Below, one piece after another: positions 1 to 64,000 of a stretch of 64,000 nucleotides of DNA. The first letter of the stretch is position 1, and every line of letters starts with the position of its first letter. Under the pieces are notes generated by a model. It worked only from the letters and a program-made list of their open reading frames with translations. It was not told the DNA's origin and ran no database searches. The translations under genes were made by a program, and so were the position numbers. The stretch is from an uncultured delta proteobacterium (GTDB taxonomy: Bacteria > Desulfobacterota > Desulfomonilia > UBA1062): contig CAWAUM010000003.1 in NCBI GenBank assembly GCA_963785235.1, positions 443,090 to 507,089 on the forward strand, given 5' to 3'.

Positions 1-516
1 GAGAGAGAGTCTTTCACCTGCAGGCCCTATCGTTGCTATCCTTGCGCCGACACCAAATTCATTTTTCAGTGTTTCCTCAGTGTCTACGGTGTCTTTCCCC
101 CATAACCCAGTAGCATCCCTGAGCTCTGCCTTGCCGTTTCTCACTAATAGCAGCACGGGTTTTTCGCTGATACCCTTAAAAAAGATCCCGTCGTATCCGC
201 ATCGTTTTATAGCCGGAGAAAATGACCCCCCGCAGTTTGCATCTCCCCATCCGCCGGTAAGCGGCGATTTGCCCACAACCATCCACCTGCCTGAAAACAG
301 GCTGCCGGTCCCTGTCAGGAGGCCTGATACGAACCCGAGGATATTGTCCGGACCCAGTGGATCGGCACCTGCCGGTATCCTATTGTACAAAAGATGGGCA
401 GCAAGGCCCGACCCTGCCAGGTATTTCTCATAGACCTCATCAGGCACGACCTCTTCTTTGATATCTTGCGTCGTAAGATCCACCATCAAGATCTTCCCCA
501 TATAACCTTGATCCAT
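1..516 (-). CDS. Aldehyde:ferredoxin oxidoreductase (AOR family), N-terminal part; runs off the window edge
   Basis: Not in the ORF track. Manual translation from ATG 516 (AAGGAGG RBS at ~521-527): MDQGYMGKILMVDLTTQDIKEEVVPDEVYEKYLAGSGLAA...GADPLGPDNILGF...GKSPLTGGWGDANCGGSFSPAIKRCGYDGIFFKG, the typical AOR N-terminal domain. Confidence 0.9.
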   Translation of the reverse strand, partial: MDQGYMGKILMVDLTTQDIKEEVVPDEVYEKYLAGSGLAAHLLYNRIPAGADPLGPDNILGFVSGLLTGTGSLFSGRWMVVGKSPLTGGWGDANCGGSFSPAIKRCGYDGIFFKGISEKPVLLLVRNGKAELRDATGLWGKDTVDTEETLKNEFGVGARIATIGPAGERLSL

Positions 517-743
517 AATCCCTCCTTCTTAAAATACTACCAGAGAATCCATTAATTTCTTGATTTCCACACTTCGAAAGATGGAGATATCGATAAACGA
601 TGTTATTTTAACAGTGTTAATTTTATAAGATTGTTTATGCCAAAGCAAGCGCGGAATCAATCAGACATAGAGATTGTAAGAGAATAGATCCTCGACGAAA
701 CCTCAACCATCATTGCTAAGAGGCAATTACAAAACTACCACTT

Positions 744-817
744 TGTCGATTCCCGCGGAAGCGATACTCCTATTTATGTCAATGGATTCTAGACCCCCGC
801 TTTCGTGGGGATGACAG
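744..817. repeat. Degenerate REP/dRS3-like palindromic intergenic element
   Basis: TGTCGATTCCCGCGGAAGCGATACTCC...TAGACCCCCGCTTTCGTGGGGATGACA resembles the widespread GTCATTCCCGCGAAAGCGGGAATCC...GGATTCCCGCTTTCGCGGGAATGAC double-hairpin repeat. Confidence 0.55.
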
Positions 818-842
818 TTTTTATTAATTCTGCAAGAAGCTC

Positions 843-1295
843 TTAAGAAAGTATTTCCACCAACTGCCTCTCAAGTTCTTCTTGTGACTGGGCACCAATA
901 ATGTTTTTTATGGCATTGCCTTTCTTGAAAAGAACAAGACTCGGGATGGACCGGATACCATAGCGTGAGGCTGTAACAGGATTTTCATCTACATTCACCT
1001 TCACAACTTTAAGCCTGCCAATATATTTTATAGCGAGATTATCAAGTATAGGTGAGACCATCTTGCACAGCCCGCACCATGGAGCCCAGAAATCAACAAG
1101 TACCGTCCCGGGGTAATTGAGGACTTCATTGCTAAAGTTTGCATCGCTCGCTACGGTAGGATGTACAGGAGCAGTTGCTGCATCAATAGGCCCATGGCAC
1201 TTACCGCAGAAGGCCTTTTTATCAATGCGGCTCCTGGGTATTCTATTTTTGGCACCGCACTTGGAGCAGATTACAATAAAACTTTCATTATCCAT
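843..1295 (-). CDS. trxC: Thioredoxin 2 (N-terminal Zn finger)
   Basis: CSKC...CGKC Zn ribbon followed by the thioredoxin fold VDFWAPWCGLC...YGIRSIP. Confidence 0.9.
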   Translation of the reverse strand: MDNESFIVICSKCGAKNRIPRSRIDKKAFCGKCHGPIDAATAPVHPTVASDANFSNEVLNYPGTVLVDFWAPWCGLCKMVSPILDNLAIKYIGRLKVVKVNVDENPVTASRYGIRSIPSLVLFKKGNAIKNIIGAQSQEELERQLVEILS

Positions 1296-1621
1296 TTTCT
1301 TTCCTTTATACGCTTCAGGACGTACATGAACCTACCTACCAACCGATAATCTCCCTTTTTTCCTTTCTTGTCTTTTCCTTCCTTTCTTTTCTATAGGGGC
1401 TCATCCCATCATTTTTCCAGGGGGGGGTAGATAATAATTTCCATTTATGTACGATTGGATTCAGCATAGTGAGAATCATATTGACATGCGGATCAGGATT
1501 ACTTATACTCATGCCAGATTGATATATTGATCAATTTTATCTCTTTGTATTTATTCATTTTATCAAGCTGTTCAGATTAAAGTAAAGAGATAAGACTACT
1601 TAGCAAAGGAGAATAACAGCT

Positions 1622-3262
1622 ATGACAGCCTTCCGAGAGATCACCATGGGTAAACTCATCAGAGAAACCGCATTAAAATTTCCGGACAACGACGCCCTCA
1701 TATACCCGGATATCAACCTCAGGTTGAGTTATCAGGAATTGCTTGAAAAAACTATAGGGGTCGCAAAGGGGTTTATGGCGCTGGGTATACAGAATGGTGA
1801 TCATGTCTCGGTATGGACAACAAATATACCCGAATGGGTCTACTTGCAGTTCGGACTAGGGATGATAGGTGCAGTGCTTGTGACAGTGAACACAAATTAT
1901 AAATCCAATGAGCTCGAATATATCCTCAACCAATCCGATTCCACTACCTTGGTTCTTATGGAGGAATACAAGGATACTAACTTCTACAAAACCACCCAAG
2001 AGGTTATCCCTGAGTTAAATTCCGCCACACCGGGAAAACTGGGCGTACCAAAATTGCCAGATCTCAAAAATGTGATTTATATTGGTAATAGGAAAGAAAC
2101 CCCTGGGATGTTTTCTTTTGATCAGATTTTTGCCATGGGCAAGGACATATCTGATGAACAGCTAGCAAAACGCGAAAACATGGTTCAATTCAATGATGTT
2201 GTGAACATGCAGTATACATCCGGCACCACCGGCTTCCCTAAAGGTGTAATGCTCACACACTACAATATCATCAATAATGCACGGATGGTCGGCGATGTCA
2301 TGGGCATGACCGAAAAAGACCGGTTGCTTATACAAGTCCCCCTTTTCCATTGCTTCGGATGCGTCATGAGCTCGCTTAACTGTATGGTGCACGGCTCAAC
2401 AATGGTTCTCGTGGAGTATTTTGATCCTGCAAAGGCATTGAAATACATCGAGCAGGAAAAGTGCACAGCAATTAACGGCGTCCCGACCATGTTCATCGCC
2501 ATCCTTGGTCATGCAGAGTTCAGCAAGTATTCTATGAAGTCCCTCAGGACAGGAATTATGGCTGGGGCGCCCTGCCCGATTGATACAATGAATCAGGTAA
2601 TCGAGATAATGCATTGCCCTGAGGTCGTGATCGCTTTCGGTCAGACAGAATCCTCTCCTGTGATGACCATGACAAGGAGAGATGATCCTATTGACTTTAG
2701 GGTAGCAACAGTTGGGAGACTGCTGCCTGACATAGAAGGTAAAATCATAGACCCGGCAACAGGAGATGATCTTCCCCCCGATATTCAAGGTGAAATCGTC
2801 ACTAGGAGCTCATGTGTCATGAAGGGTTACTATAAGATGCAAGATGAAACGGCCTATGCAATAGACAAGGATGGGTGGCTCCATACAGGCGACCTAGGCA
2901 CCGTTGATGAACTTGGGTACTTTAAAGTCACTGGCAGGATCAAGGAAATGATCATCCGTGGCGGGGAAAACATATACCCCAGAGAGATCGAGGAATATCT
3001 CCGAAAAAACACAAAGGTAATGGATGTCTATGTAGTCGGCATCCCTGATAAAAAATATGGTGAACAGGTCCTTGCTGCTATTATGTTAAAACCGGGAGAG
3101 AATGCCACTGACAATGAATTTATCTCCTTCTGTCAGGGAAAGATAGCCCGTCATAAGATACCAAGATATTGGGAATTTGTGGAATCAGTACCCATGACCG
3201 CGAGTGGAAAGGTGCAGAAATTTAAGATGGTGGAACAGTACGCCCAGAAATACTCAAATTGA
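1622..3262 (+). CDS. AMP-forming acyl-CoA synthetase (fatty-acid-CoA ligase, YngI/ACSF2-like)
   Basis: YTSGTTGFPKG AMP-binding loop, FGQTESSP, GWLHTGD, IIRGGENIYPREIE; AAGGAG RBS. Confidence 0.92.
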   Translation: MTAFREITMGKLIRETALKFPDNDALIYPDINLRLSYQELLEKTIGVAKGFMALGIQNGDHVSVWTTNIPEWVYLQFGLGMIGAVLVTVNTNYKSNELEYILNQSDSTTLVLMEEYKDTNFYKTTQEVIPELNSATPGKLGVPKLPDLKNVIYIGNRKETPGMFSFDQIFAMGKDISDEQLAKRENMVQFNDVVNMQYTSGTTGFPKGVMLTHYNIINNARMVGDVMGMTEKDRLLIQVPLFHCFGCVMSSLNCMVHGSTMVLVEYFDPAKALKYIEQEKCTAINGVPTMFIAILGHAEFSKYSMKSLRTGIMAGAPCPIDTMNQVIEIMHCPEVVIAFGQTESSPVMTMTRRDDPIDFRVATVGRLLPDIEGKIIDPATGDDLPPDIQGEIVTRSSCVMKGYYKMQDETAYAIDKDGWLHTGDLGTVDELGYFKVTGRIKEMIIRGGENIYPREIEEYLRKNTKVMDVYVVGIPDKKYGEQVLAAIMLKPGENATDNEFISFCQGKIARHKIPRYWEFVESVPMTASGKVQKFKMVEQYAQKYSN

Positions 3263-3284
3263 TCAAACTGCTGATAAATCTATA

Positions 3285-3344
3285 AAAGGTTGCGCCTTCA
3301 TTCTGAGCTGACCAGATTGGGAATCGAGGCGCAACCTTTCTTTT
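3285..3344. terminator. Hairpin between convergent genes, probable terminator
   Basis: 13-bp arms AAAGGTTGCGCCT (3285-3297) / AGGCGCAACCTTT (3327-3339), with a T-run after and an A-run before. Confidence 0.65.
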
Positions 3345-3381
3345 AAGGTCTATAATATACCCCTAAGTTTGAATGATCCGT

Positions 3382-5493
3382 TTATCTATCCACTTTTCTG
3401 ACCCTCATTCGTGCATCAAGTGCAAGGAGACCTTTGTCTTCGGAAAAAACTCTGACCGGATTGACATCGAGTTCATCTATGCGGGCGAATCTGTTCATAA
3501 GGTGGGATACCCTCACCACGCAATCAACAAATGCATCGATGTCATAAGGATCTTGTCCCCGGTATCCCTTGAGTAAAGTAAATGATTTCAACCTTTCCAG
3601 TTTTTTCATAACCTCCTGTGGCGTTGTCGGGCACAATACAGTAGCAACATCTTTTAAGATCTCAATAAACACACCTCCCATCCCGAAGAACACTACCGGC
3701 CCAAATGAGGTATCATGTTTTGCACCGATGAACATATCGCATCCAGTCGACGCCATTTGTCCGATCCTTACACCCTTGAACCGTGCATCCCTCTTGTAAG
3801 CAAAGAGATTATCTCTAAGTTCCTTATATGACCGCCTTACCTGGTTCACATCCCGAACATTGAGCACTACACCTCCTGCTTCGGACTTGTGGAGTGCATC
3901 TGGAGAGACAACTTTCATTACAACAGGAAATCCTATCTTCTGAGCATACTTTGCAGCCTGATCTGCATCTTGCGTCACCATGCTTTTTGCTGCAGACACA
4001 CCGAATGTCTCCAATAGCTCTATGGATTCTTCTCCTAAGTCACCGGACTTGTCCTGTATCCATGAGTCGGCCTTACGCAACCGGACCCCTCCCGGCATCT
4101 CAGTTTTGAAAGCAGGTTGCAACTTGTGCTCATGGAATTTCATCTGCATTGCCATGACCCGAACCATCTCTTCAGCGCTGTTGAAAACCGGGAAATTCAC
4201 TGTCCGCTTTGTCTGCAAGATCATTCTCGAAGGTCCGAAGAGGCATATCCCGAGAGGTTTCCCCGAAGAGAGGATCGTTCCCCAGGCCTCTTTCGACATA
4301 TCAGTGAGGAACATGCGGTAAAAGACATTTTCCCCGGCCGGCATCTGGGGGCGTTGGCCAACAAAGAGCACACCATCAACCTGATCGCTGTGCATTACGG
4401 AATAGATCACATGGGCTGAAAGCTGCGGATCGTAGATATCCCCCATATCCAGCGGGTTCGAGAACTTTATGACGCCGGCATTGGAAAACTTCTGCAAGCT
4501 TTCATAGAAATCCTGACCAGGGTCAGCAAAGGTAAAGCCGGCCTTCTCACAAAGGTCTGTAGTGATGACGGAGAATCCTCCGGCAGGGCTCATCACCATG
4601 ACCCTCCTTCCCTTCATGGGAGGGAGTTCGAATGCCTTCACCGTGGCAAAGAAATCATGGTAGTTGTGGATACGGATCACACCAGCGCGCTCAAAAGCTG
4701 TATCGAGGATTACATCATCATTGCTGAGCGCAGCGGTATGGCTCATGGCAGCCTTTCTCCCGGCGCTCGTCGTATTTGATTTCAGTACAACAATAGGTTT
4801 GGGGCTCTGCATGGCAACCTCGATGAACCGCTGCCCCCTTTCGATGCTCTCCAGATACAGACAGATAATCTTTGTATCCGGATCGGAAATGAAATATTCG
4901 AGGAAGTCTACTTCGTCGAGATCGAGCTTGTTTCCGATACTCGCAAACTTGGCCATCCCGATATTCTCGTCTACAAGAAAATTGAACATCATGAGGGCTA
5001 CCCCTCCGCTCTGGGCTATCACCGACATGCCGCCCTCAGGCGCCTTGTGGAGAGGAACGAAAGGCAGACAAAGGCCATTGGCCGTGTTGGCAACCGTTAC
5101 CCCATTGGGCCCGACGAACCTGATCCCCCATTTCCGGGCCGCCCCGAGTGTCTTTTCTGCAAGCTTTCTCCCCTCTTCGCTGAACTCGGAAAAGCCTCCG
5201 CTCGAGATAGCCATCCGTTTGATGCCGAACCTACCGCATTGTTCGACCACATCGGGTACAAACCTGGCAGGGATAAGACAGTATGCCAAGTCCGGCACTT
5301 CTGGAAGGTCCGCAAGACTGCGGTATATCTTTATGCCGTCGACATGAATGTCCTCGCCTTTGGGATTGATCCCGAAGATCCTGCCCCGGTATCCCCAGCG
5401 GAGCATGTTTTCCAGGGTCATCCGGGGAATGTTGCTGGATTTTGAAGAAAGCCCGAAGATCGCTATTGATTCAGGATAAAAAAGTTTTTCCAT
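3382..5493 (-). CDS. ADP-forming acyl-CoA synthetase (acetate-CoA ligase family, fused alpha/beta)
   Basis: CoA-binding N-domain, GPNG, SQSGG-like AQSGG, catalytic His in AAMSHTAAL, C-terminal ATP-grasp (HKSEAGGV, FGPVVFFGMGG, ELDVNP). Start moved to ATG 5493 because of a GGAGG RBS. Confidence 0.9.
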   Translation of the reverse strand: MEKLFYPESIAIFGLSSKSSNIPRMTLENMLRWGYRGRIFGINPKGEDIHVDGIKIYRSLADLPEVPDLAYCLIPARFVPDVVEQCGRFGIKRMAISSGGFSEFSEEGRKLAEKTLGAARKWGIRFVGPNGVTVANTANGLCLPFVPLHKAPEGGMSVIAQSGGVALMMFNFLVDENIGMAKFASIGNKLDLDEVDFLEYFISDPDTKIICLYLESIERGQRFIEVAMQSPKPIVVLKSNTTSAGRKAAMSHTAALSNDDVILDTAFERAGVIRIHNYHDFFATVKAFELPPMKGRRVMVMSPAGGFSVITTDLCEKAGFTFADPGQDFYESLQKFSNAGVIKFSNPLDMGDIYDPQLSAHVIYSVMHSDQVDGVLFVGQRPQMPAGENVFYRMFLTDMSKEAWGTILSSGKPLGICLFGPSRMILQTKRTVNFPVFNSAEEMVRVMAMQMKFHEHKLQPAFKTEMPGGVRLRKADSWIQDKSGDLGEESIELLETFGVSAAKSMVTQDADQAAKYAQKIGFPVVMKVVSPDALHKSEAGGVVLNVRDVNQVRRSYKELRDNLFAYKRDARFKGVRIGQMASTGCDMFIGAKHDTSFGPVVFFGMGGVFIEILKDVATVLCPTTPQEVMKKLERLKSFTLLKGYRGQDPYDIDAFVDCVVRVSHLMNRFARIDELDVNPVRVFSEDKGLLALDARMRVRKVDR

Positions 5494-5641
5494 ACATACC
5501 CTCCACATAGTGAGGTTGTGAAATCACTGTTTCTCATCTCATGGTGCCCATGGGAACTTGGAGTATTTGAGTAGGATTATTATAATAAACTCATTTGGGG
5601 CGTAATGCATGTTATTTTCAGTCTTCAAAAACGAAAGGATA

Positions 5642-5675
5642 CCGGGTGCAAAGGCATGAAAACCCCTGCACCCGG
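5642..5675 (-). terminator. Stem-loop after the acyl-CoA dehydrogenase gene
   Basis: CCGGGTGCA / TGCACCCGG arms just past the stop codon. Confidence 0.5.
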
Positions 5676-5681
5676 ATGTTG

Positions 5682-7547
5682 CTATGAGGCAAAACTTTCT
5701 TCGGGTATCTCGATGATGGACATATCCTCATTCTTGATGGCCTTCACTGCAGCATCCACCTCCGGGAGCACATTTCTGATGAAATACTGGGCGCCGGCAA
5801 CTTTGCCTATGTAGAACGCGGCATCCTTGCTGGATTTTGCCAACCCGGCTAGAGCCGTTTTATCCGCAGGATCGATGCCGTTCTGCCTGGCAAGCCCATC
5901 GAGCTTTTGCTTGGCAACACCCGCTTGCCAATAGAGGAACCAGCCGGATACCACCTTGCCCATCATCATGAGGAAGGGATAAGCACTGCTGATGGGCACG
6001 AAAAACTTGCCTGCCTTTCCACAATTCGCCAAATAAAGACCCATATCAGCAAGGGCATCCACACTTGCCTGAACGTTGTTGGCAAGATCCTTCAAGCCAT
6101 CCACATCTTTATATTTCGTCACGGTAGAACCCATGAGGCTAAGTATATTCATGAAATAGACACCCTTCTTCATACCCAGCTTTCTGCCAATGAGGTCCAG
6201 GGCCTGGATACCGTTTGCCCCCTCATAGATGGATGCAATCTTTTCATCCCGCATGAACTGCTCCACCGGGTATTCGCTGCAGAAGCCATATCCGCCATAA
6301 CACTGCATGGCAGTCTCCGTAACCTTGAACCCGATGTCTGAGCTGTAGGCCTTTACAATAGGAGTTAGTATCTCTGCATATCCGAGCCACTTGTCTTTTT
6401 CTGCATCATCTGATGCAATCTTATGCATGTCAAAGCAGTACGCCGTAAAGTAAGTTAAGGCCCGCAGGCTGTCCACGTTGGACTTCATCCACAGGAGCAT
6501 CCTTCTCACATCCGGGTGCTGTATAATTGGCACACGCGGAGCCTCAGGGTTCTTCATTTCCAGGAGGGATGACCCCTGGAGCCTCTGTTTGGTATACTGG
6601 AGCGCATGCAGATATGCGATGGAAGCACTGCAGAGGCCCTGCATGCCGACGGCAAGCCTGGCCTCGTTCATCATCTGGAACATGATCTTCATGCCCTCGC
6701 GCTCCTGACCCAGAAGCTCTGCATAGCAATTGTTGTTGTCACCGAAATTGATCAGGCATGTCGCGCTGCCGTGGATACCCATCTTCTCTTCAATCTTGGC
6801 GATCTCATAATCATTGCGTTTACCTAGCGTGTCATCATCGTTGACGAGATACTTGGGGACAATGAATATCGAAATCCCCTTGGTGCCGGCCGGGTCACCC
6901 TCGATCCTTGCAAGAACCGGATGGATAACGTTCTCTACCAAGTCCTGGTCTCCACCGGTGATGAATATCTTTGTTCCCTGAAGTTTAAAGGTTCCATCAG
7001 GCTGACGTATCGCCTTGGTGCTCAGGTTCCCCACGTCGGTACCTGCACCCGGCTCTGTGAGCGCCATAGTCCCGCCCCAGACACCCTGGACCATCTTCTC
7101 CATGTACTTCTTTTTCTGCACCTCGGTTCCGTAGGTCAGGATAAGGTGAGCTGCCCCTTCGGTGGCAAAAGGATAGGCAATGAAGGCGAAGTTATGGTAG
7201 AACCATTCGATAGCTGCATATTTCACACTCTCAGGTATACCCTGCCCTCCCTCCTCAGGGGGAAAAGACATACCGAGCCAACCACCTTCACAAAAGAGCT
7301 TATATGCCCGATGGAAGCATTTAGGCACGTGCACCTTCCCGTCAATGAGCTTGCATCCTTCTTTGTCACCCTCCGCAAGTGTGGGAAGGATCTCTTCCTC
7401 TGCGATCTTCTGTGCCTCGGTGAGGATCATGTTAAAGGTCTCTTTGGAGAAATCCGCATACTTCGTTTGTTCACATACCTTCTCCACCCCAAGCATCTCA
7501 TAGAGAACAAACTGTTGATCCCGTTCATCCAAAATCAAGCTCGACAT
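5682..7547 (-). CDS. Acyl-CoA dehydrogenase (long DmdC/FadE5-like type)
   Basis: MALTEPGAGTD, GTKIFIT, EKMGIHGSATC, MNEARL, GGYGF..EYPVEQ, IYEGANGIQALDL. Confidence 0.93.
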   Translation of the reverse strand: MSSLILDERDQQFVLYEMLGVEKVCEQTKYADFSKETFNMILTEAQKIAEEEILPTLAEGDKEGCKLIDGKVHVPKCFHRAYKLFCEGGWLGMSFPPEEGGQGIPESVKYAAIEWFYHNFAFIAYPFATEGAAHLILTYGTEVQKKKYMEKMVQGVWGGTMALTEPGAGTDVGNLSTKAIRQPDGTFKLQGTKIFITGGDQDLVENVIHPVLARIEGDPAGTKGISIFIVPKYLVNDDDTLGKRNDYEIAKIEEKMGIHGSATCLINFGDNNNCYAELLGQEREGMKIMFQMMNEARLAVGMQGLCSASIAYLHALQYTKQRLQGSSLLEMKNPEAPRVPIIQHPDVRRMLLWMKSNVDSLRALTYFTAYCFDMHKIASDDAEKDKWLGYAEILTPIVKAYSSDIGFKVTETAMQCYGGYGFCSEYPVEQFMRDEKIASIYEGANGIQALDLIGRKLGMKKGVYFMNILSLMGSTVTKYKDVDGLKDLANNVQASVDALADMGLYLANCGKAGKFFVPISSAYPFLMMMGKVVSGWFLYWQAGVAKQKLDGLARQNGIDPADKTALAGLAKSSKDAAFYIGKVAGAQYFIRNVLPEVDAAVKAIKNEDMSIIEIPEESFAS

Positions 7548-7789
7548 CTTAATCCCCCTCCTCTTGGTTAATAATTCATCTTATGCAATATAGTATTCAA
7601 TTATCTGACAAATGAATCAAGAGTTCTTTTGACATGGCTAGCCCAGAAATAAATACAATTCATCTAAATCTAAAGGTTGGAACTTGGGGCAAGACAGTTA
7701 ATAGCCGGCAAGGATCGCCCAACTCCCGGATACAGCTGCTTGACATCTAAAGATTGTTCCAGAATAATCATTTTCAGGAGGACATACTG

Positions 7790-8116
7790 ATGATGCCCGA
7801 TACACAAGGATACTGCATTGTTTTCTGCTCATGTCCGAACGATGTACATGCAGAGATGCTCTCCCGATCCCTAATTGAAAGCGGGCTCGCTGCATGTGTC
7901 CAGATTCTTCCCATAAGGAGCTTTTACGAATGGAAAGGGGAGATCTGTAAAGAAGAGGAACGGCTACTCCTTATCAAGACAAAGAGTTCCCTCTATAACA
8001 GTATCGAGGATTTCATCTCAAGAAATCACCCATATGAAGTGCCCGAGATTTTGATGGTCCCGGCAGCCAAGGGTCTTGAAAAATACTTAACCTGGATCGA
8101 AACCGTGTGCAGATAA
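7790..8116 (+). CDS. cutA: Divalent-cation tolerance protein CutA
   Basis: LAACVQI, S.YEWKG, HPYEVPEI motifs; AGGAGG RBS before ATG 7790. Confidence 0.92.
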   Translation: MMPDTQGYCIVFCSCPNDVHAEMLSRSLIESGLAACVQILPIRSFYEWKGEICKEEERLLLIKTKSSLYNSIEDFISRNHPYEVPEILMVPAAKGLEKYLTWIETVCR

Positions 8117-8166
8117 ACCAATTAACAAAAGCCTACATCATCCTTATATTCCCTGCTTATTGTTCC

Positions 8167-8226
8167 TTGACACCCATGGTGTCTATCTCGTATTGTTCGA
8201 GCGAACATTATTGTAACATTATTGTA
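8167..8226 (+). promoter_or_regulatory. Putative sigma70 promoter with palindromes and an 11-bp tandem repeat upstream of parA
   Basis: TTGACA (8167) N18 TATTGT (8191); palindromes GACACC-cat-GGTGTC and TGTTCG-ag-CGAACA; AACATTATTGT twice (8204-8225). Confidence 0.5.
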
Positions 8227-8258
8227 TAGTGCATTAAGATCATCATGCAGGGGAGATC

Positions 8259-8993
8259 ATGATCATCAGCTTTGTCCAAACCAAGGGTGGAACCGGCAAA
8301 AGCACACTGGCATTGAATATTGCTTTCTCAAAGCACATTAATAAATTATTTCAATCCATTGCCCTTGTAGAACTGGACCCACAGGGAACGCTGAGGGCAT
8401 GGTGGGATGAGCGCACAGAACTCGGCAAAAAGACTCTCAACGTGTCATTTCATCACATATCCAGCACACAGAAAGAGGTCTTTGCAGACGGGATCAAATC
8501 CATTTCAGCACACAACGATCTCATTGTCATGGACATACCCGGCGAGAGCACAGGCAAGCTCCATACCCGTTTTGCCTGTGCCGTATCCGATTTGGTTATC
8601 ATACCAATGAGAACCTCCACCAACGATGAGGCTGCCTTCGCAGATAATCTCTACCCAATTATCAAAGAGGTCATCAAGGTCGATCCCAAAAGGAAGAGTA
8701 ATTTTTTTGTGCTCCCGTCCTTTACCCACCCCAAGGCCAATACGAAAACTATAGCGGATTATTTCAGTGCTATCCTTCCTCCAAACGTGGGATGTCTGAA
8801 CATCGCCTATCCGGATAGAACAGTTTATGAGAACTTCAATCGTGAAGGTAATACCTTGGGTGAATATTCCCTGTCAGTAAGCACAAATAAAAGACATCAC
8901 AAGCAGACCCTCATGGCAATCCATGACATGGAGGAGATTGCCAAAACCCTTACCACCTTGATGGAGAATGAATATGTCTTTGCCAAAAAATAG
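8259..8993 (+). CDS. Orphan ParA/MinD-family ATPase (short ParF/McdA-like)
   Basis: Deviant Walker A KGGTGKST, ELDPQG, IVMDIPG, SDLVIIP; no N-terminal HTH. Confidence 0.85.
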   Translation: MIISFVQTKGGTGKSTLALNIAFSKHINKLFQSIALVELDPQGTLRAWWDERTELGKKTLNVSFHHISSTQKEVFADGIKSISAHNDLIVMDIPGESTGKLHTRFACAVSDLVIIPMRTSTNDEAAFADNLYPIIKEVIKVDPKRKSNFFVLPSFTHPKANTKTIADYFSAILPPNVGCLNIAYPDRTVYENFNREGNTLGEYSLSVSTNKRHHKQTLMAIHDMEEIAKTLTTLMENEYVFAKK

Positions 8994-9432
8994 AAAAAGG
9001 CGTGGTGAAAACCAGAACTCAGGTAAAGAAAAACCTGACCATCTTCCCGCATCAAACCAGGACATCGGATCGAACAAAGAATCAGATATGACTCCTGGGA
9101 ACTCTGCCAGAAACAATCAAATGATCAAAGCCTTTGAGATCGTTGACCATATTGAGCAAGTTCATGGAATGAGCGGCAACCATGAGCAGAAACCTACCAG
9201 CACATCATCGATCTCACCGGTGAATAACCAGGGATCTGCCAACACGAAGAGGCTCCAGGTAAACGTTTCTTTCAGCTCAACACCCGACAAAAATATTTCA
9301 GCTCATGACCGGACCAGAGATGATAACATGCCAGTTATTGAGGTAAAATTCAAAATACCAACCTTCTTCCGGAAAGTGCCTATTCTTAAAGGCATAACAG
9401 ATAACCTTATTAGGCGATTCGCAAAAGACTAA
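8968..9432 (+). CDS. Hypothetical protein, putative ParA partner
   Basis: Overlaps the parA end, GGAG RBS; basic N-terminus, low-complexity N/S/Q-rich body, amphipathic C-terminus. Confidence 0.6.
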   Translation: MNMSLPKNRKRRGENQNSGKEKPDHLPASNQDIGSNKESDMTPGNSARNNQMIKAFEIVDHIEQVHGMSGNHEQKPTSTSSISPVNNQGSANTKRLQVNVSFSSTPDKNISAHDRTRDDNMPVIEVKFKIPTFFRKVPILKGITDNLIRRFAKD

Positions 9433-9605
9433 GATCTGCTGCTTATTTTCTATGGCTGCTCCAGGGCATCCCTGGCATCAAGACAACCTTTTTCTATGAA
9501 TATAACTTTCTTCTTCCCAGTGCCTCTAGTTTATCCTGTCATTGTATTTTGCCGATAGAGTTGCTATATAAGCGCACACACTATGCATTCACTGGCTAAA
9601 CTCAC

Positions 9606-11729
9606 ATGAGTACAAAATCAAAATTCATACACATACTTATAATCACGGGGTTTATCGCGATATTTCTCACCGGCAGAGAACCGCTGGCATCCGATTCCCT
9701 TAAACCCTCCGACTATATAAAGGAGATTACACCCTTAAAAGAATACCAGCGGGTTACCACCGAGATAATCAGGGAGATCAAGAAGAATCACTATAAAAAG
9801 GTCGCCATTGACGATGCACTCTCCAGCAAGATCTTTGACCGATATCTGTCGGATATAGATCCTTCACATATGTATTTCCTTGCATCTGATATCAAAGAAT
9901 TCGAACCTTTTCGCTACCGGCTGGATGACGGTCTTCTGAAGGGCGATTTAACGCCTGCCTTCACGATCTTCAACAGATACGATGAAAGGATTGCCCAAAG
10001 GCTTGTCTTGATCATCAGCCGGATAGAAGCCGGGCTCAAGGATATAAACCTTGAAAAGACAGACTATTTAGAAACAGATCGGGATAATGCGGCCTGGCCT
10101 GCCTCTCGCTCCGAACTCGAAGGCCTTTGGATCAAGGCTCTCAAGAACGACGTTATCACTATGAAGCTTGAAGGCAAGCCCATGCCCGAGATCATCACCA
10201 CCCTGTCGAGACGCTACTGGAGCCAACTCAAGCGTATCCGCCAAAACACGAGCGAAGACGTATTCCAAATATTCATGAACTCATTAGCCACAAGCTATGA
10301 CCCTCATACTTCGTATTTCTCCCCGAGATCATCCGAGAACTTCAATATAAATATGAGTCTATCCCTTGAAGGGATCGGCGCCATGCTCACCTCGGAGAAC
10401 GAGCACACTAAGGTAGTCAGGCTCATTACTGCCGGGCCTGCCGACAAATCAAAACAGCTCAAACCTAATGATAAAATCACTGGGGTAGGTCAAGGACCGG
10501 AGGGAGAAATAACAGATGTAGTCGGGTGGCGCCTTGATGAAGTCGTTGATCTCATCCGTGGCCCGAAAAACACCATGGTTCGACTCAAAATTATTCCAGC
10601 CGATGCAAGTGATGACCATCAAACCAAGATCGTAAGGCTCATGAGGGGCACGGTACAGCTTGAAGATCAGGCTGCCAGCAAGGATGTAATCGAAATCAAC
10701 AGAGGCGGCCATACCTATAAAGTAGGTATTATCCATATACCCACCTTCTACCTCGATATCAGGGCAATGCAATCCGACAGCGAGGACTACAAAAGCACCA
10801 CACGTGATGTAAAGCGTATATTGGGCGAGCTTGAAGCGCTGCGTGTGAATGGTGTTGTCATCGACCTGAGAGATAACGGCGGAGGATCGCTGCATGAGGC
10901 CAACACGTTAACAGGTTTGTTTATTAAGCGCGGTCCTACTGTTCTGATTAGATCAGCTGATGGTGTAACTGAAACCCTCTATGACCGTGATCCAAAGACC
11001 TTCTACTCAGGCCCCTTAACGGTAATCGTAAGCCGTTTGAGCGCATCCGCATCCGAGATATTTGCCGGGGCAATCCAGGATTATGGTCGCGGGATCATTG
11101 TGGGAGATAACACCTTTGGAAAAGGGACGGTTCAAACACTGCTTAATCTCTCTCGCGGGCAGCTCAAGGTGACCACAGCTAAATTCTACCGAATTTCAGG
11201 GGAGAGCACTCAACACCGCGGTGTAATACCGGATCTCTATTATCCAAATCTTTTCGATAAAGACACTATCGGCGAGAGCTCACTCAAGGATGCCATGCCA
11301 TGGGATGCCATCAGCGCCGTACCTCACTACGTTTTTGGGGACATCTCCCCTTATAAGGCGCAGCTTCGTTCCATGCATACCGCTCGCATACAAAATGACC
11401 CCGACTACACCTATACACTCGGCATGATGAAATACCTGAAAGCGGCACGCGATAAAAAGAAGATCTCCCTGAGGCTTTCCACAAGACTTCAGGAAAAGAA
11501 AATAAATGAAACACAAAGAATAACGCTAGAAAACAATCTCAGAAAGGCCAAGGGACAAAAACTTATAACAAATATAAATCAATTGAATGACGACAAAGAT
11601 GAATCTCAGCGGACCAAGCCTGCAAAGGATGATGCCGAGCTTGTTGAAAGCGGCAATATTCTAGTGGATTATCTCGTAATCAAGAACAAGTCGAGTCCTT
11701 CACAACAAGCCCAGACATGGGTCCAATAA
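9606..11729 (+). CDS. prc: Tail-specific (carboxy-terminal processing) protease, S41 family
   Basis: DPHTSY, SLEGIGA, PDZ region, DLRDNGGG, SASASEIFAGA, TFGKGTVQ. Confidence 0.95.
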   Translation: MSTKSKFIHILIITGFIAIFLTGREPLASDSLKPSDYIKEITPLKEYQRVTTEIIREIKKNHYKKVAIDDALSSKIFDRYLSDIDPSHMYFLASDIKEFEPFRYRLDDGLLKGDLTPAFTIFNRYDERIAQRLVLIISRIEAGLKDINLEKTDYLETDRDNAAWPASRSELEGLWIKALKNDVITMKLEGKPMPEIITTLSRRYWSQLKRIRQNTSEDVFQIFMNSLATSYDPHTSYFSPRSSENFNINMSLSLEGIGAMLTSENEHTKVVRLITAGPADKSKQLKPNDKITGVGQGPEGEITDVVGWRLDEVVDLIRGPKNTMVRLKIIPADASDDHQTKIVRLMRGTVQLEDQAASKDVIEINRGGHTYKVGIIHIPTFYLDIRAMQSDSEDYKSTTRDVKRILGELEALRVNGVVIDLRDNGGGSLHEANTLTGLFIKRGPTVLIRSADGVTETLYDRDPKTFYSGPLTVIVSRLSASASEIFAGAIQDYGRGIIVGDNTFGKGTVQTLLNLSRGQLKVTTAKFYRISGESTQHRGVIPDLYYPNLFDKDTIGESSLKDAMPWDAISAVPHYVFGDISPYKAQLRSMHTARIQNDPDYTYTLGMMKYLKAARDKKKISLRLSTRLQEKKINETQRITLENNLRKAKGQKLITNINQLNDDKDESQRTKPAKDDAELVESGNILVDYLVIKNKSSPSQQAQTWVQ

Positions 11730-11756
11730 GATTCCTTTTCCACTTGGGAGAACCCA

Positions 11757-12764
11757 ATGAAGATACTGGTAACAGGCGGAGCCGGATACATCGGAAGTCA
11801 TACCTGTCTTGAACTCTTAGAGGCAGGCCATGAAGTCGTTGTCGTAGACAACCTCATAAACTCCAAAGAGGACTCCCTCAAACGAGTGCAAGAAATCACG
11901 GGGAGATCTCTTATTTTTTATCGAGTTGATCTCCTTGACAGACAGGCACTTATGGACATATTCGCCCGTCATCACATCGATGCGGTAATCCATTTTGCAG
12001 GGCTTAAGGCCGTGGGGGAATCAGTCCAAATCCCATTGAAGTATTACCACAACAACATTACTGGTACCCTCATCCTGTGTGAAGTTATGGCTGAACACTC
12101 AGTAAAAAATATCGTGTTCAGCTCTTCTGCTACGGTCTATGGTGACCCGGCTGCTGTTCCAATCCGGGAAGACTTCCCGCTTGGACCAACGAATCCCTAT
12201 GGACGGACCAAGTTGATGATCGAAGAAATCCTCAAGGATCTCTTTGTGCCAGACCCATCCTGGAATATAGCCCTCCTACGATACTTCAATCCAATAGGGG
12301 CGCATGAAAGCGGTCGCATCGGCGAAGATCCGGACGGCATACCGAACAACCTGGTCCCTTATATCGCCCAGGTAGCGGTTGGGAGACTAGAAGAGTTGAA
12401 GGTCTTTGGGAATGATTACCCTACGCCTGACGGTACCGGCCTGAGGGATTACATCCATGTTGTTGACCTGGCACAAGGCCATCTTTATGCCCTTGACCGG
12501 CTCTTGGCAGGCAATGGTGTTATCACATACAATCTCGGTACGGGTCGCGGATATAGTGTTCTAGAGGTAGTAAGTGCCTTTGAAAAGGCCTGCAGCAGAA
12601 AAATTCGCTTTCAAATCGTGGGCAGGAGAGATGGAGACATCGCGGTCTGCTATGCAGACCCATCCAAGGCGAATACCGAGCTGGGCTGGGCTGCCAAACG
12701 AGGGATTGAAGAAATGTGCACAGATGCTTGGAGATGGCAGTCAAATAATCCTCACGGATACTAA
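11757..12764 (+). CDS. galE: UDP-glucose 4-epimerase
   Basis: [46 protein letters not shown]. Confidence 0.97.
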
Positions 12765-12812
12765 TGACCACCTTGGTTTTGTTGACTTGGGGGCCAATGC
12801 CAAAGGTGAATT

Positions 12813-13724
12813 ATGCTCGTAAAAAATATCCTGAATAACACGGCACCCACTTTTAGTTTTGAATTCTTTCCACCCAGGAATGATGCCGCTTGGGAGAACC
12901 TTTTCCTTACCATATCCGACCTTATGCCTCTGAAACCTTCCTGGGTGAGCGTAACGTACGGTGCCGGAGGCTCAACCCGAGAGAACACACACCAGTTGGT
13001 TATGCGCATCAAGAGGGAGACTGACCTCACTGTGGTTTCCCACCTTACCTGCGTAGAGTCAACTCAAGATGATATCTTAACTATTTTAGAGCGTTATACA
13101 CAAAACGGCATTAAAAACATCCTGGCACTAAGGGGTGATACTCCTGCAGGCCACTTCGGCTGGTCTGCACCGCCTAATGGCTTCACCCATGCATCTGAAC
13201 TCGTAACCTTCATAAAGAAACATTTTCCTGATACGGGAATTGGGGTTGCAGGCTTCCCTGAGGGCCACCCCGAGACCCCCAATAGACTCAAGGAGATCGA
13301 TTACCTCAAGGCCAAGGTAGATTCCGGCGCTGACTATATCATAACCCAGCTTTTTTTCGATAACAGAGATTTCTATGATTTTTGTGAACGATGTGAACTC
13401 GCAGGTATTAGCATCCCGATCATTGCCGGCATCATGCCCATAATTACAAAAAACGGCATGATCCGGATGGCTGAGCTGGCAGCAGGGGCACGTTTTCCTG
13501 CAAGTCTCATGAGGGCTGTCAACCAGGCTGAATCCACAGGCGTTATCGAAAAAATCGGTATAGAATGGGCAACCGATCAAGTTCGCGACCTAATCGACAA
13601 CAAAGTCAGTGGCGTTCATTTCTACACGCTCAACAACGCACGTGCGACCCTGGGGATATACAAGGCACTTGGAGTAAAGGATTCCTCCCAGATTGGACCT
13701 CCCTTAAAATTGCCTTGTTTTTAA
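12813..13724 (+). CDS. metF: 5,10-methylenetetrahydrofolate reductase
   Basis: FSFEFFPP, SVTYGAGGS, HLTC, LALRGD, FPEGHP, ITQLFFD, HFYTLN. Confidence 0.96.
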   Translation: MLVKNILNNTAPTFSFEFFPPRNDAAWENLFLTISDLMPLKPSWVSVTYGAGGSTRENTHQLVMRIKRETDLTVVSHLTCVESTQDDILTILERYTQNGIKNILALRGDTPAGHFGWSAPPNGFTHASELVTFIKKHFPDTGIGVAGFPEGHPETPNRLKEIDYLKAKVDSGADYIITQLFFDNRDFYDFCERCELAGISIPIIAGIMPIITKNGMIRMAELAAGARFPASLMRAVNQAESTGVIEKIGIEWATDQVRDLIDNKVSGVHFYTLNNARATLGIYKALGVKDSSQIGPPLKLPCF

Positions 13725-13934
13725 CCTGCGTTCCTTGTTGATGTGGATTAACTATAAATACAAATGCTGTTCAATATGGGGGCATGTGTTTCCTGCTTGA
13801 TAATAATTGCGGTATCGGGGTATTAATAATACATGCAGTATGGGTAATGAGATTAATGTACTCAGATCGCTGCATGGATGCTATGTTGACGCTTATCCGG
13901 TAAGCGGTAATCCCAATATAAAGAGGAGGGTAAT

Positions 13935-14498
13935 ATGGTTCTAAGAAGAATTTTTGTCATACTGTTCGCAATGCTATTTTTATCCACATCGGCGTTTGCC
14001 ATCGATGTGGCCGGCGTCAAGATGCCTGACACTTTCAAGGCAGGGGGGCAGGATCTTGTTGCTAATGGCGGGGGCAAACGCACCAAGTTCATGATGAAGG
14101 TGTATGTGGCAGCCCTGTATCTCAAGCAGAAAAGCAGCGATGCACAGAAAATCATAGATGCTGATGAGCCTATGGCCATCAAGCTGCAGGTTACATCAGG
14201 AATGGTAACTGCCGACAAGATGAAGGCTGCCATCGATGAGGGTTTCGAGAACTCCACAGGCGGAAATGTCGGCCCCATGAAGCCCAAGATTGATGCCTTT
14301 ACTGCTGTCTTCAAAGAGATTGCCAGCGGTATTGTCTATGATTTTGTCTATGTGCCCGGCAAAGGAGTAGAGATCTATAAGAATGGACAGATGGCCTCTA
14401 CGATCCAGGGACTTGATTTCAAAAAGGCCCTGTTTGGCATCTGGCTCTGTAACAAACCTGCCCAGGAATCTTTGAAAGAGGAAATGCTCGGCAAATAG
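13935..14498 (+). CDS. Exported chalcone-isomerase-like fold protein
   Basis: Signal peptide, then L..NGGG.RTKF.MKVYVAALY and FKKALFGIWL...P; GAGGAGG RBS. Confidence 0.85.
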   Translation: MVLRRIFVILFAMLFLSTSAFAIDVAGVKMPDTFKAGGQDLVANGGGKRTKFMMKVYVAALYLKQKSSDAQKIIDADEPMAIKLQVTSGMVTADKMKAAIDEGFENSTGGNVGPMKPKIDAFTAVFKEIASGIVYDFVYVPGKGVEIYKNGQMASTIQGLDFKKALFGIWLCNKPAQESLKEEMLGK

Positions 14499-14519
14499 AT
14501 CTTGAATCTGCCTGCAAAA

Positions 14520-14552
14520 AGGGCTCGAGGGGCTGCTTTGCCCCCGAGCCCT
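14520..14552. terminator. GC-rich stem-loop
   Basis: AGGGCTCG...CGAGCCCT shortly after the stop at 14498. Confidence 0.5.
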
Positions 14553-14824
14553 ATGAATACTGTTCCTCCTTACTGAGCTTGAATACGCTGCATTATGCTT
14601 TCATAACCGTAGAGATTTATGTTGTTGTTGAAGATCTAAAAGCATTCTTGAAGCCGCCATGAAAAGTACAATGTTACCAACAGATTTCTCCTTAATCCTA
14701 ATAAAGAGGTGACATCATCATTAAGGGGGCTTTCTTAAGTTGCTATGGCCAAATGACGAAACATGCCCTATGGGCAGCCCTCAAAACACATGGGATGTTA
14801 TTCATCAGGTTCACGTGAGGTAAA

Positions 14825-15895
14825 ATGAAACAAGTTCTCAGTAGATGGCTTAAGCAGTATTTTTCTGACCCACAGTTCATGATCCTCATATTCATGCTTC
14901 TTGTATGCTTTATGCTGATCTATTTTTTCGGCAAGATGCTCATGCCTGTCTTTTTATCCATACTTATCGCCCTGCTGCTGGACAGCATTATTGAATGGTT
15001 AGGCCGTTTCAATGTCCGTCGAAAAGCAGGAGTCTACCTCGTTTTTCTTCTCTTCCTGGCGCTGTTTTTTGACCTGCTCATCATCTTGCTCCCACTTATC
15101 TCCCATCAGATAGGCCAGCTTGTACAAGATCTTCCGACCATTGTATCCAGGATAAAGGCGGACCTGCTCCTCCTTCCACAGAAATTCCCTGGTGTTATCT
15201 CTGAAGGGAGGATCAACCAGCTCATTGCAATACTCGCCTCAGAATTCAATAACCTGGGGAAAAATATCATCCAGATATCAGTCTCTTCAGTACGAGGGAT
15301 GATTGAGGCAATTATTTACCTGATCCTTGTCCCATTTTTGGTTTTCTTCTTTCTTAAAGATAAAGAGTTGCTCCTGGACTGGATACAAAGACATCTGCCA
15401 GAAGAACGTGGGCTGGCAATCAAGGTCTGGGATGAGGTATATGATCAGTTTTTCAACTACCTTAGGGGAAAAATACTTGAGATACTCTTTGTGTGGGGCA
15501 TTAATTATGCTGCCTTTGCACTTCTCGGACTGAAGTATTCGGTTATTTTATCTCTTTTCGTGGGATTGGCCGTGCTGGTCCCCTATATAGGCGCAGCCGT
15601 CCTGTTTATTCCAATGGTCATGATAGGTTTTTTCCAGTGGGGCTTCGGGCCAAATTTGATCTATCTCATCATAGCTTATGCCTTCCTGCATGCACTTGAC
15701 GGAAATATCATTGCACCACTTCTCCTGTCAAAAGTTGTTAAGATCCATCCTGTTGCAATCATCATCTCAATCCTTGTCTTTGGGGGGCTTTGGGGCTTCT
15801 GGGGGCTGGTCTTTGCCATTCCTCTGGCTACACTCCTCCATGCAGTTCTCAAGACTCGGATAAGTCCGACAATACCCTCTGAGGGATCCACATAA
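14825..15895 (+). CDS. AI-2E family (PerM-like) transporter
   Basis: Multi-TM; FFFLKD, YLRGK..EI, LVPYIGA, LDGNIIAP, HPVAII..L.FGGLWGFWG. Confidence 0.9.
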   Translation: MKQVLSRWLKQYFSDPQFMILIFMLLVCFMLIYFFGKMLMPVFLSILIALLLDSIIEWLGRFNVRRKAGVYLVFLLFLALFFDLLIILLPLISHQIGQLVQDLPTIVSRIKADLLLLPQKFPGVISEGRINQLIAILASEFNNLGKNIIQISVSSVRGMIEAIIYLILVPFLVFFFLKDKELLLDWIQRHLPEERGLAIKVWDEVYDQFFNYLRGKILEILFVWGINYAAFALLGLKYSVILSLFVGLAVLVPYIGAAVLFIPMVMIGFFQWGFGPNLIYLIIAYAFLHALDGNIIAPLLLSKVVKIHPVAIIISILVFGGLWGFWGLVFAIPLATLLHAVLKTRISPTIPSEGST

Positions 15896-16117
15896 CTATT
15901 GATTTCTTACAACCCTCACTTGCCCGGCGAACCCATGTTGACTTTAAAAGATGAGGCCTTTCTCTTTATAAGTGTTTTTCATTAAATGACTTTATCTCAT
16001 GAAACCGCATTTTTCTTCCGATATGAAAAAAGAGGTGTAGATAAATTGTGCCCTTATAAGGTTAGGAATGAAAAGAATAGTAATATCGAATTATTATCAA
16101 GTTTTTGAGATGAGGAT

Positions 16118-17566
16118 ATGACGAACAACCTTGACCTGCCGAAGGGTATCCATATACTCATTGCAGATTCAAGCGCGGTAGTCCGCAGCTTCCTGTCACG
16201 AGAACTCGGTAAATCAGGTGCGCTCATATCACTTGCTGATGATGGAGAACAAGCATTCGACTATGCATCATCGGAGGATATCGACCTTTTAATTGCCGAT
16301 GTCGACCTTCCCAAGATCGGCGGTATCGAGCTGTGTAGTAAGATAAAGAAAAACCATAAGACGCAACAGATACCAGTTATCATTCTCGACTCACTTAGTT
16401 CCGAAGATGGCATCCAGAAGGGATATCAAGCCGGGGCAACCGCATGTATTCCAAAATCACAGGCTAAAGAATCACTTATCGATGCTATCGGGAACGTGCT
16501 CCTCAAGGCAACCTTCCAGCGGGGACGCCTGATACTGGTCGTGGATGATTCTCTTACGGTCCGTTCCCTGGTCAGTAAGAGCCTCAAAGATGTGGGGTTC
16601 ACCATTATCCAGGCAGAAAATGGAAAAGTAGCCTTAGACCTCCTCCGTCACAACAAACCCGATCTCATTCTCAGCGACATCGACATGCCTGAGATGAACG
16701 GAGAGGCCTTCTGTCAGGCCGTTCATGCCGACCCTGTACTCGCTACCATTCCATTTGTGGTCATGAGCGCAAACAACCAGCGACCTATTATGAGGCGTAT
16801 GCTCCAGCTCGGGGCTGATTCATATCTCGTGAAACCATTTAATGTTGAACAGCTTGTAATAACAATTGAAAAACTGCTATCTGACCAGCTCCTACTCCTC
16901 TCAAAGGAAAAGGAGCGTCTCGAAATCGAGCAGAGGCTTATCCTTGCAAGTATTACGAGCCTATGCAATGCACTTGAAGCCAGAGACTCCTATACCAGGG
17001 GCCATTCAGAGGCAGTATCCGATATCGCCACCAAGATTGCTTTTCAGATGGGCATCTGTGGAGAGGAGATCGAGCTTATCCGGCTTGGGGGCAAACTGCA
17101 TGACCTTGGCAAGATCGGTGTTCTGGACAGTGTATTGCTAAAACCAGGCAAGCTTACGGATGAAGAGTTCGCCATCATTAAAAAACACCCTGTCATCGGT
17201 GCGGAGATTCTAAGGCCCGTCCCTTCTCTTGCCCCGATCATCCCGATAGTTCTCTATCATCATGAACGTTTTGATGGGAAAGGATATCCAGAGGGACTTC
17301 AGGGATCATCCATACCGCTTTGGGCAAGAATCACGGCTGTTGGAGATACCTATCATGCGCTTACTAGCGACCGTCCATACAGGGCAGGTATGCCTAAAGA
17401 CCAGGCACTGGCAATCATCCAGCAGGCGAGCGGCAGCCAGCTCTGTCCCGACTGTGTAGATGCATTCATCAAGATGGAACTCTGGGATAAGGCAACCTCT
17501 TCGCAAAATAATAATTCTGATGATAAGAATGTAGTTCCTATCTTGGCATCTATTACACGCTCATGA
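16118..17566 (+). CDS. REC-REC-HD-GYP response regulator (c-di-GMP phosphodiesterase)
   Basis: Two receiver domains; ARDSYTRGHS, LHDLGKIG, HHERFDGKGYP. Confidence 0.92.
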   Translation: MTNNLDLPKGIHILIADSSAVVRSFLSRELGKSGALISLADDGEQAFDYASSEDIDLLIADVDLPKIGGIELCSKIKKNHKTQQIPVIILDSLSSEDGIQKGYQAGATACIPKSQAKESLIDAIGNVLLKATFQRGRLILVVDDSLTVRSLVSKSLKDVGFTIIQAENGKVALDLLRHNKPDLILSDIDMPEMNGEAFCQAVHADPVLATIPFVVMSANNQRPIMRRMLQLGADSYLVKPFNVEQLVITIEKLLSDQLLLLSKEKERLEIEQRLILASITSLCNALEARDSYTRGHSEAVSDIATKIAFQMGICGEEIELIRLGGKLHDLGKIGVLDSVLLKPGKLTDEEFAIIKKHPVIGAEILRPVPSLAPIIPIVLYHHERFDGKGYPEGLQGSSIPLWARITAVGDTYHALTSDRPYRAGMPKDQALAIIQQASGSQLCPDCVDAFIKMELWDKATSSQNNNSDDKNVVPILASITRS

Positions 17567-17718
17567 AAAATCTACTTTATAATTTGTCACATGGAAGACC
17601 CTCATGGTGGATTACACCTAAAGATACACATTGCATTTACCCATTCTTTTGTTTATGTTTCACAAAGAGACAGCCCCTTAGAATCGGCTTATCAGGCTGA
17701 AATTCAGGCTAAGGGGAG

Positions 17719-19060
17719 ATGACGACTATGAGAAGAAACATCGTACATGAAGGAGCGGAACAGCTCACCTATGAAATACGGCAGATCGTTGCTGTAGCCG
17801 AAGACCTCCAGAGACTTGGGGTGGAGATCACCTGGGAGAACATCGGCGATCCTATTGCCAAAGGCGAGAAGATCCCCCAGTGGATCAAGGATATCATCAT
17901 CAAGCTGACTTCTGAGGATAAGACCTATGGGTATGTTGCCACTCAGGGCGTTGCAGCGTCACGCCAGTTTCTCGCAGAAATGGTGAATACCCGTGGCGGT
18001 TACCAGGTAACCAAGGATGACATCATATTCTTCGATGGCATTGGTGACGCCATTGCCAAGATATTCGGATATCTGAAACGCGAGGCAAGGGTGATAGGCC
18101 CGTCTCCAGCTTATTCCACACATTCCTCCGCCGAGGCGGCACACTCGGGATATGAGCACCTCACCTACGAACTCGATCCAAACAACCGCTGGATGCCGGA
18201 CCTTGTTGATCTCGAGAATAAGATTAAATACAATGACTCCATCGCAGGCATCCTCATTATTAACCCGGACAATCCCACGGGTGCTGTTTACTCCAGAGAA
18301 CTTCTTCACAAGATGGTGGAGATAGCCAGACGCTATAAGGTGTTTATGGTCTGCGATGAAACATATACCAAACTTGTCTACGGCGGCGCCGAGACAGCCC
18401 ATTTGAGTGAGGTTATTGCGGACGTTCCGGGTATAGCGCTACGGGGCATATCCAAGGAATATCCATGGCCGGGTGCCCGGTGCGGGTGGATTGAGGTTTT
18501 CAACCAGGACAAACTGCATTTCAAGCGATATATTAAAAGTCTCATCAATGCCAAGATGCTGGAGGTATGCTCCACAAGCCTGCCTCAGTATTCCATCCCG
18601 ATAGTCATGGGCGACCCTCGTTATGAAGGGCATCTCACTTCGCGGAGGTTAATGTACGAGAAGAGGGCCAATGAGGCATGGGATATCTTTTCACAGAGTC
18701 GAAGGGATCAAGGTGAACAAGCCCCAGGGGGCCTTCTACATGTCAGTCCTGTTTGAGGATGGAGTGCTGAACAACCGGCAGACCTTGCCCATCTCTAACC
18801 CAAAGGCGTTGGAATTCATTGAGAACAAGGTCAAGGGGGTTGAGGTTGACAAACGCTTCGTTTATTATCTCTTGGGCTCTACGGGTATCTGCGTAGTGCC
18901 TCTTACCGGATTCTGCTGTGATAGAAAAGGCTTCAGGATTACCTTGCTTGAAATGAACGATGAAAAACGCCTGTGGACCTGCCAGACTATTGCAGAGGGC
19001 ATAAGAAATTACATCAATTCCACGAGCAGCGCTGTAAACTCCAGCCAGTCCGTGGTCTAG
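17719..19060 (+). CDS. PLP-dependent aminotransferase class I/II (one frameshift near 18690)
   Basis: WENIGDP, INPDNPTG, DETY, GISKEYPWPGARCGW. The C-terminus (PQGAFY...GFRITLL) continues in ORF 18671-19060. Confidence 0.85.
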
Positions 19061-19121
19061 ACTGAGGGTTTTATTGATACAGGCGGACCAAAAGAATACT
19101 CGCCTGATCTTATTCCGGTGA

Positions 19122-19997
19122 TTGATGGTGAACACTGTGCGCAGAACTGATGTATCATTCCCTTCAGGCCCTGATACCATCTCCGGAACCCTGTTCATTC
19201 CAAACACAGACAAACCGTTACCAGCGCTTATCATCTGCCATGGTGCCCTGGACTTCAAGGAAAACTACTTTGAACTCTGCGAATACCTTGCAAACAAAGG
19301 CATTGCCTCCCTGGCCATAGACATGCATGGTCACGGAGCAAGCGGAGGAAAGCGTTTTCACGTGAATATGAAAGACTGGATCTTGGATATCATGCGCGCC
19401 ATAGACTTCCTTGAACAGACGCAAGGGATCAATGACAACTCCATCGGTGTCTTCGGCCTCTCTTCTGGAGGAACTGCCGTGCTTGAAGCAGCACTCGTTG
19501 ATAAAAGGATACGCTGCATCATAACCTTGGATGCTACAGTGAAGAATACCTTGAATCCTGTGGAATATCTGGGCATGAAATTCCTGGGTGCAATTGGCCA
19601 TATAAAACGTGTACTCACAAAAGACGATCTGAGGATATCCATGATAGGGCCTTTTAAAAAGGTAGAGGCCGCATCGGACCCGGAAGTAAACCGGAGATGG
19701 AAGGAGAATCCAAAGGTCTTAAAGATGTGGTCCGCCTTCCCTATCCCGGGAGCAAGTCCTTCACTCATCGTGGATACCCTCAAACGGGTGCACTTTATTA
19801 CATGCCCGACACTCGTCATCCATGGCGAGGATGACAAGGTGGATCCTGTTAAAAGCGCTCAAATGTTATTCCAGGCACTCACCTGCATAAAGAGCCTGCA
19901 TATTGTCCCGGGCAACGGCCACCTGGGCCACATGGACAGAAACAAAGGTGTCGTAATGCAGCTTACCGGGGAATGGGCGCAAACGCACCTGATTTGA
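19122..19997 (+). CDS. Alpha/beta hydrolase
   Basis: CHG, DMHGHGAS, nucleophile GLSSGG, HGEDD, GNGH. Confidence 0.85.
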   Translation: MMVNTVRRTDVSFPSGPDTISGTLFIPNTDKPLPALIICHGALDFKENYFELCEYLANKGIASLAIDMHGHGASGGKRFHVNMKDWILDIMRAIDFLEQTQGINDNSIGVFGLSSGGTAVLEAALVDKRIRCIITLDATVKNTLNPVEYLGMKFLGAIGHIKRVLTKDDLRISMIGPFKKVEAASDPEVNRRWKENPKVLKMWSAFPIPGASPSLIVDTLKRVHFITCPTLVIHGEDDKVDPVKSAQMLFQALTCIKSLHIVPGNGHLGHMDRNKGVVMQLTGEWAQTHLI

Positions 19998-20035
19998 GAA
20001 ATCAGGGCCAGTGTGTTATCCTTTGCCGCAATCAT

Positions 20036-21720
20036 ATGTTTCTCCCTACAACTATTCATGAGATGAAGACCCTTGGCTGGGATGGAATTGATATCATCCT
20101 GGTCACCGGAGACGCGTACATGGACAGCCCGCACATCGGGGTGGCGGTTATAGGCAAGGCACTGCTCAAGGCAGGGTACCGCGTGGGTATCATTTCCCAG
20201 CCGGATACCACGTCTTCGATTGATATCACGAGGCTTGGGGAACCGGCATTGTTCTGGGGCATAACCGGGGGCTGCATAGACTCCATGGTGGCCAATTACA
20301 CCCCTTTAAAGAAAAAAAGGAAATCCGATGACTATACACCTGGAGGGTTGAACACAAAAAGACCGGACAGGGCTGTGATCGTATATGCTAACCTCATCAG
20401 ACAATGTTCAAAAAAGAAGAAACCCATCGTAGCTGGGCGGCATCGAGGCAAGCCTGCGACGCATTGCGCACTATGATTTCTGGTCGGACAGTATCAGGCG
20501 CTCCATCCTCTTTGATGCAAAGGCCGACATCCTGGTCTATGGCATGGGGGAATACCCGGTCATTGAACTGGCGCACGCTTTGAGTTCGGGTGATGACTAT
20601 AAGGATATGAGAGGTATCTGCTTCATAAGCAAAGAAAAACCTCAAGACGCGATCGAACTGCCCTCATATGAAGATGTAGGAAAGGACGTGAATACCTTCA
20701 CCGAGATGTTCCACACCTTCTACCGGAATAACGACCCTATCACAGGTAAGGCCCTTTGCCAGAGGCATGGTGACCGCTACCTGGTACACAATAAACCGTG
20801 GCCTCTCCTGACTGAACATGAACTGGACGCTATCTATGAACTCGGTTATGAACGGGAGGTGCACCCCCACGAACAAGCCCTTGGCGAGGTGAAGGCAATG
20901 GAAACCATACGGTTCTCCATCACCACACACAGGGGCTGCATGGGACAATGCAACTTCTGCGCTATCTCCATGCATGAAGGTGCACGCGTGAACTCTCGCA
21001 GCGAGGAGTCCATTATTGCCGAAGCTCGATGTCTTACGTCTCACCCCAAGTTCAAAGGTTACATACAAGATGTGGGGGGGCCCACTGCCAACATGTATGG
21101 ATTTGCATGCACAGCGAACAATCATAAAGGTATATGCACCCGCCGGAGGTGCCTGCACCCGGACATCTGCACTCATCTGGGTATAAATCATACCAGGCAG
21201 CAACATCTCTTGAAAACACTCCGTTTTATCCCGGGCATTAAAAAGGCCTTTGTGAGCTCAGGCATCCGTCATGACCTGGTATGCGCAGACAAACACTATG
21301 GGGAAAGCTACTTGAAAGAGCTGGCAGAACACCATGTATCCGGACAGATGAAACTGGCGCCTGAACATACCGAGCCGGGTGTGCTTAACAAGGATGGGAA
21401 AGGCGGGCATTGCCACGCTGCTTGAGTTCAGGAATCGATTCTTGAAGATTTCAAGTGACAAAGGCAAGAGGCAGTTCCTCACCTATTATTTTCTCGCTGC
21501 ACATCCCGGTTGCACGGAGATGGACATGAAGCGGCTCAAATCTTTTGTCAATAAGAACCTGAAGCTTGGGCCGGAACAGGTACAGATCTTCACTCCCACA
21601 CCATCCACCTACTCCACCCTCATGTATTACACAGGCCTGGACCCATTCACTGGTGAAAAGATATTTGTAGAAAAAGACCCGGTATGCAAGAAGAGGCAGA
21701 AGGATATCCTGACCGGATAA
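20036..21720 (+). CDS. YgiQ-family radical SAM protein (frameshifts near 20436 and 21390)
   Basis: MFLPTT..EM, VTGDAY.DSP, DSMVANYT; HRGCMGQCNFC, DVGGPTANMY; YF.AAHPG, EQVQIFTPTP, spread over three ORFs. Confidence 0.88.
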
Positions 21721-21737
21721 AAGAGGTAACAATTACC

Positions 21738-22262
21738 ATGAAACGCGAATATGACCCCATTCATGAACAGATGCCCCCTGAGCTGGAAGAGCCGAAGAGC
21801 AAGACAAGGCTTAAAAAGGAGATGATCGAACTGCAGAAGCTTGGAGAACACCTCGTTACCCTGCCTGCTGCTTATTTAAAAAAAGCCGGCATCCTACCTA
21901 AACTCTTTGATGCCGTCATATCCATGAAAAAAATGAGCACCCATGGGGCCAGGCGAAGACAGATGCAGCATATCGGCGTGATCATGCGGGAGGTGGACCC
22001 GGTACAGATCAAAAGGGTTCTCGATGAATTCGGGCAGGCCAGACAGACACCTGAACCTTTGAATACAGATCTGGATGAGCATGTTCAGATGCTCATCAAC
22101 GGTGAAGATGAACACATTGAAGACCTCCTGAAACGATGCCCTGCAGCAGATCGTACCAGGCTCCGCCAGTTGGTCAGAAACGCAAAGGTCGAGCCATTAC
22201 CAACAGGGAAAACACGTGCCCTTACTGCATTAAAGGCTTATCTGAAAGAAATTATGAACTGA
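21738..22262 (+). CDS. yjgA: Ribosome biogenesis factor YjgA/DarP family
   Basis: KSKTRLKKEM..LQKLG..L, HGARRRQMQHIG.IMR, DRTRLRQLVRNA; GAGG RBS before ATG 21738. Confidence 0.85.
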   Translation: MKREYDPIHEQMPPELEEPKSKTRLKKEMIELQKLGEHLVTLPAAYLKKAGILPKLFDAVISMKKMSTHGARRRQMQHIGVIMREVDPVQIKRVLDEFGQARQTPEPLNTDLDEHVQMLINGEDEHIEDLLKRCPAADRTRLRQLVRNAKVEPLPTGKTRALTALKAYLKEIMN

Positions 22263-22301
22263 TAATTGACATTAAAAACTAAAAAGACAAGGGAGGTACC
22301 C

Positions 22302-22592
22302 ATGAAAGATCTCTTCGGAAATACTTTTTCCAATATGATTGTAGCCCTTGCCTTCATCTGTGCCCTTATCTTTGCAGGCTGCGAAGGCAGCGAGGCAAAA
22401 AAGGCAATCACTGATACCGTTAATAAGGTTATGGGCGGTGAGGCGGTTAAAAAGGGTGAAGAGATGAAAAAAAACATCGACCAGGCCATAAATGAAGAGG
22501 CCAGGCGCCTGCTTAAAATGGATAAAGAAACAAAAGGTGATACCACCAGCGAGGATAAGGACTCTCAGAGCGAAAACGAATCAGACAAGTGA
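22302..22592 (+). CDS. Hypothetical lipoprotein
   Basis: GGAGG RBS; hydrophobic stretch ending in lipobox FAGC. Confidence 0.65.
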   Translation: MKDLFGNTFSNMIVALAFICALIFAGCEGSEAKKAITDTVNKVMGGEAVKKGEEMKKNIDQAINEEARRLLKMDKETKGDTTSEDKDSQSENESDK

Positions 22593-22618
22593 GGATCTCA
22601 ATAAAAGGAGGCTACTCC

Positions 22619-23410
22619 ATGTTTATCAACAATAAAATTGTCTGGATCACAGGTGCATCTTCGGGAATAGGGGAGGCCCTGGCTTATGCCTTTGCCCGCA
22701 GGGGTGCGCGTCTCATTCTCTCCGCACGCAATATAAAAAGATTGAATGAGGTGAAAGACCGTTGTTCGTCCCCTGAACAACACCTCGTGCTTCCTTTGGA
22801 CCTTGCTGATTCTTCGACATATTCTGAGAATGTCAAAACAGTTCTTGATACATTCGGCCATATAGACATGCTCATCAACAATGGCGGCGTATCTCAACGG
22901 TCATTTGCCCTCCAGACCAGCCTTGATACCGACCGGAGGATCATGGAGACCAACTTCTTCGGTACGGTGGCCTTAACAAAGGCAATTCTGCCGGCCATGC
23001 TTAAAAATGCATCGGGCCAAATCGTGGTGATCAGCAGCCTTGTGGGCAAATTCGGCTCACCCTTACGCTCGACTTATTCAGCATCCAAGCACGCCTTACA
23101 CGGTTTCTTTGACTCTTTACGAGCAGAGTTATCCGCAAAGGGCATCAGGGTCCTATTGGTATGCCCGGGTTTTATCCGTACCAGTATCTCGATAAACGCC
23201 CTGTGTGCAGACGGCTCCTGCCAGGGAACCATGGATGAGGCTCAGGCCGCCGGGATGGCACCCGAGGTCTGTGCTGAAAAAATAATACAGGCCATAGAAC
23301 AAGGCAAAGACGAGATACTCATTGGGGGGAAAGAACAGCTTGGTGTATATCTCAAGCGGTTTGTTCCCGGCATTTTCAACCGGATTATTACCAGGGCAAA
23401 GGTCACCTGA
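22619..23410 (+). CDS. Short-chain dehydrogenase/reductase (DHRS7-like)
   Basis: TGASSGIG, NNGG, YSASK catalytic motif; AAGGAGG RBS. Confidence 0.92.
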   Translation: MFINNKIVWITGASSGIGEALAYAFARRGARLILSARNIKRLNEVKDRCSSPEQHLVLPLDLADSSTYSENVKTVLDTFGHIDMLINNGGVSQRSFALQTSLDTDRRIMETNFFGTVALTKAILPAMLKNASGQIVVISSLVGKFGSPLRSTYSASKHALHGFFDSLRAELSAKGIRVLLVCPGFIRTSISINALCADGSCQGTMDEAQAAGMAPEVCAEKIIQAIEQGKDEILIGGKEQLGVYLKRFVPGIFNRIITRAKVT

Positions 23411-23421
23411 AATATACTGTT

Positions 23422-24357
23422 ATGAATAGGCCAAGAATCCTTATCATAGGCGCAGGAATGGTTGGTTCATCGAGTGCTGCATCCATAGCAGGCAGAAGCC
23501 TGGGTGAAGTTTTTCTCTATGACATCGACGAAGGCCTCTGTCTTGGCAGGGCTATGGATATCAATCATTCCCTGCCTTATCAAGGGAGTGACTCGTATAC
23601 TACCGGCTGTTCCAGACTCGAGGATGCCGGGGGGGCAGACATCGTGGTGATCACTGCCGGACTGGCACGCAAAGCCGGCATGACCAGGTTCGATCTTCTC
23701 AAACACAATGCTGCCGTTATTGGAACTCTCGCACCACAGCTTGCCTCTCTGAGTCCGGATGCGAGGGTTCTGGTTGTCACCAACCCGGCTGATGTGCTTA
23801 CCTGGCATCTCATGAAACTCTGCCCTGACATGCGGATTTTCGGGCTCGGATGCTCCCTTGACATGGTCCGTCTCAGGCTCTCTATCGCGCAGACAGCCCG
23901 GGTTTCGGCAGACAATGTCGCAGCCATGGTCATCGGCACCCATGACGACAACATGATACCCCTCATGAGCCATGCAACCATCAGCGGCATCCCCTTAGTC
24001 AGACTGCTGAGCACACATGACAGAGAAAAGATCTCCACCATGACGCGTACTGCGGGCAGTACGATCGTCAACCTCATGAAGAGCCATAGCGGACACTACG
24101 CTGCCGGAGAGGTGATTGCACAGATCGTTGAGTCCATGGCCATGAACAGGGGTATGATCTTTCCATTAAGCACCTGTCTGAATGGGGAATACGGATACCG
24201 CGATATCTGCCTTGCCCTGCCCTGTGTTGTAGACAGTACAGGGGTGAGGAAGGTCATTGAGCTTAATCTCAATGACCAGGAAAGGTCCTCCCTTGAAACC
24301 TGTGCCCGCACCATGAAAGATCAGATAAGCTCGCTCAAGGTTCTTCTTTCATCATGA
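23422..24357 (+). CDS. mdh: Malate dehydrogenase (LDH-like MDH)
   Basis: GAGMVG, TAGLARKAGMTRFDLL (Arg specificity residue of MDH), VTNP.D, IGTHDD. Confidence 0.8.
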   Translation: MNRPRILIIGAGMVGSSSAASIAGRSLGEVFLYDIDEGLCLGRAMDINHSLPYQGSDSYTTGCSRLEDAGGADIVVITAGLARKAGMTRFDLLKHNAAVIGTLAPQLASLSPDARVLVVTNPADVLTWHLMKLCPDMRIFGLGCSLDMVRLRLSIAQTARVSADNVAAMVIGTHDDNMIPLMSHATISGIPLVRLLSTHDREKISTMTRTAGSTIVNLMKSHSGHYAAGEVIAQIVESMAMNRGMIFPLSTCLNGEYGYRDICLALPCVVDSTGVRKVIELNLNDQERSSLETCARTMKDQISSLKVLLSS

Positions 24358-24532
24358 AAAAACCACGAGCATTGGATCTTATCCCAAGAGCAAGGGAATA
24401 TAAAATACTATGAAGAAATGAGATGTTTACAGGATTTGCGAAACGATGAATAACACCTGACATTTTGTCCCTGTCATGTTTCACCCCCTTAATGACGATG
24501 AATAGAATACGTCATTCTCAAGGGGAACTACC

Positions 24533-25327
24533 ATGAAAAAACTCACATTTCTCCTATCAGCCTTTATGGGTATCATCCTCTTTGCCTGCGGGGGCGGAGG
24601 AGGTGGTGGCGGCGGGACTGGTGATGGAGGGGCGAAGACAATCTATTCCCCGGATTATCTCAGCAAGGACATGAACAAGACCTATACCTTCACGGAAACA
24701 GAGGTATTTACAATAAGGGGACAACAGGGTTCACAGACATCCACCATTGTCTATAGCTATGCACCAAATCCTATTGATACGATCCCCAGTCAATATGGAT
24801 ATTCCGGTGCAATTGCAGGACCCTATTCTATTGAGCTACTTACTGTAGATGGCACACCCCGTACAGTCACATACAAAAGCCCTACCGGTTATGCCATTAT
24901 CAGCGATAATTTCAGTACATTCACCAGTATCGAGCCTGTTCACACCTCCCTCTCCAGCAATATACCCTCGGATTGGACTGTGGGCGAGGTATATTCACAA
25001 TCCAGCACGGAGGATCTCCTCAATTCCGACCAGGATCAGGGCACATTTGGCGAAAAGCTCGGCAGCAAAACTCTTAACTATACCATCAAGGTCCTTGGGA
25101 TTGAATCTGTAACAGTTGCCGCCGGTACATATGAAGCCATAAAAACCCTGGAATCCTCTACCAGCACTTTTACCCTGAATAACCAGACCAAGACCGGGGA
25201 TACATCAGCAACCTCATGGTACGGGAAAGGCATAGGACTTGTGAAGAGTGTCGCTAACTCTACAACCCTATACACCGACGGCACCGTGACGAGTACGGTC
25301 ACGGACGAGCTGACAAGCATAAGGTAG
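24533..25327 (+). CDS. Thr/Ser-rich lipoprotein of unknown function
   Basis: Lipobox LFAC plus poly-Gly linker; ESVTVAAGTYEAIK and WYGKGIGLVK motifs. Confidence 0.75.
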   Translation: MKKLTFLLSAFMGIILFACGGGGGGGGGTGDGGAKTIYSPDYLSKDMNKTYTFTETEVFTIRGQQGSQTSTIVYSYAPNPIDTIPSQYGYSGAIAGPYSIELLTVDGTPRTVTYKSPTGYAIISDNFSTFTSIEPVHTSLSSNIPSDWTVGEVYSQSSTEDLLNSDQDQGTFGEKLGSKTLNYTIKVLGIESVTVAAGTYEAIKTLESSTSTFTLNNQTKTGDTSATSWYGKGIGLVKSVANSTTLYTDGTVTSTVTDELTSIR

Positions 25328-25346
25328 TGATTCGTCAGCAGCAACC

Positions 25347-26090
25347 CTACCCTTGGGCCACACCATAGTTCTTCATGATCCGGGCGATATAGTTCCGGGT
25401 CTCTTCAGGGAGATTCCCAGTGCTGCGTTCCAGGTTCCCCATGCCCCAGTTATAGGCTGCCAGGGCTTGTTTTACATCGCCGTTATATCTGTTTAACAGA
25501 CTTTTCAGGTAGCGTGTGCCTGCCATGACATTCTGTTCCGGGTCGTAGGCATTGCTCACACCCAGTCCCCTGGCCGTGTCAGGCATGAGCTGCATGAGCC
25601 CCATAGCACCCTTAGGCGAGGTGGCATTGGGATCAAAATCGCTCTCTGCCTGGATAACCGAGGAAATGAGGCCCTTATCGACCCCATAGGTTGCAGATGC
25701 CTTGTCAATGATTGTACGCATATCTGCAGGCGGCTGAATTGATGGAACCGACGGCTCAGACTGTCGGACTTTTGACTCTTGCTGCCGGGTACCCTGGATA
25801 TCGGTCAAGCCGGACATGAAATGAAAGATGTCCCCTTCACCCTCCCCATCTTTACCTGCAAATGAGTTCATGACCGACTGGCTCATCTGCATCTTGACGA
25901 ATTCAAGCATAACAGCGATCTTATCCGTATCATCCTTTGTATCAGAGCCTTCCGAGGCCTTTTGCACTATCTCTTTCAGCAACTGTGAAAAGCCTTCCGG
26001 GCCGGCAGTAGATTTTTGGGCAGAATGTGCTGGGCCTGCAGAAAGCCCTTGGATTAATCTCTCCAATACATCGTTTGAGGCAACCTTCAT
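25347..26090 (-). CDS. Lytic transglycosylase (SLT domain)
   Basis: VIQAES, SPKGAMGLMQLMP, ALAAYNWG, ETRNY. Confidence 0.92.
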   Translation of the reverse strand: MKVASNDVLERLIQGLSAGPAHSAQKSTAGPEGFSQLLKEIVQKASEGSDTKDDTDKIAVMLEFVKMQMSQSVMNSFAGKDGEGEGDIFHFMSGLTDIQGTRQQESKVRQSEPSVPSIQPPADMRTIIDKASATYGVDKGLISSVIQAESDFDPNATSPKGAMGLMQLMPDTARGLGVSNAYDPEQNVMAGTRYLKSLLNRYNGDVKQALAAYNWGMGNLERSTGNLPEETRNYIARIMKNYGVAQG

Positions 26091-26121
26091 CCTGCCCTCC
26101 CCTTATCTCTCAGCAATAACA

Positions 26122-26137
26122 TACAAAGTCCATGCCA
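26122..26137 (-). promoter_or_regulatory. Putative sigma54 (-24/-12) promoter of the SLT gene
   Basis: Minus strand TGGCATG-GACT-TTGTA versus consensus TGGCACG-N4-TTGCW, about 30 bp upstream of the ATG. Confidence 0.55.
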
Positions 26138-26167
26138 GCAGTTGGGTTCTTTATAAATCCTGAAGAT

Positions 26168-26199
26168 AGGATCCAGAAGATACCTGTATTCTGGATCCT
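26168..26199 (-). terminator. Stem-loop after the antiporter gene
   Basis: AGGATCCAGAA / TTCTGGATCCT arms. Confidence 0.5.
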
Positions 26200-26227
26200 G
26201 CCGACCTAAACAGTTTCGAGACAAGGC

Positions 26228-27670
26228 TTATCTGAAGAAGATGAACCAGATAACCAAAAAGAGGGGTATCAGCACGGGGATGGAATAGAAAAAGATATAC
26301 TCCATGAAGTGCGGCGTCTTTACCTTCTGATGCTCTGCAATGGATTTGACCATGAAATTCGGGCCGTTTCCGATGTAGGTCATTGCCCCGAACATTACTG
26401 CCGCGGCCGATATGGCCTGGATATATTTCCAGGATTCCATGGTCAGGGGCTTTAAATGGGATGCCTGTAGAAACTGCAGATGGTCGATTTGAGGACTGGA
26501 AAGCATGCCGAGCATGGCCTGCATATGCATGGGGTTATCAACACTGAGGCCATGCAGGCCAAAGGAGGCACTTAAGAAATTGAGGTAGGTCGGGGCGTTG
26601 TCAAGGATGGAAGAGAGGATTCCTGAGCACCAGTAATAATGGCCCGGCTCTGAGATACCCAGAATGCCTGCATTCAGCTCAAGCCAGTCAAGGGCCGGGA
26701 CCATGGTGGCAAAGATGGCGGCAAAGAGGATGGCAACCTCCTGAATGGGCGTGAAGGTAAACTGGTTCTTCTCGTGGATCTGTTTTTTTGTCGTGAAATA
26801 GCTCGCAGCGGCAGCAAAGATCATGACCATCTCGCGCACAGGTTCATTCAGGAACACGGCACCGATGATTATCATGAGGAAGATGCTGTTATGCAGGCCT
26901 TCAACAAAGGCATGCTCGCCTTCGGCTTCGACCTCATGTTCCATGTCATCCGGGAGTTTCTTATAGTTGTAGTAGTCTATGATGTAAAAAATGAGCAGTA
27001 AGAATGAGACGGCAATTATCCAGATCAGCCAGACTCGCGTGATCACCCAGAAGAACGGGACACCCTTGAGATAGCCCAGAAAGAGCGGCGGATCACCAAT
27101 AGGGGTCAGCAATCCGCCTATGTTCGAAACAATGAATATGAAGAAGACAATGTGGTAGCCCGAGATTCGATACCTGTTTACCCGGATATACGGCCTGATA
27201 AGGACCATGGAGGCACCGGTAGTGCCAAGGAAATTTGAAATGACTGCCCCTATGGCAAGGAGAATGACATTTGCATGGGGCGTCGATCTCCCTTTTATCC
27301 TGATATGGATGCCTCCGGATACTATGAAGAGCGAACCGATAAGGGCGATAAAACTGAAATATTCGAATGCCGTATTTATCATCCGCGGCCCATTCTTGAG
27401 GATAATAAAATAGTAAATCAGAGGGATAGAACTGAGAATCAGACAGACATAAGCGTACCTCTTTTCCCACCAGAGGGCATTGATAAAGGGCATGACTGCA
27501 ATCGCAAGGAGCAGCAGGACAAACGGGGCAATCATGGCCGGGTGAACAGGGACAATGGCATATTCAAGGGCATGTGCAGAAAGGGCCGGGAAGAAAAGGA
27601 AAAAACCCGAAAAAAGGATGGCTGTCAATGCACCCTTCCTTATTCTTAAGGTAAAAAACCAGACGATCAA
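26228..27670 (-). CDS. Ion-transporter superfamily protein (putative Na+:H+ antiporter / CitMHS-like)
   Basis: GTTGASM.LIRP, NIGGLLTPIGDPPLFLG, LDNAPTYL, TYIGNGPNFMVK; about 12 TM segments. Confidence 0.85.
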   Translation of the reverse strand: MIVWFFTLRIRKGALTAILFSGFFLFFPALSAHALEYAIVPVHPAMIAPFVLLLLAIAVMPFINALWWEKRYAYVCLILSSIPLIYYFIILKNGPRMINTAFEYFSFIALIGSLFIVSGGIHIRIKGRSTPHANVILLAIGAVISNFLGTTGASMVLIRPYIRVNRYRISGYHIVFFIFIVSNIGGLLTPIGDPPLFLGYLKGVPFFWVITRVWLIWIIAVSFLLLIFYIIDYYNYKKLPDDMEHEVEAEGEHAFVEGLHNSIFLMIIIGAVFLNEPVREMVMIFAAAASYFTTKKQIHEKNQFTFTPIQEVAILFAAIFATMVPALDWLELNAGILGISEPGHYYWCSGILSSILDNAPTYLNFLSASFGLHGLSVDNPMHMQAMLGMLSSPQIDHLQFLQASHLKPLTMESWKYIQAISAAAVMFGAMTYIGNGPNFMVKSIAEHQKVKTPHFMEYIFFYSIPVLIPLFLVIWFIFFR

Positions 27671-27795
27671 TCAACCCCTGCCGGGAATCCATACCATGTC
27701 ATAGCGGAAATCATAGGCAAACTCAAGACGGCTTGTTGTACCTGTGTCGCGAAAAACCTATGTGATTCTTAACACCTTCCATGACGCTATCGGTA

Positions 27796-30074
27796 TCAAC
27801 CTGAAGGCTCAGCGGGTTTCGCCTCCTGAATTGTGCCACAGCCAAGGCACTGATAGAACCACTGACCCTTTCTTGTTGATGGAATCACGCGCATGGGTTG
27901 CCTGCAGGTCCCGCAAGCAATAGGTTCGGGGGTGCGGGGATCTGCTTCTTTTCGTGTCTGCCACTTATTGCACTGAACGCAGACCTTTCCACCGTTCCGG
28001 GTGGTTCGGACAGGTCCCTGGCAGAATCGACAAATAACAAGCGGTTTCCCTTGTGCATCCGAATCAAAGGATATCTTGCATTCAGGATCTTTAGACGCGG
28101 AGCACTTCACGTAGTAACGACCTTCCCAGTCCCTAAGATGCAGGTTCGATCCACACTTCGGGCAGGTTCCCATTACCGGGCCGAAAACACGCCGGTTGCC
28201 TTGGGGGGCATGCTGTTTGATCTGATCTACCAGTTCGGTCACAAAGGCCCGTATGCCGCTCATGAACTCATCCCGTCTGGCCTCGCCCCGGCGGATTCGC
28301 TCCAGGCGTGCTTCCCATTCGCCGGTCATCTGGGGGCTTTTCAGGGTCTCGGTCCGGATAGATTGGATCAGTTCGATCCCTTTAGCCGTCGGCTGCAGGA
28401 TGTTACGTGTGCGCTCGACGAAACCGCGTTTCAGCAGCGTTTCGATTATATTGGCCCTGGTGGCGGGTGTGCCCAGGCCACAGTCTTTCATGGCCCCTTT
28501 CAGTTCTTCATCGTCAAGTTCCTTACCGGCGCTCTGCATAGCGCCCAGCAGGTCCCCTTCGGTCATGCGCTTGGGGGGCGATGGTCTTGCCTGCCTTGGG
28601 AAAGAGGTCCTTGGTCTCGACGACTTCTTCCTTAACGACCGAAGGCAACAGGCCGGTGTCCTCGTCATCATCAGTTTCATCCATCTTCGGGGTTCTTTAC
28701 CTTCGTCTTTTCTTTTTTCAGTCGGCCATAGGGCGGGTCGACTGCGGACCATCCCAATTCTTTCACAACTGTGCCCGTGGTTTTGAATGTCTCCTTGTCG
28801 ATCTTCGTGATGATGGTGGTCTTGCCTTCGATACGCTCGGGGAAGTACGCTGCCAGGAAACGTCGCGCGATCAGCTCGTAGACCTTCAACCGGTCACCCT
28901 GGAGATTCTTTGCCGGGTTCTCTGTAAGCGTCAGGGCCGAATGATCTTCTACCTCCTTGTCGTTCACGAAACGCTTGTCGAGTTTCACGGGCCAGCGCTT
29001 CCGAAGCTCCTCAATAAAGGGTTGCAGCTCCGTAAGCTGCCCCTGAGCTATGGCCTTGATCCAGCCCGCAGACTTCTGTGCGTCTGCTTGTGTCAAGTAC
29101 CTGGAATTCGTACGCGGGTAGCTGATGAGCTTGGATTCATAGAGATCCTGTGCCACTTCCAGGGTGTGCTCTGCCGTGAACCCGAAGCGCTTGTTGGATT
29201 CCTTCTGGAGATTGGTAAGGTCGTACAGCAGCTCGGGTTTTTTCTTTTCCGTCTTGGAGGTAACCGATGCAACATTGCCGGGCAGGCCGGAAAGCTTGTT
29301 AGCAAGGGCCTTGGCGTCTTCTTCCTGTTCGAAACGATCCTGATCCTTCCTACCAACCTTGCGGAACCATTTGCCTGTGTACGTGCCACACTTGGATTGA
29401 AAGGTAGCCCAGAGGGTCCAGAAGTCCTTCGGTATGAATTCAGTGATTTCCAGCTCGCGATTTACCAGGAGCGCCAAAGTAGGTGTCTGTACGCGGCCGA
29501 TGGAGTAAACCCCTTCTCCTCCACAGCGGCGCATGACCAGCGTCTGGGCCCGCGTGCAGTTGATTCCGACCAGCCAATCCGACTCCTGCCGGCTACGCGC
29601 CGCATCCCGCAGGCCGCTGTAAGCCTCGCCCGGCTTCATCCGGCCATAAGCCTCCCGGATGGCGTTATCAGTGAGGCTCGACGTCCAGAACCTCTGTACG
29701 GGTTTAGTGCATCCCGATAAGCGATAAACCAGATCAAAGATGAGCTCGCCTTCGCGACCGGCATCCGTCGCATTCACGACATCCGCCACATCGTCACGGG
29801 TCATGAGTTTTGCCACCACCTCGTATTGATCCTTGGTGGCCTCGATGGGTAAGTAACAAAACGGATCGGGGAAAAAAGGTACCGTATCCAGCCTCCACAA
29901 TTTGAGCCCAGGATCGTATCCTTCAGGGCCCATAGCCTCCACCAGGTGGCCCACACACCACGTGACAATGACATCGGCGCCCTGGATGAAATTGCGCCCC
30001 GTCCCCTGAATTCCCAAGGCCGCCGCGATGGCACGGCCCATGCTGGGTTTTTCACAGATGATGATACGGGTCAT
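27796..30074 (-). CDS. topB: DNA topoisomerase III (frameshifted around 28580-28750), C-terminal Zn ribbons
   Basis: CEKPS, WCVGHL, NATDAGREGE, SIGRVQTPT, active-site ISYPRT; continues as GLGTPATRANIIE...MTGEWE with C-terminal CxxC repeats. Confidence 0.9.
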
Positions 30075-30262
30075 AGAGTTTCTTTTTTGAATTTTCTCAT
30101 CCATAACTTTTATAGTCGCAGTCAATAAAACCTCATATATCAAAAATTCTTAGAATAAAGTACACATCGCTTTACAATTTTTTATAAGGTAGTTTATTTA
30201 TTGACACATCAGCTATTAGTGCTAAGCTACGCCAAATTCTCATAGAGCGGGGGAAGACTCTC

Positions 30263-30442
30263 ATGAAGAACATAGAGATGAAGACTGAAGGCAACATCCT
30301 TACAATTAAGGTTGATCTTACAAAAGAATTCGGACCCTCATCATCGGGCAAGACCATTATCATTGCTTCAACCGAAGGGAATATTTCCATTGAGGGGCAT
30401 GAGGAAATCAAGGTGGGATTGAACATTTACAAGAAGAAATAA
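30263..30442 (+). CDS. Small hypothetical protein (59 aa), missed by the ORF track
   Basis: MKNIEMKTEGNILTIKVDLTKEFGPSSSGKTIIIASTEGNISIEGHEEIKVGLNIYKKK*; purine-rich RBS; beta-rich pattern. Confidence 0.8.
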   Translation: MKNIEMKTEGNILTIKVDLTKEFGPSSSGKTIIIASTEGNISIEGHEEIKVGLNIYKKK

Positions 30443-30473
30443 CTTAAGCAGAGAAACCAACATTACTGTGATA

Positions 30474-31667
30474 TCATGGTATTGAGGTATGAAACTGTGA
30501 AATAAACCGTTTATCGATGAAGTCCTTAAGCCTGAAGGCCCACTTTCCCTTCAGCACCAGCTGACTGCGAACAAATATCCCCATGCCGTCACCGAGGTTT
30601 AAGATGAGGAGATATCTCTTCTGGGGTACAAACTCCTTTAACGGATCACCTTTGAGGTGGGCCTGAATATTATGCAAGAGTATGGGCGCCTGCCGTACGG
30701 CATAAACCCCTACCATATCCAGTGGCATATTCATGAATGTTATACAGTCGCCTCCCCCGAAGATTTCAGGATGAGAAGTGCTCTGCAGATAGTTGTTGAC
30801 CAATAGAGCGCCGTTTTGCGCTGTTTCAATTCCGGAACCTTCAAATACCTTTGCCGGACGGATGCCCGTAGCCAGGACTGCTATGTCATAGGCTATTTCC
30901 CTGTGGTCTGAAGTCCTTGCGGTCTTGTTATCAAGGGAGGAAACCTGGCAGCGAGTAAGTATTGTTATTCCTCTTTTCATGAGTGAATCCTTGGCAAAGA
31001 GCCCTGCCTTATCAGGAAACCGGGGCAACAATGATTCTTCGAAGCCTGCCAGTATGATCTCGGCCTTCCCTTCATTCTGACTCACCAGCCGTTGTATATT
31101 ACCTGCTATCTCTACGCCTGCAGGCCCTGTACCGATAATAAGGATGCGTGGTATGGAGCTTTTTATCTGAGAAAGAATCGTCTGTTTGAGGACCACAAGG
31201 TTTATAATGGGCTTTATGGGATATGCCTCTTTTTCAGCCCCTTTCACAAGATCCATTGGCACCGAGCTTCCCACGTTGAATGACACAATATCGTAAGGGA
31301 TCTTCTCTCCGTTATCGAGATGCAGGCTCTGCCTGAGAGGATCGATTCCGATGACATGCCCCTTGATGAACTGCGCCCCGCTCGAGAAGGCCAGTCTTTG
31401 TACATCCACACGAACATCATCCGGTTCGTATATCCCGGAAAGCATGCCAGGGCCCATTCCCGAGTAATAATGGTATTGATCCGGTCCGATAACAATGACT
31501 TCAGAGCCTTGTCGTATCAACAACCCGGCATTTTTGACAGAGTACAGGTGGGCGTGTCCTGCCCCGACAAAAACGATCCGTGCCTTTTGTGTCTTATTCA
31601 CCTGTGCCCTCTTTATCTGTGGTGTCCCCCGGCATGATGGTCCCGAACCTGGTTTATCTGATTGCAT
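30474..31667 (-). CDS. FAD-dependent pyridine nucleotide-disulfide oxidoreductase (NDH-2 / SelD N-terminal-like)
   Basis: VGAGHAH, YSGMGPG, IGTGPAGVE, IFGGGDC, GVYAVRQ, KDFIDKRF. Confidence 0.85.
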   Translation of the reverse strand: MQSDKPGSGPSCRGTPQIKRAQVNKTQKARIVFVGAGHAHLYSVKNAGLLIRQGSEVIVIGPDQYHYYSGMGPGMLSGIYEPDDVRVDVQRLAFSSGAQFIKGHVIGIDPLRQSLHLDNGEKIPYDIVSFNVGSSVPMDLVKGAEKEAYPIKPIINLVVLKQTILSQIKSSIPRILIIGTGPAGVEIAGNIQRLVSQNEGKAEIILAGFEESLLPRFPDKAGLFAKDSLMKRGITILTRCQVSSLDNKTARTSDHREIAYDIAVLATGIRPAKVFEGSGIETAQNGALLVNNYLQSTSHPEIFGGGDCITFMNMPLDMVGVYAVRQAPILLHNIQAHLKGDPLKEFVPQKRYLLILNLGDGMGIFVRSQLVLKGKWAFRLKDFIDKRFISQFHTSIP

Positions 31668-31747
31668 CCTTTATTATCACATAACCTTATATCTCTGTAT
31701 GGTATTATAATTATGACCTATGTTAGGAAAGCAACCTATGAACTCAA

Positions 31748-33007
31748 TTGAAGGCAACCTTAAGGGCCCTGCGTTCCAGTAATTACCGGCTTTTCTTCAG
31801 CGGTCAGGGCGTGTCCCTCATGGGGACATGGATGCAGCAGACAGCCATGAGCTGGCTTGTGTACCGGCTCACCGGATCTGCCATGATCCTTGGTCTTATC
31901 GGGTTCACTTCGCAGATCCCCATGTTACTGTTTTCCCCCATTGCAGGCGTGTACGCCGACCGGCTGAATCGATACCGCATGGTTATTGCCACACAGTTCT
32001 GCGCCATGCTGCAGGCCTTGGCACTTGCCTTTCTTGCACTGACCGGCTTGATAGAGGTCTGGCATCTCTTTATCCTGAGCTTTCTCCTGGGCCTTATCAA
32101 TTCCTTCGATATGCCCATCAGGCAATCATTTGTCGTTGAACTGCTTGAGAGCAAGGCGGATCTTGGCAATGCCATTGCGCTGAACTCCTTCCTCTTCAAT
32201 GGCGCCAGGCTTTTGGGCCCATCCATTGCGGGCGTCCTCATCGGTATGACCAGTGAAGGAACCTGTTTTCTTATTAATGGCATCAGTTTCCTTGCCGTGC
32301 TGTTGGCCCTGTTATCTATGCAGATCAAGACAAGGAGTTTGTCCAGTGCAAAGGATAGTATCATGAATGATATGAAAGCCGGGTTCGTGTATGTGCGTAA
32401 ATTCATGCCCATCCGATATATTTTGTACAACCTTGCACTCATGAGCTTCATTGGAATGCCTTTTGCCGTTCTGATGCCTGTTTTTGCAAAAGATATCCTT
32501 AAGGGAGGCCCCGAAACCCTCGGTTTCCTCATGGCTTCATCCGGCCTTGGCGCCATAGCTGGGGCGCTGTTCCTGGCATCGAGAAAGACCGTGCTCGGGC
32601 TTGGACGTCTCATTGTCTTAGGGTCAATCATGTTTGGGACCGGTCTTATCTGTTTTGCCATTTCCACGTCAGTACTTCTATCAGCGGCCTTGCTGACCTT
32701 CACGGGATTCGGGATGATGGTGCAGATGGTCGCAAGCAACACGATCATCCAGACCATTGTTGATGACACGATGAGGGGACGGGTCATGAGCTTTTTTGCC
32801 ATGTCATTTGCCGGCACCATGCCTTTCGGCAGCCTCTATGCCGGATCGCTGGCCTCTTCCATCGGGGCCCCACGGACACTCATCATAAGCGGCATCGTCT
32901 GTATTGCTGTGGCATTACTATTTTACAGAAGGCTCAAACCCATGCGTGAGGTCATACGTCCCATCTACCATAAGATGGGTATCCTTCCAGACTCACCTTG
33001 GCCTTGA
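31748..33007 (+). CDS. MFS transporter (MFS_3/DUF894 type)
   Basis: NYRLFF.GQ.VS..GTWMQ, AGVYADR, NAIALNS..FN.AR..GP, MRGRVMS. Confidence 0.9.
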   Translation: MKATLRALRSSNYRLFFSGQGVSLMGTWMQQTAMSWLVYRLTGSAMILGLIGFTSQIPMLLFSPIAGVYADRLNRYRMVIATQFCAMLQALALAFLALTGLIEVWHLFILSFLLGLINSFDMPIRQSFVVELLESKADLGNAIALNSFLFNGARLLGPSIAGVLIGMTSEGTCFLINGISFLAVLLALLSMQIKTRSLSSAKDSIMNDMKAGFVYVRKFMPIRYILYNLALMSFIGMPFAVLMPVFAKDILKGGPETLGFLMASSGLGAIAGALFLASRKTVLGLGRLIVLGSIMFGTGLICFAISTSVLLSAALLTFTGFGMMVQMVASNTIIQTIVDDTMRGRVMSFFAMSFAGTMPFGSLYAGSLASSIGAPRTLIISGIVCIAVALLFYRRLKPMREVIRPIYHKMGILPDSPWP

Positions 33008-33153
33008 ATTTTATTCAACTTGAAGGTTGCAGGCATTTTCCCGTATAGTAAATTCAGGAGTTTTCTATGGATCCTAAAATGAGAGAATGGATGAAACAGG
33101 CCCTCAATCCCGCATGGAGAGGCCCTGATAATGATCAGAAGGGAGGTCCTTCC

Positions 33154-33972
33154 ATGGACGATGGAAGCAAAGCAAATTCGAAAATGGTTATTGTCGGGGT
33201 TATTGTTGCAGCACTTGTCATTATAACCATCGCCAATCCCATTGCTGTCATCCCCGCAGGGCATGTGGGAGTAAAGGATCTCTTTGGTTTTGTTTCAGCA
33301 GATACGCTGCCTCCGGGCCTAAGGATTGTTGTCCCGCTTACTCGTGTAGTTAACATGTCTGTGCAGACCCAGGAGATAACGGAGAAGGCTGATACACCGT
33401 CCAGAGAAGGGCTCATTATAGACCTTGAAGTATCTCTTCTCTACCGGGTAGATCCGGATAAGGCTGCTGAGATCTATAAAAAAGTTGGCACTGACTACAG
33501 GAATGTGATTGTCGAGCCTCAATTCAGGTCAGCAATACGTGAGATAACAGCATCATACGACGCCAAATCGCTCTATTCCTCCGAACGCAACAAGATCGCC
33601 GGCGAGATGCAGAATATGTTTGTGCAGCTCACCAAAAGCAAGGGCATGATATGTGATCAGGTCCTGTTAAGGAAGGTGGGTCTGCCGCCTGTCATCGCCA
33701 ATGCAATCCAGGAAAAACTCAAGAGAGAGCAGGAGAGCGAGCAGATGAAATTTGTCCTTCAGAAGGAACAGCAGGAGGCTGAACGCAAGCGCATCGAGGC
33801 CCAGGGTATCACGGACTTCCAGAAGATAGTTTCCCAGGGATTAAACACTCAAATCCTTGAATGGAAGGGGATTGAGGCCACTGAAAAACTCGCTAACAGC
33901 CCTAATGCCAAGATCGTGGTAATCGGGAATTCGAAAAATGGTCTACCCCTTATCCTAGGGGGAGATAAGTAA
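33154..33972 (+). CDS. SPFH/prohibitin family membrane protein
   Basis: N-terminal TM, AGHVGV, RSAIRE, coiled coil QEAERKRIEAQG; GGAGG RBS before ATG 33154. Confidence 0.9.
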   Translation: MDDGSKANSKMVIVGVIVAALVIITIANPIAVIPAGHVGVKDLFGFVSADTLPPGLRIVVPLTRVVNMSVQTQEITEKADTPSREGLIIDLEVSLLYRVDPDKAAEIYKKVGTDYRNVIVEPQFRSAIREITASYDAKSLYSSERNKIAGEMQNMFVQLTKSKGMICDQVLLRKVGLPPVIANAIQEKLKREQESEQMKFVLQKEQQEAERKRIEAQGITDFQKIVSQGLNTQILEWKGIEATEKLANSPNAKIVVIGNSKNGLPLILGGDK

Positions 33973-34013
33973 CACCATAAAGCATACAATGAAGAGAGAG
34001 GGTGCCCTGTGGG

Positions 34014-34253
34014 TTAATCCTCTCTTTCTATTGCCTCCAACCTGAGTAAGTTGATGTCGGTCTTTGGCTGATATTTGTGAATCAGTTCACCAATTGCCTC
34101 ATTCACGAGAAGAGAAAGCTCTTTTCCCGTCAATGCGGAAAGAACGGTAAGGGCCTTTGTATACCGCTCTTCAATATAATAATTTCTTTTTATCAGCTTA
34201 GTATTATTACCATTTTTTCTCATTTCTAGTGGTTTCCTTCCTCTGGTAGCCAT
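34014..34253 (-). CDS. Small ribbon-helix-helix-like DNA-binding protein
   Basis: KRNYYIEE strand, then helix (TKALTVLSALTG), then ELSLLVNEAI helix; GAGGGG RBS. Confidence 0.6.
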   Translation of the reverse strand: MATRGRKPLEMRKNGNNTKLIKRNYYIEERYTKALTVLSALTGKELSLLVNEAIGELIHKYQPKTDINLLRLEAIERED

Positions 34254-34517
34254 ATTTCCCCCTCGCTTTTCTTTTTTTTAATTCTTATCTGTTATCCTAT
34301 TCACACAATTTTAGATGAATAGCCTTAGATACCGATTCAAGATATTCGCACTATATATTGAAACCATATTTGTGTCTTTTAGAAGATGAACCCAAACCTT
34401 ACGTCAAAATGCTTCCAGCAAGGTCATCATATCCTTCAAAAACCTCAACCCGGAGGATAGACTATGCATGCAAATTTTTCTATTGTCCCCAGAATCATTT
34501 ACCGATAATGAGAGTGC

Positions 34518-35855
34518 ATGGAAAATATGTTCAAGATTGAGGAGTTCCCCTTTCCACTGGTAATGATGGATGTCATCGAATCCCAGTTTACCGGGATAAT
34601 ATTCGTCTCCACAGACCAGTGGAAAAAGGGGCTCATCTTCAAAAGCGGGAATCTATGCGCTATTCAGTCCAATAGGACAGACGAACTGCTGGGCAATATC
34701 CTTGTAGGTATGGGCATCATTTCAGAGGATGAGAACACTCTCTCGCTGAACACTACTCGCCTGGAACGGAGGAAGCAGGGTGTCATCCTCCTGGAGTTGG
34801 GGCTCGTCCAGCCCATGGAGATCAACGAGGCGCTCAGAATCCAGACGGAAAAACGTTTTCTGGATATCTTCTCATGGGAGCGCGGCACCATCCAGAAGGT
34901 TCATAAAGATGAAGTCAATAAACTCCATGATCTCAGCAAGACCGAGATGGCCCGCCTCATCCGCAAGGGTGTGATGGAGTACACCCAGTTTTCCGGTATT
35001 ATTACCGCACTCTCCCCCTTTGCAGACGCCATTCCGAAGGTAATGGTGGATACCCTGCCTGGTGATATCGGCATCGATCTGGATGATATCGGCCAGTACA
35101 CGGTCTCTGAGATACTCCTTCTGGGACAGGATCCCTCACGCGCACTGCTCAGCCTCTACTGCACCGGAGATGTCAGCTTTGAAGAAAGTAAGTTTAAAGC
35201 CCTCATTGACACGCTGAGACAAAAGCTGAAAGCTATCAAGGACCAGGATCAATTCCAGGTCCTGGGTGTAGACAGACAAATTTCAGAGAACGGCCTGAAG
35301 AGGGCCTATATAAAGATCGTCAAGGCCAATCACCCAGACACCTATGCCTATGCCGACGATCCCGAGGTGAAGCGACTGGCGAATGAAATCTTCACCGAGA
35401 TCCAGAAGGCCTACACGTACATCAATAAATTACGTGATGGCAAGCCGGTTGAAGAGCCACAAGGCATTGACGAGAGCCTCCAGGCAGAAATACTGTTCAG
35501 CAAGGCAACAGAGCTCTTAAAGGCAAGAGACTATCAGGGCGCTATTGATTACTTCAAGCTCTGCGTGAAGATGAGACCTGATGAAAAGCTCTTTGTGGAA
35601 TCGTATGTGAAGACCATGTTCTTACGGTTTCAGAATACAGGAGTGGGAAATCCTTTAGAGATCAAGTCATCCATCCGCGAAGGGCTCAATCGCTTTGCCA
35701 ACTCAGACACTCTCTGGGTTATCTACGGGTGGGTCCTGAAGAAGGAAGGGTCCCGGAAAGCCATTGAAGCCTTTCAGAAGGCCCTGGAGATCAACAGGAA
35801 CAACATCGACGCACAGCGGGAAATGCGCTTGCACCAGATGAGGGAGAATAAGTAA
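34518..35855 (+). CDS. J-domain (DnaJ) protein with N-terminal DUF4388/PATAN-like region and C-terminal TPRs
   Basis: FQVLGV...KRAY.KIVKANHPD...EIQKAY J-domain; ELLGNILV/QGVILLELG repeats; TPR-like helices. Confidence 0.75.
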   Translation: MENMFKIEEFPFPLVMMDVIESQFTGIIFVSTDQWKKGLIFKSGNLCAIQSNRTDELLGNILVGMGIISEDENTLSLNTTRLERRKQGVILLELGLVQPMEINEALRIQTEKRFLDIFSWERGTIQKVHKDEVNKLHDLSKTEMARLIRKGVMEYTQFSGIITALSPFADAIPKVMVDTLPGDIGIDLDDIGQYTVSEILLLGQDPSRALLSLYCTGDVSFEESKFKALIDTLRQKLKAIKDQDQFQVLGVDRQISENGLKRAYIKIVKANHPDTYAYADDPEVKRLANEIFTEIQKAYTYINKLRDGKPVEEPQGIDESLQAEILFSKATELLKARDYQGAIDYFKLCVKMRPDEKLFVESYVKTMFLRFQNTGVGNPLEIKSSIREGLNRFANSDTLWVIYGWVLKKEGSRKAIEAFQKALEINRNNIDAQREMRLHQMRENK

Positions 35856-36017
35856 GGTACTTTTCTGTATCAATCCCACATAAAACACACATCAACTAAT
35901 ACACCCCGTAAAACATTCAACCCCCGTTGCCGGAACACTCTATTGCCAAAGGAATCCTTCATCGCTATACTATAAAGTAGATCAAAGGATCTGATGCAAC
36001 ATACAAGGAGGTATCAC

Positions 36018-36513
36018 ATGAATATCTCAGGGATTGGAGTTATCCAGGCACAACTTCTGCATCAGCGGGCATCACAACAGCAGGACCCTCTTAGGACAGA
36101 TCCTTCTCAACAAGGCCGGGTCAGGCTATTCTATAACACCATATGAAAAGGAATCCATCCATATGGAAATAGAGCTTAAGGATGGGACTAAAGTGAGCAT
36201 CGACTATGAACGCGAAGGGATGATAAAGAAGGCATCCTATGAACTTGGACTCTATGACAACTACACCTATGGTAACGACCAGTTCAGCCCGGAAAATACT
36301 GCTAATCGCATCCTGGATTTCGCCCGCTCTCTCTGGGACGGTTCAGAAGATAAGCTCGACATGCTCTCAAAGGCTATTGAAAAGGGAATCGGTGAGGCCA
36401 AGAAGATGCTTGGTAACACACCGGATTGGCTTAATAACATCATCTCCCAGACTGTTGCCCTTGTGCACAAGGGCATCGAAGAAATGAAGGCCCAGATCCA
36501 GAAGGCGGCCTGA
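36018..36513 (+). CDS. DUF5610-like hypothetical protein (probable frameshift near 36140)
   Basis: AAGGAGG RBS with ATG 36018; C-terminal FSPENTANRILDFA...AIEKG..EA.KMLG pattern lies in ORF 36034-36513. Confidence 0.55.
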
Positions 36514-36528
36514 CACATACAACCTTGC

Positions 36529-36813
36529 CTATGGTTCTCCAGGCTCTTCCATAAAATTATCCTGTTTTCCAAGTAGATATCTGACTTTAGGAGGCAGATA
36601 TGTCGTATCAGGATCGGTCTTTCCGATTGCATCGAGGATCAGCCTGTTTTTCTCCCGATAGGGCGCCTGCTCGTCGAAGATCACATGTACCCTGCCTTCC
36701 ACCCGGCAGACCCCGCCTTTGCGGTTGATCCTGTCTTCAATAACCTCGATTCCGGCAGAAGAGGCCGTCTCGTAGAGCAACACAAAGAGTTCTCTTTCCT
36801 TACGGTCGTACAT
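36529..36813 (-). CDS. Hypothetical protein
   Basis: Follows the cupin gene; GGVCRVEG, YLPP.VR motifs. Confidence 0.6.
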   Translation of the reverse strand: MYDRKERELFVLLYETASSAGIEVIEDRINRKGGVCRVEGRVHVIFDEQAPYREKNRLILDAIGKTDPDTTYLPPKVRYLLGKQDNFMEEPGEP

Positions 36814-36824
36814 ATACTCGAGCC

Positions 36825-37187
36825 TCAACTCCTCCCGAAATCGTCTTCCACGCGGACTATGTCGTCTTCACCAAAGTACTCACCCTGCTGGACCTCAATA
36901 AATACGAGGGGCTCATCTCCTATATTCTCCATACGGTGCTGCGCCCTTAAAGGGATGTCAATGGATTCATTCGGGGCAATCTTCACCTGTTTCCCATCCA
37001 CGGAAACCAGCCCTATCCCTGAAACAACGACCCAGTGCTCGCTGCGCTTCTGATGATACTGGAGGCTCAGGCGCTTACCCGGCCATACAGTGATCCGCTT
37101 GACCTTGTGGTCTGACTTGTCCTGCGAGAGCACCTCATAAAAGCCCCAGGGCCTATGCTCTTCTCTTTTCTGATTCTCCATGCTCAT
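36825..37187 (-). CDS. Cupin protein (mannose-6-phosphate isomerase type II C-terminal domain)
   Basis: RPWGFY, KVKRI.V.PG.RLSLQYH..RSEHW, IEVQ.GEY.GEDDIVR. Confidence 0.92.
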   Translation of the reverse strand: MSMENQKREEHRPWGFYEVLSQDKSDHKVKRITVWPGKRLSLQYHQKRSEHWVVVSGIGLVSVDGKQVKIAPNESIDIPLRAQHRMENIGDEPLVFIEVQQGEYFGEDDIVRVEDDFGRS

Positions 37188-37234
37188 ACCTTGTGGTGCA
37201 CAAGATAACGTCAGGCAGTGATGTGATCAAGAAA

Positions 37235-37267
37235 AAAAGAGGGGGTGCCTTTTGCACCCCCTCTTTT
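37235..37267. terminator. Intrinsic terminator after the ETF/FeS operon
   Basis: AAAAGAGGGGGTGC / GCACCCCCTCTTTT with A and T runs. Confidence 0.8.
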
Positions 37268-37301
37268 GTGAGATTCAGGGTTGGAACTTTTTCGTCTTAA
37301 T

Positions 37302-39452
37302 TTAAGCCTCGCCCTCTGAAGCCTTCTTGCCCTTGAGATCGATGCCGGCGGCCCTGGCCACCAGGGTCGCGATATCTGCCGATTGGAGCTTTTCGCTGAG
37401 CTCCAGCTCCTTGATGCCATCGGTGAGCATGGTGTAACAGAACGGGCATGCAGTGCATATCGTCTTTGCACCGGCATCCAGGGCCTCATTGGTCCTCTTC
37501 TGGTTGATCCTGGTGCCCAGGTGCTCCTCCATCCACATCCTGCCCCCGCCTGCGCCGCAGCAGAAGCTCTTTTCATGGTGGCTTGACATCTCCACCATGG
37601 GGCTCGAGCTGATGGCCTTGAGGATATCGCGCGGCTGGTCATAGATCTTGTTGTAACGGCCAAGATAGCAGGAGTCATGGTAGGTAATGGTGCCAAGGTC
37701 GCTTATGCGCTCCTTGATCTTGATCTGACCGCTCTTGATGAGCGTGATCCAGGATCTCCGTGTAGTGGTAGACCTCGAAGTTGCCGCCAAGTTCCTTATA
37801 GTCATACTTCAGAGTATTGAATCCATGCGGGCACAAGCGTGATGATCTTCTTCACGCCATAGCCTTTGAAGGTTTCGATGTTGGCCATGGCAAGGGCCTG
37901 ATAGATATACTCGTTTCCGAGCTTCTTGGCCGAGTCGCCGCAGCAGCCCTCTTCGGTGCCGAGGATCGCATAGTCGAGCCCTGCCGCTTCAAAGATCTTT
38001 GCCAGTGCAACTGCCACGCGCTTGTTCAGGTCATCGAATGCTCCTGCACATCCCACATAGAAGAGGTACTCGGCGCTGCCCTTCTCGGAGAGCAACGGGA
38101 TACCAAGGTCTTTGGCCCAGTCGCACGGGTATGGGCGCCGATGCTCCACGGGTTGGAATTATTCTCCATGCCCTTGAATACACCCATGAGCTCGGGTGCG
38201 AAGTCGGACTCCATCATGACCATGTAGCGCCTCAGGTCGATGAGCTTCGGGAACTGGAGGATATATGACGGACAGGCCTCCACGCAAGCCATACAGGTCG
38301 TACAGGCCCAGGCGGTTTCTTTTTCGATACATCGCCGATGAGCGCGGGGCCCGTATATTCCTCATCCGGGATGATGCGGTAACTGCCATCTGCATCCATG
38401 GCGAACTTGGCCTTCTCTTCCAGATAGGTCCTGATATTCTGGATGACGTCTCTTGGCTTCAGCGGCTTGTCGGTGTTGAATGCAGGGCAAACCTCTACGC
38501 ACCTGCCGCACCTCATACATGCCTCCTGGTCGAACAGGTCTTTCCAGGAATACTCCTCCACGTTGTGGATGCCGAAGGTCTCGGCGCACTCGAACATCTC
38601 AGGCGGCATGACCCTGATGGGAGGCGCTGCTGCAGTCGACCTGCAGGAAGATATTCGCAGGCGTCATGAAGATGTGCAGAGTTTTGTGTAGCCTATGTAT
38701 ACGAAGAAGGTGAGCGCCATGAGAATATGGCCCCACCAGAGGAGGTAATGGGATGCCCTGAGCGATTTCTCGTCCATCCAGGAAAAGAGGAAGGAAGCGC
38801 ATACCCGCCGGGAGAGTACCAGATATACGGATGCATGGGATTCGTGGGGACCGTCTCTGTCAGCTTGAATCCTCAGCGCCTCGACCATGAATCCGGTGAT
38901 GAGGATGGCCAGGATGAACCAGAGGGTGGTGTTATCCTCGGGCTTCTGGTCGAGCCAGTTCGGCTTGATCACATATCTGCGGTAGAGCGCCATGAGTATA
39001 CCCACGATGCACAGCATGCCGAAGACATCGGCAAACATTGACAGACCCAGGTAAAAGCCGCCTTTCATGAACCAGATTCCTGTAATGGGATACAGGATGT
39101 CCGCCTGGAAAAATACAATGGCCGTGGTTATCACCAGAGCCACGAACCCGTAGAAGATGAATAAATGGAATATGCCCTGATAGGGTTCTCTGAGTATCTT
39201 CCTGTGTGCGAACACATCAACGATGGCATACCAGAGGCGTTCACCGACGTTGGCGAGCCTGTCAGTTTCCGTGCCCGTTGCCTTGAAGATGATCTTCAGG
39301 CGTGTTCCGAATCCGCCTTTGTACAGCGCCCTGCCCAGGAGTAAAAATGAGGCAAGGGCAAGGATATAAAGGAGTATCTGTTCCGTGTAGGAACCAGGAC
39401 TTAAAATGTTCCAAAAGACCTCTCTGGTAAGTTCTCCCTGTGGTCCGTGCAT
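37302..39452 (-). CDS. Membrane-bound FeS oxidoreductase (FadF/DUF224, ETF:quinone oxidoreductase-like; multiple frameshifts)
   Basis: N-terminal TM domain with His residues, two ferredoxin motifs ([22 protein letters not shown]), CCG domains ([22 protein letters not shown]), spread over about 6 ORF fragments. Confidence 0.88.
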
Positions 39453-39484
39453 AGCCCCCCCTGAAAAAGTGAATTGTATATATC

Positions 39485-39510
39485 AGGGGCGGACGCTAAC
39501 GCCCGCCCCT
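39485..39510 (-). terminator. Intra-operon stem-loop after etfA
   Basis: AGGGGCGG / CCGCCCCT arms. Confidence 0.45.
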
Positions 39511-39530
39511 TGTTGCTTTGTGTTAACCTT

Positions 39531-40492
39531 TTATTTTCTTGATCTCGTCGATGAGCGCCGGGACGACATTGAAAAGGTCGTCCACTATCCCGTAGTCAGC
39601 CTTCGTGAAGATAGGCGCTTCGGCATCCTTGTTGATGGCAACGATCACCTTGGAGGTACCCATACCGGCCATATGCTGAATGGCGCCGGAGATACCGGCA
39701 GCGATATAGAGATTCGGGCTTACGGTCTTACCGGTCTGGCCGACCTGGTAAGAGTGTCCTCTCCACCCTGCATCGACTGCTGCCCTGGATGCACCGGTGG
39801 TGGCAGTGGGGCCGAAGAGGTTGCGCGAGGTCTTCGAGCATCTTGTAGTTCTCAGGACCCTTCATACCTCTTCCGCCGGATACGATGATCTCGGCCTCGG
39901 TCTGGTCCGGCTCTGTGGTAGCCGCTACCTCAACCGCTTTCACCTTTACCGTGATCTTGGCTGCATCGAGGGTTACAGCAACCTTCTCGACGGCGCCAGC
40001 GCCTGCGATTTCCTTGGAACCAAGGGCATTCGGCCTGACTGATACGACCTGGGGGTTGCCTGTAGCCTCAACCATGGCATATGCCTTACCGGCATACAAG
40101 GGTCTCTTGGCGATGATCTTGTCGCCTTCCTTTTTCACGTCAACACAGTCGGAAATGGCGCCCACATTAAGCCTGGCTGCCATTGCCGGAGCAAAATCCT
40201 TGCCCTGTGCAGATGCACTGCAGAAAATTACGGCCGGCTGAACCTTCTGTGCTACCTGGACGAAAGCCTGTACAAAGGCCTCGGGGATATAGTTTTCAAA
40301 CTCGGGCCCGTCGACCACATAAATCTTGTCCGCACCGAACTTTGCAAGCTGCGGAGCTACAGCCTCTGCGCCCTTGCCGATGACGCATACGCTGACTTCG
40401 CCGCCTAATTCCTTGGCCTTGCTGGTTATCTCAAAGGCGCCCTTTTTGATTTCGCCCTTCTGAACTTCCGCGTAAATTAATGTTCCTGGCAT
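39531..40492 (-). CDS. etfA: Electron transfer flavoprotein alpha subunit (frameshifted near 39750-39830)
   Basis: [20 protein letters not shown]. The conserved [36 protein letters not shown]-terminus is in another frame, with a stop at 39531. Confidence 0.92.
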
Positions 40493-40510
40493 GATTGTCC
40501 CCTCCTCGCC

Positions 40511-41287
40511 TTAGATGATCTTCACTTCGTCATGCAAAGCCTTTGCAAGAGCAGCCGCCTTGGCCTTTGCATCGTCGCCCGTGATGATCTTGCCAGCCTG
40601 GCGGGCCGGAGGCAAAGACATCTCCTTTACAACCGTCATGGGGCCTGTGCTCACGCCGAGTCCGCCCGCATTCTTCACGTCAACGGGCTTCTTCTTGGCC
40701 TTCATGATGCCGGGCAGCGAAGCGTACCGTGGCTCGTTCAGACCTTTCTGGGCCGACAACACGGCCGGAAGCGGAACATCAAGGACCATCTGGCCGCCTT
40801 CGATCTCTCTGGTTACCGTGGCACTCTTCTTGTCAGCCGCTACTTCCAGCTTGATCACCTGAGTCACCACCGGCAGTCCGAGCAGCTCGCCGAGCATTGC
40901 CGGGACCTGGCCGCAGTCGTCATCAATGGCCTGCTTGCCAAGGAACACTGCGTCATAGGTAAGCCCCTTGATGGCTGCTGCCAGAACCTGGGCTGTGGCA
41001 TACGGATCGGCCTTGTCGTAGTAAGCGCCATCATTGATATGGACGGCATCGTCTGCACCCATAGCCAATGCGGTGCGGATAGACTCGATGGCCCTGTCGG
41101 GACCGAGAGAAACGATGGTCACTTTGCCTGCATTCATCTTCTCTTTCATACGGATTGCCTCTTCAACGGCAAACTCGTCAAAAGAAGAGATGACCCATTT
41201 GATTCCTTCTGCTGCGATTGTCGTACCTGCTATCTTGATCAATGTCTCGGTATCAGGTACCTGTTTCAAGCAAACAACAGTATTCAC
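40511..41287 (-). CDS. etfB: Electron transfer flavoprotein beta subunit
   Basis: KQVPDT, FDEFAVEEA, ALAMGAD, GKQAIDDD.GQV, REIEGG, NEPRYASLPGIMKAKKK. Confidence 0.96.
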   Translation of the reverse strand: MNTVVCLKQVPDTETLIKIAGTTIAAEGIKWVISSFDEFAVEEAIRMKEKMNAGKVTIVSLGPDRAIESIRTALAMGADDAVHINDGAYYDKADPYATAQVLAAAIKGLTYDAVFLGKQAIDDDCGQVPAMLGELLGLPVVTQVIKLEVAADKKSATVTREIEGGQMVLDVPLPAVLSAQKGLNEPRYASLPGIMKAKKKPVDVKNAGGLGVSTGPMTVVKEMSLPPARQAGKIITGDDAKAKAAALAKALHDEVKII

Positions 41288-41362
41288 AGTAAACCTCCTT
41301 CCTCTTTGTTTTTATCCTGTAGGCATCTTTCTTCTATGCCCTGTTTCCCATTTGAACCCTGC

Positions 41363-43343
41363 TTACCTATCCTTAAAGACCGGCTTACGTTTGTTCTGGA
41401 AGGCATCGGTCCCTTCCTTGCCGTCATTCGAGATGGTGACCCTCGCGAAGTTCTCCATCTCGATTTCCAGTCCCTCGTCCAGGCTGACATCCGAGCCCTG
41501 AGGATGCCGCATCAATGGCCGCACTTACCGAGAGCTTGCTCTTGGATGCTATTACCCCGGCCAGGGCCCTGGCCTCATCCATGAGACTGCCCTGCGGGAC
41601 AACCTTGTTCACAAGCCCGATCGCCAAGTGCTTCGGCAGGGGTTATGTGGTTGCCGGTGAGGATCATCTCCAGGGCCTTGCCCTTGCCCACGATCCTCGG
41701 CAGCCGCTGGGTGCCGCCAAAGCCCGGGCATAATCCCTAGGTTGATCTCGGGCAGTCCCAGACGCGCCTTGTCGGAGGCGATGCGCATATGGCAGGCCAT
41801 AGCCAGCTCGAGCCCGCCGCCAAGGCAGAACCCGTTTATTACGCAGATGATGGGCCTTAATGCACCGTCAATGGTGTTCATCATGAGGTGGCCTTTGTTG
41901 GCATAATCCTGGACCTGATGGATGCTCTTCAATCGCTGGATCTCGCTGATGTTGGCCCCGGCGACAAAGGCCTTGCCCTTACCGGTGAGCAGGATCACAC
42001 GGACCCGGTTGTCTGCACATGCGGCCAGCACCATGTTGGTGATGTCGTCTATGGTCTTGATGCTCAGCACGTTCATGGGCGGATTCTCAACGGTCATCAC
42101 TGCAACACCGTCTTCATCAACCTCATAGGTGCAGTTTGCAAAGATGCTCTCACCCTGGGCAAGCGCTTCCAGGATCGCAGGGGCGCTGAAGCGCTCAGGT
42201 CCGTACTCGTCGGCCAAGGCACAGAAGATATCATGGATCGTGGACCAGCCCACCTTGTCTTCGGCAAAGTGGAGCGGGCCCCAGGATACCTTGGTGGGGA
42301 AATTGGTGCCATAGACCATGCCCGTATCACAGTCATGGGCGGAAGCCAGACCCTCGGACACTATCAGGAGCGACTCCCTTATCTGCACGGTCAAAAGCCG
42401 CTCAGGTGAGAAGGCAAGACCGCTCATGCCGTTCTTTTTCCTCCATGCGTTCAGAAAGGTCATGCGCCTCCTTGGATGGGACCTTTGCCTTACCGGAATA
42501 GTCATAAAACCCTTTGCCCGTCTTCTGACCGTACAAGCCCTTTTTCACCAGGGCCTTCATGAGTTCCGGCGTGGGTGTCCGGCTGCCGAACGATTCTTCA
42601 AATGACTCGGAGGCATGCACGCCGACATCAAGACCCACAAGATCCCACAGCGCAAAGGGACCCATGGGCATGCCGAACGCTACCATGGCCTCATCGATCT
42701 CCTCCATGGTCGCCTCACCATCCATCAGCGAAAGCACTGCCTCGTTCAGATAGGGAATGAGCACGCGGTTCACGGCAAATCCCGGGCCGTTCTTCACCTT
42801 GATGGGGACCTTGTCTATGAAGAGCGTGAATTCCATCATGGCATTTAAGGTCTGGGGAGAAGTATTATCGTCGTATATTATTTCCAGGAGTTTCATCACG
42901 GGAACCGGATTGAAGAAGTGCAGCCCTACGAAACGGTCTTTTTTCTTGATCTTGGCGGCAATTTCAGTGAGCGACAGTGATGATGTGTTGGTGGCAAGGA
43001 TCGTCCGTTCAGGACAGAGTTTTTCCAGCTCTGCAAAGATGGCCTGCTTGAGTTTCAGGACCTCCGGGACAGCTTCAATAACCAGGTCCACCTCACCGAA
43101 GAATTTCTTGTCGTATTGTACGGAACCGCTTAAAAGATTCTGGCCGGCCTGGGCCTTCTTCGGGTCGAGCTTGCCTTTTGCGACCAGCTTGTCATAGACT
43201 GCCTTGGATGTGTCAAGGGCCTTGTCCACAAACTTCTGCTCGACATCCTTGATGAAGCACTCGATGCCCACAGATGAAAGGACATGGGCAATTCCTCCTC
43301 CCATGGCGCCACCACCGATTACAGCAGCCTTTTTAATCTGCAT
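41363..43343 (-). CDS. 3-hydroxyacyl-CoA dehydrogenase / enoyl-CoA hydratase fusion (dehydrogenase first; frameshifted)
   Basis: [26 protein letters not shown], a second 3HCDH-like C-domain, then crotonase [26 protein letters not shown]; ends ...[12 protein letters not shown] at 41363. Confidence 0.85.
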
Positions 43344-43369
43344 GGCTTACAAACCTCCTCAAAAAAGAG

Positions 43370-43960
43370 TCAGTTATTTCCCTTCACAAATCCGTTGATG
43401 AAGGAATTCCCCACCATAGTTGCCACTTCATGGACATCGAAACGTTTACGCTTGGCTGTTACGAGGTATGTAGAAAGCTCATCCAATGAACCGAAGATAA
43501 TCCTGGCGCAAAGCTCCGGTTTAAGCTCGTCCCGGAATACACCCTGCTGCTGGCCCTGGGTAATTATGTCTGCAATGATATTGAGATATGCGAGAAAATG
43601 CTTATTCTTGTATTCCCGCATGAATTTATTAGACTGTCTGAGCTCGACCTGTATTACCTCGGCCAGCGCCCTGTCGGTCTCGACGATGGAGAGATGGTTA
43701 TCACAGAATTTGATGAGCTTCTGTCTGGGGTCGCTTATCGTTTCCAGCTCAGTCCTCACCGTCTTAATGATCCTGATGAGCTCTTCTTCAAAAAGCGAGA
43801 TCAGGATATCGTCCTTGTTCTTGAAATAGAGGTATATGGTCCCGTCAGCCACGTGGGCCTCGCGGGCGATTTCCGACACCTTCGAGTTGTAGAATCCCTC
43901 CATTGCAAAAACCTGTTTTGCAGCATTCAATATCATGCGATATTTTTCTTCACCCCTCAT
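43370..43960 (-). CDS. fadR: TetR-family regulator, Bacillus FadR(YsiA)-like
   Basis: KVSEIAREAHVADGTIYLYFKNKDDILISLFEE and QVELRQSN closely match the YsiA/FadR pattern; it precedes hydratase-etfB-etfA as in B. subtilis. Confidence 0.8.
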   Translation of the reverse strand: MRGEEKYRMILNAAKQVFAMEGFYNSKVSEIAREAHVADGTIYLYFKNKDDILISLFEEELIRIIKTVRTELETISDPRQKLIKFCDNHLSIVETDRALAEVIQVELRQSNKFMREYKNKHFLAYLNIIADIITQGQQQGVFRDELKPELCARIIFGSLDELSTYLVTAKRKRFDVHEVATMVGNSFINGFVKGNN

Positions 43961-44048
43961 TTTAACCCTTCCTTATCGCGTATGATCTTCATGGCATGAT
44001 TGCTTCGTTTAAATAATGCTATAATTGCTTAATAATAAATGTTTTAAG

Positions 44049-44076
44049 AGGGGGCTCAGGTATGCCTGAGCCCCCT
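44049..44076 (-). terminator. Stem-loop after acs
   Basis: AGGGGGCTCAGG-tatg-CCTGAGCCCCCT. Confidence 0.7.
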
Positions 44077-44093
44077 TGTACTTCAAACTGACT

Positions 44094-46055
44094 CTACTTT
44101 AACAGCTTTCTGTTCTCGACGAGGGTATCTACAACGGACGGATCCGCCAGAGTGGACGTATCGCCGAAGTCTTTGAAGTCATTTGCAGCAACCTTCTTCA
44201 GGACGCGGCGCATGATCTTGCCGGAACGGGTCTTGGGGAGCGCATCGGCCCACTGGATCTGGTCGGGAGTAGCGATGGGGCCGATCTCCTTTCTCACGTG
44301 AGCGATGAGGGTCTTCTTGAGGTCATCCGTCTTGGCCACGCCGGTGTTAAGCGTGACGTATGCAAAGATGCCCTGGCCCTTGATATCGTGGGGGAAGCCC
44401 ACAACTGCGGCCTCAGCAACATTCGGATGAGAAACAAGTGCGCTCTCAACCTCTGCGGTGCCCATGCGGTGACCGGAGACATTGATAACGTCGTCCACGC
44501 GGCCTGTGATCTTGTAGTATCCGATATCGTCACGCTCTGCGCCGTCACCGGTTACATAATAGCCCGGGAACTGAACAAAGTATGTCTCTTCGAATCTCTT
44601 GGGATCCTGCCATACGCCCCTCATGATGCCGGGCCACGGCCTCTTGATGACGAGGTTGCCCCTTGCAACACCCGAGAGCTCCTTGCCGTCGTCGTCAAGC
44701 AGTGCGGGCTCGACGCCGAAGAAAGGTACTGTTGCCTTGGCAGGCTTGATGTCAATGGCGCCGGGCAGCGGGGTGATCAAAATGCCGCCGGTCTCGGTCT
44801 GCCACCACGTGTCAACAATGGTGCACTCGCTGCGGCCGATGAGGTCATAGTACCATCTCCAGGCCTCTGGGTTCAGCGGTTCGCCCACGGAACCGAGGAT
44901 CCTGATGGAGGAGAGGTCGTGCATCTTGGCCCAGGAGTCGCCCTCTTTTGCAATGGCGCGGATGGCGGTGGGTGCGGTGTAGAAGATGTTGACCTTGTAC
45001 TTCTCAACTACTGCCCAGAACCTGTCATAGGCCGGGTAGCTGGGAACGCCCTCGAACATGATGCTGGTAGCTCCGTTTGCGAGCGGGCCATATACGATGT
45101 AGGTGTGTCCGGTGACCCAGCCGATGTCGGCGGTGCACCAGTAGGTGTCTTCCTCATGGTAGTCAAAGATAAGCTGATGGGTCAGTGCTGCATAGAGCAG
45201 GTAACCGCCCGTGGTGTGCACAACGCCCTTGGGCTTTCCGGTGGAACCGGAGGTGTAGAGGATGAAGAGTGGGTCTTCTGCGTCCATCCACTCGGGCTCA
45301 CAGTAGACGGGAACGGACTTCATCTCATCATCCCACCAGAGATCCCTGCCCTCTTTCCAGGCCACTTCCGTACCGGTCCTCTTTACCACGATCTGCTTGG
45401 CAATGGAGGGGCACATGTCACAGGCCTTGTCTGCATTGTCCTTCTGGGGCACGGCCTTGGCGCCACGATAGGTGCCGTCGCAGGTGATGAGCACCTTTGA
45501 ATCGCTGTTTTCGATACGGTCCTTCAGCGCATCGGAAGAGAATCCGCCGAAAACGATGCAATGGATCGCGCCGATGCGCGTGCAAGCGAGCATGGCAATG
45601 GCAAGCTCGGGGATCATGGGCAGGAAGATGGTAACGCGATCGCCCTTCTTGACGCCGTTCTTCTTGAGCACGTTCGCGAACTTGTTGACCTCGCGGTACA
45701 TATCGGCATAGGTGAACACCTTCCAGTCGGAAGGGTCATTTCCTTCAAAGATGATAGCGGCCTTGTTCTTTCTCGTAGCAAGCTGACGGTCAAGGCAGTT
45801 GTAGCTGACATTGAGCTTTCCGTCTTCGAACCACTTCACATAGACCGGCGGCTTAAAGGAATAGTCACAGATCTTTGTCGGCTTCTTGAACCAGTCAAGC
45901 CTCTCGGCCTGCTTTGCCCAGAACTTATCAGGGTCCGCTATGGACTCCTTCCACATCTTCTCGTACTCTGCCTTACTCTTGATGTAAGCTTTTTCCCTTA
46001 CCTTCGGGGGTACCGGGAACAACTGTTCTCCGAATTCTTTGGTTTCCTCAGCCAT
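44094..46055 (-). CDS. acs: Acetyl-CoA synthetase (AMP-forming)
   Basis: [43 protein letters not shown]. True start is ATG 46055 (AAGGAGG RBS), not 46280. Confidence 0.96.
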
Positions 46056-46138
46056 GTAACGCCTCCTTCTTCTAAAGAATATAATTTGCTTGGCAACCAC
46101 CATTATATATCCAAAGTAAGGGTCAAGGTCAAGGAAAA

Positions 46139-46154
46139 ATGAATGATCATTCAT
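46139..46154. promoter_or_regulatory. Perfect 16-bp palindrome, candidate FadR operator
   Basis: ATGAATGATCATTCAT, 84 bp upstream of acs; contains the TGAATGA/TCATTCA half-sites of the B. subtilis FadR box. Confidence 0.65.
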
Positions 46155-46248
46155 ATCTTGATCCGACGCCTCTTTACAGTTCCTTTGCCGGCAAATATAT
46201 CTGTGATATAATAAATGCCAATCGTAGATTTCATAAAAAGGAGCCTGC

Positions 46249-47499
46249 ATGAGAAAGATATTTCCGGTTTTGTCTTTCATGGTCTGTCTGATTGTTCCAA
46301 CCTTAGTCTTAAGTATGGAAACAGCAGTTGAGATAACAGGCCCTCAGGAGCTGACCTCTTTGAAGTCAGGAATAGAAAAGAGTGTGATCGCCCGGTGCAT
46401 TGCCAAGGGAATTGCGCTTGAGAAATATCAAAAAATTTCTATCACTATAAGCAAATTGGGCGATATCATCTCCTATGATGCATTATTAGACACTAAACCT
46501 GTGAGGGCCTTTCACAAGGATCTCAAAGACACATCCGCTCTGTCCGTAACTATTGACGAAATGATCGATGCAATCTTTTTTGAAACCGGAAAACCTCAGG
46601 TCACCGGGATACAGCCTCCCACTGCATTGACGGCCCAGGAAATTGCCCCGAAAATCGTGTTGCCCTTCATTGCAACATCCATAGCCGCTATTGATGACAG
46701 GATCTATGTGAGCGATACCAAGACAGTCTATGAGCTCAAGGGCGAGAAGGCATCCGCTCTGTGGGAGGCACCCGGTAAGAATGAGATCCTCAGGATATAT
46801 CCTTATGGCGAATCGATAATTGTTTTGGTTAAGCTCATGAACGATTGCAGGACATTCATGATTTCAGGGAAAGAGACCAAAGAGAGATGGAGCAAGGCGG
46901 TAATTCCGCTGGGCAGTGGCCTTATCTCTTCAAACCTGACATTCAACACGATATATGGCACCATCCCATATGCATGGTCCAAGGCGACCCAGGTGGCCGG
47001 TTCATCACCACAGATCCCTGATGGCCTTGATGTTATAAGCTCGTTGTCTTCTGATGCAATGACCTCATCCACAGGCATTATGATATTTTCCTACAACCCG
47101 AAGGGTACAATGGTGGTCAGCGACGGCAAGTCTAATCTATGGACCGATGATACCAATGCCGGAAACGCCCCCCAATTCATCGAGGACTTGCCGGTAGATC
47201 GCAGTGATGCAGGAAGAGATCCCATTATTCGCTACTACCTGAAACCAAGAATGGTTCCGTTTGGGTCGAAGATCGTCACATTCAGAAACAGCCTGGGTTC
47301 GACAAGGATTGTGTCAGGATTGAATCTGTTCGAGTATTCGCAGGTACTAGCCTACACCCGAACAGGAGATAGTTTTACGAAAAATGAGCTGGCAACCTTC
47401 CCTGAAAGCTATTGTCCTGATATTACGGTTATCCAGGGAAAAATAGCTGCACTTCTCGTGAAAAGCAAGTTAACCTACGTGCAGTTTCTCGGACTGTGA
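46249..47499 (+). CDS. Exported hypothetical protein (beta-rich C-terminal region)
   Basis: 416-aa ORF with AAGGAG RBS and signal peptide; no family recognised. Confidence 0.7.
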
Positions 47500-47514
47500 C
47501 GGTTAAGAATGCCC

Positions 47515-47715
47515 TTACATGGGCCAGAGGCCCTTTTTCGGCTTCTTAACTGCTTCTTTCGTTCCGGACTGTTTTGCTGCTTCATCATCCAGGTCCGAGT
47601 TCTTGATGGCCATGTCTCGGCTGAAATCAGGGCAGTGGATGCCAGCACCAGGTTTGAATTTCTTATTACAGTCGGCTCTCCATGCACATATGGGGCATAA
47701 TGATCTGTCACTCAT
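47515..47715 (-). CDS. Small Cys-rich hypothetical protein
   Basis: MSDRSLCPICAWRADCNKKF...HCPDFSRD; four Cys in C-x2-C-x5-C-x11-C spacing. Confidence 0.6.
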   Translation of the reverse strand: MSDRSLCPICAWRADCNKKFKPGAGIHCPDFSRDMAIKNSDLDDEAAKQSGTKEAVKKPKKGLWPM

Positions 47716-48017
47716 GCTGTTAGTAATAAAGGGCATTTCATATGTTGTCAACGGGAAATGAGGACGGCTCAGATAATCCGGCATCAAATCATTCAGTCAT
47801 CTTCCCTGCAAGTATTACCTATGCCCTGAACTCCTGTCAGTTGCCTTTGGTGTGAACCAAGTATCTTTTCACAAAATTTACAATCCATAACACCTTATAT
47901 TAGTAATAGCATGCTTCTCGGATCACTTTTTCCCGGTTGACACTAAAATGGACCTACGTTAGTAATCATATGATAGTCATATAGTAATACAAAAGATGTA
48001 TTAAGGAGGTACTTGAA

Positions 48018-49916
48018 TTGTATAAATCCTATGATGAAGCCTACCGGCTTTCCCTGGAAGATAAGGATGGCTTCTGGTCGGATGCAGCTGAAAAAATCCA
48101 GTGGGACAAAAAGTGGGACAAGGTCCTGGATGATTCGAAGAAACCATTCTACGGTTGGTTTGCCGGTGGGCGGCTCAATACCTGCTACAATGCCATCGAC
48201 TATCATGTGGAAAACGGCCATGGAGACCAGGTGGCCATAATCTATGACAGCCCGGTGACAGGGATCGTCCGGAAGATAACCTATAAAGAATTCTTGAGCG
48301 AGGTATCGCTGTGCGCCGGTATGCTGAAAAACTTGGGCGTGACAAAGGGAGACCGGGTAATCATCTATATGCCCATGATCCCTGAGACCATGGTCGCCAT
48401 GCTTGCCTGCGCACGCATCGGGGCGATCCACTCGGTGGTGTTCGGCGGGTTTGCCCCCAATGAGCTGGCCGTGAGGATCGAAGATGCCAAACCCAAGGTC
48501 TGCATATCAGGTTCCTGCGGCATCGAGCCCAAGGGTGCGATTCCGTACAAGCCCCTGCTTGATAAGGCCATTGACCTGTCATCGCACAAACCTGAAAAGT
48601 GCATAATCTTTCAGCGGCCCCAGGTCAACGCCGACCTCATACCCGGCAGGGACTTGGACTGGGCTGAGGCCATGAAAGGCGCATCACCTGCGGATTGCGT
48701 CATGGTGGATGCTACCGATCCGCTCTATATCCTCTATACATCAGGCACCACCGGAAAGCCCAAAGGGGTCATGAGGGATAACGGGGGCCATGCCGTGGCG
48801 CTCAAGTGGAGCATGGAGAACATCTACAACGTAAAGCCCGGCGATGTCTACTGGGCTGCTTCAGACGTGGGCTGGGTCGTTGGACATTCCTACATTGTGT
48901 ATGCCCCGCTGCTCTATGGGTGCACCACCATACTCTACGAGGGTAAGCCCGTGGGGACACCCGACCCAGGTGCCTTCTGGCGGGTCATCTCAGAGTATAA
49001 CGTGAAGGTGCTCTTCACAGCGCCCACTGCTTTCCGCGCCATCAAAAAGGAAGACCCTGAAGGGTCTTATATCAAGAAATATGATATCTCCTGCCTGAAG
49101 CACCTCTTCCTGGCAGGGGAACGGCTCGACACGGACACCTACCACTGGGCAAGCAGTCTGCTCAATATCCCGGTCATAGACCACTGGTGGCAGACAGAGA
49201 CCGGCTGGGCCATTGCGGCAAACTGTATGGGTATCGAGCAGTTGCCGATAAAGGCAGGCTCCCCCACAAAACCGGCACCCGGTTTTGATGTGCACATCCT
49301 TGATGAGGCTGCAAAAGAGCTGCCCAAGGGCAAGGAAGGCGTTATCGGCATCAGGCTTCCCCTGCCGCCCGCATGCCTGCCCACGCTCTGGCAGAATGAT
49401 GAAGGCTTCGTGTCATCATACCTGACCGAGTATCCGGGCTATTATGCTACCGGCGACGGCGGGTACATGGATGCAGAAGGCTATATCTACATCATGGGCA
49501 GGGTGGACGACGTCATCAATGTTGCGGGTCACCGGCTCTCCACCGGCGGCATGGAAGAGGTGGTTGCAAAGCACCAGGATGTGGCAGAGTGCGCGGTCAT
49601 CGGCGTGAATGATGTCCTGAAGGGCCAGGTACCAATTGGCTTTGTAGTGCTGAAGGCCGGCGTGAGCAAGCCTAACAACGAGATCACCAAGGAAGTGGTT
49701 ACCATGATACGCTCCGAGATCGGGGCCCTGGCCTGCCTGAAGGATGTGGTCGTGGTACCTCGGCTTCCCAAGACAAGAAGCGGCAAGATCCTTCGGGCCA
49801 CCATGCGCAAGATCGCTGATGGCCAGGAATACAAGGTACCCTCCACCATCGATGACCCTGCATCGCTGCAGGATATCCAGGCCGCTACGAAAATCATCGG
49901 CTACCCGAAACAGTGA
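48018..49916 (+). CDS. prpE: Propionyl-CoA synthetase (PrpE/ACSS3 type)
   Basis: YTSGTTGKPKGV.RDNGGHAVAL, WAASDVGWVVGHSY, DHWWQTETGW; TTG start after AAGGAGG. Confidence 0.9.
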   Translation: MYKSYDEAYRLSLEDKDGFWSDAAEKIQWDKKWDKVLDDSKKPFYGWFAGGRLNTCYNAIDYHVENGHGDQVAIIYDSPVTGIVRKITYKEFLSEVSLCAGMLKNLGVTKGDRVIIYMPMIPETMVAMLACARIGAIHSVVFGGFAPNELAVRIEDAKPKVCISGSCGIEPKGAIPYKPLLDKAIDLSSHKPEKCIIFQRPQVNADLIPGRDLDWAEAMKGASPADCVMVDATDPLYILYTSGTTGKPKGVMRDNGGHAVALKWSMENIYNVKPGDVYWAASDVGWVVGHSYIVYAPLLYGCTTILYEGKPVGTPDPGAFWRVISEYNVKVLFTAPTAFRAIKKEDPEGSYIKKYDISCLKHLFLAGERLDTDTYHWASSLLNIPVIDHWWQTETGWAIAANCMGIEQLPIKAGSPTKPAPGFDVHILDEAAKELPKGKEGVIGIRLPLPPACLPTLWQNDEGFVSSYLTEYPGYYATGDGGYMDAEGYIYIMGRVDDVINVAGHRLSTGGMEEVVAKHQDVAECAVIGVNDVLKGQVPIGFVVLKAGVSKPNNEITKEVVTMIRSEIGALACLKDVVVVPRLPKTRSGKILRATMRKIADGQEYKVPSTIDDPASLQDIQAATKIIGYPKQ

Positions 49917-49928
49917 GGCTAAGTATCG

Positions 49929-49959
49929 CAAGGGAGGGCAGAACACCTGCCCTCCCTTG
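49929..49959 (+). terminator. Stem-loop after prpE
   Basis: CAAGGGAGGGCAG / CTGCCCTCCCTTG. Confidence 0.7.
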
Positions 49960-50098
49960 TAACTCCTGAGAAGTCATCTTCCCTGAAACCCATCCCATGA
50001 TATCCTTCACGACAGCTATTCACTTCGGGAAGATTCATTCAGGGAAAACAAACCCTGAATTGCATTGAAGAATAAGGAATGGAAAATTAAAAAAAAGG

Positions 50099-51331
50099 AT
50101 GGTTTCTATGAGTGATGCGAAAGTCATACAACGTTGGATTCCCCTTCTGGGCGGGGTTCTGGGAAGCACCACCTGTGGTGCGCTTCTCTATGCCTGGAGT
50201 GTATTCATAAAGCCGCTCAATGCTGAGTTCGGATGGAGCAGAGCTGACATTGCACTGGCCTTTGCCATTGCCTGCCTCATCTTCGGGCTCATGACCTATC
50301 CCGCAGGGAGGCTCAGCGACAAATACGGCCCCAGAATCGTAGTGCTCATAGGCGGCATCATCCTGTGCTGCGGCTTCGTGATGTCCGGATTCATACAGAC
50401 AAAACTCCAGCTGTATCTTACCTATGGGGTCATCGCCGGGTTCGGGGGCGGCCTCGTGTATCTCCCCCCCATCGCCACCGCGCCAAAGTGGTGGCCGGAC
50501 AGGAGGGCCCTGGCCACAGGCTTTACCGTGGTGGGCCTGGGCCTCGGGTCATTCATTATGGCACCGCTCGCCACCTACATAATCAAAAACTTCGGCTGGC
50601 GCTCGGTATTCATCTACGTGGGCATGGCCATGGGTGTCATGGCGGTCACGGCTGCCCTGTGCCTCAAGGTACCCCCTGCCGGATGGAAGCCCGAGGGCTG
50701 GGAGCCACCGAAATCAGCAAATCCGGCACAAAAGGAAGACCGCGATTACACCTATGCCGAGACCATACGCACGTCTCAGTTCTGGCTCCTCTATACCGCC
50801 TACTTCTGCGGTTCTTTTGCCGGCCTCATGGTGATCGGTCACATCGCCGGCCACGGCATTGACCGGGGTCTTGATCCCATGGTGGCGGCAGGGGCCGCAA
50901 GCTGGCTGGCCATGGCGAACGCCACGACCCGCATCCTGTCAGGGTGGATCGCGGACAAGATCGGTATAAAGATCAGCTTCGTGACCTTCTTCGTCCTCCA
51001 GGTGGCAGCCATGGCCCTGCTGTACCCTTCAGGGCACATCTACTGGGCTCTCTGGGCTGTGGCGGCACTCATCGGATGGAACTACGGGGCCATGTTCACG
51101 CTCTTTCCGGCGACCTGTCTGCAGTACTATGGACCGACCGCACAGGCCACCAACTACGGCCTTCTCTTCACATCGTGGGGATTTGCCGGTTTTCTGGGGC
51201 CGTTTGTAGGCGGTTGGCTTAAAGATACCACCGGGACCTATTCCGCACCCTTCCTCGTGGGGGCTGCCGTGGTATCGATCTCGGTGCTCATCATCGCTTT
51301 CATGAAGCCCCCTGCCCGCAGGCATGTTTAG
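50099..51331 (+). CDS. Monocarboxylate MFS transporter (OFA/SLC16-like, close to Syntrophobacter SfMCT)
   Basis: [77 protein letters not shown] match SfMCT as recalled. Confidence 0.88.
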
Positions 51332-51359
51332 GGGAGTAGTGTAAACGAATCTGCCCTCA

Positions 51360-51399
51360 GCCGGCCATCTCCCCAGGAAAAGTCGAGGGGATGGCCGGC
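51360..51399 (+). terminator. Stem-loop after the transporter gene
   Basis: GCCGGCCATC / GATGGCCGGC arms. Confidence 0.55.
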
Positions 51400-51485
51400 C
51401 CTGTTGGGCTGGAAACACGCTTGGATGTCAGGTGTCCTTAAGCATAATACCCATAAAGACCATGGAATTGTTTTTTAAAAATAGG

Positions 51486-51571
51486 TCCGTTCAAAAACTT
51501 AATCTTGCAGCCTTTGTGGAACGCTGATTTTATCGGTCCATCAAGGCTGCAAGATTAAGTTTTTGAACGGA
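51486..51571. repeat. Perfect 29-bp inverted repeat (MITE-like)
   Basis: TCCGTTCAAAAACTTAATCTTGCAGCCTT (51486-51514) and its exact reverse complement (51543-51571), 28-bp spacer. Confidence 0.85.
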
Positions 51572-51608
51572 TCAGGTTTTTACGCCTCTTAAACGCATAT
51601 TTCCGGGT

Positions 51609-52848
51609 TTAAAGCAGTGGTTCAAGTGCCTGGATATAGCGATTGGTGACGCCCTGCTCACTCGTTAAGGGCATCCAGTGCCTTCTTCCCCTTATCACGT
51701 GAGCCATCAAGGTCATTGACGATCTTGATGATTGCCTCTGCAAGCCCACGTGCATCCCTTACCTCAAAGGTGTTGCCTTTGACGGCATCCAGCGCCCAGG
51801 TGAAGTTGTCCATGTGAGGACCATGTATGGTGGGAACCCCCCAGGCTACAGGCTCAAGGATGTTCTGCCCGCCGAGATCCACCAGTGAACCCCCCACAAA
51901 GGCAGCATCGCTGATCCCATAGAGATTGAACAGCTCGCCCATGGTGTCGATGATGAGGAGGTCGACATCCTGTGCCCCCTTGCTTCGAAGCCCCCATTTC
52001 ATATCGATCCCAGCGGCCATCTTTGCGATATATTCGATCCTGTCCGGGTGCCGTGGCGCGATGATGGAATAGAGCCCCTTGATAGAAGACGCCGCCCTTA
52101 TGATGGCATCCACAACCATGGCCTCCTCCCCCTCACGTACACTCCCGGCTATGAAAATGGGCCTCGATCCCGATCCGAGGCTATCCCGTAGCGCTGCTTC
52201 CTGGGCATTGCCGGATGCGGGCACTGCGTCGAGCTTCAGGTTGCCCAGCACCTCCACCTCAAGTGCACCCAAGGCAGAAAATCTCTGAGCATCAGACACA
52301 GCTATGGCAAGGACCCTTACCTCCTTGAGTATTTTATTCAAGAGCCATGACACTTTCTGATAGTTCGTGTAAGACTTCCCGGACATTCGCGCATTCACGA
52401 ACGCAACCGGTATGGCCAGATCTTGCGCGGCAAGGAGCATGTTCGGCCAGATCTCTGTCTCCACAACAATGATGGCGCATGGCATGAGCCTGAGAAGATA
52501 CCTCTTCATCACCCAGGAAAGATCAAAGGGAAAGGGAAAGACAAGGTCCACTTCAGGCATTTTTCGGGCCATATCCCTGCCTGTGGCGGTCATGGGAGAC
52601 ATGAATATGAACACATCAGGCCACCTCTGCCTTATGGCCTTGACCAGGCCGGCCACAGCCTTGACCTCGCCCACTGAAGCCGTATGAATCCAGAGGGCCT
52701 TTCTGAGCGCAGGGGTCTCGGGCAGCACAAACCCTAGTCTCTGGACAATAGTCCCCTTGAAGTTGGGATGACGCCTAAGGAAGAAGGCCAATGGCCACAC
52801 GCCGATGGCACCCAGGAGCCGGTAGAAGAAGAGCGCTAGCGTTGCCAT
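51609..52848 (-). CDS. waaA: 3-deoxy-D-manno-octulosonic acid (Kdo) transferase (frameshift near 51660)
   Basis: WIHTASVGE, FPFD, VETEIWPN, NARMS, GNLKLD, APRHPDR, DTMGEL, GGQNILEP; the C-terminus QGVTNRYIQALEPLL* is in a shifted frame. Confidence 0.93.
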
Positions 52849-53550
52849 TGTTTGAGGAGCCTTTCCAGATCCTGCGGGGTATTGATCTCGTAGAATTCGC
52901 CCTGGGCTATGATAACCCTGATGGGTATGCCGTTTTCCAGGGCCCTCAATTGCTCCAGCGATTCGGTGAGCTCAAGGGAAGAAGGAGGTAAGCGAGGTGA
53001 ACCGCAGGAGCGTCTGCCGGGAAAACCCGTATATCCCGATATGCTTGAGCATTGTCGCATGTCCTGTGTTTCGGGCAAAGGGTATGGGGGAACGGGAGAA
53101 GTACAGGGCATTGCCCACGAGGTCGCATACCACCTTCACGCAGTTCGGGTCATCCTTGTCCTCGGGCAAGGCCTTTGTTGCTATGGTCGCCATGGAAGCG
53201 CCGGCCTTGAGCTCCCGGACGAGCCGGGCTAGGGCATCAATATCAAGGATAACCTGGTCGCCCTGGACATTCACCACATAATCCGCATCCGTTTCCAAGA
53301 CGGCCTGGGCCACACGGTCGGTGCCCGATGGACACTCGGGGCTTGTCATGACCACATGGCCGCCGAACGCAGCAGCGGCATCCTGTATCCTTACATCGTC
53401 AGTTGCTATGAGCACCCTGTCGATATCGCCACAGGTTGCCACCTGCTCATAGATACGCCTGATCATGGCCTTGCCTGCGATATCCACAAGGGGTTTTCCG
53501 GGAAAACGTGATGAAGCGTAACGGGCAGGGATAACGGCTACAATACTCAT
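52836..53550 (-). CDS. kdsB: CMP-Kdo synthetase (frameshift near 52985)
   Basis: IPARYASSRFPGKPL, SGTDR, VNVQGD, ALYFSRSPIP, HIGIYGF; LE..ESLEQLRALENG in ORF 52836-53111. Confidence 0.95.
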
Positions 53551-53551
53551 A

Positions 53552-54101
53552 TCAGCTTATATCCACACCGGCATTGACGGCGTCAAGGGCACGCAGGTGC
53601 TCATTATAGGATCCCTCATCATACAGAACCATGCGGACGAGCTCGATGCCCGTATTGCCTTGGAGGATACTTCTTGATGGCCTTGATGGCGACATAGGCG
53701 GCCTTATCAACCGGGTAACCGAAGATCCCGGTGCTCAGCGCAGGAAAGGAGATGGACTTGACCTTATGCCTGTCTGCAAGTTCAAGCGAATTGACATAAC
53801 ACGATCCCAACAATACCGCATCCTCCTTTGAACCGCTGTAGACCGGACCTACCGTGTGGATCACGTAGGTATTCGGCAAACCATGGCCACCTGAGATCTT
53901 GGCCTTGCCGGTTTCGCAGCCGCCTAACCTCATACATTCCTCCCACAACCCGGGTCCCGCAGCCCGGTGAATGGCCCCTGCCACACCGCCGCCCGGCGCA
54001 AGCTTCTTGTTGGCTGCATTCACCACTGCCTCGGTGTCCTGTGCCGTTATATCCCCAACCATGAACTGGAGCCTGGATTTTCCGACCTGGATCTCCTTCA
54101 T
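53552..54101 (-). CDS. Macrodomain protein (YmdB-like ADP-ribose hydrolase; frameshift near 53665)
   Basis: GDIT, VNAAN, GGGVAGAIH, VIHTVGP, SFPALSTGIFGYP. Confidence 0.9.
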
Positions 54102-54283
54102 CTCAAGCCCTCCCGTGCATACAAAAAACTTTTCGAGCGCTGTGCCTTCACAGAACTCCTTTTCTGTATACCGTATTTCCCATCAGTGCAATCAAAGCTG
54201 TATGTATATGGGGCCTCAGCCCTAAGGCTATTATTTACGTATCCAGGTTGACATTTCAGCCGCACATCCGTATGCCCATTATT

Positions 54284-54637
54284 ATGGATATGAATGCGCT
54301 CATCAATACCATAAAAACACGGCCCGACTATCACAAGGTAGGTATGATCCTGTGCCATAACGGCGTAGTGAGGGGATCGTCCAGAGACGGATCACCCGTA
54401 CAGAAGGTGACGGTAAGGGCAGACCGTAAAGCCATAGACCGGATCGTGGCTGAACAGAAGAACCGACCAGGCATCATCGAGATCCTCGTGGAGATCAACG
54501 AGGGGGACCTGGATATAGGCGAAGACCTGCTGTCCATCGTTGTGGCCGGCGACATAAGGGAGCACGTAATCCCGGTGCTCACGGACACACTGAATCTTAT
54601 CAAGGCGCAAGGGACCAAGAAAACCGAGCACAAATAA
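54284..54637 (+). CDS. moaE: Molybdopterin synthase large subunit-like (short MoaE)
   Basis: GMILCHNGVVR, G.L.IGEDL..IVVAGDIREHV, KKTE. Confidence 0.8.
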   Translation: MDMNALINTIKTRPDYHKVGMILCHNGVVRGSSRDGSPVQKVTVRADRKAIDRIVAEQKNRPGIIEILVEINEGDLDIGEDLLSIVVAGDIREHVIPVLTDTLNLIKAQGTKKTEHK

Positions 54638-54870
54638 TTTTCGTGAAGAATCGATATCGGCAGATGGTGTGTTCATGGAAATATCACCTTTCCCTTACCA
54701 TTCATCGAAATCCTTCACCCGCAAGGGGTGAATGAACTTCTAAGCATAGGTACAGGTAGTATCTCTCGATCTTGTGCTTCTCACCTTTCACTCACCACTT
54801 AATTAACTTTACAAAGTTCCTCCAACCTTGACTCATAAAATATTGTGTGCTACCCAAGGGAGGCTCGTGT

Positions 54871-54946
<76 letters not shown>

Positions 54947-55094
54947 TTTATTTCATTTAGTTACAAGGCCGCACCAAAATATTTGTTCTTGATAATTTAA
55001 CCTGTTGCTGACCTGATGCAGTTTTTTGCTTTATACCTAAGCGTATAATAAAAATCGGTGGATCCCCGCTCTGTGATTCCTTCCTCCGTTGAGT

Positions 55095-55178
55095 ATGACA
55101 TATTAGCTCTTGTCGCTTGTCTACTCATGAAACCTTCGATTATATTGCATAATCATCACTTTAGCCAATATGAATAGT
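55095..55178 (+). repeat. Cassette-end site, left type, copy 1 (L1)
   Basis: 55138-55178 matches 59690-59730 at 35/41 positions ungapped; core GATTAT-ATTGC-ATAATC. Confidence 0.8.
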
Positions 55179-55371
55179 ACTAATACATAATCTACAGTCC
55201 TCACTCTGCTTAAACAGAGATAAACTTATAGTAATCATTCATCACAACCGAGTTTTCGAAGAAGATCAGAGATAATTTTGATCAGCAATAAACATAAGCC
55301 TAATTGTAAAGACCTGATTCTGATCACTATAAGAGAAGAAAGGCGTCACTACAAGCTTGACTTATTATTCA

Positions 55372-56503
55372 TCACTTGGCAGTTTCAACGCGGTTTCGTC
55401 CACACTTTTTAGCCCGGTAAAGGGCTTCATCTGCCCGGGAAATAATGTTTTCAATGTCTTCTCGTATCTGATATTCCGAAAGGCCGATGGAAACAGTAAC
55501 CTTAAAATCAGGGCCAAGTATCTGGAAATAGCGTTTTTTCGATGTTGGTACGCACACGTTCTGCGCAGATAAGCGCCCCTTCGATATCCGTTTGCGTCAG
55601 TACGATCAGGAATTCCTCACCGCCATAGCGTCCGCAAATTTCCGTGGTGCGCATGGGTTTTCTGGATCATGGTGGCGATCTCCGCAATACCACATCACCT
55701 GCCGGATGCCCATAGGTGTCGTTTACATTCTTGAAGTGGTCTATATCCACCATGGCAAGACAGAAGATACCGCCACCTCGCGATGAACGATTCTTTTCTA
55801 ATCAAGGAGCTCCATGAGATGACGACGGTTGTAGACACCTGTTAGTTCATCCCGGATTGCCATTTCCTTGATGATCTCAATGTATTTTGCCTGTTTCGAT
55901 TTGCTGATGCTCAGGTTCTGGCGCAGAGAGCTTATATATCCGCCTATAATGGAAAAAACAACAAGGACGAGGTGCCAAACACCTCCCTGAAGGATTTCCA
56001 TGTGAAAATTGACGCCATCAGGACGGTATATTTTGAGAAGAGCAATATCGATCCCGTAAGTCAACAGGGTAAAAACACTGACTAATAAAAAATCCCGGGT
56101 ATTGAGACGGAAGATACCAAAGAGGAGAATAATGACGTAGACCAGCAAAAGGCGCCACGGGCCGCATTGGCAAAATACATTCCATACATTACCATAAGCA
56201 TGCTGATACAGATCTGGATAACCGTAAGACTGGGATCGGCATTTTCAGATTTAAACCGGTGCGAAAAACGATGTATAAAATAATATTGATAATTGGGCCA
56301 GCAATTATATACCCGTAAATAGCCGGCCATTCCATGATGTTTGCCAGATAGGCCACATAAGCGAGGAAAGGACAGAAGACATACATGGTTGACGCCATAA
56401 AAAAGCGGCGGATGCGCAACGCTTGTTTTGGATCATCCTTTGGTAAGATGGAAAATCGGCTGATAGAATTCAGAAGCGGGGAATTTTGTGATTTATAGTT
56501 CAT
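55372..56503 (-). CDS. Membrane-anchored diguanylate cyclase (GGEEF; several frameshifts)
   Basis: TM N-terminus, AIRDELTGVYNRR, RYGGEEF (minus strand ~55610-55630), VTVSIG, RADEALYRAKKCGRNRV. Confidence 0.85.
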
Positions 56504-56652
56504 AGATTGCCCTCTTAATCGGCTAAAAAAATGGAATACTTGATTTTACTTTAATCTTGCTGCCGCCATGTTCTTTCAGAAAGGCATGTGGTTTTTTGGG
56601 TAAGCTCAAAGCGTAAGTTCATTTCCAAGACCGATGGATTTTCCGGAGCAGA

Positions 56653-56711
56653 GATAACTTTCTATAATCATCTAAAAAGCAGGGCATGGAAAACTATAGA
56701 TAACATGCCAT
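56653..56711 (-). repeat. Cassette-end site, right type, copy 1 (R1)
   Basis: Matches 60677-60735 at 47/59 positions ungapped. Confidence 0.8.
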
Positions 56712-56782
56712 TTCACACGGTTTCTGATTATTGAATGTTTCTACCCACAATCAACACTTTACCCAAATTGAACATTTCTGCG

Positions 56783-58619
56783 GAGAGTGTCGAAAATATG
56801 TTTTCCGAATTGGTGTAGCCCCGGAAATTTAGAGATCCACTTCCGTTACCGAAAGATTTCAGATTTACCTGGTCATTATCTTTTTTTATCTCATCTTCTC
56901 TTATCTCTCTCACTTGCATCTGCATATTTCTGTTCAGGCAAATCCATAATTCGCTATTTTCTCTATGTTGTGGACCATGCAGTACAGCATCCACTGGATG
57001 TTCACCTTGATCTTGCCCCGCAAGGTGAATCGGTCCAGGCGCTTGTGGGTGCGGAGGTTGGCGAATACCGGCTCGATGATCGCAATCCGTCCGTGGGTAG
57101 ATCTTGCGCCCCTGCTCGCTCTCGATCTTCTCCACCATGAGCTTGGAGAGATTGATCCCATCGGCCCCGAGGGGACCATCAAGGTCTTGGCCCACGGCCA
57201 TTGCCTGTAGATGCACCTGCCTCTTACCGGGCAGTCCTCTGCAGTCCTGCTCCTGTGCCCTATAGATGCGATACGCAGTATTGTTTGCAGCATGGCGCTT
57301 TACACTTCATGACGCAGCATCTTCCCGTTTGGGCAGATATACTGTTCTCTCTCTTCATCATAGTGGAAATCATCCAACCCAAAGCGGGTTCTCTTCTTCT
57401 GGCCATGGCGTTCCCGGCCGGCGAACCGAGGATCCCTCGTGCGGAAATATCTGTCAGGGATATAGGCATCCACTCCCTCATCAACGCACTTCTGCATGTT
57501 CGCCTTGCTGTGGTAGTTGGTGTCCGCTGTTAAGGTCTTGTCCCTTGAAGTAATCCGGTGATTGGCCAATGCTCTCCATGTTATCCTTAGCCCCATCCAG
57601 CATCGGAGGCACATGAGCAGTGATCCTGCCCGTTGCCGAAAGCCTCCGCATGGATGATCACCTGGTTCTTGTCATCCACCAGCGCCTGGCTGTTGTATCC
57701 CTGGATGGTCCCATGGGAGGTCAGCATCTTCGTGCACTCGTTGTCCGTGATGTTGCTCTTGATCTCCTTGCCCTTCTGCCCCGATCCGCTTGCCGTTCTC
57801 CTTCAGCCAAGCCTCGATCCTCTCAGCCTGCTTCTGCAGCTTCTCGATGTGCTTCTGCCTGTGAGGACGTTATCGGGGTCGGGAGGCTCATCCCCTTCCT
57901 CACGGTCTTCCTTTTCCTGCTCAGCCAGAAGCTCCTTGACCTTCCCCTCGAGCTTCGCCTGCTTCCTCTTCAGGTCATCCACCGACCCGCTCCACTTCTT
58001 GGATGCGTTGCCCGGAAGCTTGCACCCATCCAGTGCAAAGAGCGTCCCTCCGAGCAGCTCCATCTCCTCGCAGACCAGCAGCACATCCCGGAACAAAGGC
58101 AGGATCTCGTCCTTCATGGATGACACAAAGGCCGCTATCGTGCTGTGGTCAGGATACTGCCCGCTGCACAGCGCCATGAACACCACGTTCTCCCGGCATG
58201 CCTGCTCGATCTTCCTCGATGAGATCAGCCCCCGTGAATACCCCAGCAACACCACCTTCAGCAGAATCCGGGATCGTATGCTCGTCGCCCCATCTCGTCA
58301 TTGCGGTACTTCCCATCGAACAGGCTCATGTCCATCCGCTCGTCCACGAGCGTATGATCGCATACTCCAGGCTCCCGGGCATGATCTGTTCCTGCAGAGA
58401 AATCGGAATCAGCAGGTTCTGTGAAAATTCGTTCTTCTTGTACCGTGCCATCAGACCTTCCTTTTTCCTGAATAGGGGAGATGGTGAGATTATCCTACCC
58501 CCTTGATATTAATCACATAATATCACATAACCAATTGATAATAAAGGATATAATGATGTTTTAGGTAAATTTATTTAGGATGTTCCTTCAGAACATCGCT
58601 AGACTTTTTCGACAGTCAC
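56783..58619 (-). mobile_element. IS1182-family insertion sequence
   Basis: Imperfect terminal IRs GAGAGTGTCGAAAA (56783-56796) / TTTTCGACAGTCAC (58606-58619), GCG on both flanks, internal transposase. Confidence 0.8.
56934..58451 (-). CDS. IS1182 transposase (frameshifted)
   Basis: MARYKK...IPISLQEQI.PG, YSRG.ISSR.IEQAC.ENV.FMAL...PDHSTIA, ALDGCK, QGYN.Q, ADTNY, IEPVFANL..HK..RF.LRG..KV..QW.LYC.VHN. Confidence 0.88.
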
Positions 58620-58803
58620 GCGATATCTTCACGGTTTCAGATGTCTAAAAACTGATGATCTGTTTATGTAACCTCTTCTAAGATCGGCCTTATTACTGAC
58701 TACGCATAATGGAGCGGGCTCTATGGTTACTTCAGAATCCCCCGAAATAAATCTTTCCCTTTATCCTATGCAAGTCGACTCCGACTTCATCATTTAAGAG
58801 ATA

Positions 58804-59492
58804 TCATTTGAGCTCGATCCATATTGCCTTTGCTTTCGCGCAAAGCCCAGCAGATTCTGAAAATACCGCGGTCCCCGTATAATATTTTCTGCCGTCTTCA
58901 GCGATGTTCCAACCGATCACGACGCATCGCTCATTGGCTTTTATATCCTTTAGGATAGCAACGGCGAGTTTCCCAAGGACAATAGTCCTCGGTATGTCTA
59001 CCATGGCAGCAAAGGCCCCAGGGCAGTCAAGGGCCGCCCAGATAAACTCACGCCTTACCAATCCATGGTCATCGCTCATAGAGGTATCAGATATCCATGG
59101 CGCTGCAACCATCCGGCCACCCGCCACAGGACCGGGAAAAATCCTCATCCCATCCCCTATGGCACGTTGCGGACCACAGACAAAGCAACGGGGAAAAGGG
59201 TGGTGCTTGAATCCCAGATAGTCCTTCGAAGCTGTTTGTGCCTCGGCATAGGATGGAGGAGCAGGGACATCCATTTCAAAATCAGCCGGATGGGCTTCAG
59301 CTACGATGTATCACCATCCATGAGTTAACCTGATAATCGCCGACCATTCGGACCTCCAAGTTCATGCTCAAGAGGAGGGGGTATACGGAGAGTAACCTCT
59401 GCAGGGCCTTTTATGAAGCCCCCTACCAGGCCACAAACATATCCGCCTTGCCCTGATGTTGAAGGCCCGCAGTACTTGTGTTCAATAATCAT
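58804..59492 (-). CDS. Double hot-dog thioesterase-like protein (frameshift near 59340)
   Basis: From ATG 59492 (GGAGG RBS) MIIEHKYCGPSTSGQGGYVCG...EVTLRIPPPL; C-terminal HPFPRCFVCG, WAALDCPG, GRK..GTA. Confidence 0.75.
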
Positions 59493-59647
59493 TTTATTCC
59501 TCCATAAGTTCCATTATAACTGTATTTAGAACCTCTGACTATCAACCGTTGATTCCTGCGATAACTTGGTGCTTTTCAAAAGCTCTAGTACCGAAGATCT
59601 TGGTTCGGAACATATAAAGATTTTTACTCCATGTCAGAGCGTTGCAC

Positions 59648-59730
59648 ATGGCACGTTATATTCAGTTTCTCTTGGCTTATTGAACCAATGATTTTATTGC
59701 ATAATCAACGCTTCAGCCAATGTGTATAGT
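59648..59730 (+). repeat. Cassette-end site, left type, copy 2 (L2)
   Basis: ATGGCACGTTAT...GATTTT-ATTGC-ATAATC...GCCAAT; homologous to L1 and, inverted, to R1/R2. Confidence 0.8.
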
Positions 59731-59840
59731 TATATTGATTTATGCTTGATCAAGATAACGTTATGATAATCAAAAGATATTTTCAGCATGTTCTCCTGTT
59801 CTTTTTTCTGTGAAAACCAGAAGGGAAATTATCTCCTGTG

Positions 59841-60473
59841 CTAATTTGTAGTCCACTTAAATTTCCACAGATCACCTAATGCAAGGGGGAAATAATCGCC
59901 CGGATCAGGATCATGAACATCATATTCAGTCAATTCGCCCGTTGTGACTTCTCCGGTATGCCAGGTGTCCTCTACTTTTACTAACCCAACGGCAGGAGCG
60001 AAGTATCTTTTTCGTATTTCAATGAAGCTGCTGTTGCTGTTTGCTGGATCGACACTGGTAGTTTCCACAGTCATTACGCAGGAGGTAAATGTTCCAGCCA
60101 CGACTTCCACCTGTGCATCGGTATCTTGGACCACGATCGTTGAGTCGACATCTGACCACGTGTCGCCTTCTGTAATGGGATACTGCAGGAGTACCCTTGA
60201 CCATATCAAATAGGTTATACTCGTACCATATCCATTAGAATAATCAACCCAAGACAGTCCATCACTGGTGTTGGAAAATATAAGCGTATCACTGCCGCCC
60301 TCGGTTGCTGTCATGCTCCATGTCCCTGGCCCAGTCACCTCGTATGTTTCCGTGCTATCGGGTGGATTAACTTCTCCATTAGCATTATCGACCCCGCCGC
60401 CACTTCCACCGCATGCAAAAAGGCCAGCAAATAAAAGAATAAAAAAACCGATCCATAGGATGCTCTTCTTCAT
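59841..60473 (-). CDS. Lipoprotein of unknown function (related to 24533-25327)
   Basis: Lipobox LFAC-GGSGGG; VEVVAGTF and YFAPAVGLVK motifs. Confidence 0.75.
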   Translation of the reverse strand: MKKSILWIGFFILLFAGLFACGGSGGGVDNANGEVNPPDSTETYEVTGPGTWSMTATEGGSDTLIFSNTSDGLSWVDYSNGYGTSITYLIWSRVLLQYPITEGDTWSDVDSTIVVQDTDAQVEVVAGTFTSCVMTVETTSVDPANSNSSFIEIRKRYFAPAVGLVKVEDTWHTGEVTTGELTEYDVHDPDPGDYFPLALGDLWKFKWTTN

Positions 60474-60676
60474 TTGTCCATGCTCCCTAGAAATATTATG
60501 TGATTATATTCGAATAGATATGTTTGGTAAAGAATGTTTTTTTATGATTTCCTAATAAGAATTATTCTTTTGTGATGTAATCCTCAAAGTTGCAATAGTG
60601 GCACGAGATGTATAAAAATAGTATCGATAGAAACACTAATAGATTTTGTGCCCAGGCCTGAGTTTATTCCAGAGTA

Positions 60677-60735
60677 GATTATTTTTGATAATCATCAAAA
60701 AAGCGGTGCATGGAAAAGCATTGATTTCATGCCAT
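60677..60735 (-). repeat. Cassette-end site, right type, copy 2 (R2)
   Basis: GATTAT-TTTTG-ATAATC...GCATGGAAAA...CATGCCAT; 47/59 identical to R1. Confidence 0.8.
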
Positions 60736-60806
60736 CAGGTTCGCTCTAGATTGAACTGTCTGGTTGTGTAGGTAATATTAGCAGATCATCCGGTCTTGGG
60801 GCATCC

Positions 60807-60839
60807 TGAAACCGCCCATCTTATTGCATAATCTACAGT
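60807..60839 (+). repeat. Partial third left-type site (L3)
   Basis: TGAAACC...TATTGCATAATC at the same spacing as in L1; CATAATCTACAGT also occurs at 55186-55198. Confidence 0.6.
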
Positions 60840-60865
60840 TGATAATTTGATATTGGGATTGGTAA

Positions 60866-60879
60866 TTTTCGACACTCAC
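60866..60879. mobile_element. Solo IS1182-like terminal inverted repeat
   Basis: TTTTCGACACTCAC, 13/14 identical to each terminal IR of the IS at 56783-58619. Confidence 0.55.
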
Positions 60880-61035
60880 GAAAATATCTGGCAGCATTTT
60901 AATTTGCCGGTTATAATATTTTCGGGAATCCTTCAAAGGAACTTCATATAAAAATAAAGGACTTCAATGGACCAATAAGTACTTCTCTCACTATCAGAAA
61001 AACCAAGCATAAAGAGGGAATATTCGACCCTGGTG

Positions 61036-62064
61036 TCAGTATGCCTTTTCCTCATGCATGTTATCCGGAGATATCTTTTCCCGGAATACCCGGTACACCC
61101 AGATCTTGTAGGCGATGACAATGGGCACGAAGATGAGGGCCACCACGGTCATGATGGTCAGGGTGATCTGCTCGATGAGGAGTTGTAGATGGTCATGCTG
61201 TAGTCCGGCTCCAGGCTGACGGGATCAGGTTGGGGAAGAGGCCCATGATGCCGGTGAAGCAGACGGTGATGATGGTAACGCACGATGCGGAGAAGGCCTT
61301 CAGGACGATCACCCTTGAGCAGAAAGACCTTGATCAGGACGAGGGAGCACCGCCAGGAGCGGGAGAACGAAGAGGACGGGCTGTCAGATAGTTCTCGTAG
61401 AGCCTCGTGGCAAAAGCTGTAGATGCAGGAACAGCACCGCAACGGCCAGGAGCACATACCAGCGCGCCGGCCAGGCTACCGCGCGGGCGCTCAGGTCCCC
61501 CCTGGTCTTGACTGAATATAGAGCGCCCCGTGCACCACGAGCAGCACGAAGAGGACCCCGGTGAGGAGCCCGTAGGGATTCAGCAGGGTGAAGAGGGTCC
61601 CGTGATAGCCGCGCCGCATCCATGGGCAGGCCCATGAAGATGTTGCCGAAGGCGACGCCGAAGAGGAGGGCCGGGAGGAGGCTCCCCAGGAAGATGCCCG
61701 CGTCCCAGAGCTTCTTCCAGCTCCGGCCGTGGCCATCTTTCCCCGGAATTCCAGGGACACGCCGCGGATGATCAGGGCGAACAGCAGGAGGAGCAGGGCG
61801 GTGTAGAGGTAGCTGAACATCAGGGCATAGGTTGTGGGGAAGGCGGCGAAGGTCGCGCCGCCGGCCGTGATGAGCCAGACCTCGTTGCCGTTCCATACCG
61901 GGCCCGATGGCGATCACCATGGCCTGCTTCTCGTTTTCGTTCCTCGCCAGGAAATTGTGGATCATCCCGGTGCCGAGGACAAAGCCGTCCAGCATGAAGT
62001 AGACCGCCCAGAGCACGCCCCAGAGGATGAACCAGATAATCTGTAAAATCTGCAGCATTTCCAT
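61036..62064 (-). CDS. cydB: Cytochrome bd oxidase subunit II (frameshifted)
   Basis: LQIIWF.LWG.LW.VYFMLDGF.LG.G, W.GNEVWL..AGGATFAAFP, LI.RGVS.EFR, LLFGVAFGN, distributed over several frames. Confidence 0.9.
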
Positions 62065-62065
62065 G

Positions 62066-63441
62066 TCACACCTCCTGCTTCCGGGCTTCAGGAACTGCCG
62101 GGAAGGGCTTTCTCCGGACCCTGCTTGGCGATACTTCGCGAGAAGATAGATATCAACGATGCCCAGGAAGCGATACAGGAGGGTGAATGCGATCAGGGAC
62201 ACGATCACCTGGGACACGCTGATGGATCGCGACACCGCTTCGGAGGTCTTGAGCATGCCGTAGACGATCCACGGCTGCCTGCCGACCTCGGCCACGATCC
62301 ATCCGAGCTGTACCGGCATATAGGGCAGTGCGATGGCGAGGAGCATGATCTTGAGAAACAGCGGGTTGGATTCCAGCTTGTTCTTGGCGGACAGGTACAC
62401 CGCTGATGACGGAGAGGAGGAGCATCAGCATGCCCAGCATCACCATGAACCGGAAGCTGAAGAAGGTGAGGCCCACGGGCGGCCTCAGATCCTCTGGGAT
62501 GTCCTTGAGCCTTTCACCTCGGCATCGGGGTCATGGTATGCGAGGAGGCTCGTGAGCTTGGGGATGGTGAGGAGTTCCACCGCGTTCCTTTCGTTATCGC
62601 TGTCCGGCACCACGATGAGGCTGAGACCTGCGCCCTTCTGTGTCTCCCAAACGGCCTCCATGGCGGCCAATTTGGACGGCTGCATCTTGCGATTTCAGCA
62701 TGCGTGAGAAGTCCCCGGTGGCAGCGATCACAGACCCGGATACGAGCCCGAAGATTGCGGCTGCCTTGAAGGACCGCCTGAAGAGCTCCGTCTCGTTTTT
62801 CCTGAGCAGGTGCCAGGCCGCGACACCGGTGACGAAGAAGGCCGCCAGGACGTAGCCGGAAAGGACGGTGTGGAAGAATTTGATCCAGCCGTAGGGGTTC
62901 GTCACAACGGCCAGGAAATCGGCCATCTCCGCCCGCTCGGTGATGAGGGGGTTCCCGCTGATCTCCACCAGCTTCGAACCCACGGGGTTCTGCATCCAGC
63001 CGTTGGCCAGGAGGATCCACAGGGCGGACAGGTTGGTGGCGAAGGCCACGATGGTGATGGCCCAGGCGTGCATCTTCCGGGAGACCTTGTCCCAGCCGAA
63101 TATCCATACCCCGATGAAGACCGATTCCAGGAAGAAGGCCACGGTAGCCTCGATGGCCAGGGGCGCGCCGAAGATGTCGCCCACATACTTGGAATACTCC
63201 GCCCAGTTCATGCCGAACTGGAACTCCATCGTGATGCCCGTGACGATGCCCAGGGCAAAATTGATAAGGAAGAGCTTGCCCCAGAACCTGGCCATCCTCA
63301 GCCACATTTCGTCGCCGGTCTTCACGAAGCGCCATTCCATCCAGGCCACGAGCACGGAAAGCCCCAGGGTCAGCGGCACGAAGATGAAGTGGAACATGCT
63401 TGTGATGGCAAACTGCAGCCTGCTGAGCAGCAAACATCCAT
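62066..63441 (-). CDS. cydA: Cytochrome bd oxidase subunit I (frameshifted)
   Basis: LSRLQFA.T..FH..FVPLT.GL, GITMEFQFG.NW, NGWMQNP, QPSKLAAME, GW..AEVGRQPW. Confidence 0.93.
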
Positions 63442-63514
63442 AGACCTCCCCCCAGGTATATTACGGACAGCTTCCCATTGCGGGATAGTGTCCATTACTG
63501 GGTCTTCTTCGGGA

Positions 63515-64000
63515 TTAATTCATACCATAGATCCGCTTCCGGGTGAATCTGTAGAACCCTGACTTTTCTTCCTTTGCAATATTTTCGGACTGGGGGCCAA
63601 AATAGCGCTCTCTAAGCGCGGTGATCTTCTGCTCCTGCGCTGTGCCGGTGAACGTCTTCACAAGCTCAGTGCGCTCGCGCATATACTCTGCACCGGCCTT
63701 CCATCGCCCGTCCCGCTCGGCATCGAGGGCCTCCAGTCGGGATTGGGCATCATCATCAAGGCCCAGCGAGGCCCGGATCTGCCTGAGTCCCTGCGCCCTC
63801 TCCTTGGGCCTCATGGCTCCGAGGTCTCGCTGGACAGAGCCTACCTCCAGGAACTCGCTGATAAGCTCGAAGCTTCCCATGCCTAATGATGCGCCCGCCT
63901 TATCATTATAGATCTCCTGCAAGGACTTCGGAATACAGGTCGAGCTTCTGATAAATGGATGCCTGATCGTCCTGGTCGATTCGGTCTAACACGTCATCCA
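63515..64000 (-). CDS. Lipase chaperone (foldase)-like protein, C-terminal part; runs off the window edge
   Basis: All-helical pattern A.SRLEALD.ER..RW...Y..ER...I.ALRERYF typical of Lif C-termini. Confidence 0.55.

What the first reader, a model, noticed from the sequence alone, without database searches (positions are those of the whole stretch)
55095..60839. Unrelated single genes bracketed by a family of inward-facing ~60-90 bp sites: candidate new gene-cassette system
Seen: two unrelated genes, the diguanylate cyclase (55372-56503) and the lipoprotein (59841-60473), are each flanked by the same pair of non-coding elements. Left sites L1/L2 share 35/41 nt ungapped (55138-55178 vs 59690-59730), and similarity extends upstream to CGTTG-N3-ATG[AG]CA[TC][AG]TTA. 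Right sites R1/R2 share 47/59 nt (56653-56711 vs 60677-60735). L and R are also inverted relatives: L2 59648-59706 aligns ungapped with the reverse complement of R1 at 35/59. L2, R1 and R2 have identical geometry, ATGGCA[CT]G then a palindromic core GATTAT-N5-ATAATC starting exactly 42 nt later (43 in L1). Around the lipoprotein the IR extends to AGAGCG-N6-ATGGCA. A partial third L site follows at 60807-60839. Known: pdif modules and mobile insertion cassettes put passenger genes between inverted recombination sites, but these sites do not match dif (CATAA-N6-TTATG) or attC (RYYYAAC...GTTRRRY). Inference: non-autonomous cassettes (about 1.6 and 1.1 kb) mobilised by a recombinase encoded elsewhere and accumulated behind tRNA-Ala. 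L sites lie 3' of the genes, which argues against a plain promoter role.
Basis: partly seen in the sequence, partly recalled or inferred. Interest (0 to 1): 0.85.

Follow-up and report, generated by a model that had tools for sequence, protein, structure and literature searches.

The report
Repeat sites bounding swappable gene modules
The two genes are flanked by members of a family of about 120-base non-coding elements, found only in part of one uncultured deltaproteobacterial genus, that mark where blocks of one to three genes have been inserted, swapped or duplicated, which looks like a gene-cassette system of a kind not yet described, although no enzyme or ongoing movement was shown.

Summary
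L and R belong to a family: 45 profile hits on 8 of 13 contigs of this genome, in 6 of 14 congeners searched, and in 19 metagenome contigs.

Each R has a TGGCATG/CCATGCC box, then the core CGATGATTAT-N5-ATAATC. The spacing was 37 nt in 40 of 41 scorable copies.

They are not promoters, structured RNAs, attC or dif sites:
- R faces gene 5' ends 25 times and 3' ends 31 times.
- They do not fold and have no Rfam match.
- Their presence does not track the integron integrase that this genome does encode.

They behave as joints between gene modules:
- Neighbouring R sites are co-oriented in 25 of 25 pairs, about 2.6 kb apart.
- Synteny with relatives breaks at them.
- The same cargo sits in different contexts, with homology ending inside the sites.
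- An IS1182-family element inserts in the box.

The inward-facing L/R pair is a minority arrangement. No recombinase was identified, and the sequencing-run contigs that were laid gave no usable sign of excision. Best reading, at 0.45: a new cassette-like recombination system.

The parts
54871..54946 (+). tRNA-Ala(GGC), the left border of a hypervariable stretch
   Evidence: ARAGORN and Rfam tRNA at 65.6 bits. In five relatives, similarity runs up to the tRNA and stops.
55077..55203 (+). L1, an L-type site with core GATTATATTGCATAATC
   Evidence: nhmmer L profile, E = 7.8e-24.
55372..56503 (-). Diguanylate cyclase gene, split into several frame fragments; cargo of the first bracket
   Evidence: ORF fragments 55372-55557, 55798-56148 and 56189-56503. 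GGDEF PF00990, E = 6.7e-8, in the last fragment only.
56619..56742 (-). R1, an R-type site (box TGGCATG..CCATGCC, core GATGATTAT-N5-TTATC)
   Evidence: nhmmer R profile, E = 1.7e-28.
56743..56782 (.). Outer partner module of R1, cut by the insertion sequence. It is shared with C13 48.9 kb and C9 11.8 kb, and resembles the region upstream of the small recombinase gene on C5.
   Evidence: blastn of 56625-56782 against C13 48831-48988, 84%; alignments.
56783..58620 (-). IS1182-family insertion sequence with a frameshifted transposase, inserted in a box-like sequence
   Evidence: DUF772 and DDE_Tnp_1_6. Two diverged copies in this genome lie next to L sites.
58621..58700 (+). Degenerate site remnant to the right of the insertion sequence (..ATCTTCACGGTTTCAG..CTGATGATCT..)
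   Evidence: Read from the sequence and the alignment of the three IS right flanks. It is below the profile threshold.
58804..59492 (-). Frameshifted gene of unknown family. A paralogue at C1 804587-805307 has no site beside it.
   Evidence: ORFs; no Pfam hit; blastn 80.7% over 725 nt.
59629..59737 (+). L2, a hybrid site: its left half is R-like (AGAGCG, TGGCACG box) and its right half is an L core
   Evidence: nhmmer L profile E = 1.3e-21, with a weak R-profile hit on its left half.
59841..60473 (-). Putative lipoprotein gene (210 aa); cargo of the second bracket
   Evidence: ORF; translation with LFAC lipobox; no Pfam hit. A paralogue at C13 70.9-71.6 kb also has a weak L-like site 3' of it.
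60639..60759 (-). R2, an R-type site
   Evidence: nhmmer R profile, E = 1.5e-28.
60749..60875 (+). L3, a complete L-type site back-to-back with R2. The R.L composite recurs at five other places in this genome.
   Evidence: nhmmer L profile, E = 8.8e-18; composite alignment; blastn of 60668-60833 against C7, C5, C8 and C12.
60866..60890 (.). Solitary inverted-repeat remnant of the IS1182-family element (TTTTCGACACTCAC..)
   Evidence: Read from the sequence and compared with the IS ends.
61033..63437 (-). Cytochrome bd oxidase genes (frameshifted). They are still inside the stretch that the closest relative lacks; its similarity resumes at 63510.
   Evidence: Cyt_bd_oxida_I and II; G011 match begins at 63510.

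Best explanation
The L and R sites are recombination joints of a cassette-like system that is restricted to part of one uncultured deltaproteobacterial genus.

The basic site (R) is about 120 bp, AT-rich and double-stranded. It has a fixed layout: a 7-bp inverted repeat CCAGAGC...GCTCTGG encloses a box (TGGCATG, then CCATGCC 15 nt later) and, 37 nt after the box, a core (CGATGATTAT-N5-ATAATC). L is a relative with the same core arm and a constant TATTGCA spacer, and it nearly always lies inverted relative to neighbouring R sites.

Modules of one to three ordinary accessory genes lie between successive sites. Arrays read R-module-R-module-R, with all R sites in the same direction.

Inferred mechanism, not shown: a trans-acting recombinase binds the box and core and exchanges strands there. 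A circular module carrying one site would then integrate at a resident site and duplicate it in direct orientation. Modules could be excised, swapped or copied, and recombination between inverted L and R sites would flip or cap arrays.

In the window, DGC and the lipoprotein gene are two such modules. R2.L3 is the junction of two neighbouring units, and an IS1182-family element has inserted in the box next to R1.
For: Shown by tool results:
1. Family and geometry. There are 45 profile hits on 8 of 13 contigs. In all, 90 sites (72 R, 18 L) were counted across this genome, loci from six congeners and metagenome contigs. GATGATTAT is at least 95% conserved at 8 of 9 positions, while copies are only 73% identical (median). 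The box-to-core distance is 37 nt in 40 of 41 scorable R sites.
2. Array grammar. 25 of 25 neighbouring R-R pairs within 8 kb are co-oriented, with a median spacing of 2637 nt. 15 of 18 L-R pairs are inverted. Orientation does not follow the genes: the inner side of R faces a 5' end 25 times and a 3' end 31 times.
3. Borders of variable DNA. In 3 of 3 solitary sites tested against 14 congeners, synteny ends at the site. The tRNA-Ala stretch is replaced entirely in the closest relative.
4. Same cargo, different contexts:
   - The enoyl-CoA hydratase/SDR module sits in C7, C9 and metagenome contig L082 at 93-98% identity. Homology stops right after CATGCCA and, on the other side, inside the L core spacer TATT|GCAAAATC.
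   - In G003 the same operon sits in a longer operon without any site.
   - C1 390093-390840 equals C13 67480-68227 at 99.6%, starting at the box.
   - L086 and C13 share sequence from the box onward.
   - One cargo has the same border just after an (A/T)AAATC arm in G000, G004 and G002.
5. Five homology ends fall at model positions 35-38, the box.
6. Conserved blocks of 7-10 nt in repeats that are 73% identical are, from general knowledge, too short for efficient RecA recombination.
Against: - No recombinase could be linked to the sites. The genome has no resolvase-family hit.
- The small tyrosine recombinase that sits next to an L box is found in only 3 of 15 genomes of the genus (G000 and 2 of its 14 congeners). 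It is missing from G002 and G004, which have many sites.
- Integron integrase presence does not follow site presence: 5 genomes have both, 2 have sites only, 4 have the integrase only, and 4 have neither.
- Homology ends are not at one point. They were seen at about model positions 19-20, 35-38, 55, 86-88 and 97-108. This would also fit recombination guided by the conserved blocks.
- Because the box and core are conserved in all copies, an apparent break next to them is partly forced by the method.
- In G004 the 99%-identical R::IS units end at slightly different places: 547-561 on one side and 2425-2464 on the other. That looks like conversion tracts.
- Cargo includes large multi-gene segments and ordinary metabolic and signalling genes.
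- No circular junction, empty site or inversion was seen. Only contigs could be laid.
Confidence: 0.45

Rival explanations
1. The sites are interspersed mosaic intergenic repeats of the NIME, BIME or ERIC kind, with no dedicated recombinase. They persist in accessory regions, offer short shared blocks for homology-assisted or illegitimate recombination with incoming or resident DNA, and attract insertion sequences. The modules between them are therefore exchanged as a by-product.
For: - The build is mosaic and modular: several alternative outer partners (type A, type B, the L-type half), an optional 43-nt block in L flanked by ATAATC, and hybrid sites such as L2.
- Homology ends lie at several positions along the element.
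- Ends of the R::IS units in G004 are fuzzy.
- No recombinase co-occurs with the sites.
- The Neisseria precedent: NIME arrays flank variable genes and are proposed to raise recombination with foreign DNA (PMC1797815, passages read).
Against: - 25 of 25 R-R neighbours are co-oriented, independent of gene direction. Passive dispersed repeats would not be expected to show this.
- The spacing is rigid and the motifs are nearly invariant, while the rest of the element drifts to 73% identity. That points to protein recognition.
- The sites were never found at an orthologous place in the closest relative where this was checked.
- The copy number is in the tens, not the hundreds.
- Shared blocks of 7-10 nt are poor substrates for RecA (general knowledge).
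Confidence: 0.28
2. R (from CCAGAGC to GCTCTGG, about 85 bp) and L are themselves small non-autonomous transposable elements, or surrogate ends. They would be moved by a transposase supplied in trans, most plausibly the co-occurring IS1182-family enzyme, which acts on inverted-repeat structures. Adjacent genes would be dragged along or rearranged.
For: - R has a 7-bp terminal inverted repeat, and some homology ends fall at its two ends, at model positions 19-20 and 97-101.
- The IS is present in 5 of 7 site-bearing genomes. Among 8 genomes without sites it appears only as a degenerate copy in 1.
- The IS sits in the box in 3 of 3 copies here, and in five 99%-identical R::IS units in G004.
- An IS-end footprint lies in an L core spacer in G002.
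- The IS1182-family member IS1272 targets and replaces inverted-repeat structures (PMC5678879, passages read).
Against: - The L and R ends share no sequence with the IS ends.
- Module borders carry no IS inverted repeat, apart from one remnant at 60866-60890.
- No target-site duplication was seen.
- No case was found of an R present or absent between otherwise conserved flanks.
- The two site-bearing genomes without the IS are the most fragmented, so the co-occurrence count is soft.
Confidence: 0.12
3. The sites are regulatory modules: binding sites for a transcription factor or nucleoid protein, with promoters, carried by a set of accessory genes. Their place at module borders would be secondary.
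For: - The palindromic core GATTAT-N5-ATAATC has the size of a dimer operator, and the motifs are nearly invariant.
- L carries a sigma-70-like TTGGCT-18-TATAAT/TAAAAT on its minus strand in L1 and L2.
- R1 and R2 lie 116 and 166 nt upstream of the two genes.
Against: - The inner side of R faces a gene 3' end in 31 cases, a 5' end in 25, and no gene within 700 nt in 15.
- The same operon works without sites in G003.
- The sites are missing from 8 of 14 congeners searched.
- The spacing does not fit sigma-54 (read from the consensus).
- Promoter-like hits in the region are not above shuffles: 15 found against an expected 11.7 +/- 3.8.
Confidence: 0.08
4. The sites are unusual attC sites of the chromosomal integron whose integrase is encoded at G000:C12:115395-116384. 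That is, they are clusters of attC sites lacking a nearby integrase (CALINs).
For: - An integron integrase is present: TIGR02249 at 464.5 bits against a cut-off of 265.
- The arrays of co-oriented sites of about 120 nt, separated by short modules, resemble cassette arrays.
- A crude motif scan found no canonical attC candidates near intI.
Against: - The sites do not fold as single strands: z = -0.17 for the composite as DNA, z = +0.73 for R1, and no consensus structure in 18 R or 10 L copies.
- There is no RYYYAAC/GTTRRRY pair at the sites.
- No site lies within about 60 kb of intI.
- G003 is 100% complete and has many sites but no integrase. Four genomes have the integrase but no sites.
- Genes lie in both directions.
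Confidence: 0.05

Closest known systems
Integron cassette arrays and CALINs (attC clusters without an integrase)
   Same: Arrays of co-oriented sites of roughly 100 nt, separated by short gene modules; chimeric sites at module borders; the same module in different arrays; and an insertion sequence family specialised on the site. The IS1111-attC group is the recalled parallel.
   Different: The sites do not fold as hairpins and lack the R and L boxes. Their presence does not follow IntI. Modules often hold two or three genes or an operon, in either direction. A second, inverted site type (L) exists.
pdif (dif) modules of Acinetobacter plasmids
   Same: Gene modules bounded by recombination sites, sometimes inversely oriented. 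The evidence is comparative: the same module appears in different contexts. An IS family also targets the site (IS1202 family, abstract of PMC10132070 seen).
   Different: pdif is a 28-bp XerC-6-XerD site, whereas these sites are about 120 bp with box and core and no CATAA-N6-TTATG. They are chromosomal, and direct R-R arrays dominate over inverted pairs.
Neisserial intergenic mosaic elements (NIME arrays with dRS3)
   Same: Non-coding mosaic repeat arrays next to variable genes. They have been proposed as binding sites of a recombinase that promotes exchange of adjacent genes, and insertion sequences and other repeats insert in them (PMC1797815, passages).
   Different: NIMEs are dense tandem arrays of 20-bp dRS3 units with spacers of 50-150 bp and number in the hundreds. 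Here there are single sites of about 120 bp every 1-7 kb, numbering in the tens, with strict co-orientation.
REP/BIME, ERIC and Correia-type intergenic repeats, and mobile insertion cassettes (MICs)
   Same: Intergenic, partly palindromic, and targets for insertion sequences (the title and abstract of PMC1525189, seen, describe REPs as IS targets). MICs carry a passenger gene between transposon-like ends (recalled).
   Different: There is no stable hairpin, no target-site duplication was seen, the ends are unlike those of any transposase gene found nearby, and the elements were never seen inserted alone between conserved flanks.

Membership tests
Integron attC site / CALIN | Single-stranded site folds into an imperfect hairpin (R''-L''...L'-R') with extrahelical bases | tested here: not met
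   The R2.L3 composite folded as DNA gives z = -0.17, and R1 gives z = +0.73 against shuffles. RNAalifold finds no consensus pairs in 18 R or 10 L copies. The attC covariance model itself was not available.
Integron attC site / CALIN | Conserved R boxes RYYYAAC ...
   The R and L consensus sequences lack them. A crude paired-box scan found 2 candidates genome-wide, neither at a site.
Integron attC site / CALIN | Depends on an integron integrase, so should co-occur with intI at least at clade level | tested here: not met
   intI is present in G000. Across 15 genomes of the genus, sites and intI co-occur in 5, sites occur alone in 2, intI alone in 4, and neither in 4.
Integron attC site / CALIN | Arrays of co-oriented sites separated by short cassettes | tested here: met
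   25 of 25 neighbouring R-R pairs are co-oriented, with a median spacing of 2637 nt.
   The core is GATTAT-N5-ATAATC inside a site of about 120 bp. Only one half-site-like stretch, TTATGAAAAAT, resembles a XerD arm, judged by eye.
pdif / dif module | Modules bounded by inversely oriented sites and found in different contexts | tested here: inconclusive
   There are 7 inward-facing L...R pairs but 25 direct R-R pairs. The same module in different contexts is shown.
MITE / mobile insertion cassette | Terminal inverted repeats matching a transposase's ends, a target-site duplication, and presence/absence between conserved flanks | tested here: not met
   R has a 7-bp CCAGAGC/GCTCTGG repeat. No similarity to the IS ends was found and no duplication was seen. 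In 3 of 3 solitary sites, only one flank is conserved in relatives.
REP/BIME or NIME-type interspersed repeat | High-copy intergenic palindromic units, mosaic combinations, orientation unrelated to neighbours | tested here: inconclusive
   The sites are intergenic and mosaic. However, there are only about 45 copies, no hairpin, and strict co-orientation. Association with the two Y1 transposase genes was not tested.
Known RNA family (Rfam) | Match to a covariance model | tested here: not met
   In 54500-61500, only tRNA-Ala passes. The two other matches at E <= 5 are far below their gathering scores.
Promoter or operator of a regulon | Fixed orientation and distance upstream of the regulated genes | tested here: not met
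   The inner side of R faces a 5' end 25 times, a 3' end 31 times, and no gene 15 times.

The most novel reading that the evidence does not exclude
This is an undescribed gene-cassette platform, independent of integron integrase and of dif. It uses its own double-stranded recombination site of about 120 bp (box plus core at fixed spacing) and a recombinase not yet identified. It builds co-oriented arrays of one- to three-gene modules in the chromosomes of an uncultured deltaproteobacterial genus, and is parasitised by an IS1182-family element that homes to the site's box.
Probability: 0.4. Interest if true: 0.85.

Novelty: new variant of a known kind. Interest (0 to 1): 0.62.

Why it matters
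Integrons and dif modules are the only well-described systems that file single genes between dedicated recombination sites. A third system, unrelated in sequence, in environmental bacteria would show that cassette-style gene shuffling has arisen more than once. It would also provide a new recombinase/site pair to look for.

Even under the more modest reading (mosaic repeats that channel recombination), the sites give a precise marker for the exchangeable part of these genomes. They also provide a clear case of an insertion sequence specialised on a repeat.

The finding can be tested directly with long reads or PCR on any site-bearing strain or sample.

Tried and rejected
- **Small ORF in R.** The peptide MI[IM]KNNLCSGITIGLG looked conserved, but the frame stops after 7 to 50 codons across 21 copies and has no ribosome-binding site. 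Rejected.
- **Structured RNA or folded single-strand site.** No fold better than shuffles and no consensus structure; no Rfam match.
- **Sigma-54 promoter.** The TGGCAYG box lacks a GC at the right spacing (read).
- **Fur-like, dif-like or hix-like reading of the core.** These were partial resemblances by eye only and were not pursued. A dif-like regular expression found 2 unconvincing places in the genome.
- **Small tyrosine recombinase at C5 581505-582122.** It lies next to an L box, and its about 1-kb module sits in different contexts in G000 and G011, with the break at the box. It occurs in only 3 of 15 genomes of the genus, and the G003 copy is truncated with no site. It is kept as a candidate only.
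- **Integron integrase.** Present, but not correlated with the sites.
- **Serine recombinase.** None in G000.
- **Viral contigs.** 0 matches to the R pattern.
- **One genome-contig hit (Christensenellaceae) and metagenome locus L084.** These match the pattern but not the profile, or are probably chance matches.
- **Sequencing runs.** The tool was unreachable four times and then answered. 13 runs from 9 studies each hold only 0.05-0.14 of the sampled words. No RNA holder is listed.
- **Laying four runs.** Only Logan contigs were available, and no piece spans the stretch. One contig joint, 59564 to 60806 with 37 other letters between, has only 29 letters on its shorter side and lies in repeat modules. 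It cannot be taken as an empty site. Parts without cover are not evidence.
- One search had a coordinate slip, corrected.
- **Supplementary files of papers.** Not consulted.

Full report
**1. The observation**

- L1/L2 match at 35 of 41.
- R1/R2 match at 47 of 59.
- L2 matches the reverse complement of R1 at 35 of 59.
- The ATG[AG]CA[CT][AG] box is followed by the palindromic core after 42 nt (43 in L1).
- AGAGCG-N6-ATGGCA is present on both sides of the lipoprotein gene.

On the + strand of the window, only the sites themselves reach these identities. A profile built from the four sites finds them again in the whole genome at E = 1e-13 to 2e-22, together with 26 more hits at E < 1e-3.

Three details change:
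- The 'partial' third L site is a complete L (60749-60875) lying back-to-back with R2.
- The diguanylate cyclase is broken into frame fragments.
- An IS1182-family insertion sequence (about 56783-58620) and a further gene (58804-59492) lie between the two brackets.

Many genes of the window are frameshifted. This may be decay or assembly error.

**2. The family**

Separate R and L profiles give 45 hits on 8 of the 13 contigs of the genome. The window lies at the end of contig C3.

R, read towards its 'inner' side, has this consensus..ACCAGAGCGTCACAAATGGCATGnnATCTAnnGTTTTCCATGCCCCTCTTTTTCGATGATTATGAAAAnTAATCTATGCTCTGGAATAACCATTGGCCTTGG...

L shares the CGATGATT(A/T)T arm. It has a constant TATTGCA spacer and a tail, CTTTAGCCAATATGAATAGT.

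Over 48 distinct R copies from several genomes, GATGATTAT, TGGCATG..ATC and a few other blocks are at least 95% conserved. Over 46 copies, the pairwise identity is only 73% (median). The box-to-core distance is 37 nt in 40 of the 41 R copies in which both motifs could be scored, out of 72.

The elements are mosaic:
- R has at least three alternative outer partners. 'Type A' carries a GATGATCT motif 47-48 nt before the box in the 12 copies scored. The others are 'type B' and the L half of a back-to-back R.L composite.
- L has an optional 43-nt block flanked by ATAATC.
- L2 is a hybrid, with an R-like left half.

**3. Distribution**

With blastn of the R2.L3 composite, 6 of 14 congeners have matches, against 0 of 10 genomes of other genera of the family. 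There was 1 weak 26-nt match among 16 genomes of a second family.

An exact degenerate R pattern found 4 stretches in one genome per species of 185,579 species. Three are in records titled 'uncultured delta proteobacterium' and one is probably chance. The same pattern found 19 metagenome contigs, of which 18 were confirmed by the profile, and no viral contig.

**4. What the sites are not**

- *Not promoters or operators of the flanked genes.* The inner side of R faces a gene 5' end 25 times, a 3' end 31 times, and no gene within 700 nt 15 times. L shows 6, 10 and 1. The enoyl-CoA hydratase/SDR operon that is bracketed by L and R in this genome stands without any site in G003.
- *Not coding.* The short frame in R is interrupted at variable places.
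- *Not structured RNA or folded DNA sites.* No Rfam match, no fold better than shuffles, and no consensus structure.
- *Not attC sites by the features tested.* There is no hairpin and there are no R boxes. Their presence does not follow the integron integrase, which this genome does encode at C12 115395-116384.
- *Not dif-like*.

**5. What the sites do in the genome**

(a) *Array grammar.* Among 90 sites in this genome, loci of congeners and metagenome contigs, all 25 neighbouring R-R pairs within 8 kb are co-oriented, with a median spacing of 2637 nt (range 873-7388). 15 of 18 L-R pairs are inverted: 7 are inward-facing with genes between, 5 are back-to-back, and 3 are outward-facing and spaced. 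Short metagenome contigs show R-gene-R-gene-R directly. On contig C13, three R(-) sites are followed 14 kb later by three R(+) sites, so the co-orientation is local and does not track replication direction.

(b) *Borders of variable DNA.* The closest relative, G011, matches the window up to tRNA-Ala (93%) and again from 63510 (94%). The roughly 9 kb in between are unrelated. For 3 of 3 solitary sites compared with 14 congeners, conserved synteny stops at the site.

(c) *Same cargo, different context.*
- The hydratase/SDR module occurs on C7, on C9 and on metagenome contig L082. The three diverge immediately after CATGCCA on the R side. C7 and C9 diverge inside the L core spacer, TATT|GCAAAATC, on the other side.
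- C1 390093-390840 equals C13 67480-68227 at 99.6%, starting at the box.
- L086 and C13 share sequence from the box inward.
- One cargo has the same border just after an (A/T)AAATC arm in G000, G004 and G002.
- On C5, an L abuts a 5'-truncated AAA+ gene whose full copy is on C1.

(d) *Cargo.* The cargo consists of ordinary accessory genes: GGDEF, PAS kinases, sigma-54 activators, amidohydrolases, acyl-CoA enzymes, a NiFe hydrogenase segment, a radical SAM protein, an HU-like protein and a lipoprotein.

**6. The insertion sequence**

The IS1182-family element (DUF772 plus DDE_Tnp_1_6) lies at the box in all three copies of this genome. On C5 the two flanks rejoin to TGGCACGTAATC... In G004, five copies form 99%-identical units made of an R interrupted at the box. 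A footprint of an IS end sits in an L core spacer in G002.

The IS occurs in 5 of 7 site-bearing genomes. Among the 8 genomes without sites, it appears only as a degenerate copy in 1.

An IS1182-family member, IS1272, is reported to target and replace inverted-repeat structures (PMC5678879, passages read). Its presence in the box therefore need not mean that the box is a crossover site. The parallel with IS families that home to attC (recalled) or to pdif (abstract of PMC10132070) is nonetheless close.

**7. Candidate enzymes**

The genome has five tyrosine recombinase genes: XerC- and XerD-like, an integron integrase, a P4-type integrase domain protein, and a 205-aa catalytic-domain-only protein. 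It has no resolvase-family gene and two Y1 transposase genes.

The 205-aa gene lies 230 nt from an L-type box. Its about 1-kb module is the only part shared between the G000 and G011 loci, with the break at the box. However, it is found in only 3 of 15 genomes of the genus. None of these genes can be tied to the sites.

**8. Weighing the readings**

In favour of recognition by a protein and directional, site-specific growth of arrays:
- the strict co-orientation of R sites;
- the rigid spacing of nearly invariant motifs in otherwise drifting copies;
- the position of the sites at borders of variable DNA;
- the recurrence of homology ends at the box (five events) and in the core spacers.

Against a simple single-crossover model:
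- homology ends also occur at about model positions 19-20, 55 and 97-108;
- the apparent clustering next to conserved blocks is partly forced by the method;
- the R::IS units of G004 end at slightly different points;
- no enzyme was found, and no movement was observed.

Public runs hold only small parts of the stretch, and only contigs could be laid. Their one joint across the lipoprotein bracket is too weakly anchored to use.

I therefore put 0.45 on a cassette-like site-specific system, 0.28 on passive mosaic repeats that channel recombination, 0.12 on small non-autonomous elements moved by a transposase, 0.08 on regulatory modules, and 0.05 on atypical attC sites.

**9. Comparison and novelty**

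The system works most like integron arrays or dif modules, but it fails the defining tests of both (see the membership table). It resembles the Neisseria NIME arrays in being a non-coding mosaic next to variable genes, with a proposed recombinase (PMC1797815, passages). It differs from them in size, density and co-orientation.

My literature searches were limited to four full-text queries: IS1182 targets, pdif modules, NIME, and IntegronFinder. None of them concerns this genus or these motifs, and I did not search for the motifs themselves. 'Not described' therefore rests only on those searches, on Rfam and on the protein-family libraries.

Noticed in passing
G000:C12:115395-116384 (outside the window): A full-length integron integrase gene (329 aa, TIGR02249 at 464.5 bits against a cut-off of 265). 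A crude motif scan found no canonical attC candidates within 100-135 kb of that contig. The integrase family is present in 8 of 15 genomes of the genus above the cut-off.
   Followed up: partly
G000:C5:581160-582252 (locus L032 4161-5253): A 205-aa tyrosine recombinase with only the catalytic domain, 230 nt from an L-type box. Its about 1-kb module is the only segment shared with the G011 locus, where it lies between a box-bearing site fragment and an L core fragment, as if inserted inside a site.
   Followed up: partly
window 55372-56503, 56934-58450, 58804-59492, 61033-63437: Most genes in this stretch are interrupted by frameshifts (diguanylate cyclase, transposase, unknown gene, cytochrome bd subunits fused in one frame). 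This may be gene decay or homopolymer errors of the assembly. It was not resolved.
   Followed up: no
window 55139-55168 and 59691-59720, minus strand: L1 and L2 carry a sigma-70-like TTGGCT-18-TATAAT / TTGGCT-18-TAAAAT that reads out of the L core towards the outer side. In L2 it points at the gene that starts at 59492.
   Followed up: partly
window 54902-54956, compared with G008:C16 (locus L030 6489-6543): In relative G008, a 55-nt copy of the tRNA-Ala 3' end lies 7.3 kb from the tRNA. This is the mark of a classical integrase-type island at the same tRNA. No such repeat is present in this genome.
   Followed up: partly
window 59544-59621: A repeat of about 75 nt just left of L2, with copies on C5. 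It resembles the 'type A' outer partner of R sites (..GATCTTGGTTCGGAACATA..), so L2 has the same outer module as many R sites.
   Followed up: partly
G004 loci L071-L073: Five 100%-identical transposase genes of the IS1182-family element, each inside an R site, indicate recent activity of this insertion sequence in that genome.
   Followed up: partly
window 55181-55198 vs 60822-60839: L1 holds an extra 43-nt block between two ATAATC motifs that L3 lacks. The same block is present or absent in other L copies, suggesting slippage or recombination at ATAATC.
   Followed up: partly
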